A DNA stretch of 64,000 nucleotides from a bacterium (lineage in GTDB: Bacteria > UBA8248 > JACPRG01 > G963555815): positions 1-64,000 of the forward strand of contig CBDHDG010000002.1 in assembly GCA_965261595.1 (NCBI GenBank), in the 5' to 3' direction. A model generated the notes under the pieces. The model did no database searches, was not told where the DNA came from, and saw only the letters and a program-made list of their open reading frames with translations. Numbering within the stretch: the stretch's first letter is position 1; each line of letters starts with the position of its first letter. Made by a program: the position numbers and the translations under genes. Positions 1 through 64,000 of this stretch are shown here, in pieces.

Positions 1-817
1 CATGGGATAGCGCCCGCAGAGCGCCGCCGGCCCCGACGTGCCCCAGGCGAGCAGCAGCCGGTGAAGACGGAACACGAGCCGCTGGGCCACGAGGAGCGAG
101 GCCTGGACCCCGCCCACGTGGGCGGCCACGTTGCCGGTCAGGGGATACATCCCGCCCTGGCAGCCCGCGCACCAGAACAGGGGGTCGAGCGGCAGGCCAG
201 CCGAGGCGGCGGCGCAATCGGCGGCGCAGGCCGCCTGGGCCGGCAGGTCCGCGAACAGCGCGGCTTCCGGGTTCAACAGGAAGGACAGCTCGTCGTCGAG
301 CCAGGCCGGGTCGAGCTCGGAGACCCAGGCGATGTCGAGCCCCCCGCTTTCAAGGCAGCCGATGTCGAGCAGGGCCCCGATCCAGGACAGGAGCGGATAG
401 ACGTAGTCATGGACGTGCCACACAGAGCCCGAGGCGCCGTCGCCGCCCGAGGAGCCAGTACGTCCGCGCCCCGCGGGCAGGCCCGGGTCGATGGTCATGC
501 CCCCGAGATTGGGGAAGCACCAGGGCGCGCGGCTGACGTCGATCAGCCGCGCCGGCTCCCACAAGCCCAGGGAGAGTCCGATCCGGGGGATCGGCTTGCC
601 GCAGAGGCAGATCGGCGATCCCGGATTGGGCGTGTCCGGCGCGCCCGTGGCGCTGCCCATGCGGATCGGCCCGATCGAGATCGGCAAAAGACACTCCCAG
701 CACACGTCCGTGACGGGGTTCACGAAACGCCCGGTGCAGGACTGGGCGGAAGCGGTCCCCCGTGGACAGGGCTCCGGCAAGGACCAGCGCCGTGCAGACG
801 GTCTTCAGGGATCTCAT
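1..817 (-). CDS. traU: TraU F-type conjugative transfer protein; runs off window start; +1 frameshift at C5 run 757-761
   Basis: Removing one base from the run gives MRSLKTVCTALVLAGALSTGTASAQSCTGRFVNPVTDVCWECLLPISIG...WEPARLIDVSRAPWCFPNLGG...SELDPAWLDDEL...CAGCQGGMYPLTG, the TraU Cys-rich signatures; directly downstream of traW (ATGA overlap). Confidence 0.9.
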
Positions 818-1486
818 GGCCGCCCTCCGATGGTCGCGGGATTGGCTTCGTCGTCGAGCGGCACTTCCCGTGATCCTGAGCATGGATCCCTCGGCCGCGA
901 CCAGGGACGGGGTGGCGCGGAGCCCGAAACGTTTCGCAAGCCGGCCGTTCTGGTCGAAGAAGAACGGCCGTTCGTGGGGCCGCATCAGGTCCAGCGGGCG
1001 GCCCGCCAGGAGCACGATCTTCGCGGGCCGTTCGTGGCCGAGGGCCCAGGTGACCTCGGCCGGCCGCGCGCCGTCGATGAACAGCAGATCCCGGGTCAGC
1101 GGGTACACCTCGAGGGGGTTGATCCGAGCGCCCCGGGCCGCAATCAGGGTCCCATCGTGCGCCCGGACGTCTTGCTCGACCGTGATCGAAGGATCGAACA
1201 GCCGGGTGCGACGGACGCGCGCGGGCCCGATGCCCTCGACGCGCCCGGGCGCCTCGATGCGCTCCCGGCCCCGGTCCAGGGCCTCCCGGCGCATGCGGGT
1301 GAGGTCGCCCGAGGACTCCAGCGCTTCAAGCCGGGCCTCGATCCGTTCGAGCAGGTCGGGCTCGGCGATGGGCCACACCGCGCCGCGCACGCCAAGGTCC
1401 TTCGCGGGTACGGGCCGCGCCGCGAGCATCAGCACGCAGGCAATCGCGATGAGCCGAAGACGGGACAGGAGAACACGCCGCGTCAT
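814..1486 (-). CDS. traW: TraW F-type pilus assembly protein; +1 frameshift near C-terminus (867-869)
   Basis: DLGVRGAVWPIAEPDLL, FDPSITV, INPL, FFDQNGRL..RFGLRATPS motifs; removing one base gives ...LRITEVPLDDEANPATIGGRP* overlapping the traU ATG. Confidence 0.9.
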
Positions 1487-2058
1487 GGCCGCGCCTCCTC
1501 GGGTTTGGCGAGCGGTCCCTTGAGCCCGAGCCAGGGGACGTCGGGCAGGGCCCAGGCCCGGCCCCGGATGCGTTCTTGCGGGATGAGCCCGATCTCCGAA
1601 TAGCGGCTGTCGTGGCTGTCCACGTGATCGGCGTGGACGTAGTAGCGGCCCGGCGGGATCACGCCCGGCCCGATCGCCTCGAGCCTGCGCCCATCAAGCG
1701 CATGCGTCTTGGCAACGCCGAGGACCGCGCCGTTCACCGAGACCCGGCGCTCCCTGTCCACCTCCACCCGGTCTCTGGGCAGGCCGCGCACGGTCTTGAG
1801 GTAGGGGATCCCCGAGCCGGCCTCCTCGGGTGGGTCGAACAGGACCGCGTCGCCCCGTTGGAACTCTCCCACGAGGGGCAGCACGAAATACCCCCAGGCT
1901 CCGTCGGACCAGCTCGCGTTGACGTAGACGCGCGAGACCGCGACGAGCCACAGGGCGGCCAGCATGGCCATCCAGAGCAGGATCTTGCGGCCCCGTCCGG
2001 TTCGTTCAGGCGCACGCCGTCCGGGCGCACGCGGCAAGGCGTGCAGGGTCTCTCTCAT
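1483..2058 (-). CDS. S26-family conjugative signal peptidase (TrhF/TraF-type pilin processing)
   Basis: TM segment then VNASWS (Ser), YLKTVRGLPRDRV (Lys), DSHDSRY.EIGLIP; lies between trbI and traW. Confidence 0.85.
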   Translation of the reverse strand: MRETLHALPRAPGRRAPERTGRGRKILLWMAMLAALWLVAVSRVYVNASWSDGAWGYFVLPLVGEFQRGDAVLFDPPEEAGSGIPYLKTVRGLPRDRVEVDRERRVSVNGAVLGVAKTHALDGRRLEAIGPGVIPPGRYYVHADHVDSHDSRYSEIGLIPQERIRGRAWALPDVPWLGLKGPLAKPEEARP

Positions 2059-2435
2059 CGTTCGTCCTCCGTGTTCGTCGGGGGATGGGTTTTGGACAGG
2101 GCCGTCTGGATCGCCGCCTTTATCTCGGCGGTGAGGTCCGGCGCGCCGGCGGCGACCGCCCTTGCGGGCAGCAGCACCGCGCGGTGGCGGGCTGCCGTCC
2201 GGACGAGCGCCTCCTCCAACCGGCGCGCCCAGCCGCGCACGGCTTTTACGGCCTCCTCTTGGTCGCCGTGCTCCCGGGCGGCCTTGGCCATGTAGTCTGC
2301 CGTGAGCTCGGCAAGCCGCACGCTCGCGATGCGCGGGACCCTCTCCAGGGCCATGCGCGCCGTGACGGCCGAGACCGCCGCGGCCACCCCGGCACTCAGC
2401 ACAAGCGCGGCGGCCAACGCCGTGGGCCCGCTCAT
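2055..2435 (-). CDS. trbI: TrbI F-type domain protein
   Basis: 126 aa, N-terminal TM, C-terminal VLLPARAVAAGAPDLTAEI; position after traC. Confidence 0.75.
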   Translation of the reverse strand: MSGPTALAAALVLSAGVAAAVSAVTARMALERVPRIASVRLAELTADYMAKAAREHGDQEEAVKAVRGWARRLEEALVRTAARHRAVLLPARAVAAGAPDLTAEIKAAIQTALSKTHPPTNTEDER

Positions 2436-3166
2436 GACGCAGCCCGTTCCGGCGCCGTCTGTTCGCGCGTGACATGAAGCTCCTCCGGTGGGGTGGGGTC
2501 GTGCGTGCCACGGGACTCCCTCTGGGCGGACGCGATGGGGCCCCGTCCCGCGCCCTCCTGCCCTTTCAGGGCCCGGAAGCGGTCCAGCCAGAGCCTGGCC
2601 GCCCGATCGGGAACCACGGTCCGGATGCGGCGCTTAAGGGGCGGGAAGGCGACCGCGGAAGCCGCGCCGTCGCGCGCGCCCGGCAGGTCCCGGTCCTCCG
2701 CGGCCTCGGCCATGCGGGCCACGAAACGCAGCAGTTCCGCCTGCTCCGGGGAGGGCTCCGCATCGAGCCCGGCCGACTCGCGCACGGCCCGGTCGATGGT
2801 CCCGCCGAGCCGCTTCAGCCGCTCCGCCCCGCGCTGGGAGGAAGCGGCCTTTGTTCCCAGCCACGCGACGCTCGCGTCCGCCAGAAGGGCGTAGAGGGCC
2901 GCCTCCCGGCGGTCCCCGGATCCTTCAAAGGCCTCGATCTCCTCGCTCATCAGCACCGCGTGGGCCGCCAGCGAGTGGAACCGCCTGAGCCGGCCGCCCC
3001 TGCGGCAGGTGTTGGCCAGCACGTGGGCCAGGGCCTCGAAGTCGACGGCGTCCGGGGTCAGCCCCTCCGGATCTTCCGGCCAGGCGAGGGGCCGATCCCC
3101 GGATCGGGGCTTCTCCGCCCGTGTCGCAGCACTCGATGGCGCCCGCCTGTTCCTGTCCTTGCTCAT
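2432..3166 (-). CDS. Degenerate HD-fold (YfbR/phage phosphohydrolase-like) protein inside tra operon
   Basis: DFEALAHVLANTCRRGGRLRRFHSLAAHAV...ALLADASVAWLG resembles family pattern DIAHALS..CRF.GH..FYSVAQHS...LLHDA.EAYLGD, but HD is AD; strong AAGGAG RBS. Confidence 0.65.
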   Translation of the reverse strand: MSKDRNRRAPSSAATRAEKPRSGDRPLAWPEDPEGLTPDAVDFEALAHVLANTCRRGGRLRRFHSLAAHAVLMSEEIEAFEGSGDRREAALYALLADASVAWLGTKAASSQRGAERLKRLGGTIDRAVRESAGLDAEPSPEQAELLRFVARMAEAAEDRDLPGARDGAASAVAFPPLKRRIRTVVPDRAARLWLDRFRALKGQEGAGRGPIASAQRESRGTHDPTPPEELHVTREQTAPERAAS

Positions 3167-3199
3167 GTGCGTCTCCTTCTGTTTAAGCTATGGAGGCCG

Positions 3200-5737
3200 T
3201 CACGGCGCGCTGCCCGCAGGGCCGGCTGTCGTGGCCTCCGGACCGTCGCCGTCGGCGATGCGGTCGATGGCCTGCTCGGTGGTGAGGCCTTCGGCCTTCA
3301 GCCGCTCGACCGCGGCGAAGGCCGGCCCGCGCGATGAATAGAGAGCTACCGACCAGGGGTCCAGGGCGAGCCGCGCCACGCGCCAGCCGTCCGGACCGTG
3401 CAGCACCAGCTCGGCATGGCGCCCGTCCACGGTGGCCAGGCTCTTGAGGGCCCGCTCCATGCCGGGATCGCAGTGGATGCGCTTTTCCTGTTTGAGGAGC
3501 TCGACGGACTCGTCCTTCTGGGCCAGGAAGATGGTCCAGTCGGCGTTGTCCCAGGCCGCCCGGGCCGCGGGGTTGGCGTAGTAGTCGTTGACGCTCTGGG
3601 TGCCGGTGACGAGCGCGCCCCGGTACTTGCGCGCCCGCCTGGCCGCGCCCTCGAGGAAGGCCCGGCTGTCCTCGCCCGACAGGAGGTCCCAGGCCTCGTC
3701 GATGACGATCGCCTTGGGCCGGGTTCTGGGGCCGTGATACATGCGCTGGGTGGCGAGGAAGACCACCAGCATCAGCACCACGCCCTGGACGTCGCCCCGG
3801 CCCTTGAGCTCGGCGAGCTCGAACACGGTGAGCGCGGCGTCCAGGGCCGGGGTCTCCGATCCCTCGAAGAGCCGCCCGAGCGCGCCGCCCGGCCGCCACG
3901 GTCCGAGGGCGAGAGCCATGTCCGATGCCCGCCGGTCGCCCGCCGCCTCCAGCCGGCGCTGCACGGTCCCGAGGTCGGCGCCGTTGCCGGCCTCCTCCCA
4001 GGCGCGCGCGATGGCCTCGTCGATGAGCGCCGCCTCGATGTCGTCGATGCGCCCGCGCCTTCGGCACATGCGCCCGACCACGGCGGCCAGCATGGCAAAG
4101 CACTCCTCCCGGTAGTCCCCGTCCCGGGCCGCCACGTCCGCGTCGATCATGGCGAAGGGGTTGAGTCTCGCCGGGTCCTTGCCGAAGGCGATGAAGACGC
4201 CGCCGAGGGCCTCGGCCGTGTGCTGGAAGGAACGCCCGTCATCGATCACCACGGCCTCGCCGCCCGCGCCCGCGATGCCCGCGACCAGCTCCTGCATCAG
4301 GACCGACTTGCCCGACCCGGACTTGCCGGTCACGGCCACGTTGTAGTTGCCGGCCTCGTTGGCGAAGGGGGACCAGCACGCGGGCTGGCCCCGCCTTCCG
4401 ATCAGGAGCAGGGCCGGCGGCGCGTCGGGCGACGCTCCCTGGCCGCGCCACTCGCCGTGCACCGGCGCGAGATTGACGGCCGAGGAGGTGAGCAGGGTCT
4501 TCATCCGGCCCATACGGGCGAGGTCGGCGTCGAGCCCGCCCGCCGGAACCATGGGCAGACAGGCGAGCCAGGCCGGCAGGTGGGCGTAGCGCTCCGCGCC
4601 CAGGCGCCAGCCCTGGCCGTGATAGATGGCCCGCACCGCCTGCTCGGCCTCGTCGATGGCGTCCAGGGGCGCGTAGACCGCGATCGTGTAGCAGGCCTTG
4701 ACCAGCCGCTCGCCGTTCTTCAGCCGCTCGGTGACGAAGCGCCAGTCCCGGGCCTTCTCGGGCAGGCCCGGCAAATAGCGCGCGATCCCCGTGCCCGCCT
4801 GCTGCGTGGCCCGGGCCGACTTGAGGAAGGCGCGCTCGCCGGCGGCCGCGTCGCCCATCGTCACGGTGAGGGCGGTCAGGACCGGGGCGCCCGGCTGCAG
4901 GAAGTCCCGGTGGAAGTCTCCGATCAGCGCGTTGCCGCGCCAGCCGGGCCAGACGTCGGGGAAGGCCCGGGCCGAGAGCACGCGCACCGCCACGTCCGTC
5001 CCGTCCGGGTGAAGGAAGACCAGGCCCGTGGGCGCAACGGTCAGGGCCCGGCCCGGCGCCGCGCACTGAAGATGAATGGGGTCTCTGGGCGACCAGCGCC
5101 TTTGCGGCCTGTCGAGCCCGCCGTCATGCTCTCCCGCCAGGTCGGGGGCCGTGATCTCCGCGGCGAGGGACAGCAGAACGTCCGGCTCGACCCGCCGCGC
5201 CTCGGCGCCGGCCGAGGCGAGCGTGCCTTCCAAGGCCCGCCGGAACCCCCCGAGGGCGGTCTCGGCCGCCGGTCCGGCCGGGCCCGCCAGGCAGGCCGCG
5301 AGGAACACCCGGCAGTCGTTCAGCGTGAACGGCGGTCCGCTCGCATGGAGGGGGCGCCATCCGGCATGGGCAAACAGGGCCCTGCGCCGCGCCGCCATCC
5401 CCGCCTGTACCCCGCCCGTCAGGCGCCGGGGTTCGGCCCAGCTCCGGATCGCCGCCCCGTAGCGCGGGCTCGTCCAATGGATGATCTGCACCACCGCGCG
5501 CTCGGGCGCGGCGTCGGCGAGCGTGCCGGCCAGCGCGCCCAGGGTCTCCTCGTCGATGCCCACGAAGGGCGGCAGCTCCAGCAGGAAGCCGCAGCTCGCG
5601 GCGTTGATATAGAGCTCGCTCCCTTCGTCCCAGGCCCGCCAGGGCAAGAGGCCGGCGAGGGGCGCCGGCAGGGCCGGAAGGATCCAGGGCTGAAGCGCGT
5701 CCGGTCCCCTGAGCAGGTCCTTGAGGCGCTCGATCAC
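3200..5737 (-). CDS. traC: TraC (VirB4-family) ATPase
   Basis: 845 aa; NYNVAVTGKSGSGKS Walker A, IVIDEAW Walker B, RRARKYRG, TQSVND. Confidence 0.95.
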   Translation of the reverse strand: MIERLKDLLRGPDALQPWILPALPAPLAGLLPWRAWDEGSELYINAASCGFLLELPPFVGIDEETLGALAGTLADAAPERAVVQIIHWTSPRYGAAIRSWAEPRRLTGGVQAGMAARRRALFAHAGWRPLHASGPPFTLNDCRVFLAACLAGPAGPAAETALGGFRRALEGTLASAGAEARRVEPDVLLSLAAEITAPDLAGEHDGGLDRPQRRWSPRDPIHLQCAAPGRALTVAPTGLVFLHPDGTDVAVRVLSARAFPDVWPGWRGNALIGDFHRDFLQPGAPVLTALTVTMGDAAAGERAFLKSARATQQAGTGIARYLPGLPEKARDWRFVTERLKNGERLVKACYTIAVYAPLDAIDEAEQAVRAIYHGQGWRLGAERYAHLPAWLACLPMVPAGGLDADLARMGRMKTLLTSSAVNLAPVHGEWRGQGASPDAPPALLLIGRRGQPACWSPFANEAGNYNVAVTGKSGSGKSVLMQELVAGIAGAGGEAVVIDDGRSFQHTAEALGGVFIAFGKDPARLNPFAMIDADVAARDGDYREECFAMLAAVVGRMCRRRGRIDDIEAALIDEAIARAWEEAGNGADLGTVQRRLEAAGDRRASDMALALGPWRPGGALGRLFEGSETPALDAALTVFELAELKGRGDVQGVVLMLVVFLATQRMYHGPRTRPKAIVIDEAWDLLSGEDSRAFLEGAARRARKYRGALVTGTQSVNDYYANPAARAAWDNADWTIFLAQKDESVELLKQEKRIHCDPGMERALKSLATVDGRHAELVLHGPDGWRVARLALDPWSVALYSSRGPAFAAVERLKAEGLTTEQAIDRIADGDGPEATTAGPAGSAP

Positions 5738-6300
5738 GGCAGCCTCCAGCGCGCCGGCTCCAGCACCGCGCGCACCCAGTGGGCCTCGCGGTAGACCCCG
5801 TCGGCGTCCACGAAGGGCGCGATCCAGATCCGCGCGATGCTCTCTTTCGTGCGCAGGCGGTCATTGGCCTCATCCGGGGATCCTTCGTCCGGCGAAACGG
5901 GTTCCGGTTCGGCAGGGGCCGCGGCGGTAGGAGGACGCCCTGTCTCCGTGGACTTCTCTGCGGTGCCGTCTCGGTCCCCGACGGTCCGGAACCACTTCGC
6001 GAGCCAGGCGAGCGGATCGCAGCCTTCGGCGCAGGATGTGCCGGTCCCTTTGGCATTACCGGTCTTGGATTGGTAGAGGGGTGTCCGGATCGCGAGCCCT
6101 TGCGCCTTGCCGGGGGCCGCGACCGCCGGATCGGCCTCCGCGACGCTCGTGCAGGCCGCGCCTTGGGCCAGGGGGCATTGCCAGGCGTCGCCCACGTGGG
6201 TCGCCGCGCAGCCGCCCAGGACCAGCGCCGCCGCGAGGATCGCGGGGATCACCGCCCGGCTTTGTCCGATTCGTGGATGAATCGTCGATTGCGCTCTCAT
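5734..6300 (-). CDS. traV: TraV lipoprotein
   Basis: Lipobox LVLGGC, WQCPLAQGAACTSV, C-terminal RIWIAPFVDADG; between traB and traC. Confidence 0.88.
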   Translation of the reverse strand: MRAQSTIHPRIGQSRAVIPAILAAALVLGGCAATHVGDAWQCPLAQGAACTSVAEADPAVAAPGKAQGLAIRTPLYQSKTGNAKGTGTSCAEGCDPLAWLAKWFRTVGDRDGTAEKSTETGRPPTAAAPAEPEPVSPDEGSPDEANDRLRTKESIARIWIAPFVDADGVYREAHWVRAVLEPARWRLP

Positions 6301-7550
6301 TGGCCTCCTCTCTTCCTGTCCTTGCGCCCGTCGAGCCAGGCGCCCTCGATGAACACCACCGTCACCCGCGTTCCCGTCTGGAGCTGGATCACCGGCTGGT
6401 ACTGCTCGGCCCGGCGGATCAGGTAGTCGGCCACCCTGCGGCCGGCCGAGCCCGCGCCCGCGCCAAGACCGGCCCGGCCGAGCTCGGCTAGGCTCGATAC
6501 GTTCAAGGCTCCGTCCGAGGTTGTCCTGGCCGGGGCCTGAAGCAGGTTGGCGGCCGTTTCGCCCACGCCCGAGATGAGGCCCGCGAGGAACGCCTTCTCG
6601 ATCAGGGCCCCCTCGCGGCTCACCACCGGGCCCCGAACGCCCACCTTGCCGCTCCCGGCCACGAAGCCCGCGACCTGCGTCTCGGTCACGGTTTCCGGAT
6701 CCGGCCCGGCGCACGTCAGGGTCCGCAGCCGGACGTAGACCTTCTCCGAGGAGAGGTCCCCGTAGCCGGCGCCGGTCAGGGTGCACCCCGCCACGTCCAC
6801 TTCGAGCGCTTCGCCGCCCTCGGCCGCGCTCCGGGCCGGACCGGTCAGCCGCAGGAGCACCGGGCGCGGCTCGCCCTGGGAGGCGACGCCCGCCGAGGCG
6901 TCCGCGCCGGCCAGCACCACGGCGTCCGCATAGGACCCCGCCGGCAGCCAGGACCCCAGCGAACGGGGTCCCGGATCAGCGGCGTTCTTGTCCCCCGCCG
7001 GATCCGCATCATTCTCGAACTCCTGGATCATCGGTACGGCCGGTGCGGCATCCGAGGCCGCGGGGGCTCTCTTGCCGGGAGCAGGTTGGCTCGAAACCGC
7101 ACGGGTAAAACCGTCCGTGCCCGGGGCGGTCCGGTCCTCCGGACCCGGTCCTGCCGTCCGGGCTTCGAGCCGGCCGCGCAGTTCCTCGATGGCCGCCGCC
7201 TGTTGGTCGATCACCGCCCGGCCGTCCTCGGCGCCGCGCGCGAGGCGCTCTCTGAGCTTGGCGTTCTCCTGCCCGGCCCGCCGGCTTCGCGTCTCCATGT
7301 CCCGGAGCCGCGTCTCCAGTTCGCCGATCCGCGCCTCCGAGCGGCGCACCCAGCTCACCTCCGCCGTCTCCGGACCGGCCAGCTTCGCCTCGATCCCGGT
7401 CGGCGGGGGCGAGCCTCCGCCTCCGCCCGCCGAGAACCACACCGCGAACACGATCAGCAATGCCGCGGCCACGCCCGAGAAGAGCAGCACCTGTTGCTGA
7501 CGGGTGCGCCGGGCCTCCGGATCCATGGGGACCTTGTCCGGGCCGCTCAT
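6297..7550 (-). CDS. traB: TraB (VirB10-like) protein
   Basis: TM, coiled coil, LPAGSY..AVVLAGADA, GDLSSEKVYVRL..LTC, GVRGPVVSREG, AEQYQPVI. Confidence 0.92.
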   Translation of the reverse strand: MSGPDKVPMDPEARRTRQQQVLLFSGVAAALLIVFAVWFSAGGGGGSPPPTGIEAKLAGPETAEVSWVRRSEARIGELETRLRDMETRSRRAGQENAKLRERLARGAEDGRAVIDQQAAAIEELRGRLEARTAGPGPEDRTAPGTDGFTRAVSSQPAPGKRAPAASDAAPAVPMIQEFENDADPAGDKNAADPGPRSLGSWLPAGSYADAVVLAGADASAGVASQGEPRPVLLRLTGPARSAAEGGEALEVDVAGCTLTGAGYGDLSSEKVYVRLRTLTCAGPDPETVTETQVAGFVAGSGKVGVRGPVVSREGALIEKAFLAGLISGVGETAANLLQAPARTTSDGALNVSSLAELGRAGLGAGAGSAGRRVADYLIRRAEQYQPVIQLQTGTRVTVVFIEGAWLDGRKDRKRGGQ

Positions 7551-8302
7551 GGCGCCGCCTCCGTGGAACGGGTCCGGAAGGCGTCATGTACGGCCACGAC
7601 GAGCCGCCCGCCCGATGGGCCGGTCCCCGGCGCCGCCAGCCAGATCGCGGCCGCGCCCGGCGCGAGACGGCCCGCCAGGGCCTCGGCGCCGGCTCCCGCG
7701 CCGGGGCCCGCTTCCAGCACGCGGGCGGTGAACCGGGGCCCCCGCCAGATCTCGATGACTGAAAGACCTTCCTTGTAGAACGTTCCTGAAGGCGTCTCGA
7801 TCGCGTAGCCCGGCAGGGTCTCGCGCCGCGCCACCGCCCGGACCAGCGCCACCAGCGCGCCCACGCGCCGATCGCCCGGCCCTTGGACGTCCGTTTTGGT
7901 CAGTGCGGCCGCGTTGCGGATCAGGATCTGGGCCGAGCCGCGCGAGGCCACCGTCAACGCCAGCCGGTAGGTGAAGCCCGCGACGGTCCCGATGAAGAGC
8001 GTCACCGGCTCCCGGGGGGCGCCACGGGCAACGCGGACGCCGGTGAGGCCCGCGGGTCGCAGGTAAATGTCGCCGCGCGCAGGGTCGTGCTCGACCTGGA
8101 AGCCGTCCGGTCCGCGGATCACCCGCGCGATCCGGTCGTTCGCCAGGGCGATGCGGCTCACCGCACGGTCCGAGACCTCCGCTTCCAGCTCCGCGTGGTC
8201 CACGGCATCCAGGATCTGCATGGCCGAGGCCGGCATGCAGTGGAAAAGCGTTCCCAAAAGAAGCGCCGCCACGGACACCCGGATTCTCGTCGCATGTTTC
8301 AT
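7547..8302 (-). CDS. traK: TraK secretin-like protein
   Basis: Signal peptide; VSRIALANDRIARV, GDIYLRP, TLFIGT..GFTYRL; synteny. Confidence 0.85.
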   Translation of the reverse strand: MKHATRIRVSVAALLLGTLFHCMPASAMQILDAVDHAELEAEVSDRAVSRIALANDRIARVIRGPDGFQVEHDPARGDIYLRPAGLTGVRVARGAPREPVTLFIGTVAGFTYRLALTVASRGSAQILIRNAAALTKTDVQGPGDRRVGALVALVRAVARRETLPGYAIETPSGTFYKEGLSVIEIWRGPRFTARVLEAGPGAGAGAEALAGRLAPGAAAIWLAAPGTGPSGGRLVVAVHDAFRTRSTEAAP

Positions 8303-8856
8303 TCTCGGTCCTCCAGTTCTTCGAAACGCACCAGGCCGATCCGGCCGGCATCCACGCGGAAGGCCAGCCGGTACCGCTTGCGCTCGCGCGAGACCGGCTC
8401 ACGCCCGATCCAGGTCGCGAGCTCTCCGGTCACCAGGACCGTCAACCTCTCCGCGTCCGCCTCGATGCGCTCGGGATAGAAGGCGGTCGCAAGGTCCCGC
8501 CGCGCCATGCGACCGGCCTCGGCCGCGACCCAGACCCCGATCGCGCCCCGGGCCGAGGCGTGGCTCAGCCGCGCCGCCGCCTCCCGCACGTGCGCCGCGT
8601 TCTCAGGCGTCAGCGTCAGCAGCGTCACCGCCACGGTCCGTCCCATGTCCTCCAGGTAGCGAAGCCCGGCCCGGCTGCTCCCGACCTCCCAGGCAGGCCC
8701 CGTGACCGCCGGGATCAGCACCGCCATGCGATCCACCGAGGCCAGACCGACGCTCAGGCCCAGATTGGCCAGGAGCGAGAGGCCCAGGAGCCCGGCCAGG
8801 GCCGCACGCCCGTCGCGCACCCGCCGCCGCTCCGCTTCCATGACGTCCCGTCTCAT
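8299..8856 (-). CDS. traE: TraE F-type protein
   Basis: TM SLLANLGL, YLEDMGRTVAVTLLTLTPEN, AFYPERI, V.GEL.TWIG; synteny. Confidence 0.88.
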   Translation of the reverse strand: MRRDVMEAERRRVRDGRAALAGLLGLSLLANLGLSVGLASVDRMAVLIPAVTGPAWEVGSSRAGLRYLEDMGRTVAVTLLTLTPENAAHVREAAARLSHASARGAIGVWVAAEAGRMARRDLATAFYPERIEADAERLTVLVTGELATWIGREPVSRERKRYRLAFRVDAGRIGLVRFEELEDRE

Positions 8857-8866
8857 CCAGGCCCCC

Positions 8867-9160
8867 TCATCCGATGAAGCGGCGCACATGACTCGGGGGC
8901 GCGCCCTTGAGGCCCAGGGTGAAGCCGGGCAGGTACCAGTAGAGCGCGCAGATCGCCACATCCGCGCCGCCGCCCCGCTTGGCCCGGCGCAGCAAGGCCC
9001 AGGCACCGAGCCCGGCCACCAGCCCGGTCACGAAGGCGTTGGCGGCCAGCCCCAGGACCGCAGGCCCCAGGAGCGCCGCCGCCTCGTCCAGGGTCCAGAA
9101 CAGCCAGCGCTCGGGATCGTCCAGACGCGAGGGGATCGCGTGCCGGGCCGGATCGCTCAT
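8867..9160 (-). CDS. traL: TraL
   Basis: 97 aa, IPSRLDDPERWLFWTLDE...LYWYLP...PPSHVRRFIG. Confidence 0.92.
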   Translation of the reverse strand: MSDPARHAIPSRLDDPERWLFWTLDEAAALLGPAVLGLAANAFVTGLVAGLGAWALLRRAKRGGGADVAICALYWYLPGFTLGLKGAPPSHVRRFIG

Positions 9161-9172
9161 CGTCCGCCCCCC

Positions 9173-9505
9173 TCATACGATCGCCGTGCCGACAAGGCCG
9201 GTGACGATGCCCGTGCCGGCCCCGGCCGCGATGCCCACGCCGACCGCGCCCATCAACTGCGTGGCGTTGAAGCGCAGCACCGAGCCGACCAGCGCGGCGC
9301 CCACCGCCAGCGCGGCCGCGAGCTGCCCGCCCGTGCCCGAGACGATGTCGGTCACCGTGCCGAGCGGACTCGAGAAGGTCGTGTCCGTCGAGGCCCAGGC
9401 CGTCTCCAGGCTAACCAGCGTCAACACGAGCGCCGGAGCCGCAACCCGATGCGCGCTGCCCACGACGGCTTTGAGGGCGTTCCTGGTAAAGGAAGGTGTT
9501 CTCAT
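9173..9505 (-). CDS. traA: Conjugative pilin (TraA-like)
   Basis: 110 aa with leader ending AWA/STDTTF and two hydrophobic helices; directly upstream of traL. Confidence 0.8.
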   Translation of the reverse strand: MRTPSFTRNALKAVVGSAHRVAAPALVLTLVSLETAWASTDTTFSSPLGTVTDIVSGTGGQLAAALAVGAALVGSVLRFNATQLMGAVGVGIAAGAGTGIVTGLVGTAIV

Positions 9506-10275
9506 CGCGCCGTCCTCCGCCCGGCCTCGCCGTCGTCCGAGGTCGAGATCCGCCGCCGCGCCGAGGCCCAGGTCTCCAGATCGGCGAGCAGGTAGCGCAC
9601 CCGGGACCCGAACCGGTGGAACACCGGTCCCGCGCCACTCACCCGGTAGCGGTCCAGCGTCCTCGGCGAGAGGCCCAGCCATGCGGCCGCCTCCCGTGTG
9701 CTCAGGTAATGCCTGCCGTTGTTGTCGTTCATGCGCGTGTCTCCTTCTCGTTCGAGGTCGGCCCCGGACCCGGCAGGCGGGACCGGAGCGGTGGATGGAC
9801 CGGGCAGGATCGCCCCGGCGGATGGGTTCGCTGCGTCCGTCACCCCGGCGCGGATGGCTCGGGCCTCTTCCGCGCTGGCCTGGGCCGCCATCCAGGCGCG
9901 CACCCGATCGACCGTGGTCAGCCGCGGCGACACTCCCCGGCGCAGCCTTCCCATGAAGGACGGATTGCCGACAGCCTCCAGGCCCAATACCGAGAGCTTG
10001 GTCCCGGTCACGGTCAGGAACGCCTCGACCTCGCGCCGGAACACAGGGCCCAGAGGCGGATGCCCCATGAAGACCAGGACCCGGTCCGCCGTCGCCAGCC
10101 GCACCGAGCGTCCCCGCATCTGGGAGGCCACGAAACCCGGGTCCCCGAGGGCCTCCAGGCCGAAGCGCCGGGCGCTCATGCCGTGGCGTACGCGCCAGGC
10201 CGCAACGGTCCGGCGCAGGCGCTCGTCGAAAGGCATATCGGAGGGGGTGCCGGGCGTTATCATGTGTGAGAACAT
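9502..10275 (-). CDS. Tandem Cro-like HTH repeats fused to C-terminal HTH_17/AlpA-excisionase-like domain
   Basis: Two similar repeats (FGLEALGDPGFV..MRGRSVRLATADRV / LGLEAVGNPSFM..RRGVSPRLTTVDRV) then YLSTREAAAWLGLSPRTLDRYRVSGAGPVF..FGSRVRYLLADL. Confidence 0.75.
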   Translation of the reverse strand: MFSHMITPGTPSDMPFDERLRRTVAAWRVRHGMSARRFGLEALGDPGFVASQMRGRSVRLATADRVLVFMGHPPLGPVFRREVEAFLTVTGTKLSVLGLEAVGNPSFMGRLRRGVSPRLTTVDRVRAWMAAQASAEEARAIRAGVTDAANPSAGAILPGPSTAPVPPAGSGADLEREGDTRMNDNNGRHYLSTREAAAWLGLSPRTLDRYRVSGAGPVFHRFGSRVRYLLADLETWASARRRISTSDDGEAGRRTAR

Positions 10276-10278
10276 AAG

Positions 10279-10336
10279 GGGAAGGTTCCCGCTTGATAAT
10301 AGGTATCAATAGTGTATAACCTATAGTTGATTGACA
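10279..10336. promoter_or_regulatory. AT-rich divergent promoter/operator region
   Basis: Perfect palindrome TTGATA-N5-TATCAA (10293-10309), GGGAA-GG-TTCCC (10279-10290), TTGACA at 10331; lies between divergent HTH genes. Confidence 0.65.
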
Positions 10337-10411
10337 TTCCTGAGCACACCAGCGGTGGAATGCGCGGGGGTGCGGCAAAAAACCGGGGAGACGGCAGGTG
10401 GAAGGAAAAGG

Positions 10412-11155
10412 ATGAATATAGAGGGAAATAAGGACGAAAGGAAGACGATTAGGCGGGACCCGGTACGGCTCAGGCTGAAGGACCTGCTCAGGCGTAACGA
10501 CCTCACCCTCGCCGCCGCGTCGCTGGCCATCGGCCGGAACAAGACCTATCTGCAGCAGTATGTGGACCGGGGGGTGCCCGCGGTCCTCGGGTACCGGGAC
10601 AGCGAGGCGTTGGCCGACCTGCTCGGCTGCGCCGGCGGGGAGCTGCGCCACGAGACCGTGCCCAAACGCAGGCCCATGAAGCGCAGGCGGCCCCGGCCGC
10701 CGGTCGGACTTCCCGGCGCGCCTGTGGCGGCCGTCCCGGAGATCGCGGTGGAGGCCGGGGCCGGGGCGGGAGCGCTCGCCGAGGAGTTCGTCTCCGAGAC
10801 GGCCCGGTGGCACTGGCCGGAGAACATGATCCGCTACGAGGGGGGCGCGGCGCCCGAGAACGTGCGCATCCTCCGGGTGCGGGGCAACTCCATGGAGCCG
10901 GAGATGCGCGAGGGCGACCGGATCGTGGTGGATGTCTCGCGCCGGCTGCCGGCAACGGGGGAGACGTTCGTGCTGTGGGACGGCAACGGGCTGGTGGTCA
11001 AGCAGGTCGAGAGGGTGCAAGGCCATGGGGAGGGCGGGGACGAACCGCCCCGGCTCAGGCTGATCTCCGCCAACCCGGACTACGCCCCCTACGCATGCCT
11101 CGCCCAGGACGTCCACATCCTCGGCAAGGTGTTGTGGGTGGTAAGAAGGGTGTGA
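10412..11155 (+). CDS. CI/LexA-like repressor, HTH + S24 autopeptidase
   Basis: N-terminal HTH (LAAASLAIGRNKTYLQQY), Ala-Gly stretch EAGAGAG, catalytic GNSMEP and VVKQV, LISANPDY. Confidence 0.88.
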   Translation: MNIEGNKDERKTIRRDPVRLRLKDLLRRNDLTLAAASLAIGRNKTYLQQYVDRGVPAVLGYRDSEALADLLGCAGGELRHETVPKRRPMKRRRPRPPVGLPGAPVAAVPEIAVEAGAGAGALAEEFVSETARWHWPENMIRYEGGAAPENVRILRVRGNSMEPEMREGDRIVVDVSRRLPATGETFVLWDGNGLVVKQVERVQGHGEGGDEPPRLRLISANPDYAPYACLAQDVHILGKVLWVVRRV

Positions 11156-11318
11156 GCGCATGGCTCCGGGAATCAAGGGAGCGTGGACCGGGACCGTCGA
11201 ACCCTTGCATAGGTTTCCGGGTGGTCATACGGATCGAACCCGTCACCGCCTTGACCCGCACACAGGGGATCGGTCCATGATGGAAGCGCACTGGCATTCC
11301 GATCCGCGATCGCCTATA

Positions 11319-11339
11319 TTTCTTCCAGAATGGAGGAAA
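11319..11339 (+). promoter_or_regulatory. Inverted repeat over the RBS of the DUF433 gene (operator or SD-sequestering hairpin)
   Basis: TTTCTTCCA-GAA-TGGAGGAAA; right arm contains GGAGG, ATG at 11344. Confidence 0.5.
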
Positions 11340-11343
11340 GATA

Positions 11344-11967
11344 ATGGCGACAAGCATTGCGTCCCAGACCCTGTCGGCGAACGAGGCGGCCTGTGTGACC
11401 GGCGTGCCCCTGAAACAGGTCCACCGCATCATCGACGCTGGCCTGTTGGGCAGCGCCGCCACAAACCACAAGGGTTCCCGCGCTGTCCTTCGCGACGGCT
11501 TGGTGGGCCTGAAGCTCGCCCACGAGACGACGGACACCCTCACCCTCGATGGACGCCGGCGGATCGTGCGCTATCTCCTCGACAATCCGGAGGCCCGGGC
11601 GGCGCGTGAGAGCCACGTTTCCGTGGACGTGCGGCTCATGAAGGGCGAAGTCCGGCGAGGGCTTTCCATGCTGGCCAAGGCGCGGAAGATGATCGGGGCC
11701 GACAAGGCCGTACTCTCCGGCGCCGCGTGCATCAAGGGAACCCGCATACCCGCTCACGATATCGCCGAAATGCTCGCCAACGGCGACGGCGTTCACGCAA
11801 TCCGCGACGCCTACCCGGCGCTCACTGGTGCACAGATCGAAGCCGCGGTCCTCTATGCCCGGGCCTACCCGCGCCGTGGCCGTCCCCGTGGCGAGCCCTT
11901 CTGGCGCAACCGGAAGCCGGTCATCTCGAGCGAGGTCGCCTTCCACGAGCTGCCTCCGACCCGGTGA
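11344..11967 (+). CDS. DUF433 antitoxin (VapB45-like)
   Basis: LSGAACIKGTRIPAHDI...AYPALTGAQIEAAVLYA DUF433 pattern. Confidence 0.85.
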   Translation: MATSIASQTLSANEAACVTGVPLKQVHRIIDAGLLGSAATNHKGSRAVLRDGLVGLKLAHETTDTLTLDGRRRIVRYLLDNPEARAARESHVSVDVRLMKGEVRRGLSMLAKARKMIGADKAVLSGAACIKGTRIPAHDIAEMLANGDGVHAIRDAYPALTGAQIEAAVLYARAYPRRGRPRGEPFWRNRKPVISSEVAFHELPPTR

Positions 11968-12353
11968 AGTTCCTGATCGACGAATGTCTGAGCCCCACGC
12001 TCGCGACTATCGCCCGAAAACGGGGGTTCCCGCAATCGACGCACGTGAGCTGGCTCGGGTTGAGGTCCAGGAAGGACTGGCTCCTCGTCCGGCGCGCGAG
12101 CCGGGACGGGTATGTGCTCGTGACGAACGACACGGCGGATTTTACGTCGCTGATGGAGCGGGAGCACCGCCATCCCGGCCTGGTCTGCATGAACGTGGCG
12201 CATGGCCTCATGAGCCTCGACGCGCAAACGAGCTTGTTCGAGCACGCCTTGGTTCAATTGGCGGATATCGGCCTCGCCGGCCAAGTTCTTGAGATCACGC
12301 TGACCGCCGACCGGGTTGTCCGGGTGGACAGATATGTGTCGGGGGCCGGGTGA
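11964..12353 (+). CDS. DUF5615 PIN-like toxin (VapC45-like)
   Basis: GTG start overlapping antitoxin stop; MKFLIDECLS...KDW...VLVTNDTADF...HPGLV. Confidence 0.85.
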   Translation: MKFLIDECLSPTLATIARKRGFPQSTHVSWLGLRSRKDWLLVRRASRDGYVLVTNDTADFTSLMEREHRHPGLVCMNVAHGLMSLDAQTSLFEHALVQLADIGLAGQVLEITLTADRVVRVDRYVSGAG

Positions 12354-12500
12354 CCGTCCTGCACGCGCTTCCCTGACAACGCCGTGCGCGACAGGGCCGC
12401 GGTTACGGGGAGAGAACGTGGCCCGCGCGGGGATCGCGGGGCCGGGCCGAAACCGTCCTAATGGACTGATACGGAAAGGGAATCCGCTTTTTGATAGGGA

Positions 12501-12660
12501 CCGGCCGGGACTCGCTCAAGGCACCCTGGGTGCGTCGGGTGTGAGAGAAAAAACTCCGAATGGAGTCCGGTGGGCGTTTTCGTTCTGCACACCGACATGG
12601 GCCAAGAAGGCCGTTGCCGCAAGGGGTTGGAGCCCGAGCGGCGATTGAGCGAGACGACCG
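12501..12660. other. Branched inverted-repeat structure (candidate oriT/ssDNA origin or structured RNA)
   Basis: Outer stem CTCGCTCAA (12511-12519)/TTGAGCGAG (12645-12653) enclosing GCACCC-T-GGGTGC, GTCGGGTGTG../..CACACCGAC and ACTCC-GAAT-GGAGT hairpins. Confidence 0.5.
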
Positions 12661-12776
12661 GGCCGCATCTCCGAGCGCGTTCCGCATCGCCTTCCATGCA
12701 GTAGAGGTAACAGATCGGCGCGCGGGGTGCAAGCCTGCGGTGCCGGTTTCCACACATCGCGCACCGGCGGCTCGGC

Positions 12777-12947
12777 GTTACCGCCGCGCACCGGATGCCG
12801 GGCACACGTTACTGCAGATCGTCGCGAGCCGTTTCACAAGTTACCGCGGAACCGCGCGGGCCGGTGAGGACGCCGGTGCGCAAGGCGATGTTGACTCCGT
12901 TGACTCGTTACCGCGCGCGCATGGAGCGGTCATGCTTTTGTTACCGC
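12777..12947 (+). repeat. Phased GTTACCGC direct repeats (iteron-like)
   Basis: Copies at 12777, 12808 (GTTACTGC), 12840, 12907, 12940; spacings 31, 32, 67, 33 bp. Confidence 0.7.
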
Positions 12948-13216
12948 TCCACATCGGCGACGGCGGAGCGCCGCGCGGCGTGCCGGGGACCTGACGGCAG
13001 CAGCGGCCGGTCTGTCCGTCAGACGCCTTGACACATGCGAGGCGTGTGGCGATCGGACACTGCTGGCGACCCTGCGCAACATCGCCGATGATCGCGGGTC
13101 GGGCCACTCCGCATTGTGCTCTGCGGAGTGCCTTGGTATCTTGCACGGAACACCACTGCAACACGGGATCAGAGCAATCCCCCGCTCTAGGGTTTTGTTG
13201 GACACTCGATTGATCC

Positions 13217-13630
13217 ATGATTCATGGAGAAAGGGGTGTCGCGATGAACGAACAAAAGCAAGAGGGGGCTTTGGCGGAGGGCGCCCGTAGGGCGAACGGA
13301 GCCAAGGCCCCAGGGCATCGCAGTGAGCGGGGTCGGTTCTCCTGCCAGCGCAAGCGGGAGGCGGTCCTGCGTCTTTTGCGGGGCGAGAGCCTGGAGACGC
13401 TCTGCCGCGAGTTGGGCACGACAGCGGCTCGGCTTTCCGCCTGGCGCGAGGCGTTCCTTCGCGGGGGCGAGGCGGCGCTCAAAGCCCGCCCGGCGGATGA
13501 GCGGGACGAGGAGAACGCCCGGCTCAAGGCCAAGGTGGGCGAACTCACGATGGAGGGCGAGGTCCTGCGGGAGAAGATCGACCGCCTGGAGGCCGGCCGC
13601 CCTTTAGCCGGCAGGAGGTGGAGGCGATGA
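13217..13630 (+). CDS. IS3-family OrfA (HTH)
   Basis: RFSCQRKREAVLRLLRGESLETLCRELG...LKAKVGELTME. Confidence 0.85.
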   Translation: MIHGERGVAMNEQKQEGALAEGARRANGAKAPGHRSERGRFSCQRKREAVLRLLRGESLETLCRELGTTAARLSAWREAFLRGGEAALKARPADERDEENARLKAKVGELTMEGEVLREKIDRLEAGRPLAGRRWRR

Positions 13631-14535
13631 GTCAGGCCCGCTTCACCTCCACGGGCAGAGCCTACGGCCTGAAGCGGGTGTGCGCCCTTTGGGGCTTGGC
13701 GCGCTCCACGGTCTACGCGCAACGGCGGCGAGAGGCGGTCCCCGTTCATGAACGCCCCACGCCCAATAAGCGCGGCCCTGTGGGCCCGTGCACCGATGCG
13801 GAACTCCTCGGCCACATCCGGCAGGTCCTGGAGGACTCTCCCTTCCATGGCGAGGGCTACCGCAAGGTGTGGGCGAGGCTGCGCTTCGCGGGCATCCGCA
13901 CCAGCAAGGAGCGGGTGCGTCGCCTGATGCGGGAGGCGGGGCTTCAGGCCCCCCACCGGGTGGGCAAACCCCGAGGTCCCAAGGCCCACAACGGGACCAT
14001 CCGCACCGAGCGGCCCGACCGAATGTGGGGCACGGACATGACGACGACGGTGACCACCGAGGAGGGGGTGGCCTCGGTGTTCGTGGCGGTGGATCACTGC
14101 TCGGTGGACTGCGTGGGGATCCATGCGGCCAAGAGCGGCAACCGCTTCGAGGCCCTGGAGCCGATCCGGCAGGGGGTCGCCGAGCGCTTCGCCGGCTTGG
14201 AGGCGGACGTCGCCGAGGGGCTTAAAGTTCGTCACGACCACGGCCCCGCCTATCTGTCCGATGACTTTCAGCGGGAGATCGCCTACCTGGGCATGACCAG
14301 TTCGCCCAGCTTCGTGCGGGCGCCCGAGGGAAATGGCTACTGTGAGTGGTTCATCCGCATCTTGAAGGAGAATCTCCTGTGGGTGCGCTCTTTCGCCACC
14401 GTAGAGGAACTGCGGTGGGCGCTGCTTGAGTTCAAGAACCTGTACAACCATCATTGGATTCTCGAGGGCTACGGCTACCGAACGCCGGCCCAGGCAAGGC
14501 AGGAAAAACTCGCTCAAGTTGCGGAGGCCGCATGA
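13627..14535 (+). CDS. IS3-family OrfB DDE transposase
   Basis: GYRKVWARL, WGTDMT (D1), VRHDHGPAY (D2), PEGNGYCEWF (E); ATGA overlap with orfA. Confidence 0.9.
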   Translation: MSQARFTSTGRAYGLKRVCALWGLARSTVYAQRRREAVPVHERPTPNKRGPVGPCTDAELLGHIRQVLEDSPFHGEGYRKVWARLRFAGIRTSKERVRRLMREAGLQAPHRVGKPRGPKAHNGTIRTERPDRMWGTDMTTTVTTEEGVASVFVAVDHCSVDCVGIHAAKSGNRFEALEPIRQGVAERFAGLEADVAEGLKVRHDHGPAYLSDDFQREIAYLGMTSSPSFVRAPEGNGYCEWFIRILKENLLWVRSFATVEELRWALLEFKNLYNHHWILEGYGYRTPAQARQEKLAQVAEAA

Positions 14536-14581
14536 GGTCGAATACCCTCACCCGAGTGTCCAATAACCCAGGGGCGGTCCA

Positions 14582-15055
14582 GCGGCGCGGGGATTGTGGT
14601 TCTGGTTGCGGAGTGTGCCCGATTCCGCGGTCGAATTGCGGCCTCCGCCCGTCGATCTGGTTCGCGAAATCGGCATCATAATCGCCATGCGGCGGAAAGC
14701 AGCTCTTGGACAAGCCCTTGAAATCGCCAGATGGGTGTTCTCAGACGGCGGTCCGGAGCAAAAAGACGCCATCGGTGACTTGGCATCGCAGGGGCTCGGC
14801 TATCTCGCACAAGAGCTACGATACGATGGGAGCCATGATCCGGACGTCGACGTGCCGTTGCTACGTTGGACTTGCGCCCATTTGGCCTTGGCCATGGCTG
14901 GATATGGCTTCGACGCCGATCCGGCCGTTGCTCGCTGGGTAGAAAGTGCCGAGAACGATCCGCTTCCCGAGGTTCGGCATGCGAAACGCCCCGTTATCGC
15001 GCGCCAGAGCGGGAAAGTGTTGAACGCAGATCACATGTCGGATCATCTCGAATAA
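14582..15055 (+). pseudogene. 3' remnant of a larger protein truncated by IS3
   Basis: Open frame starts at the IS end with no native start; plausible helical C-terminus (..ENDPLPEVRHA..). Confidence 0.55.
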
Positions 15056-15082
15056 TCGCGCCAGCGACACTCGGCCGGTGCA

Positions 15083-18000
15083 TCAGCCGTCCAGGATACC
15101 CTTCAACGTCTTATCGGCTGACGGTTCGTCCGTCCGTGCTGTGAACTCCGGCGGGATAAACAGCGTATTGCCCGGCGACCACAGTTCCATGCTTTCGGCA
15201 TGTTCCTCGAAATATTCCGGATCGGTGGTCACCCGCAGGCGCTCGGTCATACCTGGAGCCAACAGGCCGTACTCCCGATGTCCCATGGGCTGGATATCGG
15301 TCCCCGGCGGCATGAGATCGGGCGATCCGACCACCCGGTCGAGGTCTTCCATGGTAACCGGTGACAACGGCCGGTCGGGAATGGCGAGATCGTCCTCTGT
15401 CACCGAATCGATATCAAAACCCCGTCCCTCGGCTTCGCGAGTCTGTTGCTCGATTGTGTCCGCGATACGGGCGCGCTCCGCGTCTTCGCGCCCGCCGCCC
15501 GATAATACCGCGATGGATATGGCGCGCGGCAATTGCGCGAGAATTGGCTGGAGGCGTCCGACCACGGACTCGAACAGACCGATGCGGTTCCTGAGCGCCC
15601 GGTAAACGTCGGTCTCAACCGTGCCCTCGTAGTGCAGATTGACTATGCGGATAGTCGGGTTCTGCTGGCCGAGCCGATCGATACGTCCGATGCGCTGCTC
15701 CACCCGCATGGGGTTCCATGGCATGTCGTAATTGACCAGGGCACCGCAGAACTGGAAATTCAAGCCCTCGACAGCGGCGTCGGTGCATAACAGGACATCT
15801 GCCTCGCGGTCGCGAAACCGCCGTTTGGCGTCGTCGCGGCGGATCAGGCGCCAGGAACCGTCGGCGGAAGGTATTTCTCCACCGCGTCCCGAGAAGCACA
15901 TCAACTTCGAATCGGCGTCCTTCAAGAGCTCTTCACGCAAAAAATCCATGGTGTCGGTGTACTGAGTGAAGACCATCGCCTGATGGTAGCCGTCCTGGCG
16001 CAGCTCACGAAGGGTGCTCTTCAGGCTTTCGAGCTTGCTGTCCGGCGGCAGTTGGCCGATACGGTCAAGAAGGCTTCGGATATCGGCCTCCTCCTCTGCG
16101 GCGAGGGCCTCGCGCTCCAGCTCTTCCATCTCATCGGCATCCAGGATTTCGTCCGTGGTTTCATCGTCCGGCGCGTCTTCGTCCAGACCCATCGATTGCG
16201 TCTGGTTGCCGTCGGCCATGGCGCCGAGATGGCGCTGAAGCGTATTTCGTAACGCGCCAAAACTGCTGGCGAGACGGCGGCGGTAGATGGTCATGACGAA
16301 GCCCACCGCCGTGCGCTCCTTGGCGCTGGCCTGGTTGTAGGTGCTGGCGATGTAATCCTCGACCGCGTCATAGAGCGCCCGCTCTTCGACCGTCATCTCC
16401 AGAAAGCGATCCTCGACCCGCCGGTCGGCGATCGGCGTGGTTAAGAGTCCCTCCCTGAAGTAGCGGCGCAGCAGCTCGCGGGTGTGCCGTGAGACCAACC
16501 GGCGAATCGGCGTGTGCGCCCGCATGATCTCGATCGCCGCCCGGCGCTCAGCCGTTTCCAACTGCCGGCGCGGGATGCTGGCGCTGTTGCGCAGCGCACG
16601 GAGAATCTTGTTGACCTTCAGGCTCGACAGATCTGTCAGACGTTGCGCGTCCTCCGTCTCGACCTCGCCGTAGGCGCGTTCGACCGACTGAAACAGCCAA
16701 GCCAAGCGATCCAACGCCTCCGGTGACGGGTTCGGCTGCTCGATGTCGTCGAAAAAGTCGAGAAACGCCTTGGCGGTCCACTCCGACGGCAGGCCGAGCA
16801 GGTTCAACAGGTCCCAGACCTCGATGGGATGAACCTGCATCGGCGTCGCGGTCAGAAAAACCAGTCCCTGGGTGCGGTCCTTCAATCCCTGCATCAGCCG
16901 GAGAAGCGCGTTTGGTCCGCCCTCCTGCTGGCTTCCGGCGGCACGCCGCCGGGCATGGTGGGCTTCGTCGAGCACCACCACGTCCCATGGTTCGGCCTCC
17001 TCCAGAAGGGCCACCGCGCGGTCGCGCCGGCGCATCAGGTGACTCGACGCGATCACCACGGGCTCGCGATGCCACCGATGGGGATCGACAACGCGTTCGT
17101 TCCGTCCACACCATGCCGGCGAGGGATACCAGACCAGTTTGTGGCCATTGTAGATCGGCCAATTGAGGTTGAATTTCTCGCGCAGTTCGATCTGCCACTG
17201 CCCGAGGACGGCCTTGGGCGCGAGGATCAGGATCCGTTTGACGCGCCCGGCAAGCCAAGCCTGGCGCAGCAGCATGCCCGCCTGGATGGTCTTGCCGAGG
17301 CCGACCTCGTCCGCGATCAGAAGCCTGGGCGGCCAATCGCTGTAGAGGCGTTCAAAAGCCTTAACCTGGTGCGGCCAGGGGGTGACCGCCGAGGTCATTT
17401 CTCCTACACGCTCGCCCCCGTCCGGCAATGAGGGCGCATGCTGGATGAAAGACCAGACGCGGCTTCTCAGATCGCCTGGTTCGGGCGCTGCCTGATTTTC
17501 GAGTTCCTCCGTCCGGGGACCCGGCTTGTCCAGGGAAGGCTTCGCGGGTTTCTTCTCAGGCTCCTCCTTGAGGCGGGCGGGCTTATCGCTTGCCGGCATG
17601 AACCGCATCAGGTCTTGGCGCGCGGCATCGGGCACGTCGAGCACGATCACGCGCTGCGCCTTGTTGGCCCAGATGCGTGCGAAGTTGGCCTCCTCATCGG
17701 CGACCCGCCTGGGTTCCGGACCCCAGCTCGTATAAACGCTGATGCTCTCCCAGTTGTACCGCCAGCCGGCGGCGGTCTCGTTGAGGCTGCCGGTCCAGGC
17801 TAGCTTGTCGCCGCCACGGTCCTCGATGATGCCGGCCTTCTCGTGAAAGATGCCATCCGCCGGGATCGGCTTCCTGTCGGCACCGCAGGGAACGGCGACC
17901 TTCACATCGAGAAAGCCGCGCGCCACCATCCAGGCCAACAGTTCCAGCGCGTCGGAAGAGACTGGATCCGGTGGGGCCAGGGGAAGGCTTGTCAATTGTC

Positions 18001-18268
18001 GTTCGACGAGATCACGAAGCTGCCCGCCTTGCTCGATCGCCTCGACCTCGGGCGGTTCCAGGGTGCAGCCCGCGACGAGCCGCATACGGCCGCCGTTGCG
18101 GACAAGCCCCTCGATGCCGCGCGACGCCAGCGTCAGGGCGCGGGCGTTGAAGTATCCGGTCAGCCGGTCGTAGCGCTCGGCGTCCTCCAACACGGGGATG
18201 TAGAACAGCTTGACGAGATCGCCGTCATCGGGCGTGTATTTGAGGTTCCATGTGCGGCCCGCGAGCAT
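15083..18268 (-). CDS. PLD-nuclease/SNF2 helicase fusion (restriction-like system effector)
   Basis: FHEKAGII..WTGSLNET (PLD HxK/GSxN), ADEVGLGKT, VLDEAHH, TATP, YDMPWNPMRVEQRIGRIDR. Confidence 0.92.
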   Translation of the reverse strand: MLAGRTWNLKYTPDDGDLVKLFYIPVLEDAERYDRLTGYFNARALTLASRGIEGLVRNGGRMRLVAGCTLEPPEVEAIEQGGQLRDLVERQLTSLPLAPPDPVSSDALELLAWMVARGFLDVKVAVPCGADRKPIPADGIFHEKAGIIEDRGGDKLAWTGSLNETAAGWRYNWESISVYTSWGPEPRRVADEEANFARIWANKAQRVIVLDVPDAARQDLMRFMPASDKPARLKEEPEKKPAKPSLDKPGPRTEELENQAAPEPGDLRSRVWSFIQHAPSLPDGGERVGEMTSAVTPWPHQVKAFERLYSDWPPRLLIADEVGLGKTIQAGMLLRQAWLAGRVKRILILAPKAVLGQWQIELREKFNLNWPIYNGHKLVWYPSPAWCGRNERVVDPHRWHREPVVIASSHLMRRRDRAVALLEEAEPWDVVVLDEAHHARRRAAGSQQEGGPNALLRLMQGLKDRTQGLVFLTATPMQVHPIEVWDLLNLLGLPSEWTAKAFLDFFDDIEQPNPSPEALDRLAWLFQSVERAYGEVETEDAQRLTDLSSLKVNKILRALRNSASIPRRQLETAERRAAIEIMRAHTPIRRLVSRHTRELLRRYFREGLLTTPIADRRVEDRFLEMTVEERALYDAVEDYIASTYNQASAKERTAVGFVMTIYRRRLASSFGALRNTLQRHLGAMADGNQTQSMGLDEDAPDDETTDEILDADEMEELEREALAAEEEADIRSLLDRIGQLPPDSKLESLKSTLRELRQDGYHQAMVFTQYTDTMDFLREELLKDADSKLMCFSGRGGEIPSADGSWRLIRRDDAKRRFRDREADVLLCTDAAVEGLNFQFCGALVNYDMPWNPMRVEQRIGRIDRLGQQNPTIRIVNLHYEGTVETDVYRALRNRIGLFESVVGRLQPILAQLPRAISIAVLSGGGREDAERARIADTIEQQTREAEGRGFDIDSVTEDDLAIPDRPLSPVTMEDLDRVVGSPDLMPPGTDIQPMGHREYGLLAPGMTERLRVTTDPEYFEEHAESMELWSPGNTLFIPPEFTARTDEPSADKTLKGILDG

Positions 18269-18270
18269 GG

Positions 18271-21210
18271 TCAGGCATCATCGTCCTGCCAGAGCCTGAT
18301 CTGCTCCGGCTCGTCGATCTCGTCGCTGTAGGCGAGACGGGCGAGGTTGTAGAGCGCTTCGAAGTCGTTTCCCGAAGCCGCTGCATCGCCTTCGAGCTCA
18401 ATGCCGGTAAAGGTCTTGGAAACCGGGAGGACTTCGAGGACGGCCTCAAGGGCCGCAAAGAAGCGTGGATCCTGGTCCACCCGCGTGTTGGCGAGCATCT
18501 CCTGGGAAGCGGCGAGGGATCGGATGTGCGCCGTGTTGGCCGCGTGATGGATGGCGTCGATCATGCCGCGCGAGCCGTCGGCCGGACCGAGCGCCCCCTT
18601 GGCGGCGCGGCGCGCGCTGTCCCACAGGAGGATATCGCTGCCCTTCTTCTCCGCGATCCGGCCGACGATGTCGCTGTCGAGATCGATACCGACGGCGCGG
18701 GCGAGTCTCAGCGCTTCGTCGTAGGAAAACATCGGCGCCTTGAAGGCGTCCCAGGCAAGCACGAAGAAGGCGGTGGCCGGATCGAGATCGGCATCTGCCT
18801 TCAAATGGGTCAGTTGCTCCAGGCGCCAGCGTTTGACCTCGCGCCGGGCCGCGTCCAGCGCATCCTCCGGCGTGGCGGCGTAGGGATCCCATTCCTCCTC
18901 GAACAGGCCCTGCTGGCGTCGACGGCGGCGTACCTCCGGAACCTCGCGGGGCGTGCCGCGCTTCAACGGCCAGTGGCGCGAGAATTCCTCAAGCGCGGGG
19001 CCGAAGGAGGCAAGATACAGATCGACCCCGGCAATGCCTGCGTCCTGGAATTCCTTGACCCGCGTCCGCACGGCCTCGGCGACCCGGGGTTCCACGTCCT
19101 CCCAATAGAGATCCGGTTCGGCCTCCATATCGCCGATGCGCGGGCGGCAGACCAGAAAGATGGTGCTGTTGGCCGCCGCCTTGTTCCTGATGTGCAGGCT
19201 GCCTTCGGCCTCGGTGTTGATGGGCCAGGACGCAGTGATGGCGAAGCCCGCTTCCATCAGCCCCTTGGTGAGTGCATCCCAGGCGCCGGTCGCTTTGTGC
19301 GTGAACATCAGGGTCATGACGCCATTGGGCTTCAGGGTCCGGCGGCACTCGGCGAAGATGGATGCCATCCGTTCCTGGTAGTCCCGTCCAGCGAGCGCGC
19401 TGGCGCCTTTTTCGCCCTTGAACCTGGCCGGATTGGCGACGGCTTCGTTGTCCTTGTCGGTCAGGTGCCGCCGGAAGAGCTCGGGGAAGACGTGTCCGGC
19501 GGTGCGCTTGAGCCAGACGTAGAAGAAGTCCGACAACTCCGCATACATCACGTTGTCGTAATAGGGCGGATCCATGACCACCACGTCGATGCTGCCGTCC
19601 TCGATATGGTCGAGGCTGTCGCCGGGTTTGCAGGTGATGGTGATGGGAGGTGGGGTGTATTCCGCCGCAGTGGCATCGTCGAACAAATCGCCGTTTTTGC
19701 CGTCCGCGTCGGGGCGAACCAGCGCGACGAGTTCGTCGATACATTTAGCAATCTGTTTGATGGCCCAGTCGTAGCCCAGACCCACGATGAGGGGCGCCAT
19801 TTCGGCGTAGGACCAGCGGAATGCGAAGTCATGCCTTTGAAATGTGTGCCCCATTACTTCCCGATAGGGATGCCATGTACATCCTCGCGAGTTCCAGTCC
19901 ACTGTTTTGTCGATGGTCAGAGCCAAGTACCCATACGCCGCTTGCCGGACTTCGTTCAGCTCGCCGGCAGCCCGGTCGGCGTCGAGCATTTCGCGGAAGA
20001 CTTCCACGCTCGTGCCGTGACAAAGTAGCTGGCGCGGCGAAAACAGGTCGCGCCACGTAAGCATTCCGTAACGCTGGGGCTCCGTGGTCTTATTTCCGTC
20101 GGGAATTCGTTCGCTCGGCACAATATCCAGCGCTTCCCACTCGAGCAGCTTCTCGTCGAGCTTTGCCTGAATTTCGGCGCTGTTGTCGTCCTCGCGTCGC
20201 GTCACGCGGTAGCCGCGAACCCATTTGTCTTTTCCGCGCTTGCCGGATTTCAAGGTCTTTACGACGCGCTCCTTGTAGACTACCGCAAAGAGCTGCTCGC
20301 CCATTTGACCCGCCTGGGCCTGGCGTTTGATTTCGTCGCCGTCGATGACGCGGCCGCAATCGGGATAGGGGCATGTGCCGTCGCCGCGCGACACTGTGCC
20401 GGACGACTGTTCATTCGCAGACTGGACGATCTGGAAAGAACAGATTCGGCCGTCGGAACCCGGGCCGGAACCGAGCTCGGGCTTGAGCCTGACGCCGGTT
20501 CCATCGGACGACAGTCGCCAGTTCGGCGAAAGCGGCGCAAGACCGTCGCAATAGGGGCAGGTTATGGTGCGGGCCCAGAGGTAGCCATCGGGCCGTACAT
20601 CGTTTCCCGGCTCGTTCGGAAAGACGCCTGCCAGACGCTTGCGAACTTCTGCCGTGAATTCGTTGCCCAATGTTTCGATGGACGTCTTGACTGCGAGGCC
20701 GTGTCTGGCTGGCCATTCGAGTGTCGCGCGCTCGATCAATGCCGCGACCGGATTCAGATCATTGGCATGGGTTTTAAGCCCGAGACGCAACGCTTCGAAC
20801 GGTACGCTGCCGCCGCCGGCCGTCGGGTCGAGAACGACGGTGCCGTTTACCGAGGTTCCAGCCAACCAGTCTTTATCCTGTCTGTTCGGGGTATAGCCGA
20901 ACGCGCGCGGATAACCGTAGGCATCGACTCCTAGCCGTTCTCCTTTTCGGTCCGCGATAGCGATCCGTTTCTTCGCCGCCACCGGATCTCCATGAATCCC
21001 CAGCACATGCATGAACTTCTTCCGGTCAGCATCGGCGGGCAGCAAGGAAGCGAGCACCGCCGCGCGTGATGCCACCAGCGGACGGCGCGCCCACCAGACG
21101 TGGAGGTAATAGGTCGGGGGAAGCGCCGTCATGGAACGGCGCTCGCGGATGCTTTCCTCGCCAAGAGCGGCGATGGGCAGCCAGCGTTCGATCAGGCGGG
21201 TGTCGGGCAT
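18271..21210 (-). CDS. DUF1156 adenine DNA methyltransferase
   Basis: LHVWWARRPL, VLDPTAGGGS (SAM), CPYC Zn motifs, MDPPYYDNV catalytic motif. Confidence 0.92.
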   Translation of the reverse strand: MPDTRLIERWLPIAALGEESIRERRSMTALPPTYYLHVWWARRPLVASRAAVLASLLPADADRKKFMHVLGIHGDPVAAKKRIAIADRKGERLGVDAYGYPRAFGYTPNRQDKDWLAGTSVNGTVVLDPTAGGGSVPFEALRLGLKTHANDLNPVAALIERATLEWPARHGLAVKTSIETLGNEFTAEVRKRLAGVFPNEPGNDVRPDGYLWARTITCPYCDGLAPLSPNWRLSSDGTGVRLKPELGSGPGSDGRICSFQIVQSANEQSSGTVSRGDGTCPYPDCGRVIDGDEIKRQAQAGQMGEQLFAVVYKERVVKTLKSGKRGKDKWVRGYRVTRREDDNSAEIQAKLDEKLLEWEALDIVPSERIPDGNKTTEPQRYGMLTWRDLFSPRQLLCHGTSVEVFREMLDADRAAGELNEVRQAAYGYLALTIDKTVDWNSRGCTWHPYREVMGHTFQRHDFAFRWSYAEMAPLIVGLGYDWAIKQIAKCIDELVALVRPDADGKNGDLFDDATAAEYTPPPITITCKPGDSLDHIEDGSIDVVVMDPPYYDNVMYAELSDFFYVWLKRTAGHVFPELFRRHLTDKDNEAVANPARFKGEKGASALAGRDYQERMASIFAECRRTLKPNGVMTLMFTHKATGAWDALTKGLMEAGFAITASWPINTEAEGSLHIRNKAAANSTIFLVCRPRIGDMEAEPDLYWEDVEPRVAEAVRTRVKEFQDAGIAGVDLYLASFGPALEEFSRHWPLKRGTPREVPEVRRRRRQQGLFEEEWDPYAATPEDALDAARREVKRWRLEQLTHLKADADLDPATAFFVLAWDAFKAPMFSYDEALRLARAVGIDLDSDIVGRIAEKKGSDILLWDSARRAAKGALGPADGSRGMIDAIHHAANTAHIRSLAASQEMLANTRVDQDPRFFAALEAVLEVLPVSKTFTGIELEGDAAASGNDFEALYNLARLAYSDEIDEPEQIRLWQDDDA

Positions 21211-21214
21211 CCGT

Positions 21215-21964
21215 TCAGATCCAATTCTGAGGAGGTTCAGAAAGGAAGCTCTCGCCGTAACCGTCGAAAAAACTTCGGCTGGTAGTGAAGAATCTGGGCA
21301 AGCGGTTTTCCTTGTCCGGAAGAAGCTCAGCGCGCGCCGCAGCCTCCATTACTTGAGGATTCTCAAAATCCGCCTTCCAATTATCGCTTAGCGCGTTCCA
21401 GCGCTTTTCCCGTGCCAGCCGCAGGCGTTCAACGTTCAACCTCAAAATTTTAATCGTTCTTTTGACCCTGACGGCGGCGATGCCGTGTTTCTTACATGCG
21501 TCCGTGTCGGCTTCGATATTACCATTGGGGTGCACTCTCGTAAGCGACGGCAATGCGGGCAACGTTCTGGGATTGATGAAATCCGCGTCCGTCGAGTTAC
21601 CCTTGGCTTCACCGCAACTGCGGTTGTGCCTTACCGGATCAAGTCGCCGTGTCTCGTCGACGGTCTGTAATGTTCCACCTTTGCAGCAGGCAATCATGTT
21701 GGCGTGGTCGAGGGCGCGCGCTGCGCCTTGCTGCGGGGCGCTCTGCGGCAAAACGTGCTCGACTTGCCTATCCTGTTCGTTGATGTCGATCTCGCAGTAC
21801 CCGCAAAGCCCATGCTGGGTATCCACGAGAGTTTCTGCAAGTTCCCGGTAGGACGCGCCTGCTTTGTGGCTGCGAAATCTTTGCCAGCTTGCCTTGTTAC
21901 CTTCGCATGTAAGGTAGGTATCGAGACCGGGTGTGGGATTACTCAGCTTTCGGATACGCTTCAC
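21215..21964 (-). CDS. HNH endonuclease, PtuB/retron-associated TIGR02646-like
   Basis: QHGLCGYCE, QVEHVLPQS, NMIACC, SCGEAKG; coupled to upstream ABC-type ATPase. Confidence 0.85.
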   Translation of the reverse strand: MKRIRKLSNPTPGLDTYLTCEGNKASWQRFRSHKAGASYRELAETLVDTQHGLCGYCEIDINEQDRQVEHVLPQSAPQQGAARALDHANMIACCKGGTLQTVDETRRLDPVRHNRSCGEAKGNSTDADFINPRTLPALPSLTRVHPNGNIEADTDACKKHGIAAVRVKRTIKILRLNVERLRLAREKRWNALSDNWKADFENPQVMEAAARAELLPDKENRLPRFFTTSRSFFDGYGESFLSEPPQNWI

Positions 21965-23235
21965 CGAGACTTTCCCATGTCCTTCAGCACCTTGCGCCGC
22001 CTGATTTCAATATCGGCCCTGTCGAGCGCGGGATCGTACGGCGAGAGACTTTCGAGCTTGCGTCTGAGAGATACAGCCTGTTTGGATTCACCCCGGTCGT
22101 GGCCGATAAGGCGCATGTACTTTTCCAAACATTTCACGAAGTCGTTATCGCGTGGCCGCTCGTCAACCCCCATCACCATGGAAAGGACATCGCCGGCTTC
22201 CGCGCCAAAGGTCGCCGCCGACGCTTGTCCGGCGACGATGCGGCCGTTTTCCCGGTCTAAGGCGATAATGTGCTCCGGTCTGACCGTGGTCAGCGCTTGC
22301 GGGCTGTGGGTAGACACAATGAACTGGGCATTCGGGAATGTCCGCGAGAGGTCCGCCAGAATCCGCTGCTGCCATGAGGGATGCAGATGCAGTTCGATCT
22401 CGTCAATCAGGACGACTGCTTCGGAGCTGAGCGGATCCTCAAGATGGGGATTGCCCTGCGCCATGCGCCAGGCGAGGTCGGCCGCGAGCGCCAGGACGAT
22501 GCGATAGCCTCCGCTCAGTTGGTCGATAGAGAGTGCTTCTAACTCATCCTGTTCAGACTCCACGGATACGACGAAACGGAGCGGCCTAAGTTCGATGCGC
22601 GGGTCCGATACTCCAGGTATCATGGACATGATCGCCCGACGAACAGCATCAAGGTCTTTCAGTGGAAAATTGAAATCGAGCCGTTGCTTCTGTTCCCGCA
22701 GCTCTTCGTTTTCTTTGGCATAGAACCACTTGAAGAATTCTCTGAAGTTGGTTCGGGCCGACAGCGCGCCCTCCAGCGCGGCATAGCGCGGGAATTCGGA
22801 CTTGAATCCCCTCCGGCGTCGTGGTTGGTCAAACACAGCGCGGTCGGTGTCGTAAAAAGCAACGATGGGCAAGTCGAGCGGTTGAAACTCCTCCCGATCT
22901 GCGCTGACGATGTTCTCCATCGCTTCCTTCAACTCTCGCCGGACAGTGTGGCGGCGCCCCTGTGGCCCCATAGTTCGCCGCCATGTGATTCCGTCGGCAG
23001 TCGTGAGCTTGATCTGCAAGGATCGCCTTTGACGCCGATCCGTCTTCAGGAAGCCGATCCCCGAAATATCGGGCAGCAAGGTGGGAATACTGCCAAGCCC
23101 CACGGCGATCGCGCTCAGAACGCTGGTCTTACCGTGCGCATTGTCGCCATGGAACACCGCCAAGGAAGAGTCAAGTTGGAGAGCAAGGTGCTCAATCGCC
23201 CGGTAGTTTTCGATTTCTACAGACTTTAGCTTCAC
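21961..23235 (-). CDS. ABC-type AAA ATPase, PtuA-like
   Basis: MKLKSVEIENYR, GDNAHGKTS, QLSGGYR, VLIDEIELHLHPSWQQ, STHSP. Confidence 0.88.
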   Translation of the reverse strand: MKLKSVEIENYRAIEHLALQLDSSLAVFHGDNAHGKTSVLSAIAVGLGSIPTLLPDISGIGFLKTDRRQRRSLQIKLTTADGITWRRTMGPQGRRHTVRRELKEAMENIVSADREEFQPLDLPIVAFYDTDRAVFDQPRRRRGFKSEFPRYAALEGALSARTNFREFFKWFYAKENEELREQKQRLDFNFPLKDLDAVRRAIMSMIPGVSDPRIELRPLRFVVSVESEQDELEALSIDQLSGGYRIVLALAADLAWRMAQGNPHLEDPLSSEAVVLIDEIELHLHPSWQQRILADLSRTFPNAQFIVSTHSPQALTTVRPEHIIALDRENGRIVAGQASAATFGAEAGDVLSMVMGVDERPRDNDFVKCLEKYMRLIGHDRGESKQAVSLRRKLESLSPYDPALDRADIEIRRRKVLKDMGKSR

Positions 23236-23726
23236 GAGCGGACCTCCCTCGCCCTTGGCTCGGTCAGCAGAAACCGCAGTGCCGTCAGCACCCGGCGCGG
23301 GTTTTTGCGGTGCATCGCCATGCCGAGCCAATAGGCGGCCTCCTCGCGTCCCATCGCCTCGATACCCTCTGCCACCGCCCGCATGTTGTCGCGGCTGCGC
23401 ATCGGAGCAAGCGCGCGGAACAAAAGCCCCAACGTCAGCGCAAGATCCTCGTTGAGCGCATAGCCGCGCTTTCTGATGTCCGCGCTCTGGACCGGCTTGA
23501 CGCCGGATTGCGAAAGCCGCTTCAGCACACGGTGTTCGACCAGTTCGAGGTTGCGGCCCCGAAGCCCCGCGAGACGCAGCGCCGATGTCACCTGCGGCGT
23601 GGCTGTCGCGGGCATCTGCCAGATTTCATACTCGCTGCCGGCCGGCCCCTGACGACGCACCCGCAACTCGTACCGGGGTGCGGAGTCCGGCGTCTCGATC
23701 TGGGCGATTCTCTCCAGGCGCGCCAT
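23232..23726 (-). CDS. Small DUF499-associated protein (DUF3780 positional analogue)
   Basis: 164 aa ending GIEAMGREEAAYWLGMAMHRKNPRRVLTALR; directly after DUF499 gene. Confidence 0.65.
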   Translation of the reverse strand: MARLERIAQIETPDSAPRYELRVRRQGPAGSEYEIWQMPATATPQVTSALRLAGLRGRNLELVEHRVLKRLSQSGVKPVQSADIRKRGYALNEDLALTLGLLFRALAPMRSRDNMRAVAEGIEAMGREEAAYWLGMAMHRKNPRRVLTALRFLLTEPRAREVRS

Positions 23727-23727
23727 C

Positions 23728-26700
23728 TCAAGTCTTGACCTCCGCCGTGGCCGACACGTAGGCCGCGCCGCTCGCGAACCGGGCAAGGCTCTCGGTGAGC
23801 TTCTCCGCCGCGTCACCCTGCATCGAGAGACCCTCGACAAAGGTCAACTCGAAACCCGCCTCCAGGTTCTTGGAACTTGCGTCCCGAAGCTGCGGTTCCA
23901 AAAACTCCTTCACCGGCTGGGCGTCCGATACCGGCCCTCGGAACTCCAACTCGAACGATCCACCCTCGCGGGTCTCATAGCCGCCCGTGATCGTGACGCT
24001 CTTGTCCGCCCCGGATACGGCGCCCACGGCGCCGAGAAGCCGGAACGCGTCGCCCGCCTCGAACATGCGGATGGTCAGAACGCCGATGGTCCCGACTTCC
24101 TTCGCCCGGGCCTGCTCCCACAACTTAACCAGCGCCTCTTTGAGAACGCCCTCGGCGGTAAACGAGCCGGGCGCCTCCCCGACAGGATGGCTTCCAACCG
24201 GCTCCGCGTCGGAGCCCACGCCTGGCCCGCCGCCGGGCGTCTCGCCGGATTGGCCTGTCTTTTCTCCCTCCGGGGCCGGCTGCTCGGATTCTCCCGGCTT
24301 CTTCCGTGGCCAGATGCCGGCATTCTTCGCATAGGCCATGGTGAAGACCACGGATTGCTCATCGATCATGATGCCGGCCGCCGGATCGCCCGGCCCGTAC
24401 AGCAAACCTCCGCGTTGGTAAACGTATTCGCCCTGTTCGATGCCGCGCCGTACGCCGCGAATGAAGATGTCGTTGCCGATCAGGATGGGCAGGGCCGGAT
24501 CGCGCCGAAACTCGTCGCGTAGCGCCAGCGTGGTGATTTGACCCCTTTTGAGCGGTGTACGATCGCGCACATAGGCGGGGGAATCCGGTTCGTCCTCGGA
24601 CAGGCGCAGTTTCTTGAGGTCTCGTAATGCCCGCACAATCTGTTGCTGACCTGCGCCGGGCTGCTCGGAGGTGGAATGGATGTCGATCGCCGAGTGGGTC
24701 AGATCGACATCGCTCGCGCCGACCCGGTTGCGGGACGGGTAGAAAACGTGCCGGTAGCACTGTTGAATGGCGATCGCGAGCTCCTGATCGGACCGGGCCT
24801 CCATCTCGCGCACCAGGTCCTGCTGATGCTCCGCCAGATCGATGAGGCGTTCAGGCTTTTTCAGTTCCCGCAGCGCCAAACGATAATCGGTCTTTCGGCG
24901 CATCTCCTCCTTGCGGGCGTCCTCCGCGACCACGAACGCCACATTGTTTCGAAGCACCCGCAAGGCCGATCCTTCCGAGCCTTTCCGGGTGCAAATGCGC
25001 CCGATCAACTCAGGCACGTTCTCGACGGATCCGCCGATGGTCACGCCGTCATAGGCCAGGACGACGAGCTTCGGCCGGCCGTCGCCGACCTCGTCGGGAA
25101 CGTCGAACGGCCCGCCGGGGAAAGATACCGTCTCGAACGTCTTGCCTCCGAATATCTGGCGGATGCGGTCGTTGAGGTGGGCGCGCGCTTCCCCGGCATC
25201 GACGTGGCGTTCCTCGCGCCGGATAATCTGGCGCAGATTGGCCTCGACGAGAAAGCACATCGGCGCAACGGGGCGGTCGTCAAGGTAGGCGGACTCGGCG
25301 ATGAACTTCTTGCGCGCTTCCTCGATAAAGCTGATGTCCGTCGTGGGACCGAGGACCGAATAGCGCAACTGCTCCGGCGAAATCCCCTTGAGCGGATCGT
25401 TGAAGGCGAGCGTGTGCATGAAGATGGTGCGGGCGACGTAGACCGCATACGGCGGCAGGCCGCCGTAATGGGCGGCATCGATCTCCTGCGCCAGCGCCTT
25501 CTTTTCGACCGATCCGGCGGCGACATCGTTGGTGATGGCCGGCACGTAGGCGGACTGCCCGAGACGCGTCACGATCTCCTGGCGGATCGGCTCATGGCCC
25601 GGATCGATATGGTGAAGGTGAATCGAGGTCGCATCTGCGGGCTTTTCCTCCCAAAGATGCGAGATCGTGCGCGCCAGCAGCCGCAGCATGCCGCGCACCC
25701 GCTGAAAATTGCCGAGCGTCGCGGTCTTGCCCGTCAGGGTTTCCAGAACTTCCGGGTGCAGAGGATAACTCGATCGGAAGGTCTCCACGGTCTCGGGCCG
25801 GGCGGCATCATCTGCCAGGGACTCCGCGTTGGCTCCCCAAAGCGCCCGGTAGGCATCCGTAACGCCCGGAATCTTCGCCTCGTCAATGGATTCGAACAGG
25901 CGGCGACGGAGCACCTGAACCGTCTCGTCTTCCTCGGTGGGATTCAACAGCGTCGCCTTGCGCGCCGAGACGCTCTCCGCTTCCGCCATGTGATCGGCGA
26001 TAAACTGGTTTTCTTCGTTATAGGCGTCGGTTGCACGTCCGTCCTTGCCGATTGCCAACGTATAGACGAGGGCGGCCTCAGGCGCGCTTTCGACGGCCTT
26101 GAACAACGAGGTCAGGAACGCCGTCAACTGATCGCGGGCATCCTCGAGGTTGCGTACCTTGCGCAGGTAAACCGACAACTCGTCGAGCAGGATCAGGGTC
26201 GGCTCGCCGCCGAACAACTCGCGCAGGGTCTCGGCGCCGGGCGCGATGCGGCTTTCGTCGCTCTTGCGCACCCGCTCATACCCATCCTTGCCGGCAAGCG
26301 CGTAAGCGATCTCGCCCCAGGGAGTGTACGCGAGAAGACCTTCTTCCATCCTGCGGCCATTGGCCGGATCCGCGTTTTCGCCATCGAAGGCGGCGATGCG
26401 GACGTGGCCTTCCGGCAGAATAGAAGGATCGACAAACTCCGAGACGTTCGACACGCCCTTCATGCCGCGTGCGGCGTGGCACAACGCGATCAGCCCGTGG
26501 GTCTTGCCGCCGCCGTAGGAGGTGTCGAGACGGAAAATCGACGCGACTTCACCGCCCGTGCCGGTCAGCCGACGGCACACATTGGCGAGCAGGTTCTTGA
26601 GGCCCCTTGTGGGATAGGTGTTGGCGAAGAACCGCGCCGGGTCGAGATATTCCTCATTCCCCTTGCCGATGATGACTTGGGCCAGATCAGCCGCGAAGTC

Positions 26701-26772
26701 GGATTCGGTAATCGCGCCCTTGAGAACATCCGCGCGCGGCTGGCAGGTTTCGAATATCGTTGGGACCGTCAT
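23728..26772 (-). CDS. DUF499 AAA+ ATPase
   Basis: SDFAADL, FFANTYPT, TSYGGGKTH Walker A, LILLDEL, SYPLHP, FQRVRGMLRLL. Confidence 0.92.
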   Translation of the reverse strand: MTVPTIFETCQPRADVLKGAITESDFAADLAQVIIGKGNEEYLDPARFFANTYPTRGLKNLLANVCRRLTGTGGEVASIFRLDTSYGGGKTHGLIALCHAARGMKGVSNVSEFVDPSILPEGHVRIAAFDGENADPANGRRMEEGLLAYTPWGEIAYALAGKDGYERVRKSDESRIAPGAETLRELFGGEPTLILLDELSVYLRKVRNLEDARDQLTAFLTSLFKAVESAPEAALVYTLAIGKDGRATDAYNEENQFIADHMAEAESVSARKATLLNPTEEDETVQVLRRRLFESIDEAKIPGVTDAYRALWGANAESLADDAARPETVETFRSSYPLHPEVLETLTGKTATLGNFQRVRGMLRLLARTISHLWEEKPADATSIHLHHIDPGHEPIRQEIVTRLGQSAYVPAITNDVAAGSVEKKALAQEIDAAHYGGLPPYAVYVARTIFMHTLAFNDPLKGISPEQLRYSVLGPTTDISFIEEARKKFIAESAYLDDRPVAPMCFLVEANLRQIIRREERHVDAGEARAHLNDRIRQIFGGKTFETVSFPGGPFDVPDEVGDGRPKLVVLAYDGVTIGGSVENVPELIGRICTRKGSEGSALRVLRNNVAFVVAEDARKEEMRRKTDYRLALRELKKPERLIDLAEHQQDLVREMEARSDQELAIAIQQCYRHVFYPSRNRVGASDVDLTHSAIDIHSTSEQPGAGQQQIVRALRDLKKLRLSEDEPDSPAYVRDRTPLKRGQITTLALRDEFRRDPALPILIGNDIFIRGVRRGIEQGEYVYQRGGLLYGPGDPAAGIMIDEQSVVFTMAYAKNAGIWPRKKPGESEQPAPEGEKTGQSGETPGGGPGVGSDAEPVGSHPVGEAPGSFTAEGVLKEALVKLWEQARAKEVGTIGVLTIRMFEAGDAFRLLGAVGAVSGADKSVTITGGYETREGGSFELEFRGPVSDAQPVKEFLEPQLRDASSKNLEAGFELTFVEGLSMQGDAAEKLTESLARFASGAAYVSATAEVKT

Positions 26773-27209
26773 GGTTTCCGCTCCGCCTGCTCTCCTGGGT
26801 CATCCGGCCCGACCGCGTTCGCTTCGGTCCATGGGTCGATCTCGCTCTTCCTGAACCGCCAGGATCCACCAATCCTTGAAGCCAGCATTCCCCTATTGGC
26901 AATCAATATCAATATGATAGTAGGATTTCACGGCCGATGAAAACAGCTCGATGAACCTAAGTGTCCACCGAAACGGCTCTACTTTGGTGCTCCAGGGAGC
27001 AATGAATTCCAGTGTCATGTATCGCGCCCTCCGATCACGTAAACGGACGGTGCTCTTGGTAGCCCGGTGCCGGAGCGGTGTCTGGTTGATCTCTGGACAG
27101 CCTGATTCCCGTCTGATCTCCGTTCACCCGACACACTACGGGTGCAGGACCATACGCCATACACCGCAGCGTGCAATGGGACAGGGTCCTTCTTCCAGAG
27201 GATCTCGAA

Positions 27210-28890
27210 CCGGAATTTCCCATATCAAATCCGGACAGGCCTGTACCGACTCCTCGTTGCTGTTTAAGTCAATTAGACCCCTCTCTCCCGGACCTGTCAA
27301 TCCCATTTCAGGTGCCTGAAACCCTAATCGGAGCGTTATCCACCATTGAAAATCATGCCACCCCTCCGGGCAGGCGAGCCTTCCCGGCAGGTCATCTGGA
27401 AGGGACAGAACATTCACCATTTTGTCCTCGGGTGGACTGCGCTGAGAGCGGTTAGACAGGTACGGGCCGCAATCGGTTGATCCGGTCCAGGATGAGAGCG
27501 AACACCTCCCTGGATACGGCTACCTCGGCCAACTGAAAGATGATGTGCCGGGCATGGCGCACAATCCGGCCGCCCATTTTGATGAGCTTGACCTGGAGGC
27601 TTCGCAGCGACCAGTGCTTGAGCCCCCTGGGCAAGGCTAGCCTCCGCAGGAAATTGCCCAGGTTGTACGCCAGGACGAAGAGAAGGAGCCGCACCTGGTT
27701 GCACACGAACCGGTGACAGGAAAGGCGTGTCCAGTTCAGGGCGTACTTGCCTTCCTTGATCCATTGCTCGGCTGTGCCTCGCTGGTTGTAGAAGTGCACG
27801 ACCCCCTCGGGTCGAGCCGTCAGGTTCGTGACAATGAATCCGACGCGAGGGAAGAGTTCGCCTGAGTGCCATTCCACCTTCGCCACCACCCCTCGGGGGT
27901 GGTCCCAGCTTCCAGCCTGATACCGGAAGTCGTGATAGAAGATGATGGGTCTCTTGGGCGGGCGACCGACCGGGCGGGTGAGCAGGAAGTCGATCCGTTG
28001 GTAGAGCACTTCGTTCGCAGGGAGCCGGATGGCGTAGAGGAAGCCACGCTCTTCCAACGTACTCATAGACCTCGGGGCTCGTAAAGGCGGCATCGGCCCG
28101 AAAGGAACGGCTAACATCAGCGTGCTCATAGCGGGCCGTGATGGGCTCCAACAACTTTCGCCACCCATCGGCGCTGTGAACGTTGCCCAGACGCAACATC
28201 GCCCCCTCGCAGTCCCCAAACTGGTTGAAGCAGAATAAGGGATGGTAGCAGAGGGAACCGAAGTGACCGTTATAGGCAGTCCCTTCCTGCTGTCCGTGCA
28301 CCCGGCTTTCCGAGCTATCCATGTCCAGGATGACCCGTTGATGCGCCGTGCGGCTCATGGCCCGCTCTACCCATTCCGCGTTCAGTTGCCTCAGCCTGCT
28401 CAGGTTCTCCTCGCTGCAGAGAACTTCAGTCTCGAACCGGCTCCATGTGTTGGTACTGGCCGCCTGCTTCTCAAGTGCCCGCCGGCCAACTACGGCTTGC
28501 ATAGCAGGGTCTCCCGCCAATCGCTCGGCATCGTTGGTGTCCTCGTACCCGGCCAGGCGACTATAGACTGACTGGCGCAATAGCGGCACCAACTCATGCT
28601 GGACGTTCCGGCCATGACGGATCTCTTGCAAGTGGGCTGGCGCTCTCACCGTCAAACCCAGCGCATCATCCAACTCCCGGCAGGCCAGCAATCCTGCATC
28701 TGAAGTGATTCTGGCTCCGTGAAAGTCAAGCCTCAGCCTACGGTTAGAATGGACCCTCAATGCCGTCTTTTTCGCTTCACCCATAGGGTTCCCCCGCGAG
28801 AACGTGGCAGGGGGAAGCCAACACGCTGATTTTACAAGAGAAAGCGCCTTTCGGTCTGTCGAATCTTATGACCCAAATGGGAAATGCGGG
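27210..28890 (-). mobile_element. IS1380-family element with 5-bp target duplication TCGAA
   Basis: IRs CCGGAATTTCCCAT (27210) / rc CCCGCATTTCCCAT (ending 28890); TCGAA at 27205-27209 and 28891-28895. Confidence 0.92.
27452..28784 (-). pseudogene. IS1380 transposase, +1 frameshift near 28059
   Basis: [37 protein letters not shown] in one frame; FYNQRGTAEQWIKEGK in another. Confidence 0.88.
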
Positions 28891-29034
28891 TCGAACGCAG
28901 TTCGCCCGTTCAACTTCCATGCATCGTGCCTCTGTGTTTGGCCGACCTGGCGCACCACACCGTCATTGTGGGCGAGAACCTAAACGTTAGTCGGAAAGCT
29001 GATCGGCCATCGCAGGCTGTTACGACAAGACCGC

Positions 29035-32000
29035 TCATGTTTCAGGCTCAGAGACATCGATTACGCAAATCGATATCTTGAGCTTCTCGTTGGCAGAGAG
29101 CGCGCTGCGCAAACGCTTTTTAATTTCGGCAGCACTCTTCGGCGGCGGTCCCGCCCCCGGCGTTGGCCGGCAACGCTCCGTGTCTCCGAACCAGAATACC
29201 AGATAGATTCCATAACCGTCCGCACCTGGGTCCCAGGTGTACTTGGCGATCAACTGCGTCTTGATCGCGCTCCAAAGATCGCGATGACAGCTTCTCTTGA
29301 TCTCCACCGGGACGTTGAAGCCGCCGCAGGAAACGCGAATGTCGGACCGCTTGTCATCGGCGTAATGGCCTTCCGGTTGGGCGTCGATATCCAATGAGAC
29401 CAACTTCTGGCGCAAATTCGATAGCAGGGCGTTGCGGCATGCGTTTTCCGGTTTTGGACGATTGTCCGGGGTTCCGCTCCAATACTGACGCCAGTCGGAC
29501 GTGTTGCCGTGACGGATAGTTTGAGCGATCTCACGCAAATATTCAAGCGTCAGCGCGGCCAGATCGGCGGCATTCGCCGGCTTGCGGTTGTCGAGCGTCT
29601 CAAGTACTTGGTCGATTTCGCAATGGTGAAACCCGGCTTCGCGCCGGACCGCATTCTGGCGGTATGCCGCGTCGACGAGATAGGAGAGCCAAGGGCACAG
29701 GCCGCCATCTGCCAACAGCGTTTCAAAGGCCTCTGTGGCGGCAGAGGACGGGATGGAAGCAAGCTTATCGATGAATTTTCGAATGCGCTCCCCCTTCGAT
29801 CCCAGGGGAGAGGGTTTATAGACGGAACCGAGCAGCCGGATCAAAAGATCCAGCTCGGGGACCCCCAGGGGGTCGAGCAGCGTTGAAGGGAGATCATCCC
29901 GGCACATGACATACGCCAAATGCCGAACACGGCGCTCATGTCCTCCGATTACATATGCTTCCAGACTCTCGCGATACGAGCCGGGCGAAATGAGGAACCC
30001 GATAGCCAGCCAGCAGATCCGCTGGGCCACGTTCATGCTGCGATGAGCGAGCTTCCCGTGAATCAGTTTTAAGAGCGTTGCTTCCTCGCAATGGAGTAGC
30101 GCGATCTTGAGCAAGTAAACCAGTTCCTCAAGTTGTGGCGTCGTGCAACGCACGGGGAACGATTCCAGCAAGGGAAGAGCCGCCAAGCGAGCGATCTCCT
30201 CGCTGTCCTCAAGCCGATACACGCCGGAGAAACGGCTCTTGCCGCTCCGCATTTCCGACCGGACCGATCGAACAAGAACATCGACTACCACTTCTGGATT
30301 GGATATCGCCGTCCGCTCATACCAGCGTGACGTCAGATCCGGAGGTTCGGCGTACAGGAAGGCGAGGGCTTGACGCATCTGCTTTTCCACGAGTGGAAGG
30401 TCGCCTTCCGGCACGGCCTCGGCGATCTCTTCCAATCCGGCCAGGAACGGAAGAGCCAAGTAGTGGGTCTGGTTCTCGGCCCAAAGGCGTATGATCTCGG
30501 CATCGTCCGGAACGTCGCTCCGCCCTACCGATCCACGCAAGCCTTCCAGGACGGCTTCAATCAAGGGCTCGTCGCCGCCGAAGAGATCTCGAAGCCGAGC
30601 CAGGGGGGTAGCGCCCTCAACGTCAACAAACCGGCCGAAGTACACCTCGGCCAGTTGGTGAAGCAGCGCCGGCTCGCATCGGCCTTCGCGCAGCGCCGCC
30701 TCCCGCGGCTTGACGTGGTTGCGCCATTCCCGCCGACGTTGTTTCTGTTCACTGTCATGTTGCTCCTGGAAATCTTTTTCCCATGCATGGGCCTCTTCAC
30801 GGGCGGTCAGCCTTTCGGTGAACATGTCCAGAAGGTCAGGGTGATCCTTGATGCGTCGCTCGACGATTCCCCGGGACAGCCCTTCGTCGAAACGGTGGCG
30901 AGACACGAAATCCGCAACCTGGAGAATGAAATACTTAGCGGCCTTAGGGTCAGTACGGTCGGTCGCGGCTATCGCCTGCTCAAGACACAAAAACCCGAGA
31001 TCCGCCGGCGGTTCGGCATGGAAGAGCCGATCTTCGACATTGAGCATGCAGCGAGAGAAGTCGGGCGAATCGGCGCAACGCGCCACGCCTGTCTTAAAGA
31101 TCTTTTTCTGCGTGCCGGGATTGCGGCTCAACCAATCTCTGAGAAATTCAACGTCTTCCCCCGAAGCCAGAAGTTCGGGATCCGATGCAACCCCAAGCCA
31201 ATCGAAGAGGCGGTCCAGAGGAATATTCTCTGACGAAATTTCGAGAAAATACCTTAACAGCCTGATTGGCACTGTACGGAGCAATGCGATCTGTACTCGG
31301 GAGCCTGCGAACACAGACCGCAATTGTTCGAACTGCTCGACGAGCCCGTCGAGAAGCTCGGTAAGCTGGGCGGTCGTCGATTTTTCCGGGATCTGCCTGT
31401 TCCAGAAATAACAGTATATCCCATAAAAAGATGGGTTTTGGGGTGTTTTCAGATATTGCCAGAGTTCCGAGGCAGACAGCCTCCCAGGATAAAGTTCTCT
31501 CAGCAGAGACCCCAGCAGGTCGTCGTTCGGATCCGATACCGATCCAACGTGCACGTCCGTCAGCAGGGCCTTGAGTTGGGCGGTTGCACATTCTCCATCT
31601 CCCCGCTGCCGGATCAGCGCGTCGAGGGCGGCGCGCCTCACATCTGATCTCCATCCAGCGTCCCTGACGATTCCCATCATGAGATCGGTGAGTCCCGGAA
31701 GCGCCTGCCCATGTCTGAGCGATTCGAGCAGGATCAGGACAAAGGATTGTCGCGCGCCGTCGCGTGCGGGGCCGGTGAGGCTCTCTTGGAAAAGGTCTTC
31801 CATGTCGGGCGTCGCGAGATCCCCCAACCGGGAATCCATTTGGATTGTTCTGACAAACCAGGGATTCTTCTTCGCCTCTTGCTCCAGACATTCCAGGACT
31901 AGGCGTTTCTCATCTGTGGAGAACTCTCGAACGTTGCCGTAAAGGATTGTTCCCAGCGGGTCGCGCTCCACGATCTCTTTCCGGCTGGTCTTGCTGTGCG

Positions 32001-33057
32001 CCGCAAGCCAAGCGGAAAGGCCGCGCAACTCCGACACGACGCCGCCGTCATGGCCTGTCATCAGGGCGAGAACCCGCCCGACCGGCAGACCGTCTTCGAT
32101 GAGGTCAGCGAGATATCTTGCAGCGAGAAACTCGGCAATCTGCCGGTGTACCGGAGTTACACGGCCCTCGGACGGCGTCTCGAACAGCTTGGTGCCCAAT
32201 GCATGACGAAGGATTTGCGGGGCCTCGCCGGGTATCCGCTCCAGTTCGGGAAAGTCGTGATCGCTCTCGTTGCCGGGTAGGGTGTACCCCGCGCCGCCGG
32301 TCAGGAGTTGTACCGCGCAAAGCCGCCCCGCGGCGTCCATCAGACCGGGAATATCAACGCAGTCCGGCTTTGCTATCCGATGCTCTTGATTGTGCTCGCC
32401 GAGCAATGTCCGGCAGGCCACATCGAACGTTTGCATCCGCGTATCGGGCCAAACGCCCTCACCTGCGACCGCATCCACCAGCATCCGCAAGCTTTGGGGA
32501 TTTGCGAGCAAGCCATCTATTCCCCTCTCGCGGGCCGATGCGATGAACCCGTCCGCGTCTTCGATCTTGGTCCACCGGAGGATCTCGCGGATATCACTAT
32601 CGGACAGCGGGTCGAGGCGCAGCACCGTGACCTCGCCGTCGCGCGATACGGCTTTCAGATGATCTCTGTCATTGGCTCCGAACCAGTCCGCTTCGCGGCA
32701 GGACAGGCGGAACCGAGGGCGTCCCAAACGGTCGAACTTGGCGCGGATGCTATCGAACGGCGTGCGTCCGTCGGCCGATCCCGCCCGAGTCTCGTCGAGC
32801 CCGTCGATATACAGCGCCGTGTCCCGCCATTCCGGCCTGTCGCCAAACGTCACGAAGTCACGCGCGGTGACGTAACACCCGCCAGTACACCCAGCTTCCC
32901 GCTCGAACGCCCTCGTCTTGCCGGCGCCGGGAGCGCCGAGCAGGACATAGGCATCCGCCTCTCGAAAATTCTCCAGAGGCCGAGACGAGCTTTCCAATCC
33001 GTCCCGAGAGTCGCGTTCGCGAATCTCGGTGCATGTGCGCGCGACGAAATATGTCAT
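29035..33057 (-). CDS. STAND/NACHT NTPase with helical sensor region and C-terminal PD-(D/E)xK-like nuclease
   Basis: VLLGAPGAGKT, LYIDGLDE, RLSCR, NPQSLRML, HRQIAEFLAA; C-terminal ENACRNAL...DKRSDI...VPVEIK. Confidence 0.8.
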   Translation of the reverse strand: MTYFVARTCTEIRERDSRDGLESSSRPLENFREADAYVLLGAPGAGKTRAFEREAGCTGGCYVTARDFVTFGDRPEWRDTALYIDGLDETRAGSADGRTPFDSIRAKFDRLGRPRFRLSCREADWFGANDRDHLKAVSRDGEVTVLRLDPLSDSDIREILRWTKIEDADGFIASARERGIDGLLANPQSLRMLVDAVAGEGVWPDTRMQTFDVACRTLLGEHNQEHRIAKPDCVDIPGLMDAAGRLCAVQLLTGGAGYTLPGNESDHDFPELERIPGEAPQILRHALGTKLFETPSEGRVTPVHRQIAEFLAARYLADLIEDGLPVGRVLALMTGHDGGVVSELRGLSAWLAAHSKTSRKEIVERDPLGTILYGNVREFSTDEKRLVLECLEQEAKKNPWFVRTIQMDSRLGDLATPDMEDLFQESLTGPARDGARQSFVLILLESLRHGQALPGLTDLMMGIVRDAGWRSDVRRAALDALIRQRGDGECATAQLKALLTDVHVGSVSDPNDDLLGSLLRELYPGRLSASELWQYLKTPQNPSFYGIYCYFWNRQIPEKSTTAQLTELLDGLVEQFEQLRSVFAGSRVQIALLRTVPIRLLRYFLEISSENIPLDRLFDWLGVASDPELLASGEDVEFLRDWLSRNPGTQKKIFKTGVARCADSPDFSRCMLNVEDRLFHAEPPADLGFLCLEQAIAATDRTDPKAAKYFILQVADFVSRHRFDEGLSRGIVERRIKDHPDLLDMFTERLTAREEAHAWEKDFQEQHDSEQKQRRREWRNHVKPREAALREGRCEPALLHQLAEVYFGRFVDVEGATPLARLRDLFGGDEPLIEAVLEGLRGSVGRSDVPDDAEIIRLWAENQTHYLALPFLAGLEEIAEAVPEGDLPLVEKQMRQALAFLYAEPPDLTSRWYERTAISNPEVVVDVLVRSVRSEMRSGKSRFSGVYRLEDSEEIARLAALPLLESFPVRCTTPQLEELVYLLKIALLHCEEATLLKLIHGKLAHRSMNVAQRICWLAIGFLISPGSYRESLEAYVIGGHERRVRHLAYVMCRDDLPSTLLDPLGVPELDLLIRLLGSVYKPSPLGSKGERIRKFIDKLASIPSSAATEAFETLLADGGLCPWLSYLVDAAYRQNAVRREAGFHHCEIDQVLETLDNRKPANAADLAALTLEYLREIAQTIRHGNTSDWRQYWSGTPDNRPKPENACRNALLSNLRQKLVSLDIDAQPEGHYADDKRSDIRVSCGGFNVPVEIKRSCHRDLWSAIKTQLIAKYTWDPGADGYGIYLVFWFGDTERCRPTPGAGPPPKSAAEIKKRLRSALSANEKLKISICVIDVSEPET

Positions 33058-34346
33058 GGGCTTTCGAACCATTCTCCAGCCGGGACTGACAGAAGCTCCG
33101 AAAGCGGAAGGCCGCCCTCGCCGACGACAATCGAGGCCGTGACGTCGAACCGCTCTCCGAATTCCCCGAGTCCGCTCACGCTCGACCGGCGCACGCCGCT
33201 CTTCACTTCAAAAGCGACGAGCCTCCGGCCGCGCTCCAGAACGAAATCCACCTCGTGGTTTCTGTCCCGCCAGAAATGAAGGCGAGCCTCGGGTGTTTTT
33301 GTATTGAACAGATGCGCCCCAACCGCGCTTTCAACCAGGCGCCCCCAGAAGCTCCGATCGGCTCGCGCCTCCTCGAACGTGTAGCCGGACTGAGCCGACA
33401 TGAGCGCGGTGTTGAGCACGTTGAGCTTGGGGCTCGAAGCCCTGCGGCGGTGAGCACCGCGGGCGTACTTGGAGAGACCCGTGATCAGACCGGCGTCCGA
33501 CAGCAGGTCCAGATAGCGCGCCAGGGTCGTCGTGTTCCCGGCGTCCTGGAGTTGGCCGAGCATCTTGTTATAGGAAAGAATCTGCCCGGAATACTCGGCG
33601 CCGAGTTCGAACAGCCGCTTCAGCAGCGCGGGCTTGTCCACCCGCTGCATTGCGAGAATGTCACGCTCGATATTCGGTTCGACCAGCGAGCCGACGATGT
33701 ATGCACGCCAGCGGTCCTGGTCGCGAACGAGCGATGCGGCGCCCGGATAGCCACCGAAATAGACATAGTGCGGAAGGTCGAAATCGAATGCCGCGGACAT
33801 TTCGGCAAACGACCAATGGGTGAGGTGGATGGTCTCGTACCGGCCAGCCAGGCTTTCGCTCATTCCCCTCTGCATGAGCAGAGGGGCCGAACCGAGCAGA
33901 ACCACATGGAGGGGGCAGCCGTGACGCCTGTCCGCGTCCCACAGTCCCTTGACCGTTTCCGACCAGTTCGGGATCTTCTGGATCTCGTCGATCGCCAGAA
34001 CAAAGCCCCGTTCCGATCTGTCGGCATCCATCCGGGCCTGTTCCCAATGACGCACCAGCCACCGCGTGTCTCTTTCGTCGGCAAAGGGGACAGCGGCCTG
34101 TTCCGGAAACACGGCCGTGTCGCCTTCAGGACCGGGAACGGCAGGGAGCGTAGCCCGATCAGGCTCGTCGACCGGCAGATAACGAGACTGTCGGTCGATC
34201 CGCTCCAGGACCTGCCGGACGAGCGTGGTCTTGCCCGTCTGGCGTGGCCCGGTGACGACGATCAGCCGTTGGGGTTCCTCGTCCAAGCGTTGGAGAAGCG
34301 TCGATTTCTGTGCGCGCTCATAGACATTCATTCTTACATGATACAT
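33054..34346 (-). CDS. AAA_14 ATPase with DUF4143 domain
   Basis: VTGPRQTGKTT, AIDEIQK, LLGS, SLAGR, FGGYP, EVDFVL..AFEVKSG; ATGA overlap with STAND gene. Confidence 0.9.
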   Translation of the reverse strand: MYHVRMNVYERAQKSTLLQRLDEEPQRLIVVTGPRQTGKTTLVRQVLERIDRQSRYLPVDEPDRATLPAVPGPEGDTAVFPEQAAVPFADERDTRWLVRHWEQARMDADRSERGFVLAIDEIQKIPNWSETVKGLWDADRRHGCPLHVVLLGSAPLLMQRGMSESLAGRYETIHLTHWSFAEMSAAFDFDLPHYVYFGGYPGAASLVRDQDRWRAYIVGSLVEPNIERDILAMQRVDKPALLKRLFELGAEYSGQILSYNKMLGQLQDAGNTTTLARYLDLLSDAGLITGLSKYARGAHRRRASSPKLNVLNTALMSAQSGYTFEEARADRSFWGRLVESAVGAHLFNTKTPEARLHFWRDRNHEVDFVLERGRRLVAFEVKSGVRRSSVSGLGEFGERFDVTASIVVGEGGLPLSELLSVPAGEWFESP

Positions 34347-34349
34347 TCA

Positions 34350-34365
34350 TGAGTATTTTTGCTCA
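34350..34365. promoter_or_regulatory. Palindrome upstream of DUF4143 operon
   Basis: TGAGTA-TTTT-TGCTCA (1 mismatch) in AT-rich leader. Confidence 0.4.
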
Positions 34366-34678
34366 ATGGCGGGATTGACGGTTTCTGAAACCCCAAAACC
34401 ACTCTTTCCTCACGTAAGCGTGGAACAATTCAATGGTGGAGGGCCAGACCCAACATGAAGGCCGGTTCCTGGAGGAGGCCGTCAAGGCCATGATCCGCCG
34501 AGCGGTGGAGGTCACTCACGCTCCCGACGCTTCAAGTGGCGACCACTCTTCGAGGTCGTCTCACCCCGAGGAGGGGAAGCTTGTGCCGGCCTGTGTCCGG
34601 CCGAAACCGGCGCGATGCGTTCAGGAGGGACTTCATGAGGGACTAGTGAGAACCCGCAACGACACCTCCCGATTAGCC

Positions 34679-34865
34679 TTACGGTATGTCCTCCGCGATG
34701 CTCGCGGCGACCCGTTCCGCGGCCTCCTGCGCCGAATCCCGCGCTAGGTGGGCGTAGCACGCCGTCGTTTCGATGTGGGTATGGCCCAACAGCTTGGCGC
34801 GATCATCGGGAGAGTCTCGCCCAGCGCCAGGGCCCTGGACGCGAAGGAGTGGCATAAATTGCGTT
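34679..34865 (-). pseudogene. Tyrosine integrase C-terminal fragment
   Basis: RNLCHSFASRALALGETLPMI /frameshift/ KLLGHTHIETTACYAHLARDS. Confidence 0.85.
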
Positions 34866-34879
34866 CGCATGACCCTCTT

Positions 34880-36127
34880 TCATATCACAGCGGTTTCGGC
34901 GGTAGCGTCCACGTTCATCAGGGCATCGATCCTGTCGGCGATGCGCTGTGAGGGTTCGCGGAGCTGCTCCACGGTCCAGTCGGCGGCGTAGCCTTCGGTG
35001 ATGTCATCATCACGGGCATGGTTGACCAGCCGCTTGGTCAGCGAGCGCGGCAGCATCAGTTCGCGCTCGGCCACCGTGATGAAGACATTGCGCAGGCCGT
35101 GGAACCAGAACCGGGTCCCGGCGGCGCGCCCGATATCGACGTAGTACTGGTGAATGCCGCCGAGATGGCCCGTCGAACTCATGGAGGAGGGGAACACCCA
35201 GCCGTCCGGGTCCTCTCCGTCCGCCCGGCGGCGCTCGAATATCGCCGCCAACTGCCGGGTGACGGGAAGCTCCAGCGGCTCTCCGGTCTTGGTCTCCTCG
35301 ACTCGCAGGATACGCCGCTCCAGTTCCAGGCGCTCCCATCTGAGCGAGACGATCTCGCCCAGGCGCATACCGGTATAGACCCCGACCAGGAAGATGTCGC
35401 GGTGCGCGGGCGGAAGCCCGACGGCATCCACACCGGCGCGCCAGCGCGGCAGCACCTCGGAAGGGGCGGAGATGCGCCGCCGCCGCTTGTGGTGATAGCG
35501 CCCGCCCCCGGCGAGCCAAAGTTCGACCGGGTTGCGCAAGCCCTCGTGATCGACACAGGACCGGCGGTAGATGGAACGCAACAACGAAATCGTCTGATTG
35601 GCGCCCGCCCAGCCGTGCTCCTCGGTGATGAGGTTGAACCGTCCCTCGATGTCCCGCCGGGTAATGGCGTCGAGCGGACGGTTGCGCCAGCCGTGGAGAT
35701 TGATCCGCATGTTCTGGCGGTAGCGCTCCACCGTCCTTGCCTTGCGATTGGGGTTGGCGGCCATGTAGTCCTCGAACGCTTCTCCGAGGGTCGGCATTCT
35801 CCGCGCTTCTGCGCGTTCGGAGGCGGGGTCGTCCCCTCCGGCGACACGGCCGAGCAGTTCCTGGGCCATGCGCCGCGCCTTGTCGGGGGTGATACGTCCG
35901 TAGCGTCCGAGGGTGACGCGCTTGTTGGGCGCCTTGCGCCCGCCGTCTCCGGCGCGGTAGTTGACGACGAAGGTCCTGGTGCCCGAGGGCTGGACGCGGA
36001 CGCCGAAGCCGGTGAGCTTGTCGTCCCATGCGATCCAGGGTTTGTCGGCGGGCTCGAGGGCCTCGACGGTTCGCTTGGTCAGGGTCAGCTTGACTTTGGC
36101 GATGCGTTTTACGGCGTGATTTTCCAT
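34880..36127 (-). CDS. Tyrosine recombinase/integrase with N-terminal arm-binding domain
   Basis: WDDKLTGFGVRV, TLGRYG, TGMRLGEI (R), ETKTG (K), HGLR, NH, EGY (Y). Confidence 0.92.
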   Translation of the reverse strand: MENHAVKRIAKVKLTLTKRTVEALEPADKPWIAWDDKLTGFGVRVQPSGTRTFVVNYRAGDGGRKAPNKRVTLGRYGRITPDKARRMAQELLGRVAGGDDPASERAEARRMPTLGEAFEDYMAANPNRKARTVERYRQNMRINLHGWRNRPLDAITRRDIEGRFNLITEEHGWAGANQTISLLRSIYRRSCVDHEGLRNPVELWLAGGGRYHHKRRRRISAPSEVLPRWRAGVDAVGLPPAHRDIFLVGVYTGMRLGEIVSLRWERLELERRILRVEETKTGEPLELPVTRQLAAIFERRRADGEDPDGWVFPSSMSSTGHLGGIHQYYVDIGRAAGTRFWFHGLRNVFITVAERELMLPRSLTKRLVNHARDDDITEGYAADWTVEQLREPSQRIADRIDALMNVDATAETAVI

Positions 36128-36154
36128 GCGGACATTATAACCAACCCCGCGAAA

Positions 36155-36316
36155 TGTTCAACCCGATATTCAACACAATGAAGTAAACCGGTGTCCTGAC
36201 ATTCGCACCAATGGCGAGCGAGGCGGGGCGATCATTTCGGTTAACATACTGAAACACATGTATATACGTCGTCATTCGTCTGTTTATGTGTATCCGTGAC
36301 CAATTCTATTGATGAA
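36155..36316. other. Candidate att junction
   Basis: Arm-type direct repeats TGTTCAACCC/TATTCAACAC (36155, 36167), AT-rich tract, then abrupt entry into a 5'-truncated integrase. Confidence 0.55.
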
Positions 36317-36751
36317 TGCTGGGACGACGTGGACCGCACGGCGGGCGAGTTGAGGCTCAGGGACGCCAAGTCGGGTCCGCGCATGGCGCCCCTAACCGGG
36401 CACGTGCTGAGAGTGCTTAACGGCATTCCCCGTATCGAAGGCACTCCCTGGGTGCTTGTCGGACAAAGGCCGGGGACCGGTCTGACGAACCTCGACCACT
36501 ACTGGCAACCCATCCGGGCGCAGGCCGGCTTGGATGACGTCCGGATTCACGACATCCGGCACAGCTATGCATCGAGGGCCCTGGCGCTGGGCGAGAGCCT
36601 GCCCGTGATCGGCAAGCTGCTCGGTCACAGTCAAGTATCAACGACAGCACGTTATGCGCACTTGATGCGGGATGCGGAGAAGGAAGCCGCGACCCGGGTG
36701 GGCGACAGCATCGGCGCCCACATCGGGCCGCGGAGCACCGAGGCGGCATGA
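36317..36751 (+). pseudogene. 5'-truncated tyrosine integrase
   Basis: Begins at WDDVD (after catalytic R); DAKSG, HDIRH, LLGH, TARY. Confidence 0.85.
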
Positions 36752-37965
36752 GGCTGGATGACATGGCGAAGCTGGAATACAAGACGCTCTCGAACCGCAC
36801 GGTCGAGAAGCTGAAGGTAGAAAAAGACACGGTGTTCTGGGATCACGAGCTCACCGGCTTCGGGGTGCGGGTCTATCCCGCGGGCGGCAAGGTCTATGTC
36901 GCCCAGGCCCGGGGACCGGGGGGACCGAAGCGGGTCACGGTGGGCCGGCACGGGGTGCTCGGCGCGGAGCAGGCACGTCAGCGGGCGGCCCTGATCATCG
37001 CCCGGGTCAAGGCCGGCGAGGAGCCGGTGCCCGAGCCCATGGCGGTGAAGCTGTCCGGTGGGCCGACAGTGGGCCAGCTTGCGAGGCGGTTTCTCGAAGA
37101 GCACGTGGCGGTGCGCTACAAGCCGAGCACCATGAAGTCGACCCGGACGGTGGTGAATCGTCATATCGTGCCCGCCCTCGGTCAGCTACCGCTGGAGGCG
37201 GTCAGCCGCGCACGGGTCATGGAGCTGCATGACGAACTCTACGAGACCCCTGCGATGGCGAACATGGTGGTCCGCACCCTGTCGCTGATGTACAGGCTGG
37301 CCGAGAGCTGGGGGCTCGTTCCGGAGGGATGCAACCCCTGCCGGCTGGCGGTCAGGTTTCCCGAGCGCAAGCGGGAAAGGTTTCTGACCGATGGAGAGTT
37401 CACCCGCCTGGGAAAGGTACTGGATGAGGTCGAGACCCGGGGCGGCGCGTCGGCATCCGCGGTGACCGCTCTCCGTCTGCTTATGCTGACCGGATGCCGG
37501 AAGAACGAGATCCTGACCCTGCGGTGGGAGGACGTGGCGCTGGATCAGAACGAATTGAGACTGCCCGACGCCAAGACGGGCGCACGGGTGGTTCCATTGT
37601 CGCCCTCGGCGGTGAGGCTTCTTTCCGGTCTGCCGCGAGAACCGGCCAACCCCTGTGTCATTCCCGGGCGGAAGCCGGGCACGCATATGAGCAACGTGGA
37701 TCAGGCCTGGCAGGTCATCCGGGCGCGGGCCGGCTTGGAGGACTTTCGAATTCATGATCTACGTCATTCGTATGCCAGCCGTGCACTGGCGCTGGGCGAG
37801 AGTTTGCCGATGATCGGAAAGCTGTTGGGCCACAGCCAAGTCGAGACCACGGCGCGCTATGCCCATCTGGCGCGGGATTCGGTGCAGGAGGCCGCAGCCC
37901 GTATCGCCGACAGTATCGCGACCGACATTCTGGGCGAAGGCTGGAGGCCGGCTTCCGGTTCATGA
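36748..37965 (+). CDS. Tyrosine integrase
   Basis: Arm domain FWDHELTGFGVRV; TGCRKNEI, DAKTG, HDLRH, LLGH, TARY. Confidence 0.93.
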   Translation: MRLDDMAKLEYKTLSNRTVEKLKVEKDTVFWDHELTGFGVRVYPAGGKVYVAQARGPGGPKRVTVGRHGVLGAEQARQRAALIIARVKAGEEPVPEPMAVKLSGGPTVGQLARRFLEEHVAVRYKPSTMKSTRTVVNRHIVPALGQLPLEAVSRARVMELHDELYETPAMANMVVRTLSLMYRLAESWGLVPEGCNPCRLAVRFPERKRERFLTDGEFTRLGKVLDEVETRGGASASAVTALRLLMLTGCRKNEILTLRWEDVALDQNELRLPDAKTGARVVPLSPSAVRLLSGLPREPANPCVIPGRKPGTHMSNVDQAWQVIRARAGLEDFRIHDLRHSYASRALALGESLPMIGKLLGHSQVETTARYAHLARDSVQEAAARIADSIATDILGEGWRPASGS

Positions 37966-38164
37966 TCTTTGCCACACCTACGCCTCGCGCGCCCTGGCGC
38001 TCGGAGAAAGCCTGACGATGATCGGTCAGCTTCTCGGACATTCCAAGGTCGGCACCACCGCCCGCTATGCGCATCTCGTGCACGACGCCGAGAAGGCCGC
38101 CGCCGCCCGCACCGGCGACAGCATCGGCGCCCATCTCGTGCCGCAAGCCGCCGCGGCGGCGTAA
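37958..38164 (+). pseudogene. Tyrosine integrase C-terminal fragment
   Basis: VHDLCHTYASRALALGESLTMIGQLLGHSKVGTTARYAHLVHDAEK; tail resembles that of the 36317-36751 fragment. Confidence 0.85.
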
Positions 38165-38175
38165 GGCCGGACGTT

Positions 38176-39351
38176 ATGGCGATACTGCAATACAGGGCGC
38201 TTTCCAGCCGCACGGTGGCGGCGCTGACCGTCGAGCGCGACACCGTGTTCTGGGACCGCGAGCTCAAGGGGTTCGGGGTCCGGATCCATCCGACCGGCGG
38301 CAAGGTCTATGTCGCCCAGGCGCGGGGGCCGAACGGGCAGAAGCGGGTGACGGTCGGGCGCCACCCGTTGATTGGGGCCGAGCAGGCGCGCCTGCGGGCG
38401 GCGCTCATCATCACGCGCATCAAGGCCGGGGAGGATCCGGTTCCCCTGCCGCTCGCGGCGAAGTTCGCCGGCGGCCCGACCGTGACCGACCTGGCGCGGC
38501 GCTATCTCGAAGAGCATGTCGCGGTCCGCTGCAAGCCGAAGACCGCGCGGACCGCCCGCAGCGTTGTCAACCGCCATATCGTGCCGGCGCTCGGCAGGCT
38601 GCCGCTGGCCGCGGTGGAGCGCCAACACGTCATGGAGCTCCACGAGAGCCTGTGCGAGACCCCTGCGATGGCCAACATGACGGTCAAGACGCTGACCCAC
38701 ATGTATGCCCTTGCCAGGGACTGGGGCATAGCCCCGGAAGACTGCCATCCGTGCCAGTCCATCCCGATGAACCCCAAGCGCAGCCGGGAGCGGTTCCTGA
38801 CCGACGCCGAGTTCACCCGGCTGGGGCAGGTGCTGGACGAGGTTTCGGGCAAGGGCAGCCGCGTATCCGCAGGCGCGGTTGCGACGATCCGTCTCCTGAT
38901 GCTGACGGGCTGCCGCAGAAACGAAATCCTGACCCTGCGCTGGGAGCATGTCGATCTCGACGCGGCCGAGATTCATCTCGCCGACGGGAAGACTGGCGCC
39001 CGGACGGTTCACCTGTCGCCGTCGGCGGTCCGCGTCCTCAAGGCCCTGCCGCGCAAGCCCGGCAATCCCTGGGTGATCCCGGGAAACAAGCCTGGCAGGC
39101 ACATGACCGACATCGACGGGGCGTGGGAGGTCATCCGCACGCGGGCCGGGCTCCGCGACGTGCGCATTCACGATATCCGACACAGCTTCGCCTCGAGGGC
39201 GCTCGCGCTCGGCGAGGGCCTGCCGATCATCGGGCGGCTCCTTGGGCACCGCCAGGTCGAAACCACCGCGCGCTACGCACACCTCGCGCGCGATTCGGTT
39301 GGGGAATCCGCCGAACGGATCTCCGTCAGCATCGCCGCCGAATTCCTCTAG
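38176..39351 (+). CDS. Tyrosine integrase, paralogue of 36748-37965
   Basis: FWDRELKGFGVRI; TGCRRNEI, DGKTG, HDIRH, LLGH, TARY. Confidence 0.93.
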   Translation: MAILQYRALSSRTVAALTVERDTVFWDRELKGFGVRIHPTGGKVYVAQARGPNGQKRVTVGRHPLIGAEQARLRAALIITRIKAGEDPVPLPLAAKFAGGPTVTDLARRYLEEHVAVRCKPKTARTARSVVNRHIVPALGRLPLAAVERQHVMELHESLCETPAMANMTVKTLTHMYALARDWGIAPEDCHPCQSIPMNPKRSRERFLTDAEFTRLGQVLDEVSGKGSRVSAGAVATIRLLMLTGCRRNEILTLRWEHVDLDAAEIHLADGKTGARTVHLSPSAVRVLKALPRKPGNPWVIPGNKPGRHMTDIDGAWEVIRTRAGLRDVRIHDIRHSFASRALALGEGLPIIGRLLGHRQVETTARYAHLARDSVGESAERISVSIAAEFL

Positions 39352-39484
39352 GCGCTTCAATTCGGGTTACGCGGCGACCCTTCCCGCTGCTGGCGTACGC
39401 TGGGTACCTACCTCTACGTGCCATCGGCTGGGCGGAGCCTGATCGAAATGAGATGAGAAGCGCAGACCAAGCCCAACAGGGAGG

Positions 39485-40786
39485 TTGGCTCAGATGCCAA
39501 TGTCGAGAGACGAAAAGTTCGAGAAGGTGCAACGCCTCCTCACAGCGCACAGTAAGACCAAGGAGCTGCTGGAAAACGCGCCGGTCACGTGGGAGGTACA
39601 CCCAGGCACCGACATCGCGCGCAATTGGACGGTGATCACCGCTGCGTACAGCGGGCTCGAGCAAACTATGAAGTATCTAATCGCAGAGGAGAACTCCCAG
39701 AGCATCGCAGAATTGATTAAATTTCGGGAGGGCAAGAACCTCCCGTACCAAACACACGACTTGTTGAAACTGTTCTCGAAGCTCGCAGAGCCGACGCAAG
39801 ACGTCGTCCGAGATTTCTACGGGCGATTCCAATCGCTGCATTCGTACATCAGCGAGGAGACTGTGGGTAAGTTCCTGAGTGTGGTCTCAGAGGCGGACGG
39901 ACACGGATATGAACGATGGCGCTATACGCTGATCGAGGACAGACCGCTTCCGAGGAATAGTCCGGAAGCATTGGTGGCCCTCTGGGGGGTATGCGTCCAA
40001 ATCGCACGGGAGAGGGCCTGGGAGAAACCACGGGTACGAATGCCCAACGAGGCACTGTCATGGGAGTTCTGCAATCAGCTTGAGACTCTGGAACAGAACG
40101 TATCCATCGACCGACAAAACGCGGGCGAACCATTCCAAGACATCGCGGGCGAAACCAGGGAATGGCTATGGAGGACCGGGCACCCCCTGAATGCCTTTGC
40201 CGACGTCTTGTGGCACTTCAGCAGATTCAGCGAACACGGCCAAGCCGACGTATCCAAGTGGTTATCGGATGCACTGACAAGGTGGGCACAGGTCGTTCTG
40301 AAGAACCCTGCCATCGCAGGTGCGACATCGCTGCGAGCGTTCGTAAAACGCGCACAAGGCCAGACACCGGACGGACGAAGCATTCGCTGGGACCGGAACG
40401 CCAATCGCTTCGAAGACGTCCCGTGGTCGTTGGAGAACCGCCATCAGGCCGCATTGGCGCCAGACGCCGTCGTGATCGGCGATCCGACGGGAATGCGACT
40501 ACGCATGCTGTGGCAAGCAGCCAAAGGGAGCGGATACCGAGTACTAGAAAACCGGAGCTTCAAAGGCCCGGCGAACGAAGACCGGTGGTTCTGTACAGTG
40601 GAGGTACAAACCGCCGTTGATGGCGATGAGAGACCAATCCTCTCGATATGGGAGAAACGAAATAACGATGAATTTGAATTCTACATGGTAGAGCAATGTT
40701 CACTCGAAGCAATAGACGCAGACATGCGCACATGGATTGAGATGGTCGCGTTGAAGGCTCAACCGAAGGCCAGCTGGGGTGCGTGA
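39485..40786 (+). CDS. Hypothetical protein with possible N-terminal HEPN-like domain
   Basis: 433-aa ORF, lower GC; AAYSGLEQTMKYL...THDLLKLF...YERWRY resembles HEPN pattern E..LK...HDL..L...RY. Confidence 0.5.
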   Translation: MAQMPMSRDEKFEKVQRLLTAHSKTKELLENAPVTWEVHPGTDIARNWTVITAAYSGLEQTMKYLIAEENSQSIAELIKFREGKNLPYQTHDLLKLFSKLAEPTQDVVRDFYGRFQSLHSYISEETVGKFLSVVSEADGHGYERWRYTLIEDRPLPRNSPEALVALWGVCVQIARERAWEKPRVRMPNEALSWEFCNQLETLEQNVSIDRQNAGEPFQDIAGETREWLWRTGHPLNAFADVLWHFSRFSEHGQADVSKWLSDALTRWAQVVLKNPAIAGATSLRAFVKRAQGQTPDGRSIRWDRNANRFEDVPWSLENRHQAALAPDAVVIGDPTGMRLRMLWQAAKGSGYRVLENRSFKGPANEDRWFCTVEVQTAVDGDERPILSIWEKRNNDEFEFYMVEQCSLEAIDADMRTWIEMVALKAQPKASWGA

Positions 40787-40889
40787 AGAGTGGCGGATTA
40801 CCGGCTTCGCCCGCCGTCACGCCTGGGCTCACGTTTACGCCGCCGAAGCGACACACCGCGACGATACTCCCGTAGCGGTCCCGGGTGCA

Positions 40890-40970
40890 TTACTCGCACA
40901 CCCTGCCATTCCCGTCCGCATCACGCATGTAGCGGTAGGCCGGGTACGAGCGCGGGATCGGAGCGATCAC
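40890..40970 (-). pseudogene. Excalibur Ca-binding domain C-terminal fragment
   Basis: VIAPIPRSYPAYRYMRDADGNGRVCE* matches Y...DxDxDG..CE. Confidence 0.65.
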
Positions 40971-41049
40971 GTCCCCCTCCGAGGCGTTGATGCCGCGGGC
41001 CTGTTGAACACTACCTAACGGCGGCATCGTCGGGAACGAAGCCCGCCGG

Positions 41050-41205
41050 CGTTCCTACCGCAGGCGTCCGATCGCATATAGCCATCGGCCTGCTGCGCTG
41101 CGCCTCGACCGTCCAGGTCTTCGCCGTGGCGCCGTCCGCCGCGGTGACCGTCACCGCGATCGACTGCGTCTGTCCCGACGCCACCGCCACCTGGTGGCCG
41201 TTGCC
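41050..41205 (-). pseudogene. Cadherin-like beta-sandwich surface protein fragment
   Basis: QVAVASGQTQSIAVTVTAADGATAKTWTV then ICDRTPAV. Confidence 0.55.
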
Positions 41206-41929
41206 TGTTCGGGTCGTGGCCGTGATTCTGGAGCGCTGCGGCGAGCGAGCGAAACACGGGAGGCGCGTATTCGGGTGCGACGAGCGGCAGGAGGCGGTGC
41301 ACGTTCTGCACCGCGATGGCCTTGTGACCGATCGCACGAAGATCCCGGATGCCGTATCTGAAGAGGAGCTCGGAGAGTTGGTCCGGCGTCGCGAATCGGG
41401 CGAAATCGAGGATAGCGGGATCGACAGCCCCGAGATCCCAGCGATCCAAGGCATCGATCAAGCTTTTTCGGGCCGCCTCCACCGTCCCGGCTACGGGGTC
41501 CGGCCGCGGACCCATCGTCCAGCCGCTCTGGCGGCGCTCCGCTTCCTGGGCGCGCTTAAAATAGTCGAGCGCCCAGAATACCGGTAGCCAGCGCTCCTTG
41601 TCTGGCAGGTTGAGCGCCGTCAGGTGGACGGATTGCAGCGCAAGCACCGTGTGGTACTTGAAGCCGACATCGGGGAAGGGTTGGACACGGCGTGAAGTCG
41701 CGACGGCCAAAGCGGTCAGGGTCCTGCGGTGATCGAGACCGTCCCTGATCAGGCGCGCAAGCTCAGCGGCGACACGTTCGCGGGGTGTTTCTTCCACGAG
41801 GCGATGCAGGGCACCAACCTCGGGAAGAGTTTGTGCCAGACCCAGCCCGCCACTCAAGCTTAGCGCGGCTGCGCTACCGGTGGCGCGCAGAAACATTCGA
41901 CGATCCACGGTGCTCAATATACGGCCCAT
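41206..41929 (-). pseudogene. 5' part of a Tat-exported hypothetical protein
   Basis: DRRMFLRATGSAAAL twin-arginine signal; coding character ends at about 41206. Confidence 0.55.
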
Positions 41930-42106
41930 TTGCAGGCCAGCCCATGACTTTCGCCACCCGTAGCGAGGCGACGCGATCAAGCTGTATTCGGCAAGCAGGT
42001 CTCGTTTTCTATGTCCGGTCTGAAGCGATCCCCCCGGAGGCCCAGTCGTAAGGCTCGGCGCAGCGACGCTTCTCCCGCCCGCGCGAAGCGCGGCCCCGCT
42101 CAACGC

Positions 42107-42245
42107 TCATTTGCTCGCCTCGGTGTTATCGGCTTGCATTGACGTGCCATGCAGCTCGAACCGGATCGCGCCATGGACGAGGCGGTCAAGAATAGCGTCC
42201 GCGAGGGTGGCCTCATTCAGTTGCTGATGCCAGTCGACCAACGGA
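42107..42245 (-). pseudogene. IS21 IstB helper ATPase C-terminal fragment
   Basis: PLVDWHQQLNEATLADAILDRLVHGAIRFELHGTSM. Confidence 0.75.
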
Positions 42246-42640
42246 GAACGCCTACCGGGTTGCCCGGGACATCCGCGACATCGGCCTCGTGACCGCCGAC
42301 GCGATCGCCATGAAGCTCGGCATCGATAAGACGGCCATGGTCCGGCTACGCGCTCTGCGAAGCGACGGACGATGGACATTGTGGGCTGCCGGACGAAGAG
42401 CTCGAAGCGCCCGCAGCCAAACTCCTCGAGGTCCCCGCGGAGCTGATCCGGACCGCGCTGGACCTGGAACTGGCCGACGCCGCGGTGGTCGCCGACTCGG
42501 TGGCAGACACGCACTGCATATTCCTTGGCGGCCTGTACCGAGCCGGGTGCGCGATCACCGGTCGTCTTCTCGATATTGCCGCCGGCAAGCCCCCCTGGCC
42601 CTAGATCGACCCGGATAAGGCGCTGCCTCGGGTCAGCCCC
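42243..42640 (+). pseudogene. RecD2-like helicase internal fragment
   Basis: ENAYRVARDIRDIGLVTADAIAMKLGIDK...DDGHCGLP...LLEVPAEL; broken frames and internal stop. Confidence 0.7.
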
Positions 42641-42655
42641 AATACTGCCGGAGAA

Positions 42656-44131
42656 TTATTGCCGGTCGAAAACTGCCTCGAAGCTTGCGAGGGCAGATCG
42701 AAGGTTCTCCATGACCTCTTCAGCCAGCACTTCCGGTTCTGGAAGGTTTTGAAGGTCGGTCATCGAAGAATCGCGGAGCCAGAAGACGTCCAGGCTTGCT
42801 TTGTCGCGCGCCAATAGTTCCTCGCGAGCAAATGTCCGCCAGCGACCATCCGGTGTCTCGTCGCTCCAGGTCGGCTTGCGTTCATGCCGGTTGCCAGGAT
42901 TGTAGCAGGTTACGAAATCCTCGAGGTGGCCATAGGTCAGGGGCTTTTGTTTCAACGTGTGATGAACGTTGGTCCGATAGTCGTAATACCAAACCTTGGA
43001 CGTCTGCGGGTCAGGGCTGGCGGCTCGGTTGTCAAAGAAGATGACATTCGCTTTCACGCCCTGGGCATAGAATATCCCCGTAGGCAGCCGAAGGATCGTG
43101 TGCAGGTCGGTCGTCTGAAGCAGTTTCCGACGGATTATCTCGCCGGCACCACCCTCGAACAGCACATTGTCCGGAATGACGATGGCAGCGCGGCCCGTCG
43201 TCTTGAGCATCGTCTTGCTATGCTGGACGAAGTTCAGCTGCTTGTTCGAGGTTGTCGCCCAGAAATCCTGACGGTTGTAGGTCAGGTCATCTGTTTCATG
43301 CTCCCCTTCGGCATTCGTGAAGCTCATTGAGCTCTTCTTTCCGAAAGGCGGATTTGCCAACACGTAGTCGAAGGTGTCGGATGGTGGAGAAACCAAAGCA
43401 TCGGCGGGGGAAACCAGCGTCTCGCCTGTCATTTTGCCGATTCCATGCAGGAACATGTTCATCAGGCAGAGCCGCCGCGTCCCGGCAACGATTTCGTTGC
43501 CGTAGAATGTCGAGTGCTTGAGGAACGCTCTCTGATCCTTGTCGAGCGAGAAATTCTCTGCATCGGTCAGGAAGTCGTGTACGGCGAGAAAGAACCCGCC
43601 CGTGCCGCAAGCGGGATCGGTAATTGTCTTTCCGGGCTCGGGACGGACGCATTCTACCATTGCGCGGATCAGGGCGCGTGGAGTGAAATATTGGCCTGCG
43701 CCGGACTTTGTATCCTCAGCGTTGCGTTCCAGCAGCCTCTCGTAGATGTCGCCCTTGACATCAGCGTCCAGCGTCACCCATTTGGTGCCGTCTACCATAT
43801 CGATGAGGCGGTAGAGCTTGGCTCGATCGGTAATCTTATTCTGCGCCTTCGTGAAGATCTGGCCGAGCATACCTTTCTGTTCACCCAGCTTACGCAGGAG
43901 CATAATGTAATGAGGCTCAAGCTCCGCGCCCCTCCGGGTGGTCAGGCTGGTCCAATCGCAACCCACTGGGATATCTACGTCACGATTGTAGGGTGGTTCG
44001 GCGTATTCGTACGCCATCTTGAGGAAAATGAGGTAGGTCAGCTGCTCGAGGTAGTCGCCATAACCCACGCCGTCGTCGCGCAGCGTAGTACAGAAGCTCC
44101 AGACTTTCGAAATGATTGACTCTGTGTTCAC
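42656..44131 (-). CDS. hsdM: Type I RM methyltransferase subunit
   Basis: YLEQLTYLIFLKM, GQYFTPR, DPACGTGGF, LANPPFG, LRLPTGIFYAQGV; start abuts IS1380 end. Confidence 0.93.
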   Translation of the reverse strand: MNTESIISKVWSFCTTLRDDGVGYGDYLEQLTYLIFLKMAYEYAEPPYNRDVDIPVGCDWTSLTTRRGAELEPHYIMLLRKLGEQKGMLGQIFTKAQNKITDRAKLYRLIDMVDGTKWVTLDADVKGDIYERLLERNAEDTKSGAGQYFTPRALIRAMVECVRPEPGKTITDPACGTGGFFLAVHDFLTDAENFSLDKDQRAFLKHSTFYGNEIVAGTRRLCLMNMFLHGIGKMTGETLVSPADALVSPPSDTFDYVLANPPFGKKSSMSFTNAEGEHETDDLTYNRQDFWATTSNKQLNFVQHSKTMLKTTGRAAIVIPDNVLFEGGAGEIIRRKLLQTTDLHTILRLPTGIFYAQGVKANVIFFDNRAASPDPQTSKVWYYDYRTNVHHTLKQKPLTYGHLEDFVTCYNPGNRHERKPTWSDETPDGRWRTFAREELLARDKASLDVFWLRDSSMTDLQNLPEPEVLAEEVMENLRSALASFEAVFDRQ

Positions 44132-44847
44132 CCGCATTTCCCATATGGATGATAATTTTTAACGCCCCGAAGGCCGTTTTCTCGTGTAAAATCAAGGTGT
44201 TGGCCTCTCCCTGCCATCATCTTGCGAGGGGACCCGATGGGTGAAGCGAAAAAGAGGCCGTTGAGGCTCCAATTCGACGGTCGGCTCAGGCTGGAGTTTC
44301 ACGGAGCAAAGGTTACGAGTGACGCCGGTTTGCTTGCCTATCGTGAACTGGATGAGGTGTTGGGGCTGACGAAGGCGGCCGAGGGGTTTCTGTCCGATTC
44401 ACGGACGGGCGGGAACACCCGGCACAGCCTCACCGCTTTGGTGCGCCAGTCGGTCTACAGCCGCCTGGCAGGATATAAAGACACCAATGATGCCGAGCGG
44501 CTCTGTGTCGATCCCGCCATGCGTCAGGTGGTTGGGGGGCGAGCGAAGTATCACACCGCTGCCTCCACCAGCCAGATGAGCCGATTCGAGACGCAGACCC
44601 TCACCCGGCCCCTTAACCCCTCAAGGCGCTGAGCGGTCTGCCCGGTGTGTTGGTGGATCGTGTCCGCAAACGCAAGCCGATTCGCAAGCTGATCCTGGAC
44701 ATGGACAGTTCGGTCAGCCCGACCCACGGTGAGCAGGAAGGCTCTTCCTACAACGGCCACTTCGGCTGCACCTGCTATCACCCACTGTTTTGCTTCAACC
44801 AGTTTGGCGATCTGGAGCGGGCGCTGTTGCGCAACGGCAAGGTCCAC
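44131..44847 (+). mobile_element. Truncated IS1380-family element (diverged from 27210-28890)
   Basis: IR CCCGCATTTCCCAT at 44131; transposase from 44237 ([16 protein letters not shown]), frameshift about 44620, cut by IS3. Confidence 0.88.
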
Positions 44848-46252
44848 TCCCCCGCTCTAGGGTTTTGTTGGACACTCGATTGATCCATGATTCATGGAGA
44901 AAGGGGTGTCGCGATGAACGAACAAAAGCAAGAGGGGGCTTTGGCGGAGGGCGCCCGCAGGGCGAACGGAGCCAAGGCCCCAGGGCATCGCAGTGAGCGG
45001 GGTCGGTTCTCCTGCCAGGCGCAAGCGGGAGGCGGTCCTGCGTCTTTTGCGGGGCGAGAGCCTGGAGACGCTCTGCCGCGAGTTGGGCACGACAGCGGCT
45101 CGGCTTTCCGCCTGGTGCGAGGCGTTCCTTCGCGGGGGCGAGGCGGCGCTCAAAGCCCGCCCGGCGGATGAGCGGGACGAGGAGAACGCCCGGCTCAAGG
45201 CCAAGGTGGGTGAACTCACGATGGAGGGCGAGGTCCTGCGGGAGAAGATCGACCGCCTGGAGGCCGGCCGCCCTTTAGCCGGCAGGAGGTGGAGGCGATG
45301 AGTCAGGCCCGCTTCACCTCCACGGGCAGAGCCTACGGCCTGAAGCGGGTGTGCGCCCTTTGGGGCTTGGCGCGCTCCACGGTCTACGCGCAACGGCGGC
45401 GAGAGGCGGTCCCCGTTCATGAACGCCCCACGCCCAATAAGCGCGGCCCTGTGGGCCCGTGCACCGATGCGGAACTCCTCGGCCACATCCGGCAGGTCCT
45501 GGAGGACTCTCCCTTCCATGGCGAGGGCTACCGCAAGGTGTGGGCGAGGCTGCGCTTCGCGGGCATCCGCACCAGCAAGGAGCGGATGCGTCGCCTGATG
45601 CGGGAGGCGGGGCTTCAGGCCCCCCACCGGGTGGGCAAACCCCGAGGTCCCAAGGCCCACAACGGGACCATCCGCACCGAGCGGCCCGACCGAATGTGGG
45701 GCACGCACATGACGACGACGGTGACCACCGAGGAGGGGATGGCCTCGGTGTTCGTGGCGGTGGATCACTGCTCGGTGGACTGCGTGGGGATCCATGCGGC
45801 CAAGAGCGGCAACCGCTTCGAGGCCCTGGAGCCGATCCGGCAGGGGGTCGCCGAGCGCTTCGCCGGCTTGGAGGCGGACGTCGCCGAGGGGCTTAAAGTT
45901 CGTCACGACCACGGCCCCGCCTATCTGTCCGATGACTTTCAGCGGGAGATCGCCTACCTGGGCATGACCAGTTCGCCCAGCTTCGTGCGGGCGCCCGAGG
46001 GAAATGGCTACTGTGAGTGGTTCATCCGCATCTTGAAGGAGAATCTCCTGTGGGTGCGCTCTTTCGCCACCGTAGAGGAACTGCGGTGGGCGCTGCTTGA
46101 GTTCAAGAACCTGTACAACCATCATTGGATTCTCGAGGGCTACGGCTACCGAACGCCGGCCCAGGCAAGGCAGGAAAAACTCGCTCAAGTTGCGGAGGCC
46201 GCATGAGGTCGAATACCCTCACCCGAGTGTCCAATAACCCAGGGGCGGTCCA
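44848..46252 (+). mobile_element. IS3-family element copy 2 (1405 bp), probably inactive
   Basis: Near identical to 13178-14581; extra G near 45018 frameshifts orfA; orfB WGTDMT->WGTHMT. Confidence 0.9.
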
Positions 46253-46903
46253 CAGCTTATCTGCGTTTTGCGTGCGCCAGTCGGTGGTGAGGCGGCCTAG
46301 ATACGCAGATGTCAGCAGGGATTGGCGGTAGAGGGCAAGGGTGGTTTTCGCCGTTTGCAGGCTCTTGACCCCCTTGTCGATCTCGTCGAACAGCGCCTCG
46401 ATCTTCCCCACGATTCGGCGTTGTTCGTTGGTGGGGGCGATTGGTACGGGTAGAACGCCGAACGCTGACCCTGAAAGCTCTTTGAAAGTGGTGCCGGTCG
46501 CGCGTTGCTCGGCCAGTTCCTTGGACGCTTTGAGGTAGTGATACAGGTATTCATTGAAAATGCCGGAGCACGGTACGACAGATTTGAAGCCCTGATTTGT
46601 TGCTGCCGGTTCAGTATTGATGGCGACGTATCCCACTGGTGCACGGGACGAAAACATCACGCTTCCGGCTGGCATTATCCGAGCGGATGAATTTGCAAGG
46701 CCTTCCTCGGTCAGCGTCTTTGCGCCGCGCGCTATGAATTTTTGTTTGTAGCCAGTGAGATCGGATGGTGCGAACCAGATAACATCGCCGTCCCAATACT
46801 CCCGTTGTTTCGTCGAGGGCGTGCCGCCGGAAACGACGTTCCCGAGTTCCTTGATTACCGTCCATTCCCAAGTCAAAGGGATTTCCCATAAACACTCCGT
46901 CAT
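46253..46903 (-). pseudogene. hsdS: Type I RM specificity subunit truncated after first TRD and central conserved region
   Basis: WEIPLTWEW, SGGTPST, SSRAPVG, TNQGFKS, GTTFKELS, PTNEQRRIV..IEALF, SLLTSAYLGRLT; then IS3. Confidence 0.88.
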
Positions 46904-47335
46904 GCCGAGAGCGCCTCATTCATCTCGGTTATGATTTCGTCCATCACGTCGCCAAAGTGCGCGTACATCTGCCCCAGCCCGGCCTGGCCGTCAAAGGGGG
47001 CCATTTCCAGATCGTCGCGCTCGATGGTGAAGGAGGTGGCGAGGTGGTCGCGGATCATGCGCAGCCAGTCCATCTGCTCCTCGGTGAATTTCTCGCCTGC
47101 GCCGGAGTGCCGTTTCAGTATCCAGTTCTGAAAGTTGCGCCGCACGCGGTCGGAATGCCGCGTGAGCGACTGGTCGAGCCCGGTGACTCGTCGGATGAGC
47201 GCGACCAGCGCGGTGAGGTCTCCGGCAGGGGTGTCGCCCTTGTAATCGTCGAGATGCGCATAGGCGCCAGACGGTAAGCGGGGCGAGGCGACGGCGATCC
47301 TCGGTCAGTTTCTTCAGCACGTCCTTGCCACATAT
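46900..47335 (-). pseudogene. hsdR: Type I RM restriction subunit C-terminal remnant
   Basis: LTALVALIRRVTG...FTEEQMDWLRMIRDHLATS...PFDGQAGLG; overlaps hsdS start; no 5' part. Confidence 0.78.
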
Positions 47336-47647
47336 GCAATCGGGCATCCAAGCGGGGAGCGACCAAGCCTGCAACACGGCGGCCCTGCAGGGTTTTCCGA
47401 TCAGCAGCGTAGTAGCGCTCAAAACGGCGGTCATCGTATCGGAATCGGCTGGATTCCATGCCCGTAGCGTGCATGGCGTCGATGGTCGCGATCAAGGGTG
47501 ACCAGACAGTCACGGGCACCCCGCCAAAGTCGACATGGCTTGTGCCGGAAACCGTTGTTCTTCGCCCCAGGTACATGTTCCTGCCTTATTTGCCATCTTG
47601 AAGGTAGCGGTGTCGGCATTCGCCCGTCAACCCGTTGTGTCCCCTTG

Positions 47648-47875
47648 TGTCAGTAGCACAAGGTATGTCCGGAATGTGTAGCACGCGATATGTCCGGTTT
47701 CTTGAAGCGTTCCAAGGAACCGGGGGTATCGATGGATCCGGAGATACGGATTGTGCGCATAGCAGAAGCATTGGGCCGCTATGGCAGCGGCGCGTTGAGC
47801 TGTCTGGAGGCGGCGGAGGTCTTGGGGATGTCGGAGCGTCATTTTCGCCGGCTTCGCGACCGCTACGAGGCCGCC
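47648..47875 (+). mobile_element. Left-end remnant of ISNCY/IS481-like element
   Basis: TGT end, direct repeats GTAGCAC-N4-TATGTCCGG (47653, 47678), HTH LSCLEAAEVLGMSERHFRRLRDRYEA. Confidence 0.7.
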
Positions 47876-47982
47876 GTTGCGCCGGGACATTCAGGATCGC
47901 CGTCATCGCACCGAAAGCGTCCGGTTTCAACATCCAGGCTCCCCTGGTCCTCGCTTGACCCTGATCCACGTCTATTCCCAGT

Positions 47983-48270
47983 TCACGACGTGTTGCCGTC
48001 ACTCACGGCATCCTTGAGCGCCTTGCCCGCCTTGAACGCCGGCGCGGTCGAGGCCGGTATCGACAGGCTCTCGCCGGTCTGCGGGTTGCGCCCGGTACGA
48101 GCCGGACGGTTTCTTCTTCCGAAGGTTCCGAATCCCGCGATCCTCACTTCCTCGCCATTTGCCAGGGCCTCGCCCACCGCCTCGAACACAGCCTCCACCG
48201 CGTTCCCGGACGCCGACTGGCTCAAGCCGATCCGGTCTGCCACACGACCGGCGAGGTCCGACTTCTTCAT
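47983..48270 (-). CDS. HU family DNA-binding protein
   Basis: MKKSDL...VRIAGFGTF...RTGRNPQTGE..IPAS..PAFKAGKALKDAV. Confidence 0.95.
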   Translation of the reverse strand: MKKSDLAGRVADRIGLSQSASGNAVEAVFEAVGEALANGEEVRIAGFGTFGRRNRPARTGRNPQTGESLSIPASTAPAFKAGKALKDAVSDGNTS

Positions 48271-48546
48271 GCGGTCACTCCCCAAAGATACGTCCTGCGC
48301 ACCCGCCGCTTTGTCGTTCGATCGACCGACCGCCAGCGCGCCTTTCACAGGTAACACGAAACACTGGCTGCATCGATCTGGTTCGGGATCGGCACACCTG
48401 GCCCTTCCCTTGCCGGCCAGCGCTCCCGGTTCATCGGTCGCCGCGTGTCCGCAGCCAGCCTTCAGGAGTTCGCGGCCGGCGTCGTCCGGGCGAACCCGAG
48501 GGCCGGAGAACGGTCCTCCTGCGCCACCGCCCGGGAGACAGCCGCC

Positions 48547-48786
48547 ATGACCACCAACATTACAGAAGACCATCGCCGCGCGTTCGAGGCCCTGACAACG
48601 GGCAAGGCCGGGAACTTCTGCCTGTTTTCCTGTTTCCTTTCGGGCCGGCCCGCGGCCGCGATCGCCGCCGTGACCGTCTGCCCGCCCAGGGAGGAGGGCA
48701 GCGAACCTGAATACGTCATTTCTCCGCTGTTCAGTTCGATTGCCGACGACATGGTCCTGACCGACCACGACGGCCGCCAGGCATGA
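48547..48786 (+). CDS. Small hypothetical (DUF6117-like) protein
   Basis: GGAG RBS; ITEDHRRAFEAL..NFCLFSCF..YVISPLF; ATGA overlap with next gene. Confidence 0.55.
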   Translation: MTTNITEDHRRAFEALTTGKAGNFCLFSCFLSGRPAAAIAAVTVCPPREEGSEPEYVISPLFSSIADDMVLTDHDGRQA

Positions 48787-49575
48787 ACGCGCGGCCCCGC
48801 AGACGCCGGGATCCCGCCCTCGAAGTCCCGGTGCCGCCCGAATGCCGGGAGATGATCCGGCGCGGTGCGCTGGTGTCGGTCTCGACGTCGGGAGGCAAGG
48901 ATTCGCAGGCCATGACGATCCTGCTCGCGCGCATTGTCCCGCGGCATCAGCTCGTGGCGGTTCACGCGCCCCTTGGCGAGGTCGAGTGGCCCGGCACGGT
49001 CGCCAATATCGAGGCGACAATTCCCGAGGGCGTGCCGCTGATCCTTGCCCCCGTTACGTCCGGCAAGTTGCTGCTCGATCGCATAGAGGAACGTGGCCGC
49101 TTCCCATCTCCGTCAGTGAGGTGGTGTACGAGCACGCTTAAACGCGGGCCGATCCAGCGCGAATTGCGCCGCTATCTTAGCGCCCATCCACAATACGGGG
49201 GGGCGGTTGATCAAAGCGATGGGCATGCGCGCCGACGAAAGCCCCGCACGGCCCCGGAAAATCCCCTGGCGGCGTAACGACCGTATGAGCGTCGCTGGGC
49301 GCGAGGTCTTCGACTGGCTGCCGGTCTACGACCTTTCCACCGACGATGTCTTCCGAGTCATCCACGATGCCGGCCAGTCACCGCACTGGATCTACGAGCA
49401 CCTGCCCAGGTGTTCCTGTGCGTTTTGCATATTCTCGTCACCTGAACAGCTGCGCTGCGCGGCCGAACTCCGGCCCGAACTCTACCGCAGGTACGCGGAG
49501 CTTGAGAGACGCATCGGCCACACGCTGTCGCCGTCGCGCGTGCCCTTGACCCAGCTCACGGGCATCCCCCTGTAG
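48783..49575 (+). CDS. PAPS-reductase-family protein, +1 frameshift in G7 run 49197-49203
   Basis: STSGGKDS PP-loop, RWCTSTLKRGP; second frame GMRADES..R, PHWIY..RCSCAFCI. Confidence 0.85.
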
Positions 49576-49632
49576 CCAGCCGCTGTGGCGGGCCTGAGCA
49601 ACGTGGCCGGCTCGCTCCAGTCATCACGCTGG

Positions 49633-49917
49633 TCAGCCGGGCCTTCCCCTCGAAATCAGGATGTCGCGGAGATGGTCGACGATCGCCATCGTCGCCGCCA
49701 CTTCCGCTTCCTGCGGCAGGTCCCCCTCGATCTCGCCTTCGGCGCGCCTGACGGTCGCCTCGAGCCGGTCCAGCATGTCGCGGATCTCCTCGATCGAGAA
49801 CACGCCTTTTTCGATCAGCCCGTCCATCACGGCGGCCATCACATTACCCATTCCCTTCGCGGCGGCGCCGGCCATCTGGATCCCGGCTTTCGCGAGTTCC
49901 CGATCCCATTGGTCCAT
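49633..49917 (-). CDS. Hypothetical helical protein
   Basis: GGGAGAG RBS, 94 aa MDQWDRELAKAG...LIEKGVFSIEEI. Confidence 0.55.
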   Translation of the reverse strand: MDQWDRELAKAGIQMAGAAAKGMGNVMAAVMDGLIEKGVFSIEEIRDMLDRLEATVRRAEGEIEGDLPQEAEVAATMAIVDHLRDILISRGRPG

Positions 49918-50123
49918 TTTTCTCTCCCTTGATCGTGCGTCCGCAGGCCGGTGCGAAGGCGCGGCCTGGCGGACATCCCGCGGGGCGATGCACCCGGAAT
50001 CGCTGGCGTCTCCAGAAGCAAGCCTGCACGCCGGACGGAGCGGGAGTTCCGGCTGCCGGCGGGTCGAAGGCCGGGCTCCCGGAGGGTGCCCGCGCCGCCG
50101 TCCAGCCATTCCGGAGCACGCCC

Positions 50124-51149
50124 ATGACCGACCCCGACACCATCTCCGCCGACTACACGCTGCGCCCCAGCGAACTCGCCGTCACCCTCGCACTTCTGGT
50201 CGAGGCCCGCCAGCCGACCCTGGAATGGGGACCGCCCGGCACTGCAAAATCGATGATCGCCCGGCAGGTCGCCGCCGATGCCGGCCGCCAGTATGTCGAC
50301 GTCCGGGCGCTCCTGCTCGACCCCGTCGACCTGCGCGGCATTCCGTGGCGCGACAGCGCCGACCGCACCCGCTGGGCGCCGCCGGCCTTCCTGCCGCCCA
50401 CCGACGATCCCGGCCGCTGGCTCATCAACCTGGAAGAGCTGCCGTCCGCGGTGCAGATGGTGCAGGCGGCGCTGTATCAGTTGGTGCTCGACCGCAAGGT
50501 GGGCGAATACGAGCTCCCCGAGGGCGCCTCGCTGATCGCCTGCGGCAACCGCGAGTTCGACCGCGGCGTCGTCCACCGCATGCCGACGCCGCTGGCATCG
50601 CGCTTCGTTCATCTGGAGATCAGGGTCGATGCCCAGGACTGGATCGCCTGGGGGGCGGCGAACGGAATCACGCCCGAGGTCCTGTTCTACATCCAGATGC
50701 GCCCCGACATGCTGCACCTGTTCGATCCCCAGTCGCGCGAGAAAGCGTTTTGCTGCCCTCGGACGTGGGAGATGGTTTCCAACATCGTGAACCGGCGGAA
50801 CGGCCTCGATCCGTCCGTCGAACGCGCGCTGTTCCGCGGCACCGTGGGCGAGGCCGCCGCGGTCGAGTTTTCCGCATTTCTGAAGGTCTGGCGCGAGTTG
50901 CCCCATCCGAGGGCCGTCATCGACGATCCCGAGAACGCCGTAGTGCCGGAGAACGCCAGCGCGCTGATCGCGCTCTGCGGCTCGCTCTACCGCATGGCCG
51001 ACGACATCAACCTCGGCGCCATCGTCACCTACGCCACGCGCCTGCGCCGCGAGATCGGCGAGTTCCTCGTCGGTTCCTGCATCCGCCGCGATCCGGACCT
51101 GCAGCGCTCGCCGGCCTTCATCCGCTGGGCCGCCGCCCGCACCCAGTGA
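50124..51149 (+). CDS. MoxR-like AAA+ ATPase
   Basis: WGPPGTAKS, DPVDLRGIP, LINLEEL, ACGNR, PLASRF, PRTWE. Confidence 0.85.
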   Translation: MTDPDTISADYTLRPSELAVTLALLVEARQPTLEWGPPGTAKSMIARQVAADAGRQYVDVRALLLDPVDLRGIPWRDSADRTRWAPPAFLPPTDDPGRWLINLEELPSAVQMVQAALYQLVLDRKVGEYELPEGASLIACGNREFDRGVVHRMPTPLASRFVHLEIRVDAQDWIAWGAANGITPEVLFYIQMRPDMLHLFDPQSREKAFCCPRTWEMVSNIVNRRNGLDPSVERALFRGTVGEAAAVEFSAFLKVWRELPHPRAVIDDPENAVVPENASALIALCGSLYRMADDINLGAIVTYATRLRREIGEFLVGSCIRRDPDLQRSPAFIRWAAARTQ

Positions 51150-51175
51150 CACCGCCATTTTGGGAGATCGACACC

Positions 51176-52087
51176 ATGGACCTCACCCACGACGCCATGC
51201 TGGTCAGCCTGCGCATCAGCGCCTGGTCGGGCCGGCTCTACGACCGCAAGGCGAGCAACCATGTTGCCGTCCACCATGAGGCCTCCGCCAGCGCCGGGCG
51301 CTACAACAAGTGCCTGCTGCCCAAGGCCGCTTTCGCCGCGCTCACCGCCACCATGAGCAAGGCGAGGAGTTCGCATTACGAGCAGACGCTGCCCTGGGAC
51401 GACCAGGGCAGCCGGCTGCTCACCGTCGCCAACTACGGACACTACATGGAACTCCTGGACGGCCTCCGGGAGCGCATGGTGCGCGAGCGCGCCCGCTTCA
51501 TCGAGGACTACGAGGACAACATCGACCAGGCCCGGCTCGATCTCGGCAAGCTGTTCCGCATCGAGGACTATCCCTCGCAGGAAGCGCTGCAGGGAAAGTT
51601 CGGCATCCGCTACCGCATCACGCCCGTCCCGGACGCCGACCACTTCATGGCGAAGCTCGCCTCGGACGACACCGACCGGGTCAAGCGCGACATCGAAAGC
51701 CAGATCGAGGAACGCCTGCACGATGCCGTGGGCGACCTCTACCGGCGCCTCGGCGAGGCGGTCGAGCGGGTCGGCGACCGGCTGCGCGAGGACGGCGAGG
51801 GCAAGCCGCTGGTGTTCCGCGATTCGATGATCCATAACATCCGGGGCCTGGTCGACGTGGTGCCGCGTCTCAACATCTTCGGCGACGACACCCTGGCCCG
51901 TCTCTGCGAGCAGGTGAAGGAGAAGATCGCCGGCGTCGAGCCGGATTCGCTCCGCCCCTCGCGGACCTTCGATCCCGCTGCCCGCGCCCGCGTAAAGCGC
52001 GACGCCGACGCGCTGATGGAGCAGTTCGCGGGGTATTTCGCGCCTGAGGCCGGGACCGCAGTCGAGTCCGAGCGGAAGGCCGCGTGA
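51176..52087 (+). CDS. DUF3150-like protein
   Basis: MLVSLRISAWSGR..DRKAS, TLPWDDQGSRLL, DYPS, FRDSMI, LNIFGD; between AAA and VWA genes. Confidence 0.6.
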   Translation: MDLTHDAMLVSLRISAWSGRLYDRKASNHVAVHHEASASAGRYNKCLLPKAAFAALTATMSKARSSHYEQTLPWDDQGSRLLTVANYGHYMELLDGLRERMVRERARFIEDYEDNIDQARLDLGKLFRIEDYPSQEALQGKFGIRYRITPVPDADHFMAKLASDDTDRVKRDIESQIEERLHDAVGDLYRRLGEAVERVGDRLREDGEGKPLVFRDSMIHNIRGLVDVVPRLNIFGDDTLARLCEQVKEKIAGVEPDSLRPSRTFDPAARARVKRDADALMEQFAGYFAPEAGTAVESERKAA

Positions 52088-53457
52088 TGGCCGCCCGTGT
52101 GCACAGCGAATCCGCGCGGCGCATCAGCGGTTGCGTGACCGCCTTGCTGCGCGAGCAGCCCTTCTTCGGCAGCCTCGCCTTGAGGCTGCCGATCCGCGCC
52201 GATGCCAGCCGCGAGACCGTGGCCAGCGACGGGCGGGAGATCCGCTATTCGCCCCGGTGGATCGCCGACACCGATGCCCATGTCATCGAGACCGCCATGG
52301 CAAGGATCGTCCTGGCGTGCGCGCTGAAGCACCACACGCGCCGGGGTGAGCGCGATCCGGAGCGCTGGCAGTGCGCCTCCCAGCTGGTGACCCACGGTTT
52401 GCTGAGGGACGCCGGTTTCACCCTGCCACCCGACGCCGAAGCCTGGGACGGCATCAGCGTCGAGCAGGCCTATGACCGCCTGCCGGCGCCGGACCCCGAC
52501 GACGGCGACGGCGACGGCAACGCGCCGTCCGGCGCCGGAGACGCCGGCGCGCCAGATTCGTCACCATCAACTGACTCCGGCGGTGACGATAATTCCGGCG
52601 GGTCCGATGACGGGCCTGGCGACGGGTCGGGCAAAGCGTCGGACAATGGCGATCCGCAGGACGGCGACGGCCAGGATACGGGCCCCGGGGCCGACGCCCT
52701 GCCGAGCCGCGATCCCGCCGGCACCGGCGAGGTCATGGACGCACCCGCCGGTGCCGGGCAGGGCGGCGCCGACCCGTCCCCAGCCGAGATTGCCGAAGAG
52801 GAGCAGGCCTGGGACGAGGCCATGCACCAGGCGGCCAGCCTAGCCAAGGCCCAGGGCAGGATGCCGGGCGCCGTCGAAGAGACGGTCCGGGGCGCCCACG
52901 TCAGCACCGTCGACTGGCGGTCGCTCTTGCGCCGCTACATGACGGACGCCTCGAAGAGCGACTATTCCTGGAGCCTGCCCAACCGGCGCTTCATCGACAG
53001 CGGGTTGTATTTGCCGTCGATCCGCTCGGAGGGCATCGATACGATCGCCGTCATCGTCGACACCTCGGGCTCGCTGCCGGCCAGGACGCTGGCGGAGTTC
53101 TGGGCCGAGGTGCGGGAGGTCACGGCGGAGCTTCAGCCGGAGCGCGTCATCCTTCTGCAGGTCGACGCCGCGGTGCAGGACGCGGCCGAATACGCCGCCG
53201 CCGACCTGCCCGACGAAATCGCGATCAGGGGCCGTGGCGGCACCGACTTCCGTCCGGGCTTTGCCTGGCTCGAAGAGCACGACATCCAGCCCGGCGTCTA
53301 CCTCTACCTCACCGACATGCTGTGTTCGAGCTACCCGGAGGACGAGCCAAGCTTCCCTGTCGTGTGGGTAAATTATGCCCCACCGCCCGGCGACTGGAAC
53401 CGCGAACCCTGGGACGAGCGCATCGACATCGGAACCTCTTCGGGGGCTGCGTCGTGA
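52084..53457 (+). CDS. DUF2201 metallopeptidase-like N-domain + VWA domain protein
   Basis: QPFFGSLAL, VASDG, acidic linker, VDWRSLLRR, IVDTSGS (MIDAS), GRGGTDFRP, YLTD. Confidence 0.85.
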   Translation: MMAARVHSESARRISGCVTALLREQPFFGSLALRLPIRADASRETVASDGREIRYSPRWIADTDAHVIETAMARIVLACALKHHTRRGERDPERWQCASQLVTHGLLRDAGFTLPPDAEAWDGISVEQAYDRLPAPDPDDGDGDGNAPSGAGDAGAPDSSPSTDSGGDDNSGGSDDGPGDGSGKASDNGDPQDGDGQDTGPGADALPSRDPAGTGEVMDAPAGAGQGGADPSPAEIAEEEQAWDEAMHQAASLAKAQGRMPGAVEETVRGAHVSTVDWRSLLRRYMTDASKSDYSWSLPNRRFIDSGLYLPSIRSEGIDTIAVIVDTSGSLPARTLAEFWAEVREVTAELQPERVILLQVDAAVQDAAEYAAADLPDEIAIRGRGGTDFRPGFAWLEEHDIQPGVYLYLTDMLCSSYPEDEPSFPVVWVNYAPPPGDWNREPWDERIDIGTSSGAAS

Positions 53458-53678
53458 GCCGGGCGATATACGGTGCCCCAGCCGAGGCGCTCAGGCAGGC
53501 ACTCGACGCCCTGGCCCGGCTCGCCTTCTGGATATCGTGTACCGCCGACTCCGATCTGCGTCCCGATATCCCGGTGAGCATCCGCAACATGCGCGAGGCG
53601 GCGGCCGCGCTCCGCAACGCCGCGGACGTTCTCGATCTGGCCACCGACCGTGCCCACTCACGGCCGCTCCCCCGCTGA
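53454..53678 (+). CDS. Small hypothetical protein
   Basis: GTGA overlap with VWA gene; 74 aa helical. Confidence 0.45.
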   Translation: MSRAIYGAPAEALRQALDALARLAFWISCTADSDLRPDIPVSIRNMREAAAALRNAADVLDLATDRAHSRPLPR

Positions 53679-53847
53679 CACCTCCGGGGACGGCCGCCGC
53701 CGTTCCGCCATCGCCGCCCATGCCCCGCAACAGCCCCGCCAGGAGCCGGAGCCGGGCCGGGTCCGGGCGGGGCGCGGGACGGCCGGAGAGGGCCGCCTCC
53801 GCCGCACCCGTTCCATCCTTTTCATCACGATATCGAGGGAGATTCGC

Positions 53848-56325
53848 ATGAATCACATCGCCCCCCTGCACGAACCGCTCATCCGGGAGGTTCCGCTGAG
53901 CCGGCTGGCGCTTGCGCCCGAGAACGTGCGCAAGACGCCGGCCGACCCGGTCGCCGAGGCCGAGATGAAGGCCTCCATTGCCACCCATGGCCTGCTGGAG
54001 AACCTGGTCGTTCGCATGGACGGACCGGCCGATGCCGGCGCCTATGCCGTGATCGCCGGCGGACGCCGCCTCGCGGCCATGAAGGCCTTGGCCGAGGACG
54101 GCACGATCGACGCCGACCACCCGGTGCCCTGCCTAGTCGCCGCCGATCCGGCGATGGCGGGCGAGCTGTCGCTGGCGGAGAACATCGTCCGCATCGCCAT
54201 GCATCCCGCCGATCAGGTGATCGCGTTCTCGAAGCTGGCCGACGCCGGCCTATCGGTGGGTTCCATCGCGGCGCGTTTCGGCACGGCCGAGCGCCTGGTC
54301 GAACAGCGCCTGCGCCTCGGCAACGTGGCGCCGGACCTGCTCGACGCCTACCGCGCCCACAAGATCGACCTCGAAGTGCTGAAAGCCTTCTCCGTCACGC
54401 CCGACCATGCCCGCCAGATGGCGGCCTGGGAACAGGTCGCGGGGCAGGGCTACCGGCCCAGCGCGTGGCAGGTGAAACGGTTGCTCACCGAGGAACGGAT
54501 TCCGGGCACCTCGGCGGTCGCGCGCTTCGTCGGCGTCGAGCCCTATGAGGCCGCCGGCGGCAAGGTGCTGCGCGATCTCTTCTCGAACGACGACGACAGC
54601 GCCGTCTGGTTCGACGACCCGGCGCTCCTGAACAATCTCGCCATGGAGAATCTCCGGGTCTTCAAGGACGAGCTCGAGACCCGCTGGAAGTGGGCCACGG
54701 CCATGGTCGAGGTCGACTGGAACACCACCGCCCGCTACGGGCGGATCTATCCCGAGCCGGCCGAGCGCACGCCGGAAGAGCAGGCCGAGATCGAGAAGCT
54801 GGAGGCACGCCAGGGCGTCCTCGCGGAGCTCGACGACGATGCCTGGACCGAGGAGCTGGTCCGCGAGGCCGAGACCATCGAGGAACGCCTCGACGAGATC
54901 GAGGGCGGGATCGAGGCCCGCGCCGTCTACAGGCGCGAGGATTTCGGGATCGCCGGCTGCATCGCCACCATCGGACGCGACGGCACGCTCCAGGTCATCC
55001 ATGGCCTGGTCCGGCCCGAGGACATGCCGAAGGAACCGGAAGCCGCCGGAAACACCGGTGCCAGATCTGGTGACGGCAATGACGGCGACAGCCATACCGC
55101 CGAAGCCGGGACCGGAACCGATGCCGGCCACATCTCCGTCCCGGCAATGTCCGAGCCCATGAACCTGCCGAAGGACCGCGAGGCCGAGGCGCGCAAGGAA
55201 GCGGGCGTCGGCATCGGACTTGCCGACGATCTGCGGTCGATCCGGACAGCGCTCGTCAAGGCGAAGCTCGCCGGGGACTTCGAGGCCGCCTTCGACCTCA
55301 TGCTGTTCCAGCTCGGCCGGTCCGTCTTCACCGACGGATACAAGGCGCACGCGCTCGACATCGCGGTCCGCGAGACCGCCGATCGGCCGACCATGCGCAT
55401 GAACGACGCCGACTTCGCCGCCTGGAGCCCCGGCGAGGCCATGCTGGAGGACCGCTCCGGTCTCAGCTTCGACTGGCTGGAGATCGAGGACGACGGCGAA
55501 TCCTTCGCGGCGCTGCGCGCGCTTTCGCAGGCCGACAAGCAGGCGCTGTTCGCCGCCTGCGTCGCGCGCACGGTGAAGGGGCAGCTCGCCTTCGAGCCCT
55601 TGGCACGCCCGGAACTGGAGGTCACGGTCGCCCGGCTCGATATCGACTTCGCCAGCCATGTGCGCCCCACGGCGGACATGCTGTGGTCGCGGATCAACAA
55701 GGGTCGGATTCTCGACATCGCCCGCTCGGTGCTGAGCCCGGCCTGGGCCTCGGCGCGGTCGAAGAACAAGAAGCCCGATCTCGCCAAGGCGATGGAGAAG
55801 GCCTTCGCGGCCGGCGATCCGCCGCTCGGGCTACATGCCGACGACCATGCGGCGGCGCTCGCCTGGATGCCGCCGGGTTTCGCGGCGTTCGATACCGGCC
55901 GCGTGGAGGACGAGCCGGAAGACGCCGCGGCGGCGGAACCGGCGGCGGAGGCATCCGGTCCCGACCCCGAACCCGTTGCCGGCCCCGCCGCCGATGCGGG
56001 GAGCCCGGAGACGCCCGCCGATCCGCCGCGCACGAACTCCGTGGTCGAGAGCGTCGAGGCGCCGGCGGTCGCCGAACGCCGGGCCGCCGAACGTGCCACC
56101 GGCAACGGTCATGCCACGCCGGCTGCTCCGGAGACCGATTCCGCCGCCGGCGACCACGGGAGCGATGCCAGGGTGGACGGTCCCGAGTCCGGAGCCTCCG
56201 AACCGGCCAAGCCGGCGGATATCGCCGCCCGCCATCCCGGACCGGTGAACGGCCACGATGCCGGCGACGGGCTCGACATTCCCGAGTTCCTGCGCCGCGT
56301 ACCGGGGCATTCCGCCGTCAACTGA
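53848..56325 (+). CDS. ParB/RepB/Spo0J-family protein with long disordered C-terminal tail
   Basis: PENVRKT, SIATHGLLENLVV, IAGGRRLAA, SLAENIVR..MHPADQ, HTH IAARFG. Confidence 0.9.
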   Translation: MNHIAPLHEPLIREVPLSRLALAPENVRKTPADPVAEAEMKASIATHGLLENLVVRMDGPADAGAYAVIAGGRRLAAMKALAEDGTIDADHPVPCLVAADPAMAGELSLAENIVRIAMHPADQVIAFSKLADAGLSVGSIAARFGTAERLVEQRLRLGNVAPDLLDAYRAHKIDLEVLKAFSVTPDHARQMAAWEQVAGQGYRPSAWQVKRLLTEERIPGTSAVARFVGVEPYEAAGGKVLRDLFSNDDDSAVWFDDPALLNNLAMENLRVFKDELETRWKWATAMVEVDWNTTARYGRIYPEPAERTPEEQAEIEKLEARQGVLAELDDDAWTEELVREAETIEERLDEIEGGIEARAVYRREDFGIAGCIATIGRDGTLQVIHGLVRPEDMPKEPEAAGNTGARSGDGNDGDSHTAEAGTGTDAGHISVPAMSEPMNLPKDREAEARKEAGVGIGLADDLRSIRTALVKAKLAGDFEAAFDLMLFQLGRSVFTDGYKAHALDIAVRETADRPTMRMNDADFAAWSPGEAMLEDRSGLSFDWLEIEDDGESFAALRALSQADKQALFAACVARTVKGQLAFEPLARPELEVTVARLDIDFASHVRPTADMLWSRINKGRILDIARSVLSPAWASARSKNKKPDLAKAMEKAFAAGDPPLGLHADDHAAALAWMPPGFAAFDTGRVEDEPEDAAAAEPAAEASGPDPEPVAGPAADAGSPETPADPPRTNSVVESVEAPAVAERRAAERATGNGHATPAAPETDSAAGDHGSDARVDGPESGASEPAKPADIAARHPGPVNGHDAGDGLDIPEFLRRVPGHSAVN

Positions 56326-56347
56326 CCGCACGCCACGGTCCTTCATG

Positions 56348-56380
56348 CGCCCCGCCGGACCGCCGTCCGGCGGGGCGTTT
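56348..56380 (+). terminator. GC-rich hairpin, probable intrinsic terminator
   Basis: 13-bp perfect stem CGCCCCGCCGGAC/GTCCGGCGGGGCG followed by TTT. Confidence 0.65.
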
Positions 56381-56411
56381 CCGTTTCCGCATCCTTCGGG
56401 GAGCTCCCTGC

Positions 56412-58196
56412 ATGAACCAGATTGCCAGAACGCCGCCGGCGAATATCCGCGCCCGCATCCACGACAACGCGTTGAAGCGCGTCACGAGGGTTTACGCATC
56501 GACGCTCGCCGACGTGCTGACCGAGACGTTGCAGAATTCACGCCGCGGCGGCGCTACCGGGGTCCGCATCTCCGTCGGCACGCTTACCGACCAGCTTGGC
56601 GGCGAAACGCGTTTCACCGTCACCATCGCCGACGACGGAACCGGCATCGCCGATCCCGCCGTCCTGCTGAGCTTCGGCGAGAATGGCTGGTCCGACGACC
56701 TCGTCCGCCGCGAGGACGCCGCCGGCTTCGGTTTCGCGAGCCTGTCGCGCCGCGGCTGCACGGTCGCCTCGCGGCCGCGTTCGCCGGACGGCCATACCTT
56801 GCCCGGCTGGCGGGTCGATCTCGCCCCGGAACATTTCCTGGGTGAGGCGGAGGCCGAGGTTCACGCCGATGACAGCGCGCCGTTCCCTCATGGCACGTCG
56901 ATATCGTTCGAAGCCACCGAATCCGCCGCCGCGATCCGCAATGCGGCCGTGAACGCCGCACGCCACTATCCGTTGCCCGTCATGTTCGACGGGATTCCCC
57001 GCACCGAGCCCGGCGGGGAACAGCTCGACCGCCGGGCCTTCCTCGACGGCGCGATCCATGCCGAGCCGTGGCGCGGCCTCGCCTTCGGCGTCTTCCGGAA
57101 CCGCCATCGCGGCTACAACGACCCCGATCTCAATTTCTTCGGCCTCACCGTGCCGCTCAGCCTGCCCACGGTCGAGAGCGTCCATGGCGGCATCTGGAGC
57201 GTTCGCGCCGATATCGGCGACTGCCCCGATCTGGAACTGGTGCTGCCTGCGCGCAAGGAAGCCGTCGAGAACGATTTCCTGAAGGAGATGCGGAGTGCCG
57301 CCCGGCTTGCCATCTACCGCGCCATGGCTGCCGATCCCGAACCGCGTCCCGCATACGCCGACTGGAAGAGCGCGCGGGACGCCGGCATCGACATGGCGCC
57401 GCCGCCGGCCGTCCTGCGGCCCTGGCGCCCCGGCGTCGCCGATGTCGACGACTGGCGCGAGCCGCCCAAGCTCGCCGCAGCCGTCCGCGAGCCGCTGGTC
57501 ATGGCCTGCGATCCGGAACCGCCCGAGGCGCAAGCGCTCTGGCGCGCCGCCGAACGCGCCGGCATCGCATCCCGCCTGTTCGAGGCCGACCGGCGGCTCG
57601 ACGGGTATGACTGGCATGACGAGATCCATCGGATTACCGGCATCGAAACCGAGATTGCCGCTGAAGTCGCCACCGCGGTCGCCGCAGAGGCGGCTTGGCT
57701 GCCGCTCGACGATTTCCCGCTGCCTGAGCGGGCCGGTGCGCCTGCGGCGCCTTTGCCCGGACGTCCGCAAGCCATCCGTATGACCCTTGCCGTCACGCCC
57801 GCGCGCGGGCCGGGCCGGACACTCGATCTCCCGGCCGATCTCGTGTTCGCGGGCGAGGCCTGGTCCTGGGTCGCCGAGGCCCTGCCGCTGGTGACCGGCG
57901 ACAGCGACTTGCAGCCGCACCAGCTCGCGGAGCTTCTGCGCGCCGGCTTCTTTTCGCCGTCGGACGATGCGGATTCGGACTCCTGGGAGACCCAGCGCGA
58001 CCGCTTCGACCAGGAAGCCTCGCATATAGCCATGAGGCTGCTCGCGTCCGATGACGAGGCCAGAATCGCCTCGATCGCCGAGGCGGTGCGGCGCGAGCTG
58101 TTCTGGCTCGTGCCCCGGGACCGGCCCGTGGAGATTTCCATTTGCCGGCCCGAGGTCCGGGTCACCCTTCGCGATGCCTTGGAGGACGCGTCATGA
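56412..58196 (+). CDS. GHKL/HATPase-fold ATP-binding protein
   Basis: ETLQNSRRGGAT (N box), IADDGTGI (G1), AAGFGFASL (G2), GTSISF. Confidence 0.8.
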   Translation: MNQIARTPPANIRARIHDNALKRVTRVYASTLADVLTETLQNSRRGGATGVRISVGTLTDQLGGETRFTVTIADDGTGIADPAVLLSFGENGWSDDLVRREDAAGFGFASLSRRGCTVASRPRSPDGHTLPGWRVDLAPEHFLGEAEAEVHADDSAPFPHGTSISFEATESAAAIRNAAVNAARHYPLPVMFDGIPRTEPGGEQLDRRAFLDGAIHAEPWRGLAFGVFRNRHRGYNDPDLNFFGLTVPLSLPTVESVHGGIWSVRADIGDCPDLELVLPARKEAVENDFLKEMRSAARLAIYRAMAADPEPRPAYADWKSARDAGIDMAPPPAVLRPWRPGVADVDDWREPPKLAAAVREPLVMACDPEPPEAQALWRAAERAGIASRLFEADRRLDGYDWHDEIHRITGIETEIAAEVATAVAAEAAWLPLDDFPLPERAGAPAAPLPGRPQAIRMTLAVTPARGPGRTLDLPADLVFAGEAWSWVAEALPLVTGDSDLQPHQLAELLRAGFFSPSDDADSDSWETQRDRFDQEASHIAMRLLASDDEARIASIAEAVRRELFWLVPRDRPVEISICRPEVRVTLRDALEDAS

Positions 58197-58663
58197 GCCG
58201 GCACTTCACGATTCAGTGCTCGTATTCAAGCCACCATGCCAACACCGTCACCGTCGAGGCGGACACCCTCGAAGAGGCCCTCGAAGCCGCCAACGAAGAC
58301 CCTGACGGCTGGCGCTCGACCGATCATGTCAGTGACACGGTCATCGATGCGGTTTGCGAGGGCGCCGATTGCGACCCATGGGGCGAGGGCGCGCTGCCGG
58401 TGCCCGACCGATTCATGGAGCGCGGCGAGCCGCCGGTGGTAACGCTGACCGACCCCGGCCGGCCCGGCGGCGGCGTCGAGGTCTCCGGCGGCCGGGTGCT
58501 CCTCCGCTTCAGGGCCGATGCCGGCACGGTCACGTCGGAGTTGTGCGATCCGCCGCATCCGCCCGGCAACAAACCGCTCGTCACCGTGTCCGTCGGACCC
58601 GACGGCAAACCCCTGGTCAAGCTCGAGGGCGGCAAGGCCGGAATTCGCATTCTGGACAGCTGA
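58193..58663 (+). CDS. Hypothetical protein
   Basis: ATGA overlap; VTVEADTLEEALEAA motif common in mobile-element small proteins. Confidence 0.6.
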   Translation: MSRHFTIQCSYSSHHANTVTVEADTLEEALEAANEDPDGWRSTDHVSDTVIDAVCEGADCDPWGEGALPVPDRFMERGEPPVVTLTDPGRPGGGVEVSGGRVLLRFRADAGTVTSELCDPPHPPGNKPLVTVSVGPDGKPLVKLEGGKAGIRILDS

Positions 58664-58823
58664 TCCGGTCGCCGGCCTGGCGCCCTCCGCAATCCATCCA
58701 TCCCGAACATCCGTCCCGCGCCATCCGGAGCCGGGCCCGGCCCTGTCCGGTTGCCGGGCGGCCGGGCCGCGGGAGTGTCCCGGTCTTCCGCGACCGCGCT
58801 TTCAGCAACAAGAGACCCCGCCC

Positions 58824-59063
58824 ATGACCCTCGCCACCGACCATATCCCGCAGACCGCGCCGGTTCCGCGTACCGCCGCCGTCGAAGCCGCACCGGCGCA
58901 ACCCACCGACCAGACCCAGAAGCGGGCCATCGCCGATGCCGTCTGGACCGATCTCCTCTGGCTCATGCCGCCCGACCGCACGGTCACCGTCACCGTCCGC
59001 GGCGGCAACGTTTCGGTCGAGCTCGGCCCGCCGGACCGGGCGGCGTTTCCCGCATCCCACTGA
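58824..59063 (+). CDS. Small protein resembling the C-terminus of the upstream HATPase protein
   Basis: RAIADAVWTDLLWLMPPDRTVTVTVRGGNVSVEL vs ASIAEAVRRELFWLVPRDRPVEISICRPEVRVTL. Confidence 0.6.
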   Translation: MTLATDHIPQTAPVPRTAAVEAAPAQPTDQTQKRAIADAVWTDLLWLMPPDRTVTVTVRGGNVSVELGPPDRAAFPASH

Positions 59064-59077
59064 CCGGAGGCCGCACT

Positions 59078-59473
59078 ATGGAACTCGTCACCCCCGAACT
59101 CCGGGAGAAGCTGCTCGCCAACGGCAAGAAACGCGATTGCGATCATGTCCCGGTGGCCCGATGGTTCAACCCGGCCGGCGCGGGAACCTGGCTCGTGAGC
59201 GAGCTGGATCCCGAAGACCCGGACATCGCCCATTGCCTCGCAGATCTCGGAATGGGCTGCCCCGAGATCGGCAGCGTCAGGGTTTCCGAGCTTGAAGCCT
59301 TCCAGGGACCGTTCGGCCTCGGCATCGAGCGCGACCTCTGGTTCAACGCCCGGGGCGTCCCGCTTTCCACCTACGCCGAGGCGGCAAGGTGTGCCGGCCA
59401 TATCGTCGAATTCGGACCTGAAATCGACGCTGCCGCCGCCCGTACTGCCGGGACCGCCGCATCCCCCTCCTGA
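59078..59473 (+). CDS. DUF2958 protein
   Basis: LLANG..DHVPVARWFNPAGAGTWLVSELD..LADLGMGCPEIGSV..L..IERDLWF. Confidence 0.88.
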   Translation: MELVTPELREKLLANGKKRDCDHVPVARWFNPAGAGTWLVSELDPEDPDIAHCLADLGMGCPEIGSVRVSELEAFQGPFGLGIERDLWFNARGVPLSTYAEAARCAGHIVEFGPEIDAAAARTAGTAASPS

Positions 59474-59490
59474 GTGCGCCGGTCCTGTCC

Positions 59491-59530
59491 GCGCCCCGTC
59501 CCGTCCTGTCCCGGGGCGGGGCGCTTTCTG
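59491..59530 (+). terminator. GC-rich hairpin, probable terminator
   Basis: GCGCCCCGTCCCG/CGGGGCGGGGCGC stem followed by TTTCTG. Confidence 0.55.
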
Positions 59531-59556
59531 TTCCTCCGGATCGCGGAGTCCCCATC

Positions 59557-59895
59557 ATGCCCGATATCCAGACCGCGGTCCCGGCCGCGCCCGCCGGCCC
59601 GCCGCCGGCCCTGCACCCGATGGACCCGCGGCGGGGCGAACAGCTCTCGCCCATGTTCGCGGCGTTCCTCGCCTGGCTGCTCGATCTGGAACCCATGACC
59701 GACCCGGCCATCGCCGGCATCTGCATTGCCGGCAATTCCGTCCTGGCGGCCACCACCGACAACCCGCTGTTCGACGCCCATCTCGGCAGCCTCGCCGATT
59801 TCGAGCGCAATCTGCGCGGCTGGGGCGAGGCGTGCGGCGCCGAGCCGGCCATGGTGGCGGGCCTCGTCGCCAGGCTCCGGAGGGCGGGCCGATGA
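59557..59895 (+). CDS. Hypothetical protein
   Basis: GGAG RBS, 112 aa, codon usage like neighbours. Confidence 0.55.
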   Translation: MPDIQTAVPAAPAGPPPALHPMDPRRGEQLSPMFAAFLAWLLDLEPMTDPAIAGICIAGNSVLAATTDNPLFDAHLGSLADFERNLRGWGEACGAEPAMVAGLVARLRRAGR

Positions 59896-60046
59896 GCTTT
59901 CCCGATCTTCCGGCGAACGACTGCCGCCACCGGGCCGCCCTCGACATCGTCGATCCGGGCGCATCCAACCCGTACGAGCGCCGCATGGATGTCTCCCGCG
60001 CCCGCACCGCCGAGCGCCCGTATCCGCCAGCCGGGGAGGCCGCCGC

Positions 60047-60796
60047 ATGACCCCGCTCGATGGACCCCACACCGCCGCCGACGACATGCCCCTGTTCACG
60101 CCTGCCGCGGCGCCCTGCATCGCCGGCCGCCGGAACCGCCGCAACGGCCTCCGGGACCGGTTCCTGCGCGCCGGGCGCTACGCGGTCGACGATGCCGAGC
60201 TGCTTCAGCTCCTGCTGTCGGCGTCCCATTCCGCCGCCGACACACAGTCCCTCGCCAAGACCCTGCTGGATACGTTCGGTTCCCCCGGCCGGGTTCTCGC
60301 CGCGGGCACGGACCGGCTCCGCGCCATCGACGGACTCGGCGAGGCCGGCGTCTGCGCGATCAAGACCGCCGAGGCCCTCGGCATCCGCCTCGCTCGGGGC
60401 GAACTGCCGAAGCAGCTCAATCCGGCACTCCACAACTACGACAAGGCGGTCGAATATTGCCGCACGCTCACCGGGCACCGCCCGATCGAGGAATTTCATG
60501 TGTTGTTCCTCGATACCGCCAACAGGCTGATCCGCAGCGAATGCCATCAGATCGGCACGATCAACCATGCGCCGGCCTATCCCCGCGAGATCTGCCGCCG
60601 TGCCCTTGAGCTGCATTCCACGGCCGTACTTCTCTCGCACAATCACCCGTCGGGTAACGTCTTCCCGTCCAATTCCGACATCGAGATGACCGGGCGCATC
60701 CAGAAAGCGCTGAAGACGATCGACGTCACGCTGCACGACCATCTGATCGTCACCGCGCACGACGCGCTCGGCTTCAAGGCCAGGGGCCTCCTCTAG
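60047..60796 (+). CDS. radC: RadC/JAB-domain protein
   Basis: DAELLQLLL, IDGLGEA (HhH), EEFHVLFLD, GTINHAPAYPRE, HNHPSG..PSNSD, LHDHLIV. Confidence 0.92.
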   Translation: MTPLDGPHTAADDMPLFTPAAAPCIAGRRNRRNGLRDRFLRAGRYAVDDAELLQLLLSASHSAADTQSLAKTLLDTFGSPGRVLAAGTDRLRAIDGLGEAGVCAIKTAEALGIRLARGELPKQLNPALHNYDKAVEYCRTLTGHRPIEEFHVLFLDTANRLIRSECHQIGTINHAPAYPREICRRALELHSTAVLLSHNHPSGNVFPSNSDIEMTGRIQKALKTIDVTLHDHLIVTAHDALGFKARGLL

Positions 60797-60977
60797 CCGG
60801 CCCCGCCGGCGCCAACGCGCGCCGGAACACCGCCACCATGTAATCCCTCACCCGTCCCGCTCCGGCCGCCATGAGGCCGGTCAGCCGGTGCCGCGACAGG
60901 CCGCCGGCGCGGCGCGGGAGCACGGGCTTCGCGCCGCCCGCCCGGCGCTTCCCCGCAATTCCAGCACGGAGATCTTC

Positions 60978-63900
60978 ATGCTCGACGCCCATTCGGCGGC
61001 GGACGCGTCCGCACGCCCGCAGCTTCCCCTCGATCCCGCCACCGCATCCGTTTCCGTGCGCCCGGCGCCGTCCGCTTCGGACGCCCTGTTTGCCGCCGCC
61101 AGGACCCTGCTGCCGGTCCTGGAAGCCGGCCGGCCGCTCGATGCCGGGACGCTCAGGGACGCCATGACGCGCGCCTTCGGCGCCACCGATGCCGAGGGCG
61201 CCTGGCTCTGGAAGGATGCCTACGAGGCCGCCGAAGCCGCCGTCGTGCTGTTCGTGCAGCGTTACGGGCGCGCCATGCGCAAGCAGACCGGGGCCGGGCC
61301 GGACGGCCCCCGCCACATGTTGGCAATGCTGGACGCCGTCGCGGCGCTCGAGCCGTCGCACACGAAGCGCTCCGAGGAGCAGATCCGCCTGCAGCAGTTC
61401 TCGACGCCGCTGCCGCTGGCCTATGTCGCGCTCCGCGCCGCCGCCATCCGGCCGGGCGATACCGTGCTGGAGCCGAGCGCCGGCACCGGCATGCTGGCGG
61501 TGATGGCCGAATGCGCGATGGCCAACCGGGCCGCGGGCAGTCTGTATCTCAACGAATACGCCCACACGCGCGCGCATCTCCTGACCCATCTGTTCCCGCA
61601 GGCCGTCACCACCGCCTTCAATGCGGAAGCCATCGCCGACCGGCTGCACGACGTGACGCCCACGGCCGTCATCATGAACCCGCCGTTTTCCGCGACGCCG
61701 GGCGTCGACCGCATCCGCCACGACGCGGATCTGCGCCATATCCGCTCCGCATTTTCGATGCTACCGCCGGGAGGTCGATTGGTGACGATTACCTCGGCGA
61801 ACTGCATCCCCGGCGATGCCGCCTGGCGGGACACCTTCGACTCCGTCGACGGCGGCGCCTGCACCGTCTTCACGATGGCTATCGACGGCCGCGCCTATGC
61901 AAGGCGCGGCACCGGCTTCGACACGCGCCTCACCGTGCTGGAACGCAGCGCCAAGCCGGAAATCGACATCGACCGGGAGGCCCGCGCCGCCGACGCCGCC
62001 GAACTTCTCGACGCCGTCATTGCCAAGGTTCCGCCCAGGCTGCCGATTACGCCGGAGACCGCTCGGCCCATCCCGGCCGGCCCGGCACGGGACCTGTTCG
62101 GCAAGGCGGTCAGGCCGCCGGCCACGAAGGGCAGCACCGGCGCCAATTCCGCTGCCGCGCCCGCGCCCGCCCACGACTGGGGACCTGTCGCCGAGCTCGT
62201 CGTCGAGACCGGCGCCCCCGACACCGTTACGCAAGAATCGGCCACGCAGGCGAATGCCGGCCCCTACGAACCGTGGCGGCCCGGCGTCGCGCGGGTGCCG
62301 GGCGCGATCGCCCATCCCACGCCGCTGGTGCAGTCCGCCGCCATGGCCGCGGTGCCGCATCCCGTGCCGACCTACCGGCCGGTGCTGCCCGAACGCGTGG
62401 TGGCGGACGGGCTCCTGTCGGACGCGCAACTCGAAAGCGTCGTGCTTGCGGGCGAGGCCCACTCCCGCCATCTCGCCGCGGACTACCGCATCGGTGCGGG
62501 CTGGGAGACCGTGCAGCGCTGCCCGGAGGACGACGGCGACGATGACGGCAGTGCCGGCGCCGCCGATCTCACCGACGACGGCGAGGTCCTGTCCACCCCG
62601 GTGCGCTTCCGGCGCGGCTGGATGCTCGGCGACGGCACCGGCGCCGGCAAGGGCCGCCAGGTCGCCGCCATCATGCTCGACCACTGGCTGCGCGGCCGCA
62701 GGCGCGCGCTCTGGCTGTCGCAGTCCGACAAGCTGGTCGAGGACGCAAGGCGCGACTGGTGCGCGCTCGGCGGGCGCGAGGACGACGTCATCCCGCTCGG
62801 CAAGTTCCGCCAGGGGGCCGAGATTCCGATGGCCGAGGGCATCCTCTTTGCCACCTACGCCACGCTGCGCTCGCCGGCCCGCCAGGGCAAGACCTCGCGC
62901 CTCGACCAGATCGTCGCCTGGCTTGCCGGCTCATTGGACGAGGATGACCGCCACGCCTTCGACGGGGCGGTGATCTTCGACGAGGCGCATGCCATGGCCA
63001 ATGCGGCCGGGTCCAAGGGCAACCGCGGCGAGGTCAAGCCGTCCCAGCAGGGCCGCGCCGGCCTGCGGCTTCAGAATGCGCTGCCCGATGCGCGCATCGC
63101 CTATGTCTCGGCCACCGGCGCCACCACCGTCCCCGGCCTCGCCTATGCCGGCAGGCTCGGGCTCTGGGCCGCCGGCGAGACGCCGTTCGAGACCCGCGTC
63201 GAATTTGTCACCGCCATGGAAGCCGGCGGCGTCGCCGCGATGGAGGTGGTCGCTCGCGACCTCAAGGCCCTCGGCCTCTACCAGGCCCGGGCGCTCTCCT
63301 ATGACGGAGTCGAGGTCGAGACCCTCGAACACCCGCTCACCCCCGAGCAGCGGCACATCTACGACGCCTATGCCGGCGCCTTCAAGATCATCCACCGCAA
63401 CATCCAGGAGGCGCTCAAGGCCACCGGCATCGTCGACGGCGAGGACACCCTGAACAGGAACGCCAAGTCGGCCGCGCTCTCGGCCTTCGAGGGCGCCAAG
63501 CAGCGTTTCTTCGGCCATCTGCTGACCGCCATGAAGTGCCCGTCGCTGATCCGCGCGATCGAGGCCGACCTCGATTCCGGGCGCTCCGCCGTCATCCAGC
63601 TGGTCTCCACCGGCGAGGCGCTGATGGAGCGGCGCATCGCCGAGATCCCGGCGTCCGAATGGGACGACCTCTCCGTCGACCTCACGCCAAGGGAGACCGT
63701 GATCGAGTTCCTGGCCCACGCCTTCCCCGTGCAATTGCAGGAGCCCTTCACCGACGAGAGCGGCAACCTGTTCTCGCGGCCAGTGTTCGACGGTGACGGC
63801 AACCCCGTGCTCTGCCAGGAGGCGGTCGCCCGCCGCGACGCGCTGATCGAGAAGCTCGCCGCGCTCCCGCCGGTGCCGTCGGCGCTCGACCAGATCGTGC

Positions 63901-64000
63901 AGCATTTCGGGCACGAGGCGGTCGCGGAAGTGACCGGCCGCTCGCGCCGGGTGCTGAGAATTTCCGATGCGCGCGGCGAGCGCCTGGCGCTGCGCAGCCG
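60978..64000 (+). CDS. Strawberry-notch-like NTPase/helicase with N-terminal methyltransferase domain; runs off window end
   Basis: Open frame from ATG 60978: WLWKDAYEA, QQFSTP, VLEPSAGTG, MNPPFS, LSDAQLE, GDGTGAGKGRQ, IFDEAHAMANA, YVSATGAT. Confidence 0.9.
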   Translation, partial: MLDAHSAADASARPQLPLDPATASVSVRPAPSASDALFAAARTLLPVLEAGRPLDAGTLRDAMTRAFGATDAEGAWLWKDAYEAAEAAVVLFVQRYGRAMRKQTGAGPDGPRHMLAMLDAVAALEPSHTKRSEEQIRLQQFSTPLPLAYVALRAAAIRPGDTVLEPSAGTGMLAVMAECAMANRAAGSLYLNEYAHTRAHLLTHLFPQAVTTAFNAEAIADRLHDVTPTAVIMNPPFSATPGVDRIRHDADLRHIRSAFSMLPPGGRLVTITSANCIPGDAAWRDTFDSVDGGACTVFTMAIDGRAYARRGTGFDTRLTVLERSAKPEIDIDREARAADAAELLDAVIAKVPPRLPITPETARPIPAGPARDLFGKAVRPPATKGSTGANSAAAPAPAHDWGPVAELVVETGAPDTVTQESATQANAGPYEPWRPGVARVPGAIAHPTPLVQSAAMAAVPHPVPTYRPVLPERVVADGLLSDAQLESVVLAGEAHSRHLAADYRIGAGWETVQRCPEDDGDDDGSAGAADLTDDGEVLSTPVRFRRGWMLGDGTGAGKGRQVAAIMLDHWLRGRRRALWLSQSDKLVEDARRDWCALGGREDDVIPLGKFRQGAEIPMAEGILFATYATLRSPARQGKTSRLDQIVAWLAGSLDEDDRHAFDGAVIFDEAHAMANAAGSKGNRGEVKPSQQGRAGLRLQNALPDARIAYVSATGATTVPGLAYAGRLGLWAAGETPFETRVEFVTAMEAGGVAAMEVVARDLKALGLYQARALSYDGVEVETLEHPLTPEQRHIYDAYAGAFKIIHRNIQEALKATGIVDGEDTLNRNAKSAALSAFEGAKQRFFGHLLTAMKCPSLIRAIEADLDSGRSAVIQLVSTGEALMERRIAEIPASEWDDLSVDLTPRETVIEFLAHAFPVQLQEPFTDESGNLFSRPVFDGDGNPVLCQEAVARRDALIEKLAALPPVPSALDQIVQHFGHEAVAEVTGRSRRVLRISDARGERLALRS

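Follow-up and report, generated by a model that had tools for sequence, protein, structure and literature searches.

Why would a DNA-binding protein of a mobile element end in a peptide that resembles the C terminus of FtsZ? The question is raised by a gene in the 64,000-nucleotide stretch of DNA analyzed here (the window), which is carried by an integrative and conjugative element (ICE) in uncultured bacteria. A preliminary description of the window had noted a ParB-like protein with a long linker and the terminal peptide LDIPEFLRR, had likened this peptide to the FtsZ C-terminal peptide, and had proposed a segregation or division-control mechanism that works without ParA.

Family, domains, and neighborhood of the protein

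The open reading frame spans positions 53650-56325 (+), with the stop codon at 56323-56325, and the ATG at 53848 (MNHIAPL...) is the likely start of the gene. The ParB-like protein and its tail were found as described earlier, and the position given for LDIPEFLRR, eight residues before the stop, was exact (Table 1). BLASTP aligned residues 12-703 of the protein with residues 36-666 of the leading-region ParB of an Escherichia coli IncF plasmid (3e-45). This homology covers all four domains (D1 to D4), and the G-x-x-R-R boxes of the two proteins are aligned. Furthermore, phrog_7783 matched residues 12-669, and in a tblastn search against plasmid records 78-81% of the query was covered among the matches listed. 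The E. coli IncF homologue is encoded between ssb and psiB. It was taken as the ParB2/HerB orthologue by this position (ssb-parB2-psiB, in the part of PMC8406263 available to us) and not via the F sequence. By homology, the window protein belongs to the HerB (YfjB/ParB2) family, which comprises ParB-like proteins of conjugative elements.

HerB is the new name given to the plasmid leading-region protein ParB2/YfjB in a 2026 preprint (PMC13370423). According to the available portion of this preprint, HerB of the F plasmid is a CTP-binding, nucleoid-associated protein that reprograms new transconjugants, and its action is limited to the earliest posttransfer stage. D4 is the dimerization core of HerB and combines a conserved basic patch with nonspecific DNA association; D4 dimerization, CTP binding, nucleoid foci, and host transcriptional reprogramming are reported there for the F protein only. 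HerB-type genes were detected by tblastn in at least 5,000 plasmid records, which were mostly typed as conjugative. Few genes of conjugative elements are as widespread, and the roles of these genes are only starting to be understood.

The segregation ParB envisaged in the preliminary description is instead a member of this family, for which the known role in the available text is nucleoid binding and reprogramming, not partition (PMC13370423). The absence of a nearby parA was borne out, as a Pfam scan of 29 window ORFs revealed no ParA-type family. The earlier statement that nothing of this kind had been described stood for the tail in the literature searched (the word FtsZ is absent from the main text of the HerB preprint as available to us), but not for the protein family, which is in print as HerB (PMC13370423). 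Assignment to a canonical partition ParB of the ParABS type was rejected, with 32.4 bits against a TIGR00180 cut-off of 58.45 and a C-terminal half made up of 450 aa of HerB-type D3-D4. A PRTRC-system ParB was rejected at 59.5 bits against 278.6 (TIGR03734), the match comprising the N-terminal 150 positions only, and membership in Noc at 39 bits against the cut-off of 315 of the NCBIfam Noc model.

The limits of D1 were set by alignment to the domains given in the available text of PMC13370423, and a putative D2 was placed from the alignment with the E. coli IncF homologue and from the HerB domain limits in the same source. In D1, the GGRR box occupies residues 71-74. ParB_N (Pfam) matched residues 13-81 and the ParB models of NCBIfam matched residues 13-250, all of them under their cut-offs. 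In a PDB sequence search, Spo0J, Noc, and ParB chains matched residues 12-199, and nothing beyond ParB N-domains was retrieved. Residues G71, R73, R74, and N112 were invariant across 95 family sequences. The same was true for W673 and G677 of the W-M-P-P-G-F segment, in which P675 was at least 90% conserved. Many HerB-family members end a few residues past this segment. The window protein shares with HerB of the F plasmid the ParB-type CTP domain, the helix-turn-helix, and the two family-specific domains that end in W-x-P-x-G-[FM]. Also like the window gene, the F-plasmid gene lies on a conjugative element, among leading-region-type genes and with no ParA partner (for the window, among the 29 ORFs scanned). 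The window protein, however, adds an acidic arm of approximately 125 aa with an FtsZ-type tip.

The leading-region-type neighbors in the window are RadC, DUF2958, and methylase/helicase genes, and an F/G-type transfer system is present (TraC, TraK, TrbI). No single-strand promoter-like hairpin was found in the 393-nt upstream spacer (z 0.25 and 0.09 against shuffles). The upstream trio was conserved to different degrees, with the ATPase, the middle ORF, and the DUF2201 gene present in 47, 47, and 62 of 79 related loci, respectively. A GHKL-type gene was located downstream in 73 of these 79 loci; in the window, its HATPase_c (Pfam) match reached 20.9 bits, which is below the cut-off. This ATPase was rejected as an obligate partner of the tail, since pCAR3 has the ATPase without the motif, and plasmids of Yoonia and Ponticoccus have the motif without the ATPase.

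Table 1. Positions in the window of the HerB-like gene, its parts, and the flanking genes
Feature	Position	Strand	Description or basis
ATPase gene	49929-51149	+	phrog_1297
ORF without assigned family	51170-52087	+	Middle of upstream trio 49929..53457
DUF2201 metallopeptidase/VWA protein gene	52084-53457	+	DUF2201_N and DUF2201
HerB-like (ParB2/YfjB family) gene	53848..56325	+	825 aa + stop
D1, ParB N-terminal, CTP-binding-type domain, aa 12-135	53881..54252	+	ParB profile and PDB matches
D2, helix-turn-helix DNA-binding region, aa 136-235	54253..54552	+	Limits inferred
D3 + D4, family-specific C-terminal half, aa 236-682	54553..55893	+	Family conservation, IncF alignment
W-M-P-P-G-F, aa 673-678	55864..55881	+	Family-wide conserved end of folded part
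Acidic Ala/Pro-rich linker, aa 683-798	55894..56241	+	Composition, low conservation
N-G-H-D patch, aa 801-804	56248..56259	+	Conserved, upstream of motif
LDIPEFLRR, aa 809-817	56272..56298	+	FtsZ C-terminal-peptide-type short linear motif
VPGHSAVN + stop	56299..56325	+	8-aa extension specific to closest relatives
GHKL-type (HATPase_c-like) gene	56430..58196	+	Conserved downstream neighbor

Conservation and history of the C-terminal arm

The Ala/Pro/Glu/Asp/Gly-rich stretch, previously estimated at about 125 residues, corresponds to a linker of 116 aa (A29, P17, E14, G11, D10, S8, R7, K1), which is presumably disordered. It had been proposed to check whether the motif is conserved among homologues while the linker diverges. 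Indeed, across an alignment of 38 sequences, conservation per column averaged 0.85, 0.75, and 0.88 in the folded parts, 0.48 in the linker, and 0.92 in the motif. Among the aligned homologues, P812, F814, and L815 were invariant, and I811, E813, R816, and R817 had values of at least 0.92. The N-G-H-D patch was conserved in the 38-sequence alignment as well (N801, 0.95; G802, 0.89; D804, 0.87). With a drifting linker followed by a fixed tip near the C terminus, the architecture matches that of FtsZ. The VPGHSAVN extension occurred in 16% of the sequences in the 38-sequence alignment, and the other five copies of the gene in the host genome finish with FLRRA.

In a set of 121 proteins, comprising the query and the 120 close homologues listed, 101 had the pattern [LMIV][DESNQ][IVL]P.F[LMIV][RK] at 3-9 aa from the end. 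Seven of the 20 proteins without it differed by a one-residue change within the motif, and the ends of the remaining 13 were unrelated, frameshift-like, or truncated. The motif was also present at 73 of the 79 loci taken from species genomes, the other six being truncated matches. Scoring of 71 loci showed no exception at P, F, L, or the first R (71/71 each); the residue at position x was E in 68, and D or E preceded the hydrophobic residue in 69.

One explanation for this pattern would be a chance resemblance without function, inherited in a young clade. In the FastTree analysis, the 36 nearest rows fall into a single clade with good support, and part of the motif conservation is therefore due to shared descent. 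However, this clade spans 57-96% identity, and the adjacent linker diverged freely in it, with P, F, L, and R unchanged throughout. Moreover, six diverged copies of the gene in one genome have all kept the tip. We consider a functionless motif extremely improbable.

The tail was more variable in the wider family. The 95 aligned members comprised 42 with basic tails, 20 with nonbasic tails, 28 without a tail, and 5 with long tails lacking the motif, and the basic state required at least five changes on their tree (FastTree, local supports only). In distant members, acidic arms end in [DE]-L-P-A-F-L and further acidic residues. The tail module has been gained and lost across the HerB family, and its FtsZ-like form is fixed in the clade of the window protein. 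Since most of the distant members with a tail have no basic residue after F-L, the tail is older than its FtsZ-like form, which is derived and not ancestral. If all tails share one partner, this partner has to tolerate acidic residues at the R/K positions of FtsZ.

The FtsZ-type tail was absent from the translated E. coli IncF homologue, which has neither linker nor motif and ends approximately 30 aa past the conserved W-x-P segment. This is relevant to the idea that the C-terminal peptide serves as a type IV secretion signal, with which the protein would accompany the DNA to the recipient cell. The F/G-type transfer system in the window would be compatible with this, and ParB2 of pED208 is translocated by an F-type system; in the available part of the report, its 10^-3 recombinants per donor is the highest value quoted among six maintenance proteins tested (PMC8406263). 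However, if pED208 ParB2 is like the enterobacterial IncF homologue, which lacks linker and motif, its transfer is independent of the motif. Furthermore, tail-bearing relatives occur on plasmids whose transfer systems differ or are missing, and the peptide is also present on phage proteins (see below). We regard a secretion signal as very improbable.

The tip in host FtsZ and in viral proteins

The likeness to the FtsZ C-terminal peptide proved to be real and specific. The FtsZ tails of 16 host genomes have the conserved sequence [DN]-[IVT]-P-x-[FY]-[LI]-[RK]. The positions conserved in them are those conserved in the HerB-like tail, and position x is polar or small in both. The peptide L-D-I-P-E-F-L-R-R has the core [DE]-[IV]-P-x-[FY]-[LIM]-[RK]. 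The host genome was scanned for [DEN][IVLT]P.[FYW][LIM][RK] at 15 aa or less from the stop, in stop-to-stop frames of at least 150 aa. Only 7 of 16,337 frames showed this C-terminal pattern, namely FtsZ and the six copies of the HerB-like gene. The ftsA gene adjoins ftsZ in all 16 host genomes checked.

The two kinds of tail share the core D/E-I/V-P-x-F-L-R/K a few residues from the C terminus, after a variable linker. In the window protein, however, this core is attached to a DNA-binding protein and not to a tubulin fold, x is fixed as E, and the residues after R-R differ from the host FtsZ ends Q-A-N, K-A-D, and R-M-D. FtsZ ends in L-D-T-P-T-F-L-R-N-K-A-D in the host of the window and in L-N-I-P-A-F-L-K-R-Q-A-N in alphaproteobacterial hosts, whereas the element tail stays D/E-I-P-E-F-L-R-R across hosts with differing FtsZ tails. 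In line with this, covariation of the element tail with the FtsZ tail of each host was not seen in the 16 genomes. Position x is A or T in the FtsZ tails, in contrast to the E of nearly all scored element tails, and this near-invariant E may point to a partner that is different from, or narrower than, that of the FtsZ tail.

The same peptide was found on viral proteins. A scan with a DNA pattern for D-I-P-[AED]-F-L-R, in which the preceding L and the RR ending were outside the pattern, detected 46 viral loci in 33 sequence clusters. RR was present in 13 of the 33 clusters, and the preceding L together with RR in 9. The carriers were unrelated to each other (MT-A70 methyltransferases, a DUF1376 protein, a DUF3310 protein, helix-turn-helix proteins, and small ORFs), and the motif was located at N termini, in linkers, or at C termini. 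The carriers include a named protein from a Bradyrhizobium phage. The C-terminal sequence of one phage ORF, ...LDIPAFLRKQAD, matches the final 12 residues of FtsZ from a gammaproteobacterium. The presence of the peptide on unrelated viral carriers and at varied positions points to a common partner that acts in trans.

A scan of viral sequences for the gamma-type motif gave 93 loci, which mostly represented an unrelated conserved 27-codon frame; a handful were relevant, and Pfam named none of these. The mycobacterial-type FtsZ tail motif was found at 11 loci in viral contigs, none of them tail-like. With the last 25 aa of the window protein as the query, tblastn against phages retrieved weak matches only. 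One of these weak matches is in antisense orientation to an annotated gene.

The viral carriers also bear on the possibility that the arm folds back on the D4 basic patch or the ParB domain of its own protein. It would then imitate DNA and control DNA binding or the closing of the clamp, and the FtsZ likeness would be a coincidence of short-motif chemistry. Such a role would suit the strongly acidic linker (E14 and D10 versus R7 and K1), the acidic arms of the distant members with acidic residues also after [DE]-L-P-A-F-L, and the basic patch and nonspecific DNA association of D4 in HerB, as reported in the available text (PMC13370423). However, the nine-residue peptide recurs on unrelated proteins without HerB domains, which argues for a partner in trans. 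Moreover, R-R is fixed after F-L in the window clade and would be repelled by a basic patch, and tailless members (28 of 95, plus the E. coli IncF protein) work without an arm. Folding back is decidedly unlikely as the function of the tip.

Candidate receptors of the tip and related systems

We tentatively favor, at somewhat less than an even chance, a tip that is a portable FtsZ-tail mimic and docks on FtsA or another receptor of this tail. Proteins that receive the FtsZ tail are FtsA (on subdomain 2B), ZipA, SepF, MinC, SlmA, ZapD, and ClpX. This reading of the sequences suggests that the element plugs into the division machinery of its host. The starting point would be a HerB-family ParB-like DNA clamp of the CTP-binding type, the F-plasmid member of which binds the recipient nucleoid right after transfer. 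In the clade of the window protein, such a clamp would have gained a floppy acidic arm of about 125 aa tipped with a copy of the FtsZ peptide ([DE]-[IV]-P-E-F-L-R-R). The tip would occupy the same pocket or pockets as the FtsZ tail, most likely on FtsA, and a DNA-bound dimer would present two tips, with many tips per focus. These tips could either compete with FtsZ for the membrane anchor, which would delay division during establishment of the element, or tie HerB-bound DNA to the membrane-proximal division machinery. We infer both the binding to FtsA or another receptor and the effect on division. Docking on FtsA is not obvious for phage DNA methyltransferases and replication proteins, and this speaks against FtsA as the receptor.

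Alternatively, the tip could dock on another conserved host hub that is common to the phage carriers, e.g., a component of the replisome or the nucleoid. The identifiable carriers are mostly DNA associated (MT-A70 methyltransferases, DUF1376, helix-turn-helix, and ParB-like proteins), and nonbasic tails are tolerated in the wider HerB family. However, besides the copies of the gene itself, FtsZ is the only protein in the host genome with the terminal pattern, and we regard another hub as quite unlikely. Readings of the tip as a sliding-clamp motif or as an SSB tip were set aside on motif grounds only. The sliding-clamp motif requires a hydrophobic residue at the position taken by E, A, or D in the tail motif. 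The SSB tip depends on its Phe having a free C-terminal carboxylate and has to be at the very C terminus.

The C terminus of FtsZ is also a ClpXP determinant. The likeness could thus reflect recognition of the FtsZ tail by a protease, and the tip could be a proteolysis handle, i.e., a tether for ClpX or another AAA+ protease that allows quick removal of a briefly needed factor. In favor of this, HerB is active only at the earliest posttransfer stage according to the available preprint text (PMC13370423), the motif is found on many mobile-element proteins with plausibly transient activity, and the FtsZ peptide string occurs in the available part of a review on bacterial degrons. On the other hand, several carriers have an internal or N-terminal motif, which is odd for a C-terminal degron, albeit acceptable for a tether. 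Furthermore, the conserved residues extend beyond the terminal basic part and constitute the hydrophobic core used by FtsZ-tail receptors. We regard a proteolysis handle as improbable.

If the FtsZ-tail mimic is real, molecular mimicry would link DNA transfer to the control of cell division; in the literature searched, FtsZ-tail mimicry for division control is undescribed for any plasmid, ICE, or phage. In a more general form of this mimicry, which we consider rather unlikely, copying of the FtsZ tail would be a common strategy of mobile elements. A mimic of 8-9 residues would be grafted onto HerB-like clamps of ICEs, phage DNA methyltransferases, regulators, replication proteins, and small early proteins, which could then dock on FtsA or other receptors of the tail. 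The nucleoid-bound HerB-like protein would be a multivalent competitor of FtsZ for the membrane anchor and would impose a hold on division similar to nucleoid occlusion during establishment of the element. If the peptide works on the phage carriers, it would represent a new class of bacterial short linear motifs and a natural set of FtsZ-tail competitors.

Noc, itself ParB-like, and SlmA are DNA-bound proteins that couple the nucleoid to division, and the window protein resembles them as a DNA-bound protein with a possible action on the division machinery. Noc uses a membrane-binding N-terminal helix. Inhibitors of the lambda Kil type act on FtsZ itself or need ZipA. To our knowledge, none of the phage or prophage division inhibitors is described as copying the FtsZ tail, and no description of a mobile-element division inhibitor copying this tail was found in the literature searched. 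Kil-type inhibitors are nevertheless mobile-element proteins directed against the FtsZ ring, as proposed for the window protein. Several phage and prophage proteins, lambda Kil among them, disturb FtsZ-ring assembly, as stated in the available part of PMC11762379, and SlmA acts through the FtsZ tail according to the available part of PMC4117426. SlmA binds this tail, whereas the window protein would imitate it.

With respect to architecture, SSB is comparable. It has a disordered acidic arm with a short hydrophobic I-P-F tip, which is a hub for partners and can fold back on SSB. In contrast to this tip, P and F of the window motif are separated by an additional residue and L-R-R follows, and motifs of the window type can be internal in other carriers. 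In IncF plasmids, ssb is a neighbor of the HerB-family gene.

Identity of the element-borne protein

The N-terminus of the 825-aa window protein is ParB-like, yet it scored under the curated cut-offs of Pfam ParB_N, TIGR00180, PRTRC ParB and Noc, and PDB sequence matches were confined to aa 12-199. By tblastn against plasmids, at least 5,000 records were matched, mostly conjugative enterobacterial plasmids, and the best rows covered 78-81% of the query. One such gene, from an E. coli IncF plasmid, is flanked by ssb and psiB. This is the position of the ssb-parB2-psiB-psiA cluster of PMC8406263, and BLASTP aligned the gene product with the window protein over aa 12-703 (3e-45). YfjB was renamed HerB in a 2026 preprint (PMC13370423). 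According to this source, HerB dimerizes, and each subunit combines a ParB-type CTP domain (D1) and a helix-turn-helix domain (D2) with two domains not described before (D3 and D4), the last of which makes up the dimer core and also binds the nucleoid. HerB is switched on directly after transfer, gathers into foci on the nucleoid and reprograms transcription in the host, and its 429 homologues are found on plasmids of Alpha-, Beta- and Gammaproteobacteria and in a few phages. Judged by its sequence, the window protein is therefore an ICE-borne HerB homologue. Identity as a partition ParB was rejected, since the ParB models stayed below cut-off and homology was instead to IncF ParB2/HerB.

The window also carries transfer genes (TraC, TraK and TrbI), three tyrosine integrases, and RadC, DUF2958 and methylase/helicase genes. 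In the window's clade, the HerB-like gene is accompanied by a GHKL-type ATPase gene (73 of 79 loci) and an upstream trio (47-62 of 79). A further cluster with an SNF2 helicase looks like a defence island aboard the element. The host genome contains six HerB-like/GHKL ATPase/methylase-helicase modules, and the other five HerB-like copies are 61-65% identical to that of the window. TraC copies with 100% identity are located at several contig ends of this genome and therefore indicate assembly breaks within repeated conjugative elements.

Coordinates of the features (C numbers, host-genome contigs; L numbers, loci in host, related or viral sequences)
Feature	Location	Position	Strand	Remark
SNF2 helicase with PLD domain, DUF1156 methyltransferase, DUF499 protein	window	15083-26772	-
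IS3 copies	window	13217-14535; 44993-46206
Type I HsdM gene	window	42656-44137
ATPase, ORF without assignment, DUF2201-VWA	window	49929-53457		upstream of HerB-like gene
HerB-like open frame	window	53650-56325	+	ATG at 53848
W-M-P-P-G-F	window	55864-55881 (aa 673-678)	+	closes folded part (translation)
Linker	window	aa 683-798		116 residues, rich in A/P/E/G/D (A29 P17 E14 G11 D10, one K)
L-D-I-P-E-F-L-R-R	window	56272-56298 (aa 809-817)	+	translation
GHKL-type ATPase	window	56430-58196		downstream of HerB-like gene
Module copy	C2 (window)
Module copy	C4	919250-921562
Module copy	C5	1050215-1052536
Module copy	C6	1322107-1324419
Module copies	C7	57180-59273; 1328120-1330432
(Pro)phage carriers of the peptide	L150, L162, L171, L169, L164, L161, L163, L146, L151, L157, L145, L175, L142, L147, L177
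Small viral-contig ORF	L284	1492-1821	-	no Pfam family
Host FtsZ	L001	1339-2523	-	two tail-like motifs

Conservation and distribution of the tail

The preliminary description had reported a linker followed by an FtsZ-like terminal peptide, and translation confirmed both this layout and the position of the peptide. Behind the linker follow N-G-H-D, G-D-G, the motif, V-P-G-H-S-A-V-N and the stop codon. Among 121 proteins (the query and 120 close homologues, 66-98% identity), 101 have the motif 3-9 residues from the C-terminal end, seven more have a one-residue mismatch inside it, and 13 terminate in unrelated sequence suggestive of a frameshift or truncation. The motif was also present in 73 of 79 loci from species genomes, the remaining six being truncated matches. 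P, F, L and the R after them never vary in the 71 scored loci, and E occupies the variable position between P and F in 68. The residue before P is hydrophobic (I in 59, V in 7, L in 5) and is preceded by D or E in 69; 49 loci have the second R, and the residue two before the hydrophobic one (L in the window protein) is unconstrained. The preliminary description had also proposed comparing motif and linker. Indeed, in a 38-sequence alignment, mean column conservation was 0.92 for the motif, 0.48 for the linker and 0.85, 0.75 and 0.88 for the folded parts, so that the motif is kept while the linker diverges. Furthermore, a generalized FtsZ-tail pattern at most 15 residues from the stop was found in only 7 of 16,337 long frames (stop to stop, at least 150 aa) of the 6.17-Mb host genome: FtsZ and the six copies of the HerB-like gene. 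The motif is not due to chance, and it is scarcely credible that it has no function.

Family-wide, the folded part ends with W-x-P-x-G-[FM], in which W and G are invariant (95 sequences). This site falls within the C-terminal stretch that, according to PMC13370423, is not resolved in the HerB cryo-EM map. The enterobacterial protein has W-V-P-G-W-M here, a sequence similar to the tail motif in certain distant members. The E. coli IncF protein ends about 30 residues past the conserved W-x-P segment, without the motif; translocation of ParB2 via the F-type secretion system is described in PMC8406263, as is the lack of effect of parB2 deletion on plasmid transfer or SOS response. That the tail is a secretion signal appears very improbable.

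Among the best 150 representatives (50% clustering), 18 carried a basic, FtsZ-like motif within their final 40 residues. A full-length filter kept 60 rows; the 90 discarded were too short or too long, showed no G-x-R-R box or no W-x-P-x-G segment, or ended in Arg-rich sequence. Among the rows kept, 28 were tailless, 24 had [LIV]-P-x-[FW]-[LM] in a tail within 25 residues of the end, and eight had a long tail without it there; by eye, three of these eight carried the motif farther from the end. Distant tails were mostly acidic arms whose tip reads, e.g., E-L-P-A-F-L and continues with neutral or acidic residues. Many distant members, with or without L-P-x-F-L just upstream, end in A-A-E (proteins P0159, P0175, P0189 and P0243; loci L183-L188 and L131), which is a second conserved terminal feature. 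In a FastTree phylogeny of 95 rows (protein cut before the linker, local supports only), the window's 36-row clade had the basic tail type throughout, the basic state required at least five changes, and tail presence or absence changed many times. Survey and tree show the arm with its hydrophobic tip to be an old module, repeatedly gained or lost, the faithful FtsZ-like form of which is fixed in the window's clade.

The same peptide on viral and phage proteins

A viral scan for D-I-P-[A/E/D]-F-L-R as DNA with GC-rich codons yielded 46 loci in 33 sequence clusters. A second R follows in 13 clusters, nine of which also have L before D, although neither residue was part of the pattern; by a rough estimate, chance alone would give less than one cluster with both. 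The carriers show no relation to one another: they comprise MT-A70 DNA methyltransferases of three kinds, DUF1376, DUF3310 and HTH proteins, and small ORFs that match no family, and one carrier is a protein of Bradyrhizobium phage ppBeUSDA76-1. The peptide lies in Pro/Ala/Glu-rich low-complexity stretches, which can be N-terminal, within a linker or C-terminal. The pattern D-I-P-A-F-L-R-K gave 93 viral loci and a few additional carriers. Among them, the L284 ORF ends in D-D-V-P-L-D-I-P-A-F-L-R-K-Q-A-D, its last twelve residues being those of one gammaproteobacterial FtsZ. Most other loci were rejected as tail mimics, because they hold an unrelated conserved 27-codon frame (F-D-I-P-A-F-L-S-K-A), near-identical in many viral contigs (about 45 of loci L219-L298), which is probably a non-coding or RNA element caught by the pattern. 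On viral contigs, the mycobacterial-type motif revealed nothing tail-like.

We conclude that the FtsZ-tail-type peptide is portable between unrelated proteins. Its recurrence on such proteins makes a shared, trans-acting partner most likely. A fold-back autoregulatory arm is rather unlikely, and a tip serving as a proteolysis tether is quite improbable. In the literature searched, which left out most subscription journals, the peptide strings occurred in FtsZ papers alone, and no description of FtsZ-tail mimicry by ParB, phages or mobile elements was found. The word FtsZ is absent from the main text of the HerB preprint (PMC13370423). The HerB family is already known and the FtsZ-type tail on it is new, possibly as one case of a wider, undescribed mimicry.

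Host FtsZ tails and candidate partners

Because FtsZ is the sole host protein with the same terminal peptide besides the HerB-like copies, the default partner would be whatever receives the FtsZ tail. We tentatively favor a tip that docks on such a receptor, for example FtsA. When C-terminal fragments of FtsZ are overproduced, division is inhibited. In more general terms, PMC10769210 describes fragments of proteins as possible inhibitors. A DNA-loaded HerB-type dimer would display two tips on 125-residue arms, and, gathered in foci, these dimers would be a multivalent FtsA sink that could compete with FtsZ or tether DNA to the division site.

The clade's hosts are metagenome-assembled genomes labelled Alphaproteobacteria, Binatia, Thermodesulfobacteriota, Gammaproteobacteria and Gemmatimonadota, frequently with several gene copies. 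In 16 of 16 genomes examined, FtsZ was present with ftsA adjoining ftsZ; 15 had a typical tail and one deviated (P-V-P-T-H-L-R-R). The tail is L-D-T-P-T-F-L-R-N-K-A-D in the window's host, F-D-I-P-T-F-L-R-K-R-M-D in Binatia and Thermodesulfobacteriota, and L-N-I-P-A-F-L-K-R-Q-A-N or L-D-I-P-A-F-L-R-R-Q-A-N in Alphaproteobacteria. The element tail did not track these differences among the 16 genomes, and it fixes E where FtsZ has A or T. Both observations, and the non-basic tails in the wider family, speak against docking on the FtsZ-tail receptor. Docking on another host hub is unlikely.

The window gene is 94-96% identical to copies (L002 and L004) in genomes labelled Alphaproteobacteria, whereas the FtsZ of its host, from a phylum with just 51 species genomes, is of a different type with a short linker. 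This indicates either very recent inter-phylum transfer or a binning error. In the host FtsZ, an internal E-D-L-D-I-P-T-N-I-R-R precedes the terminal motif by about 35 residues, and the related genome behind L094 encodes an FtsZ with the same two-motif layout.
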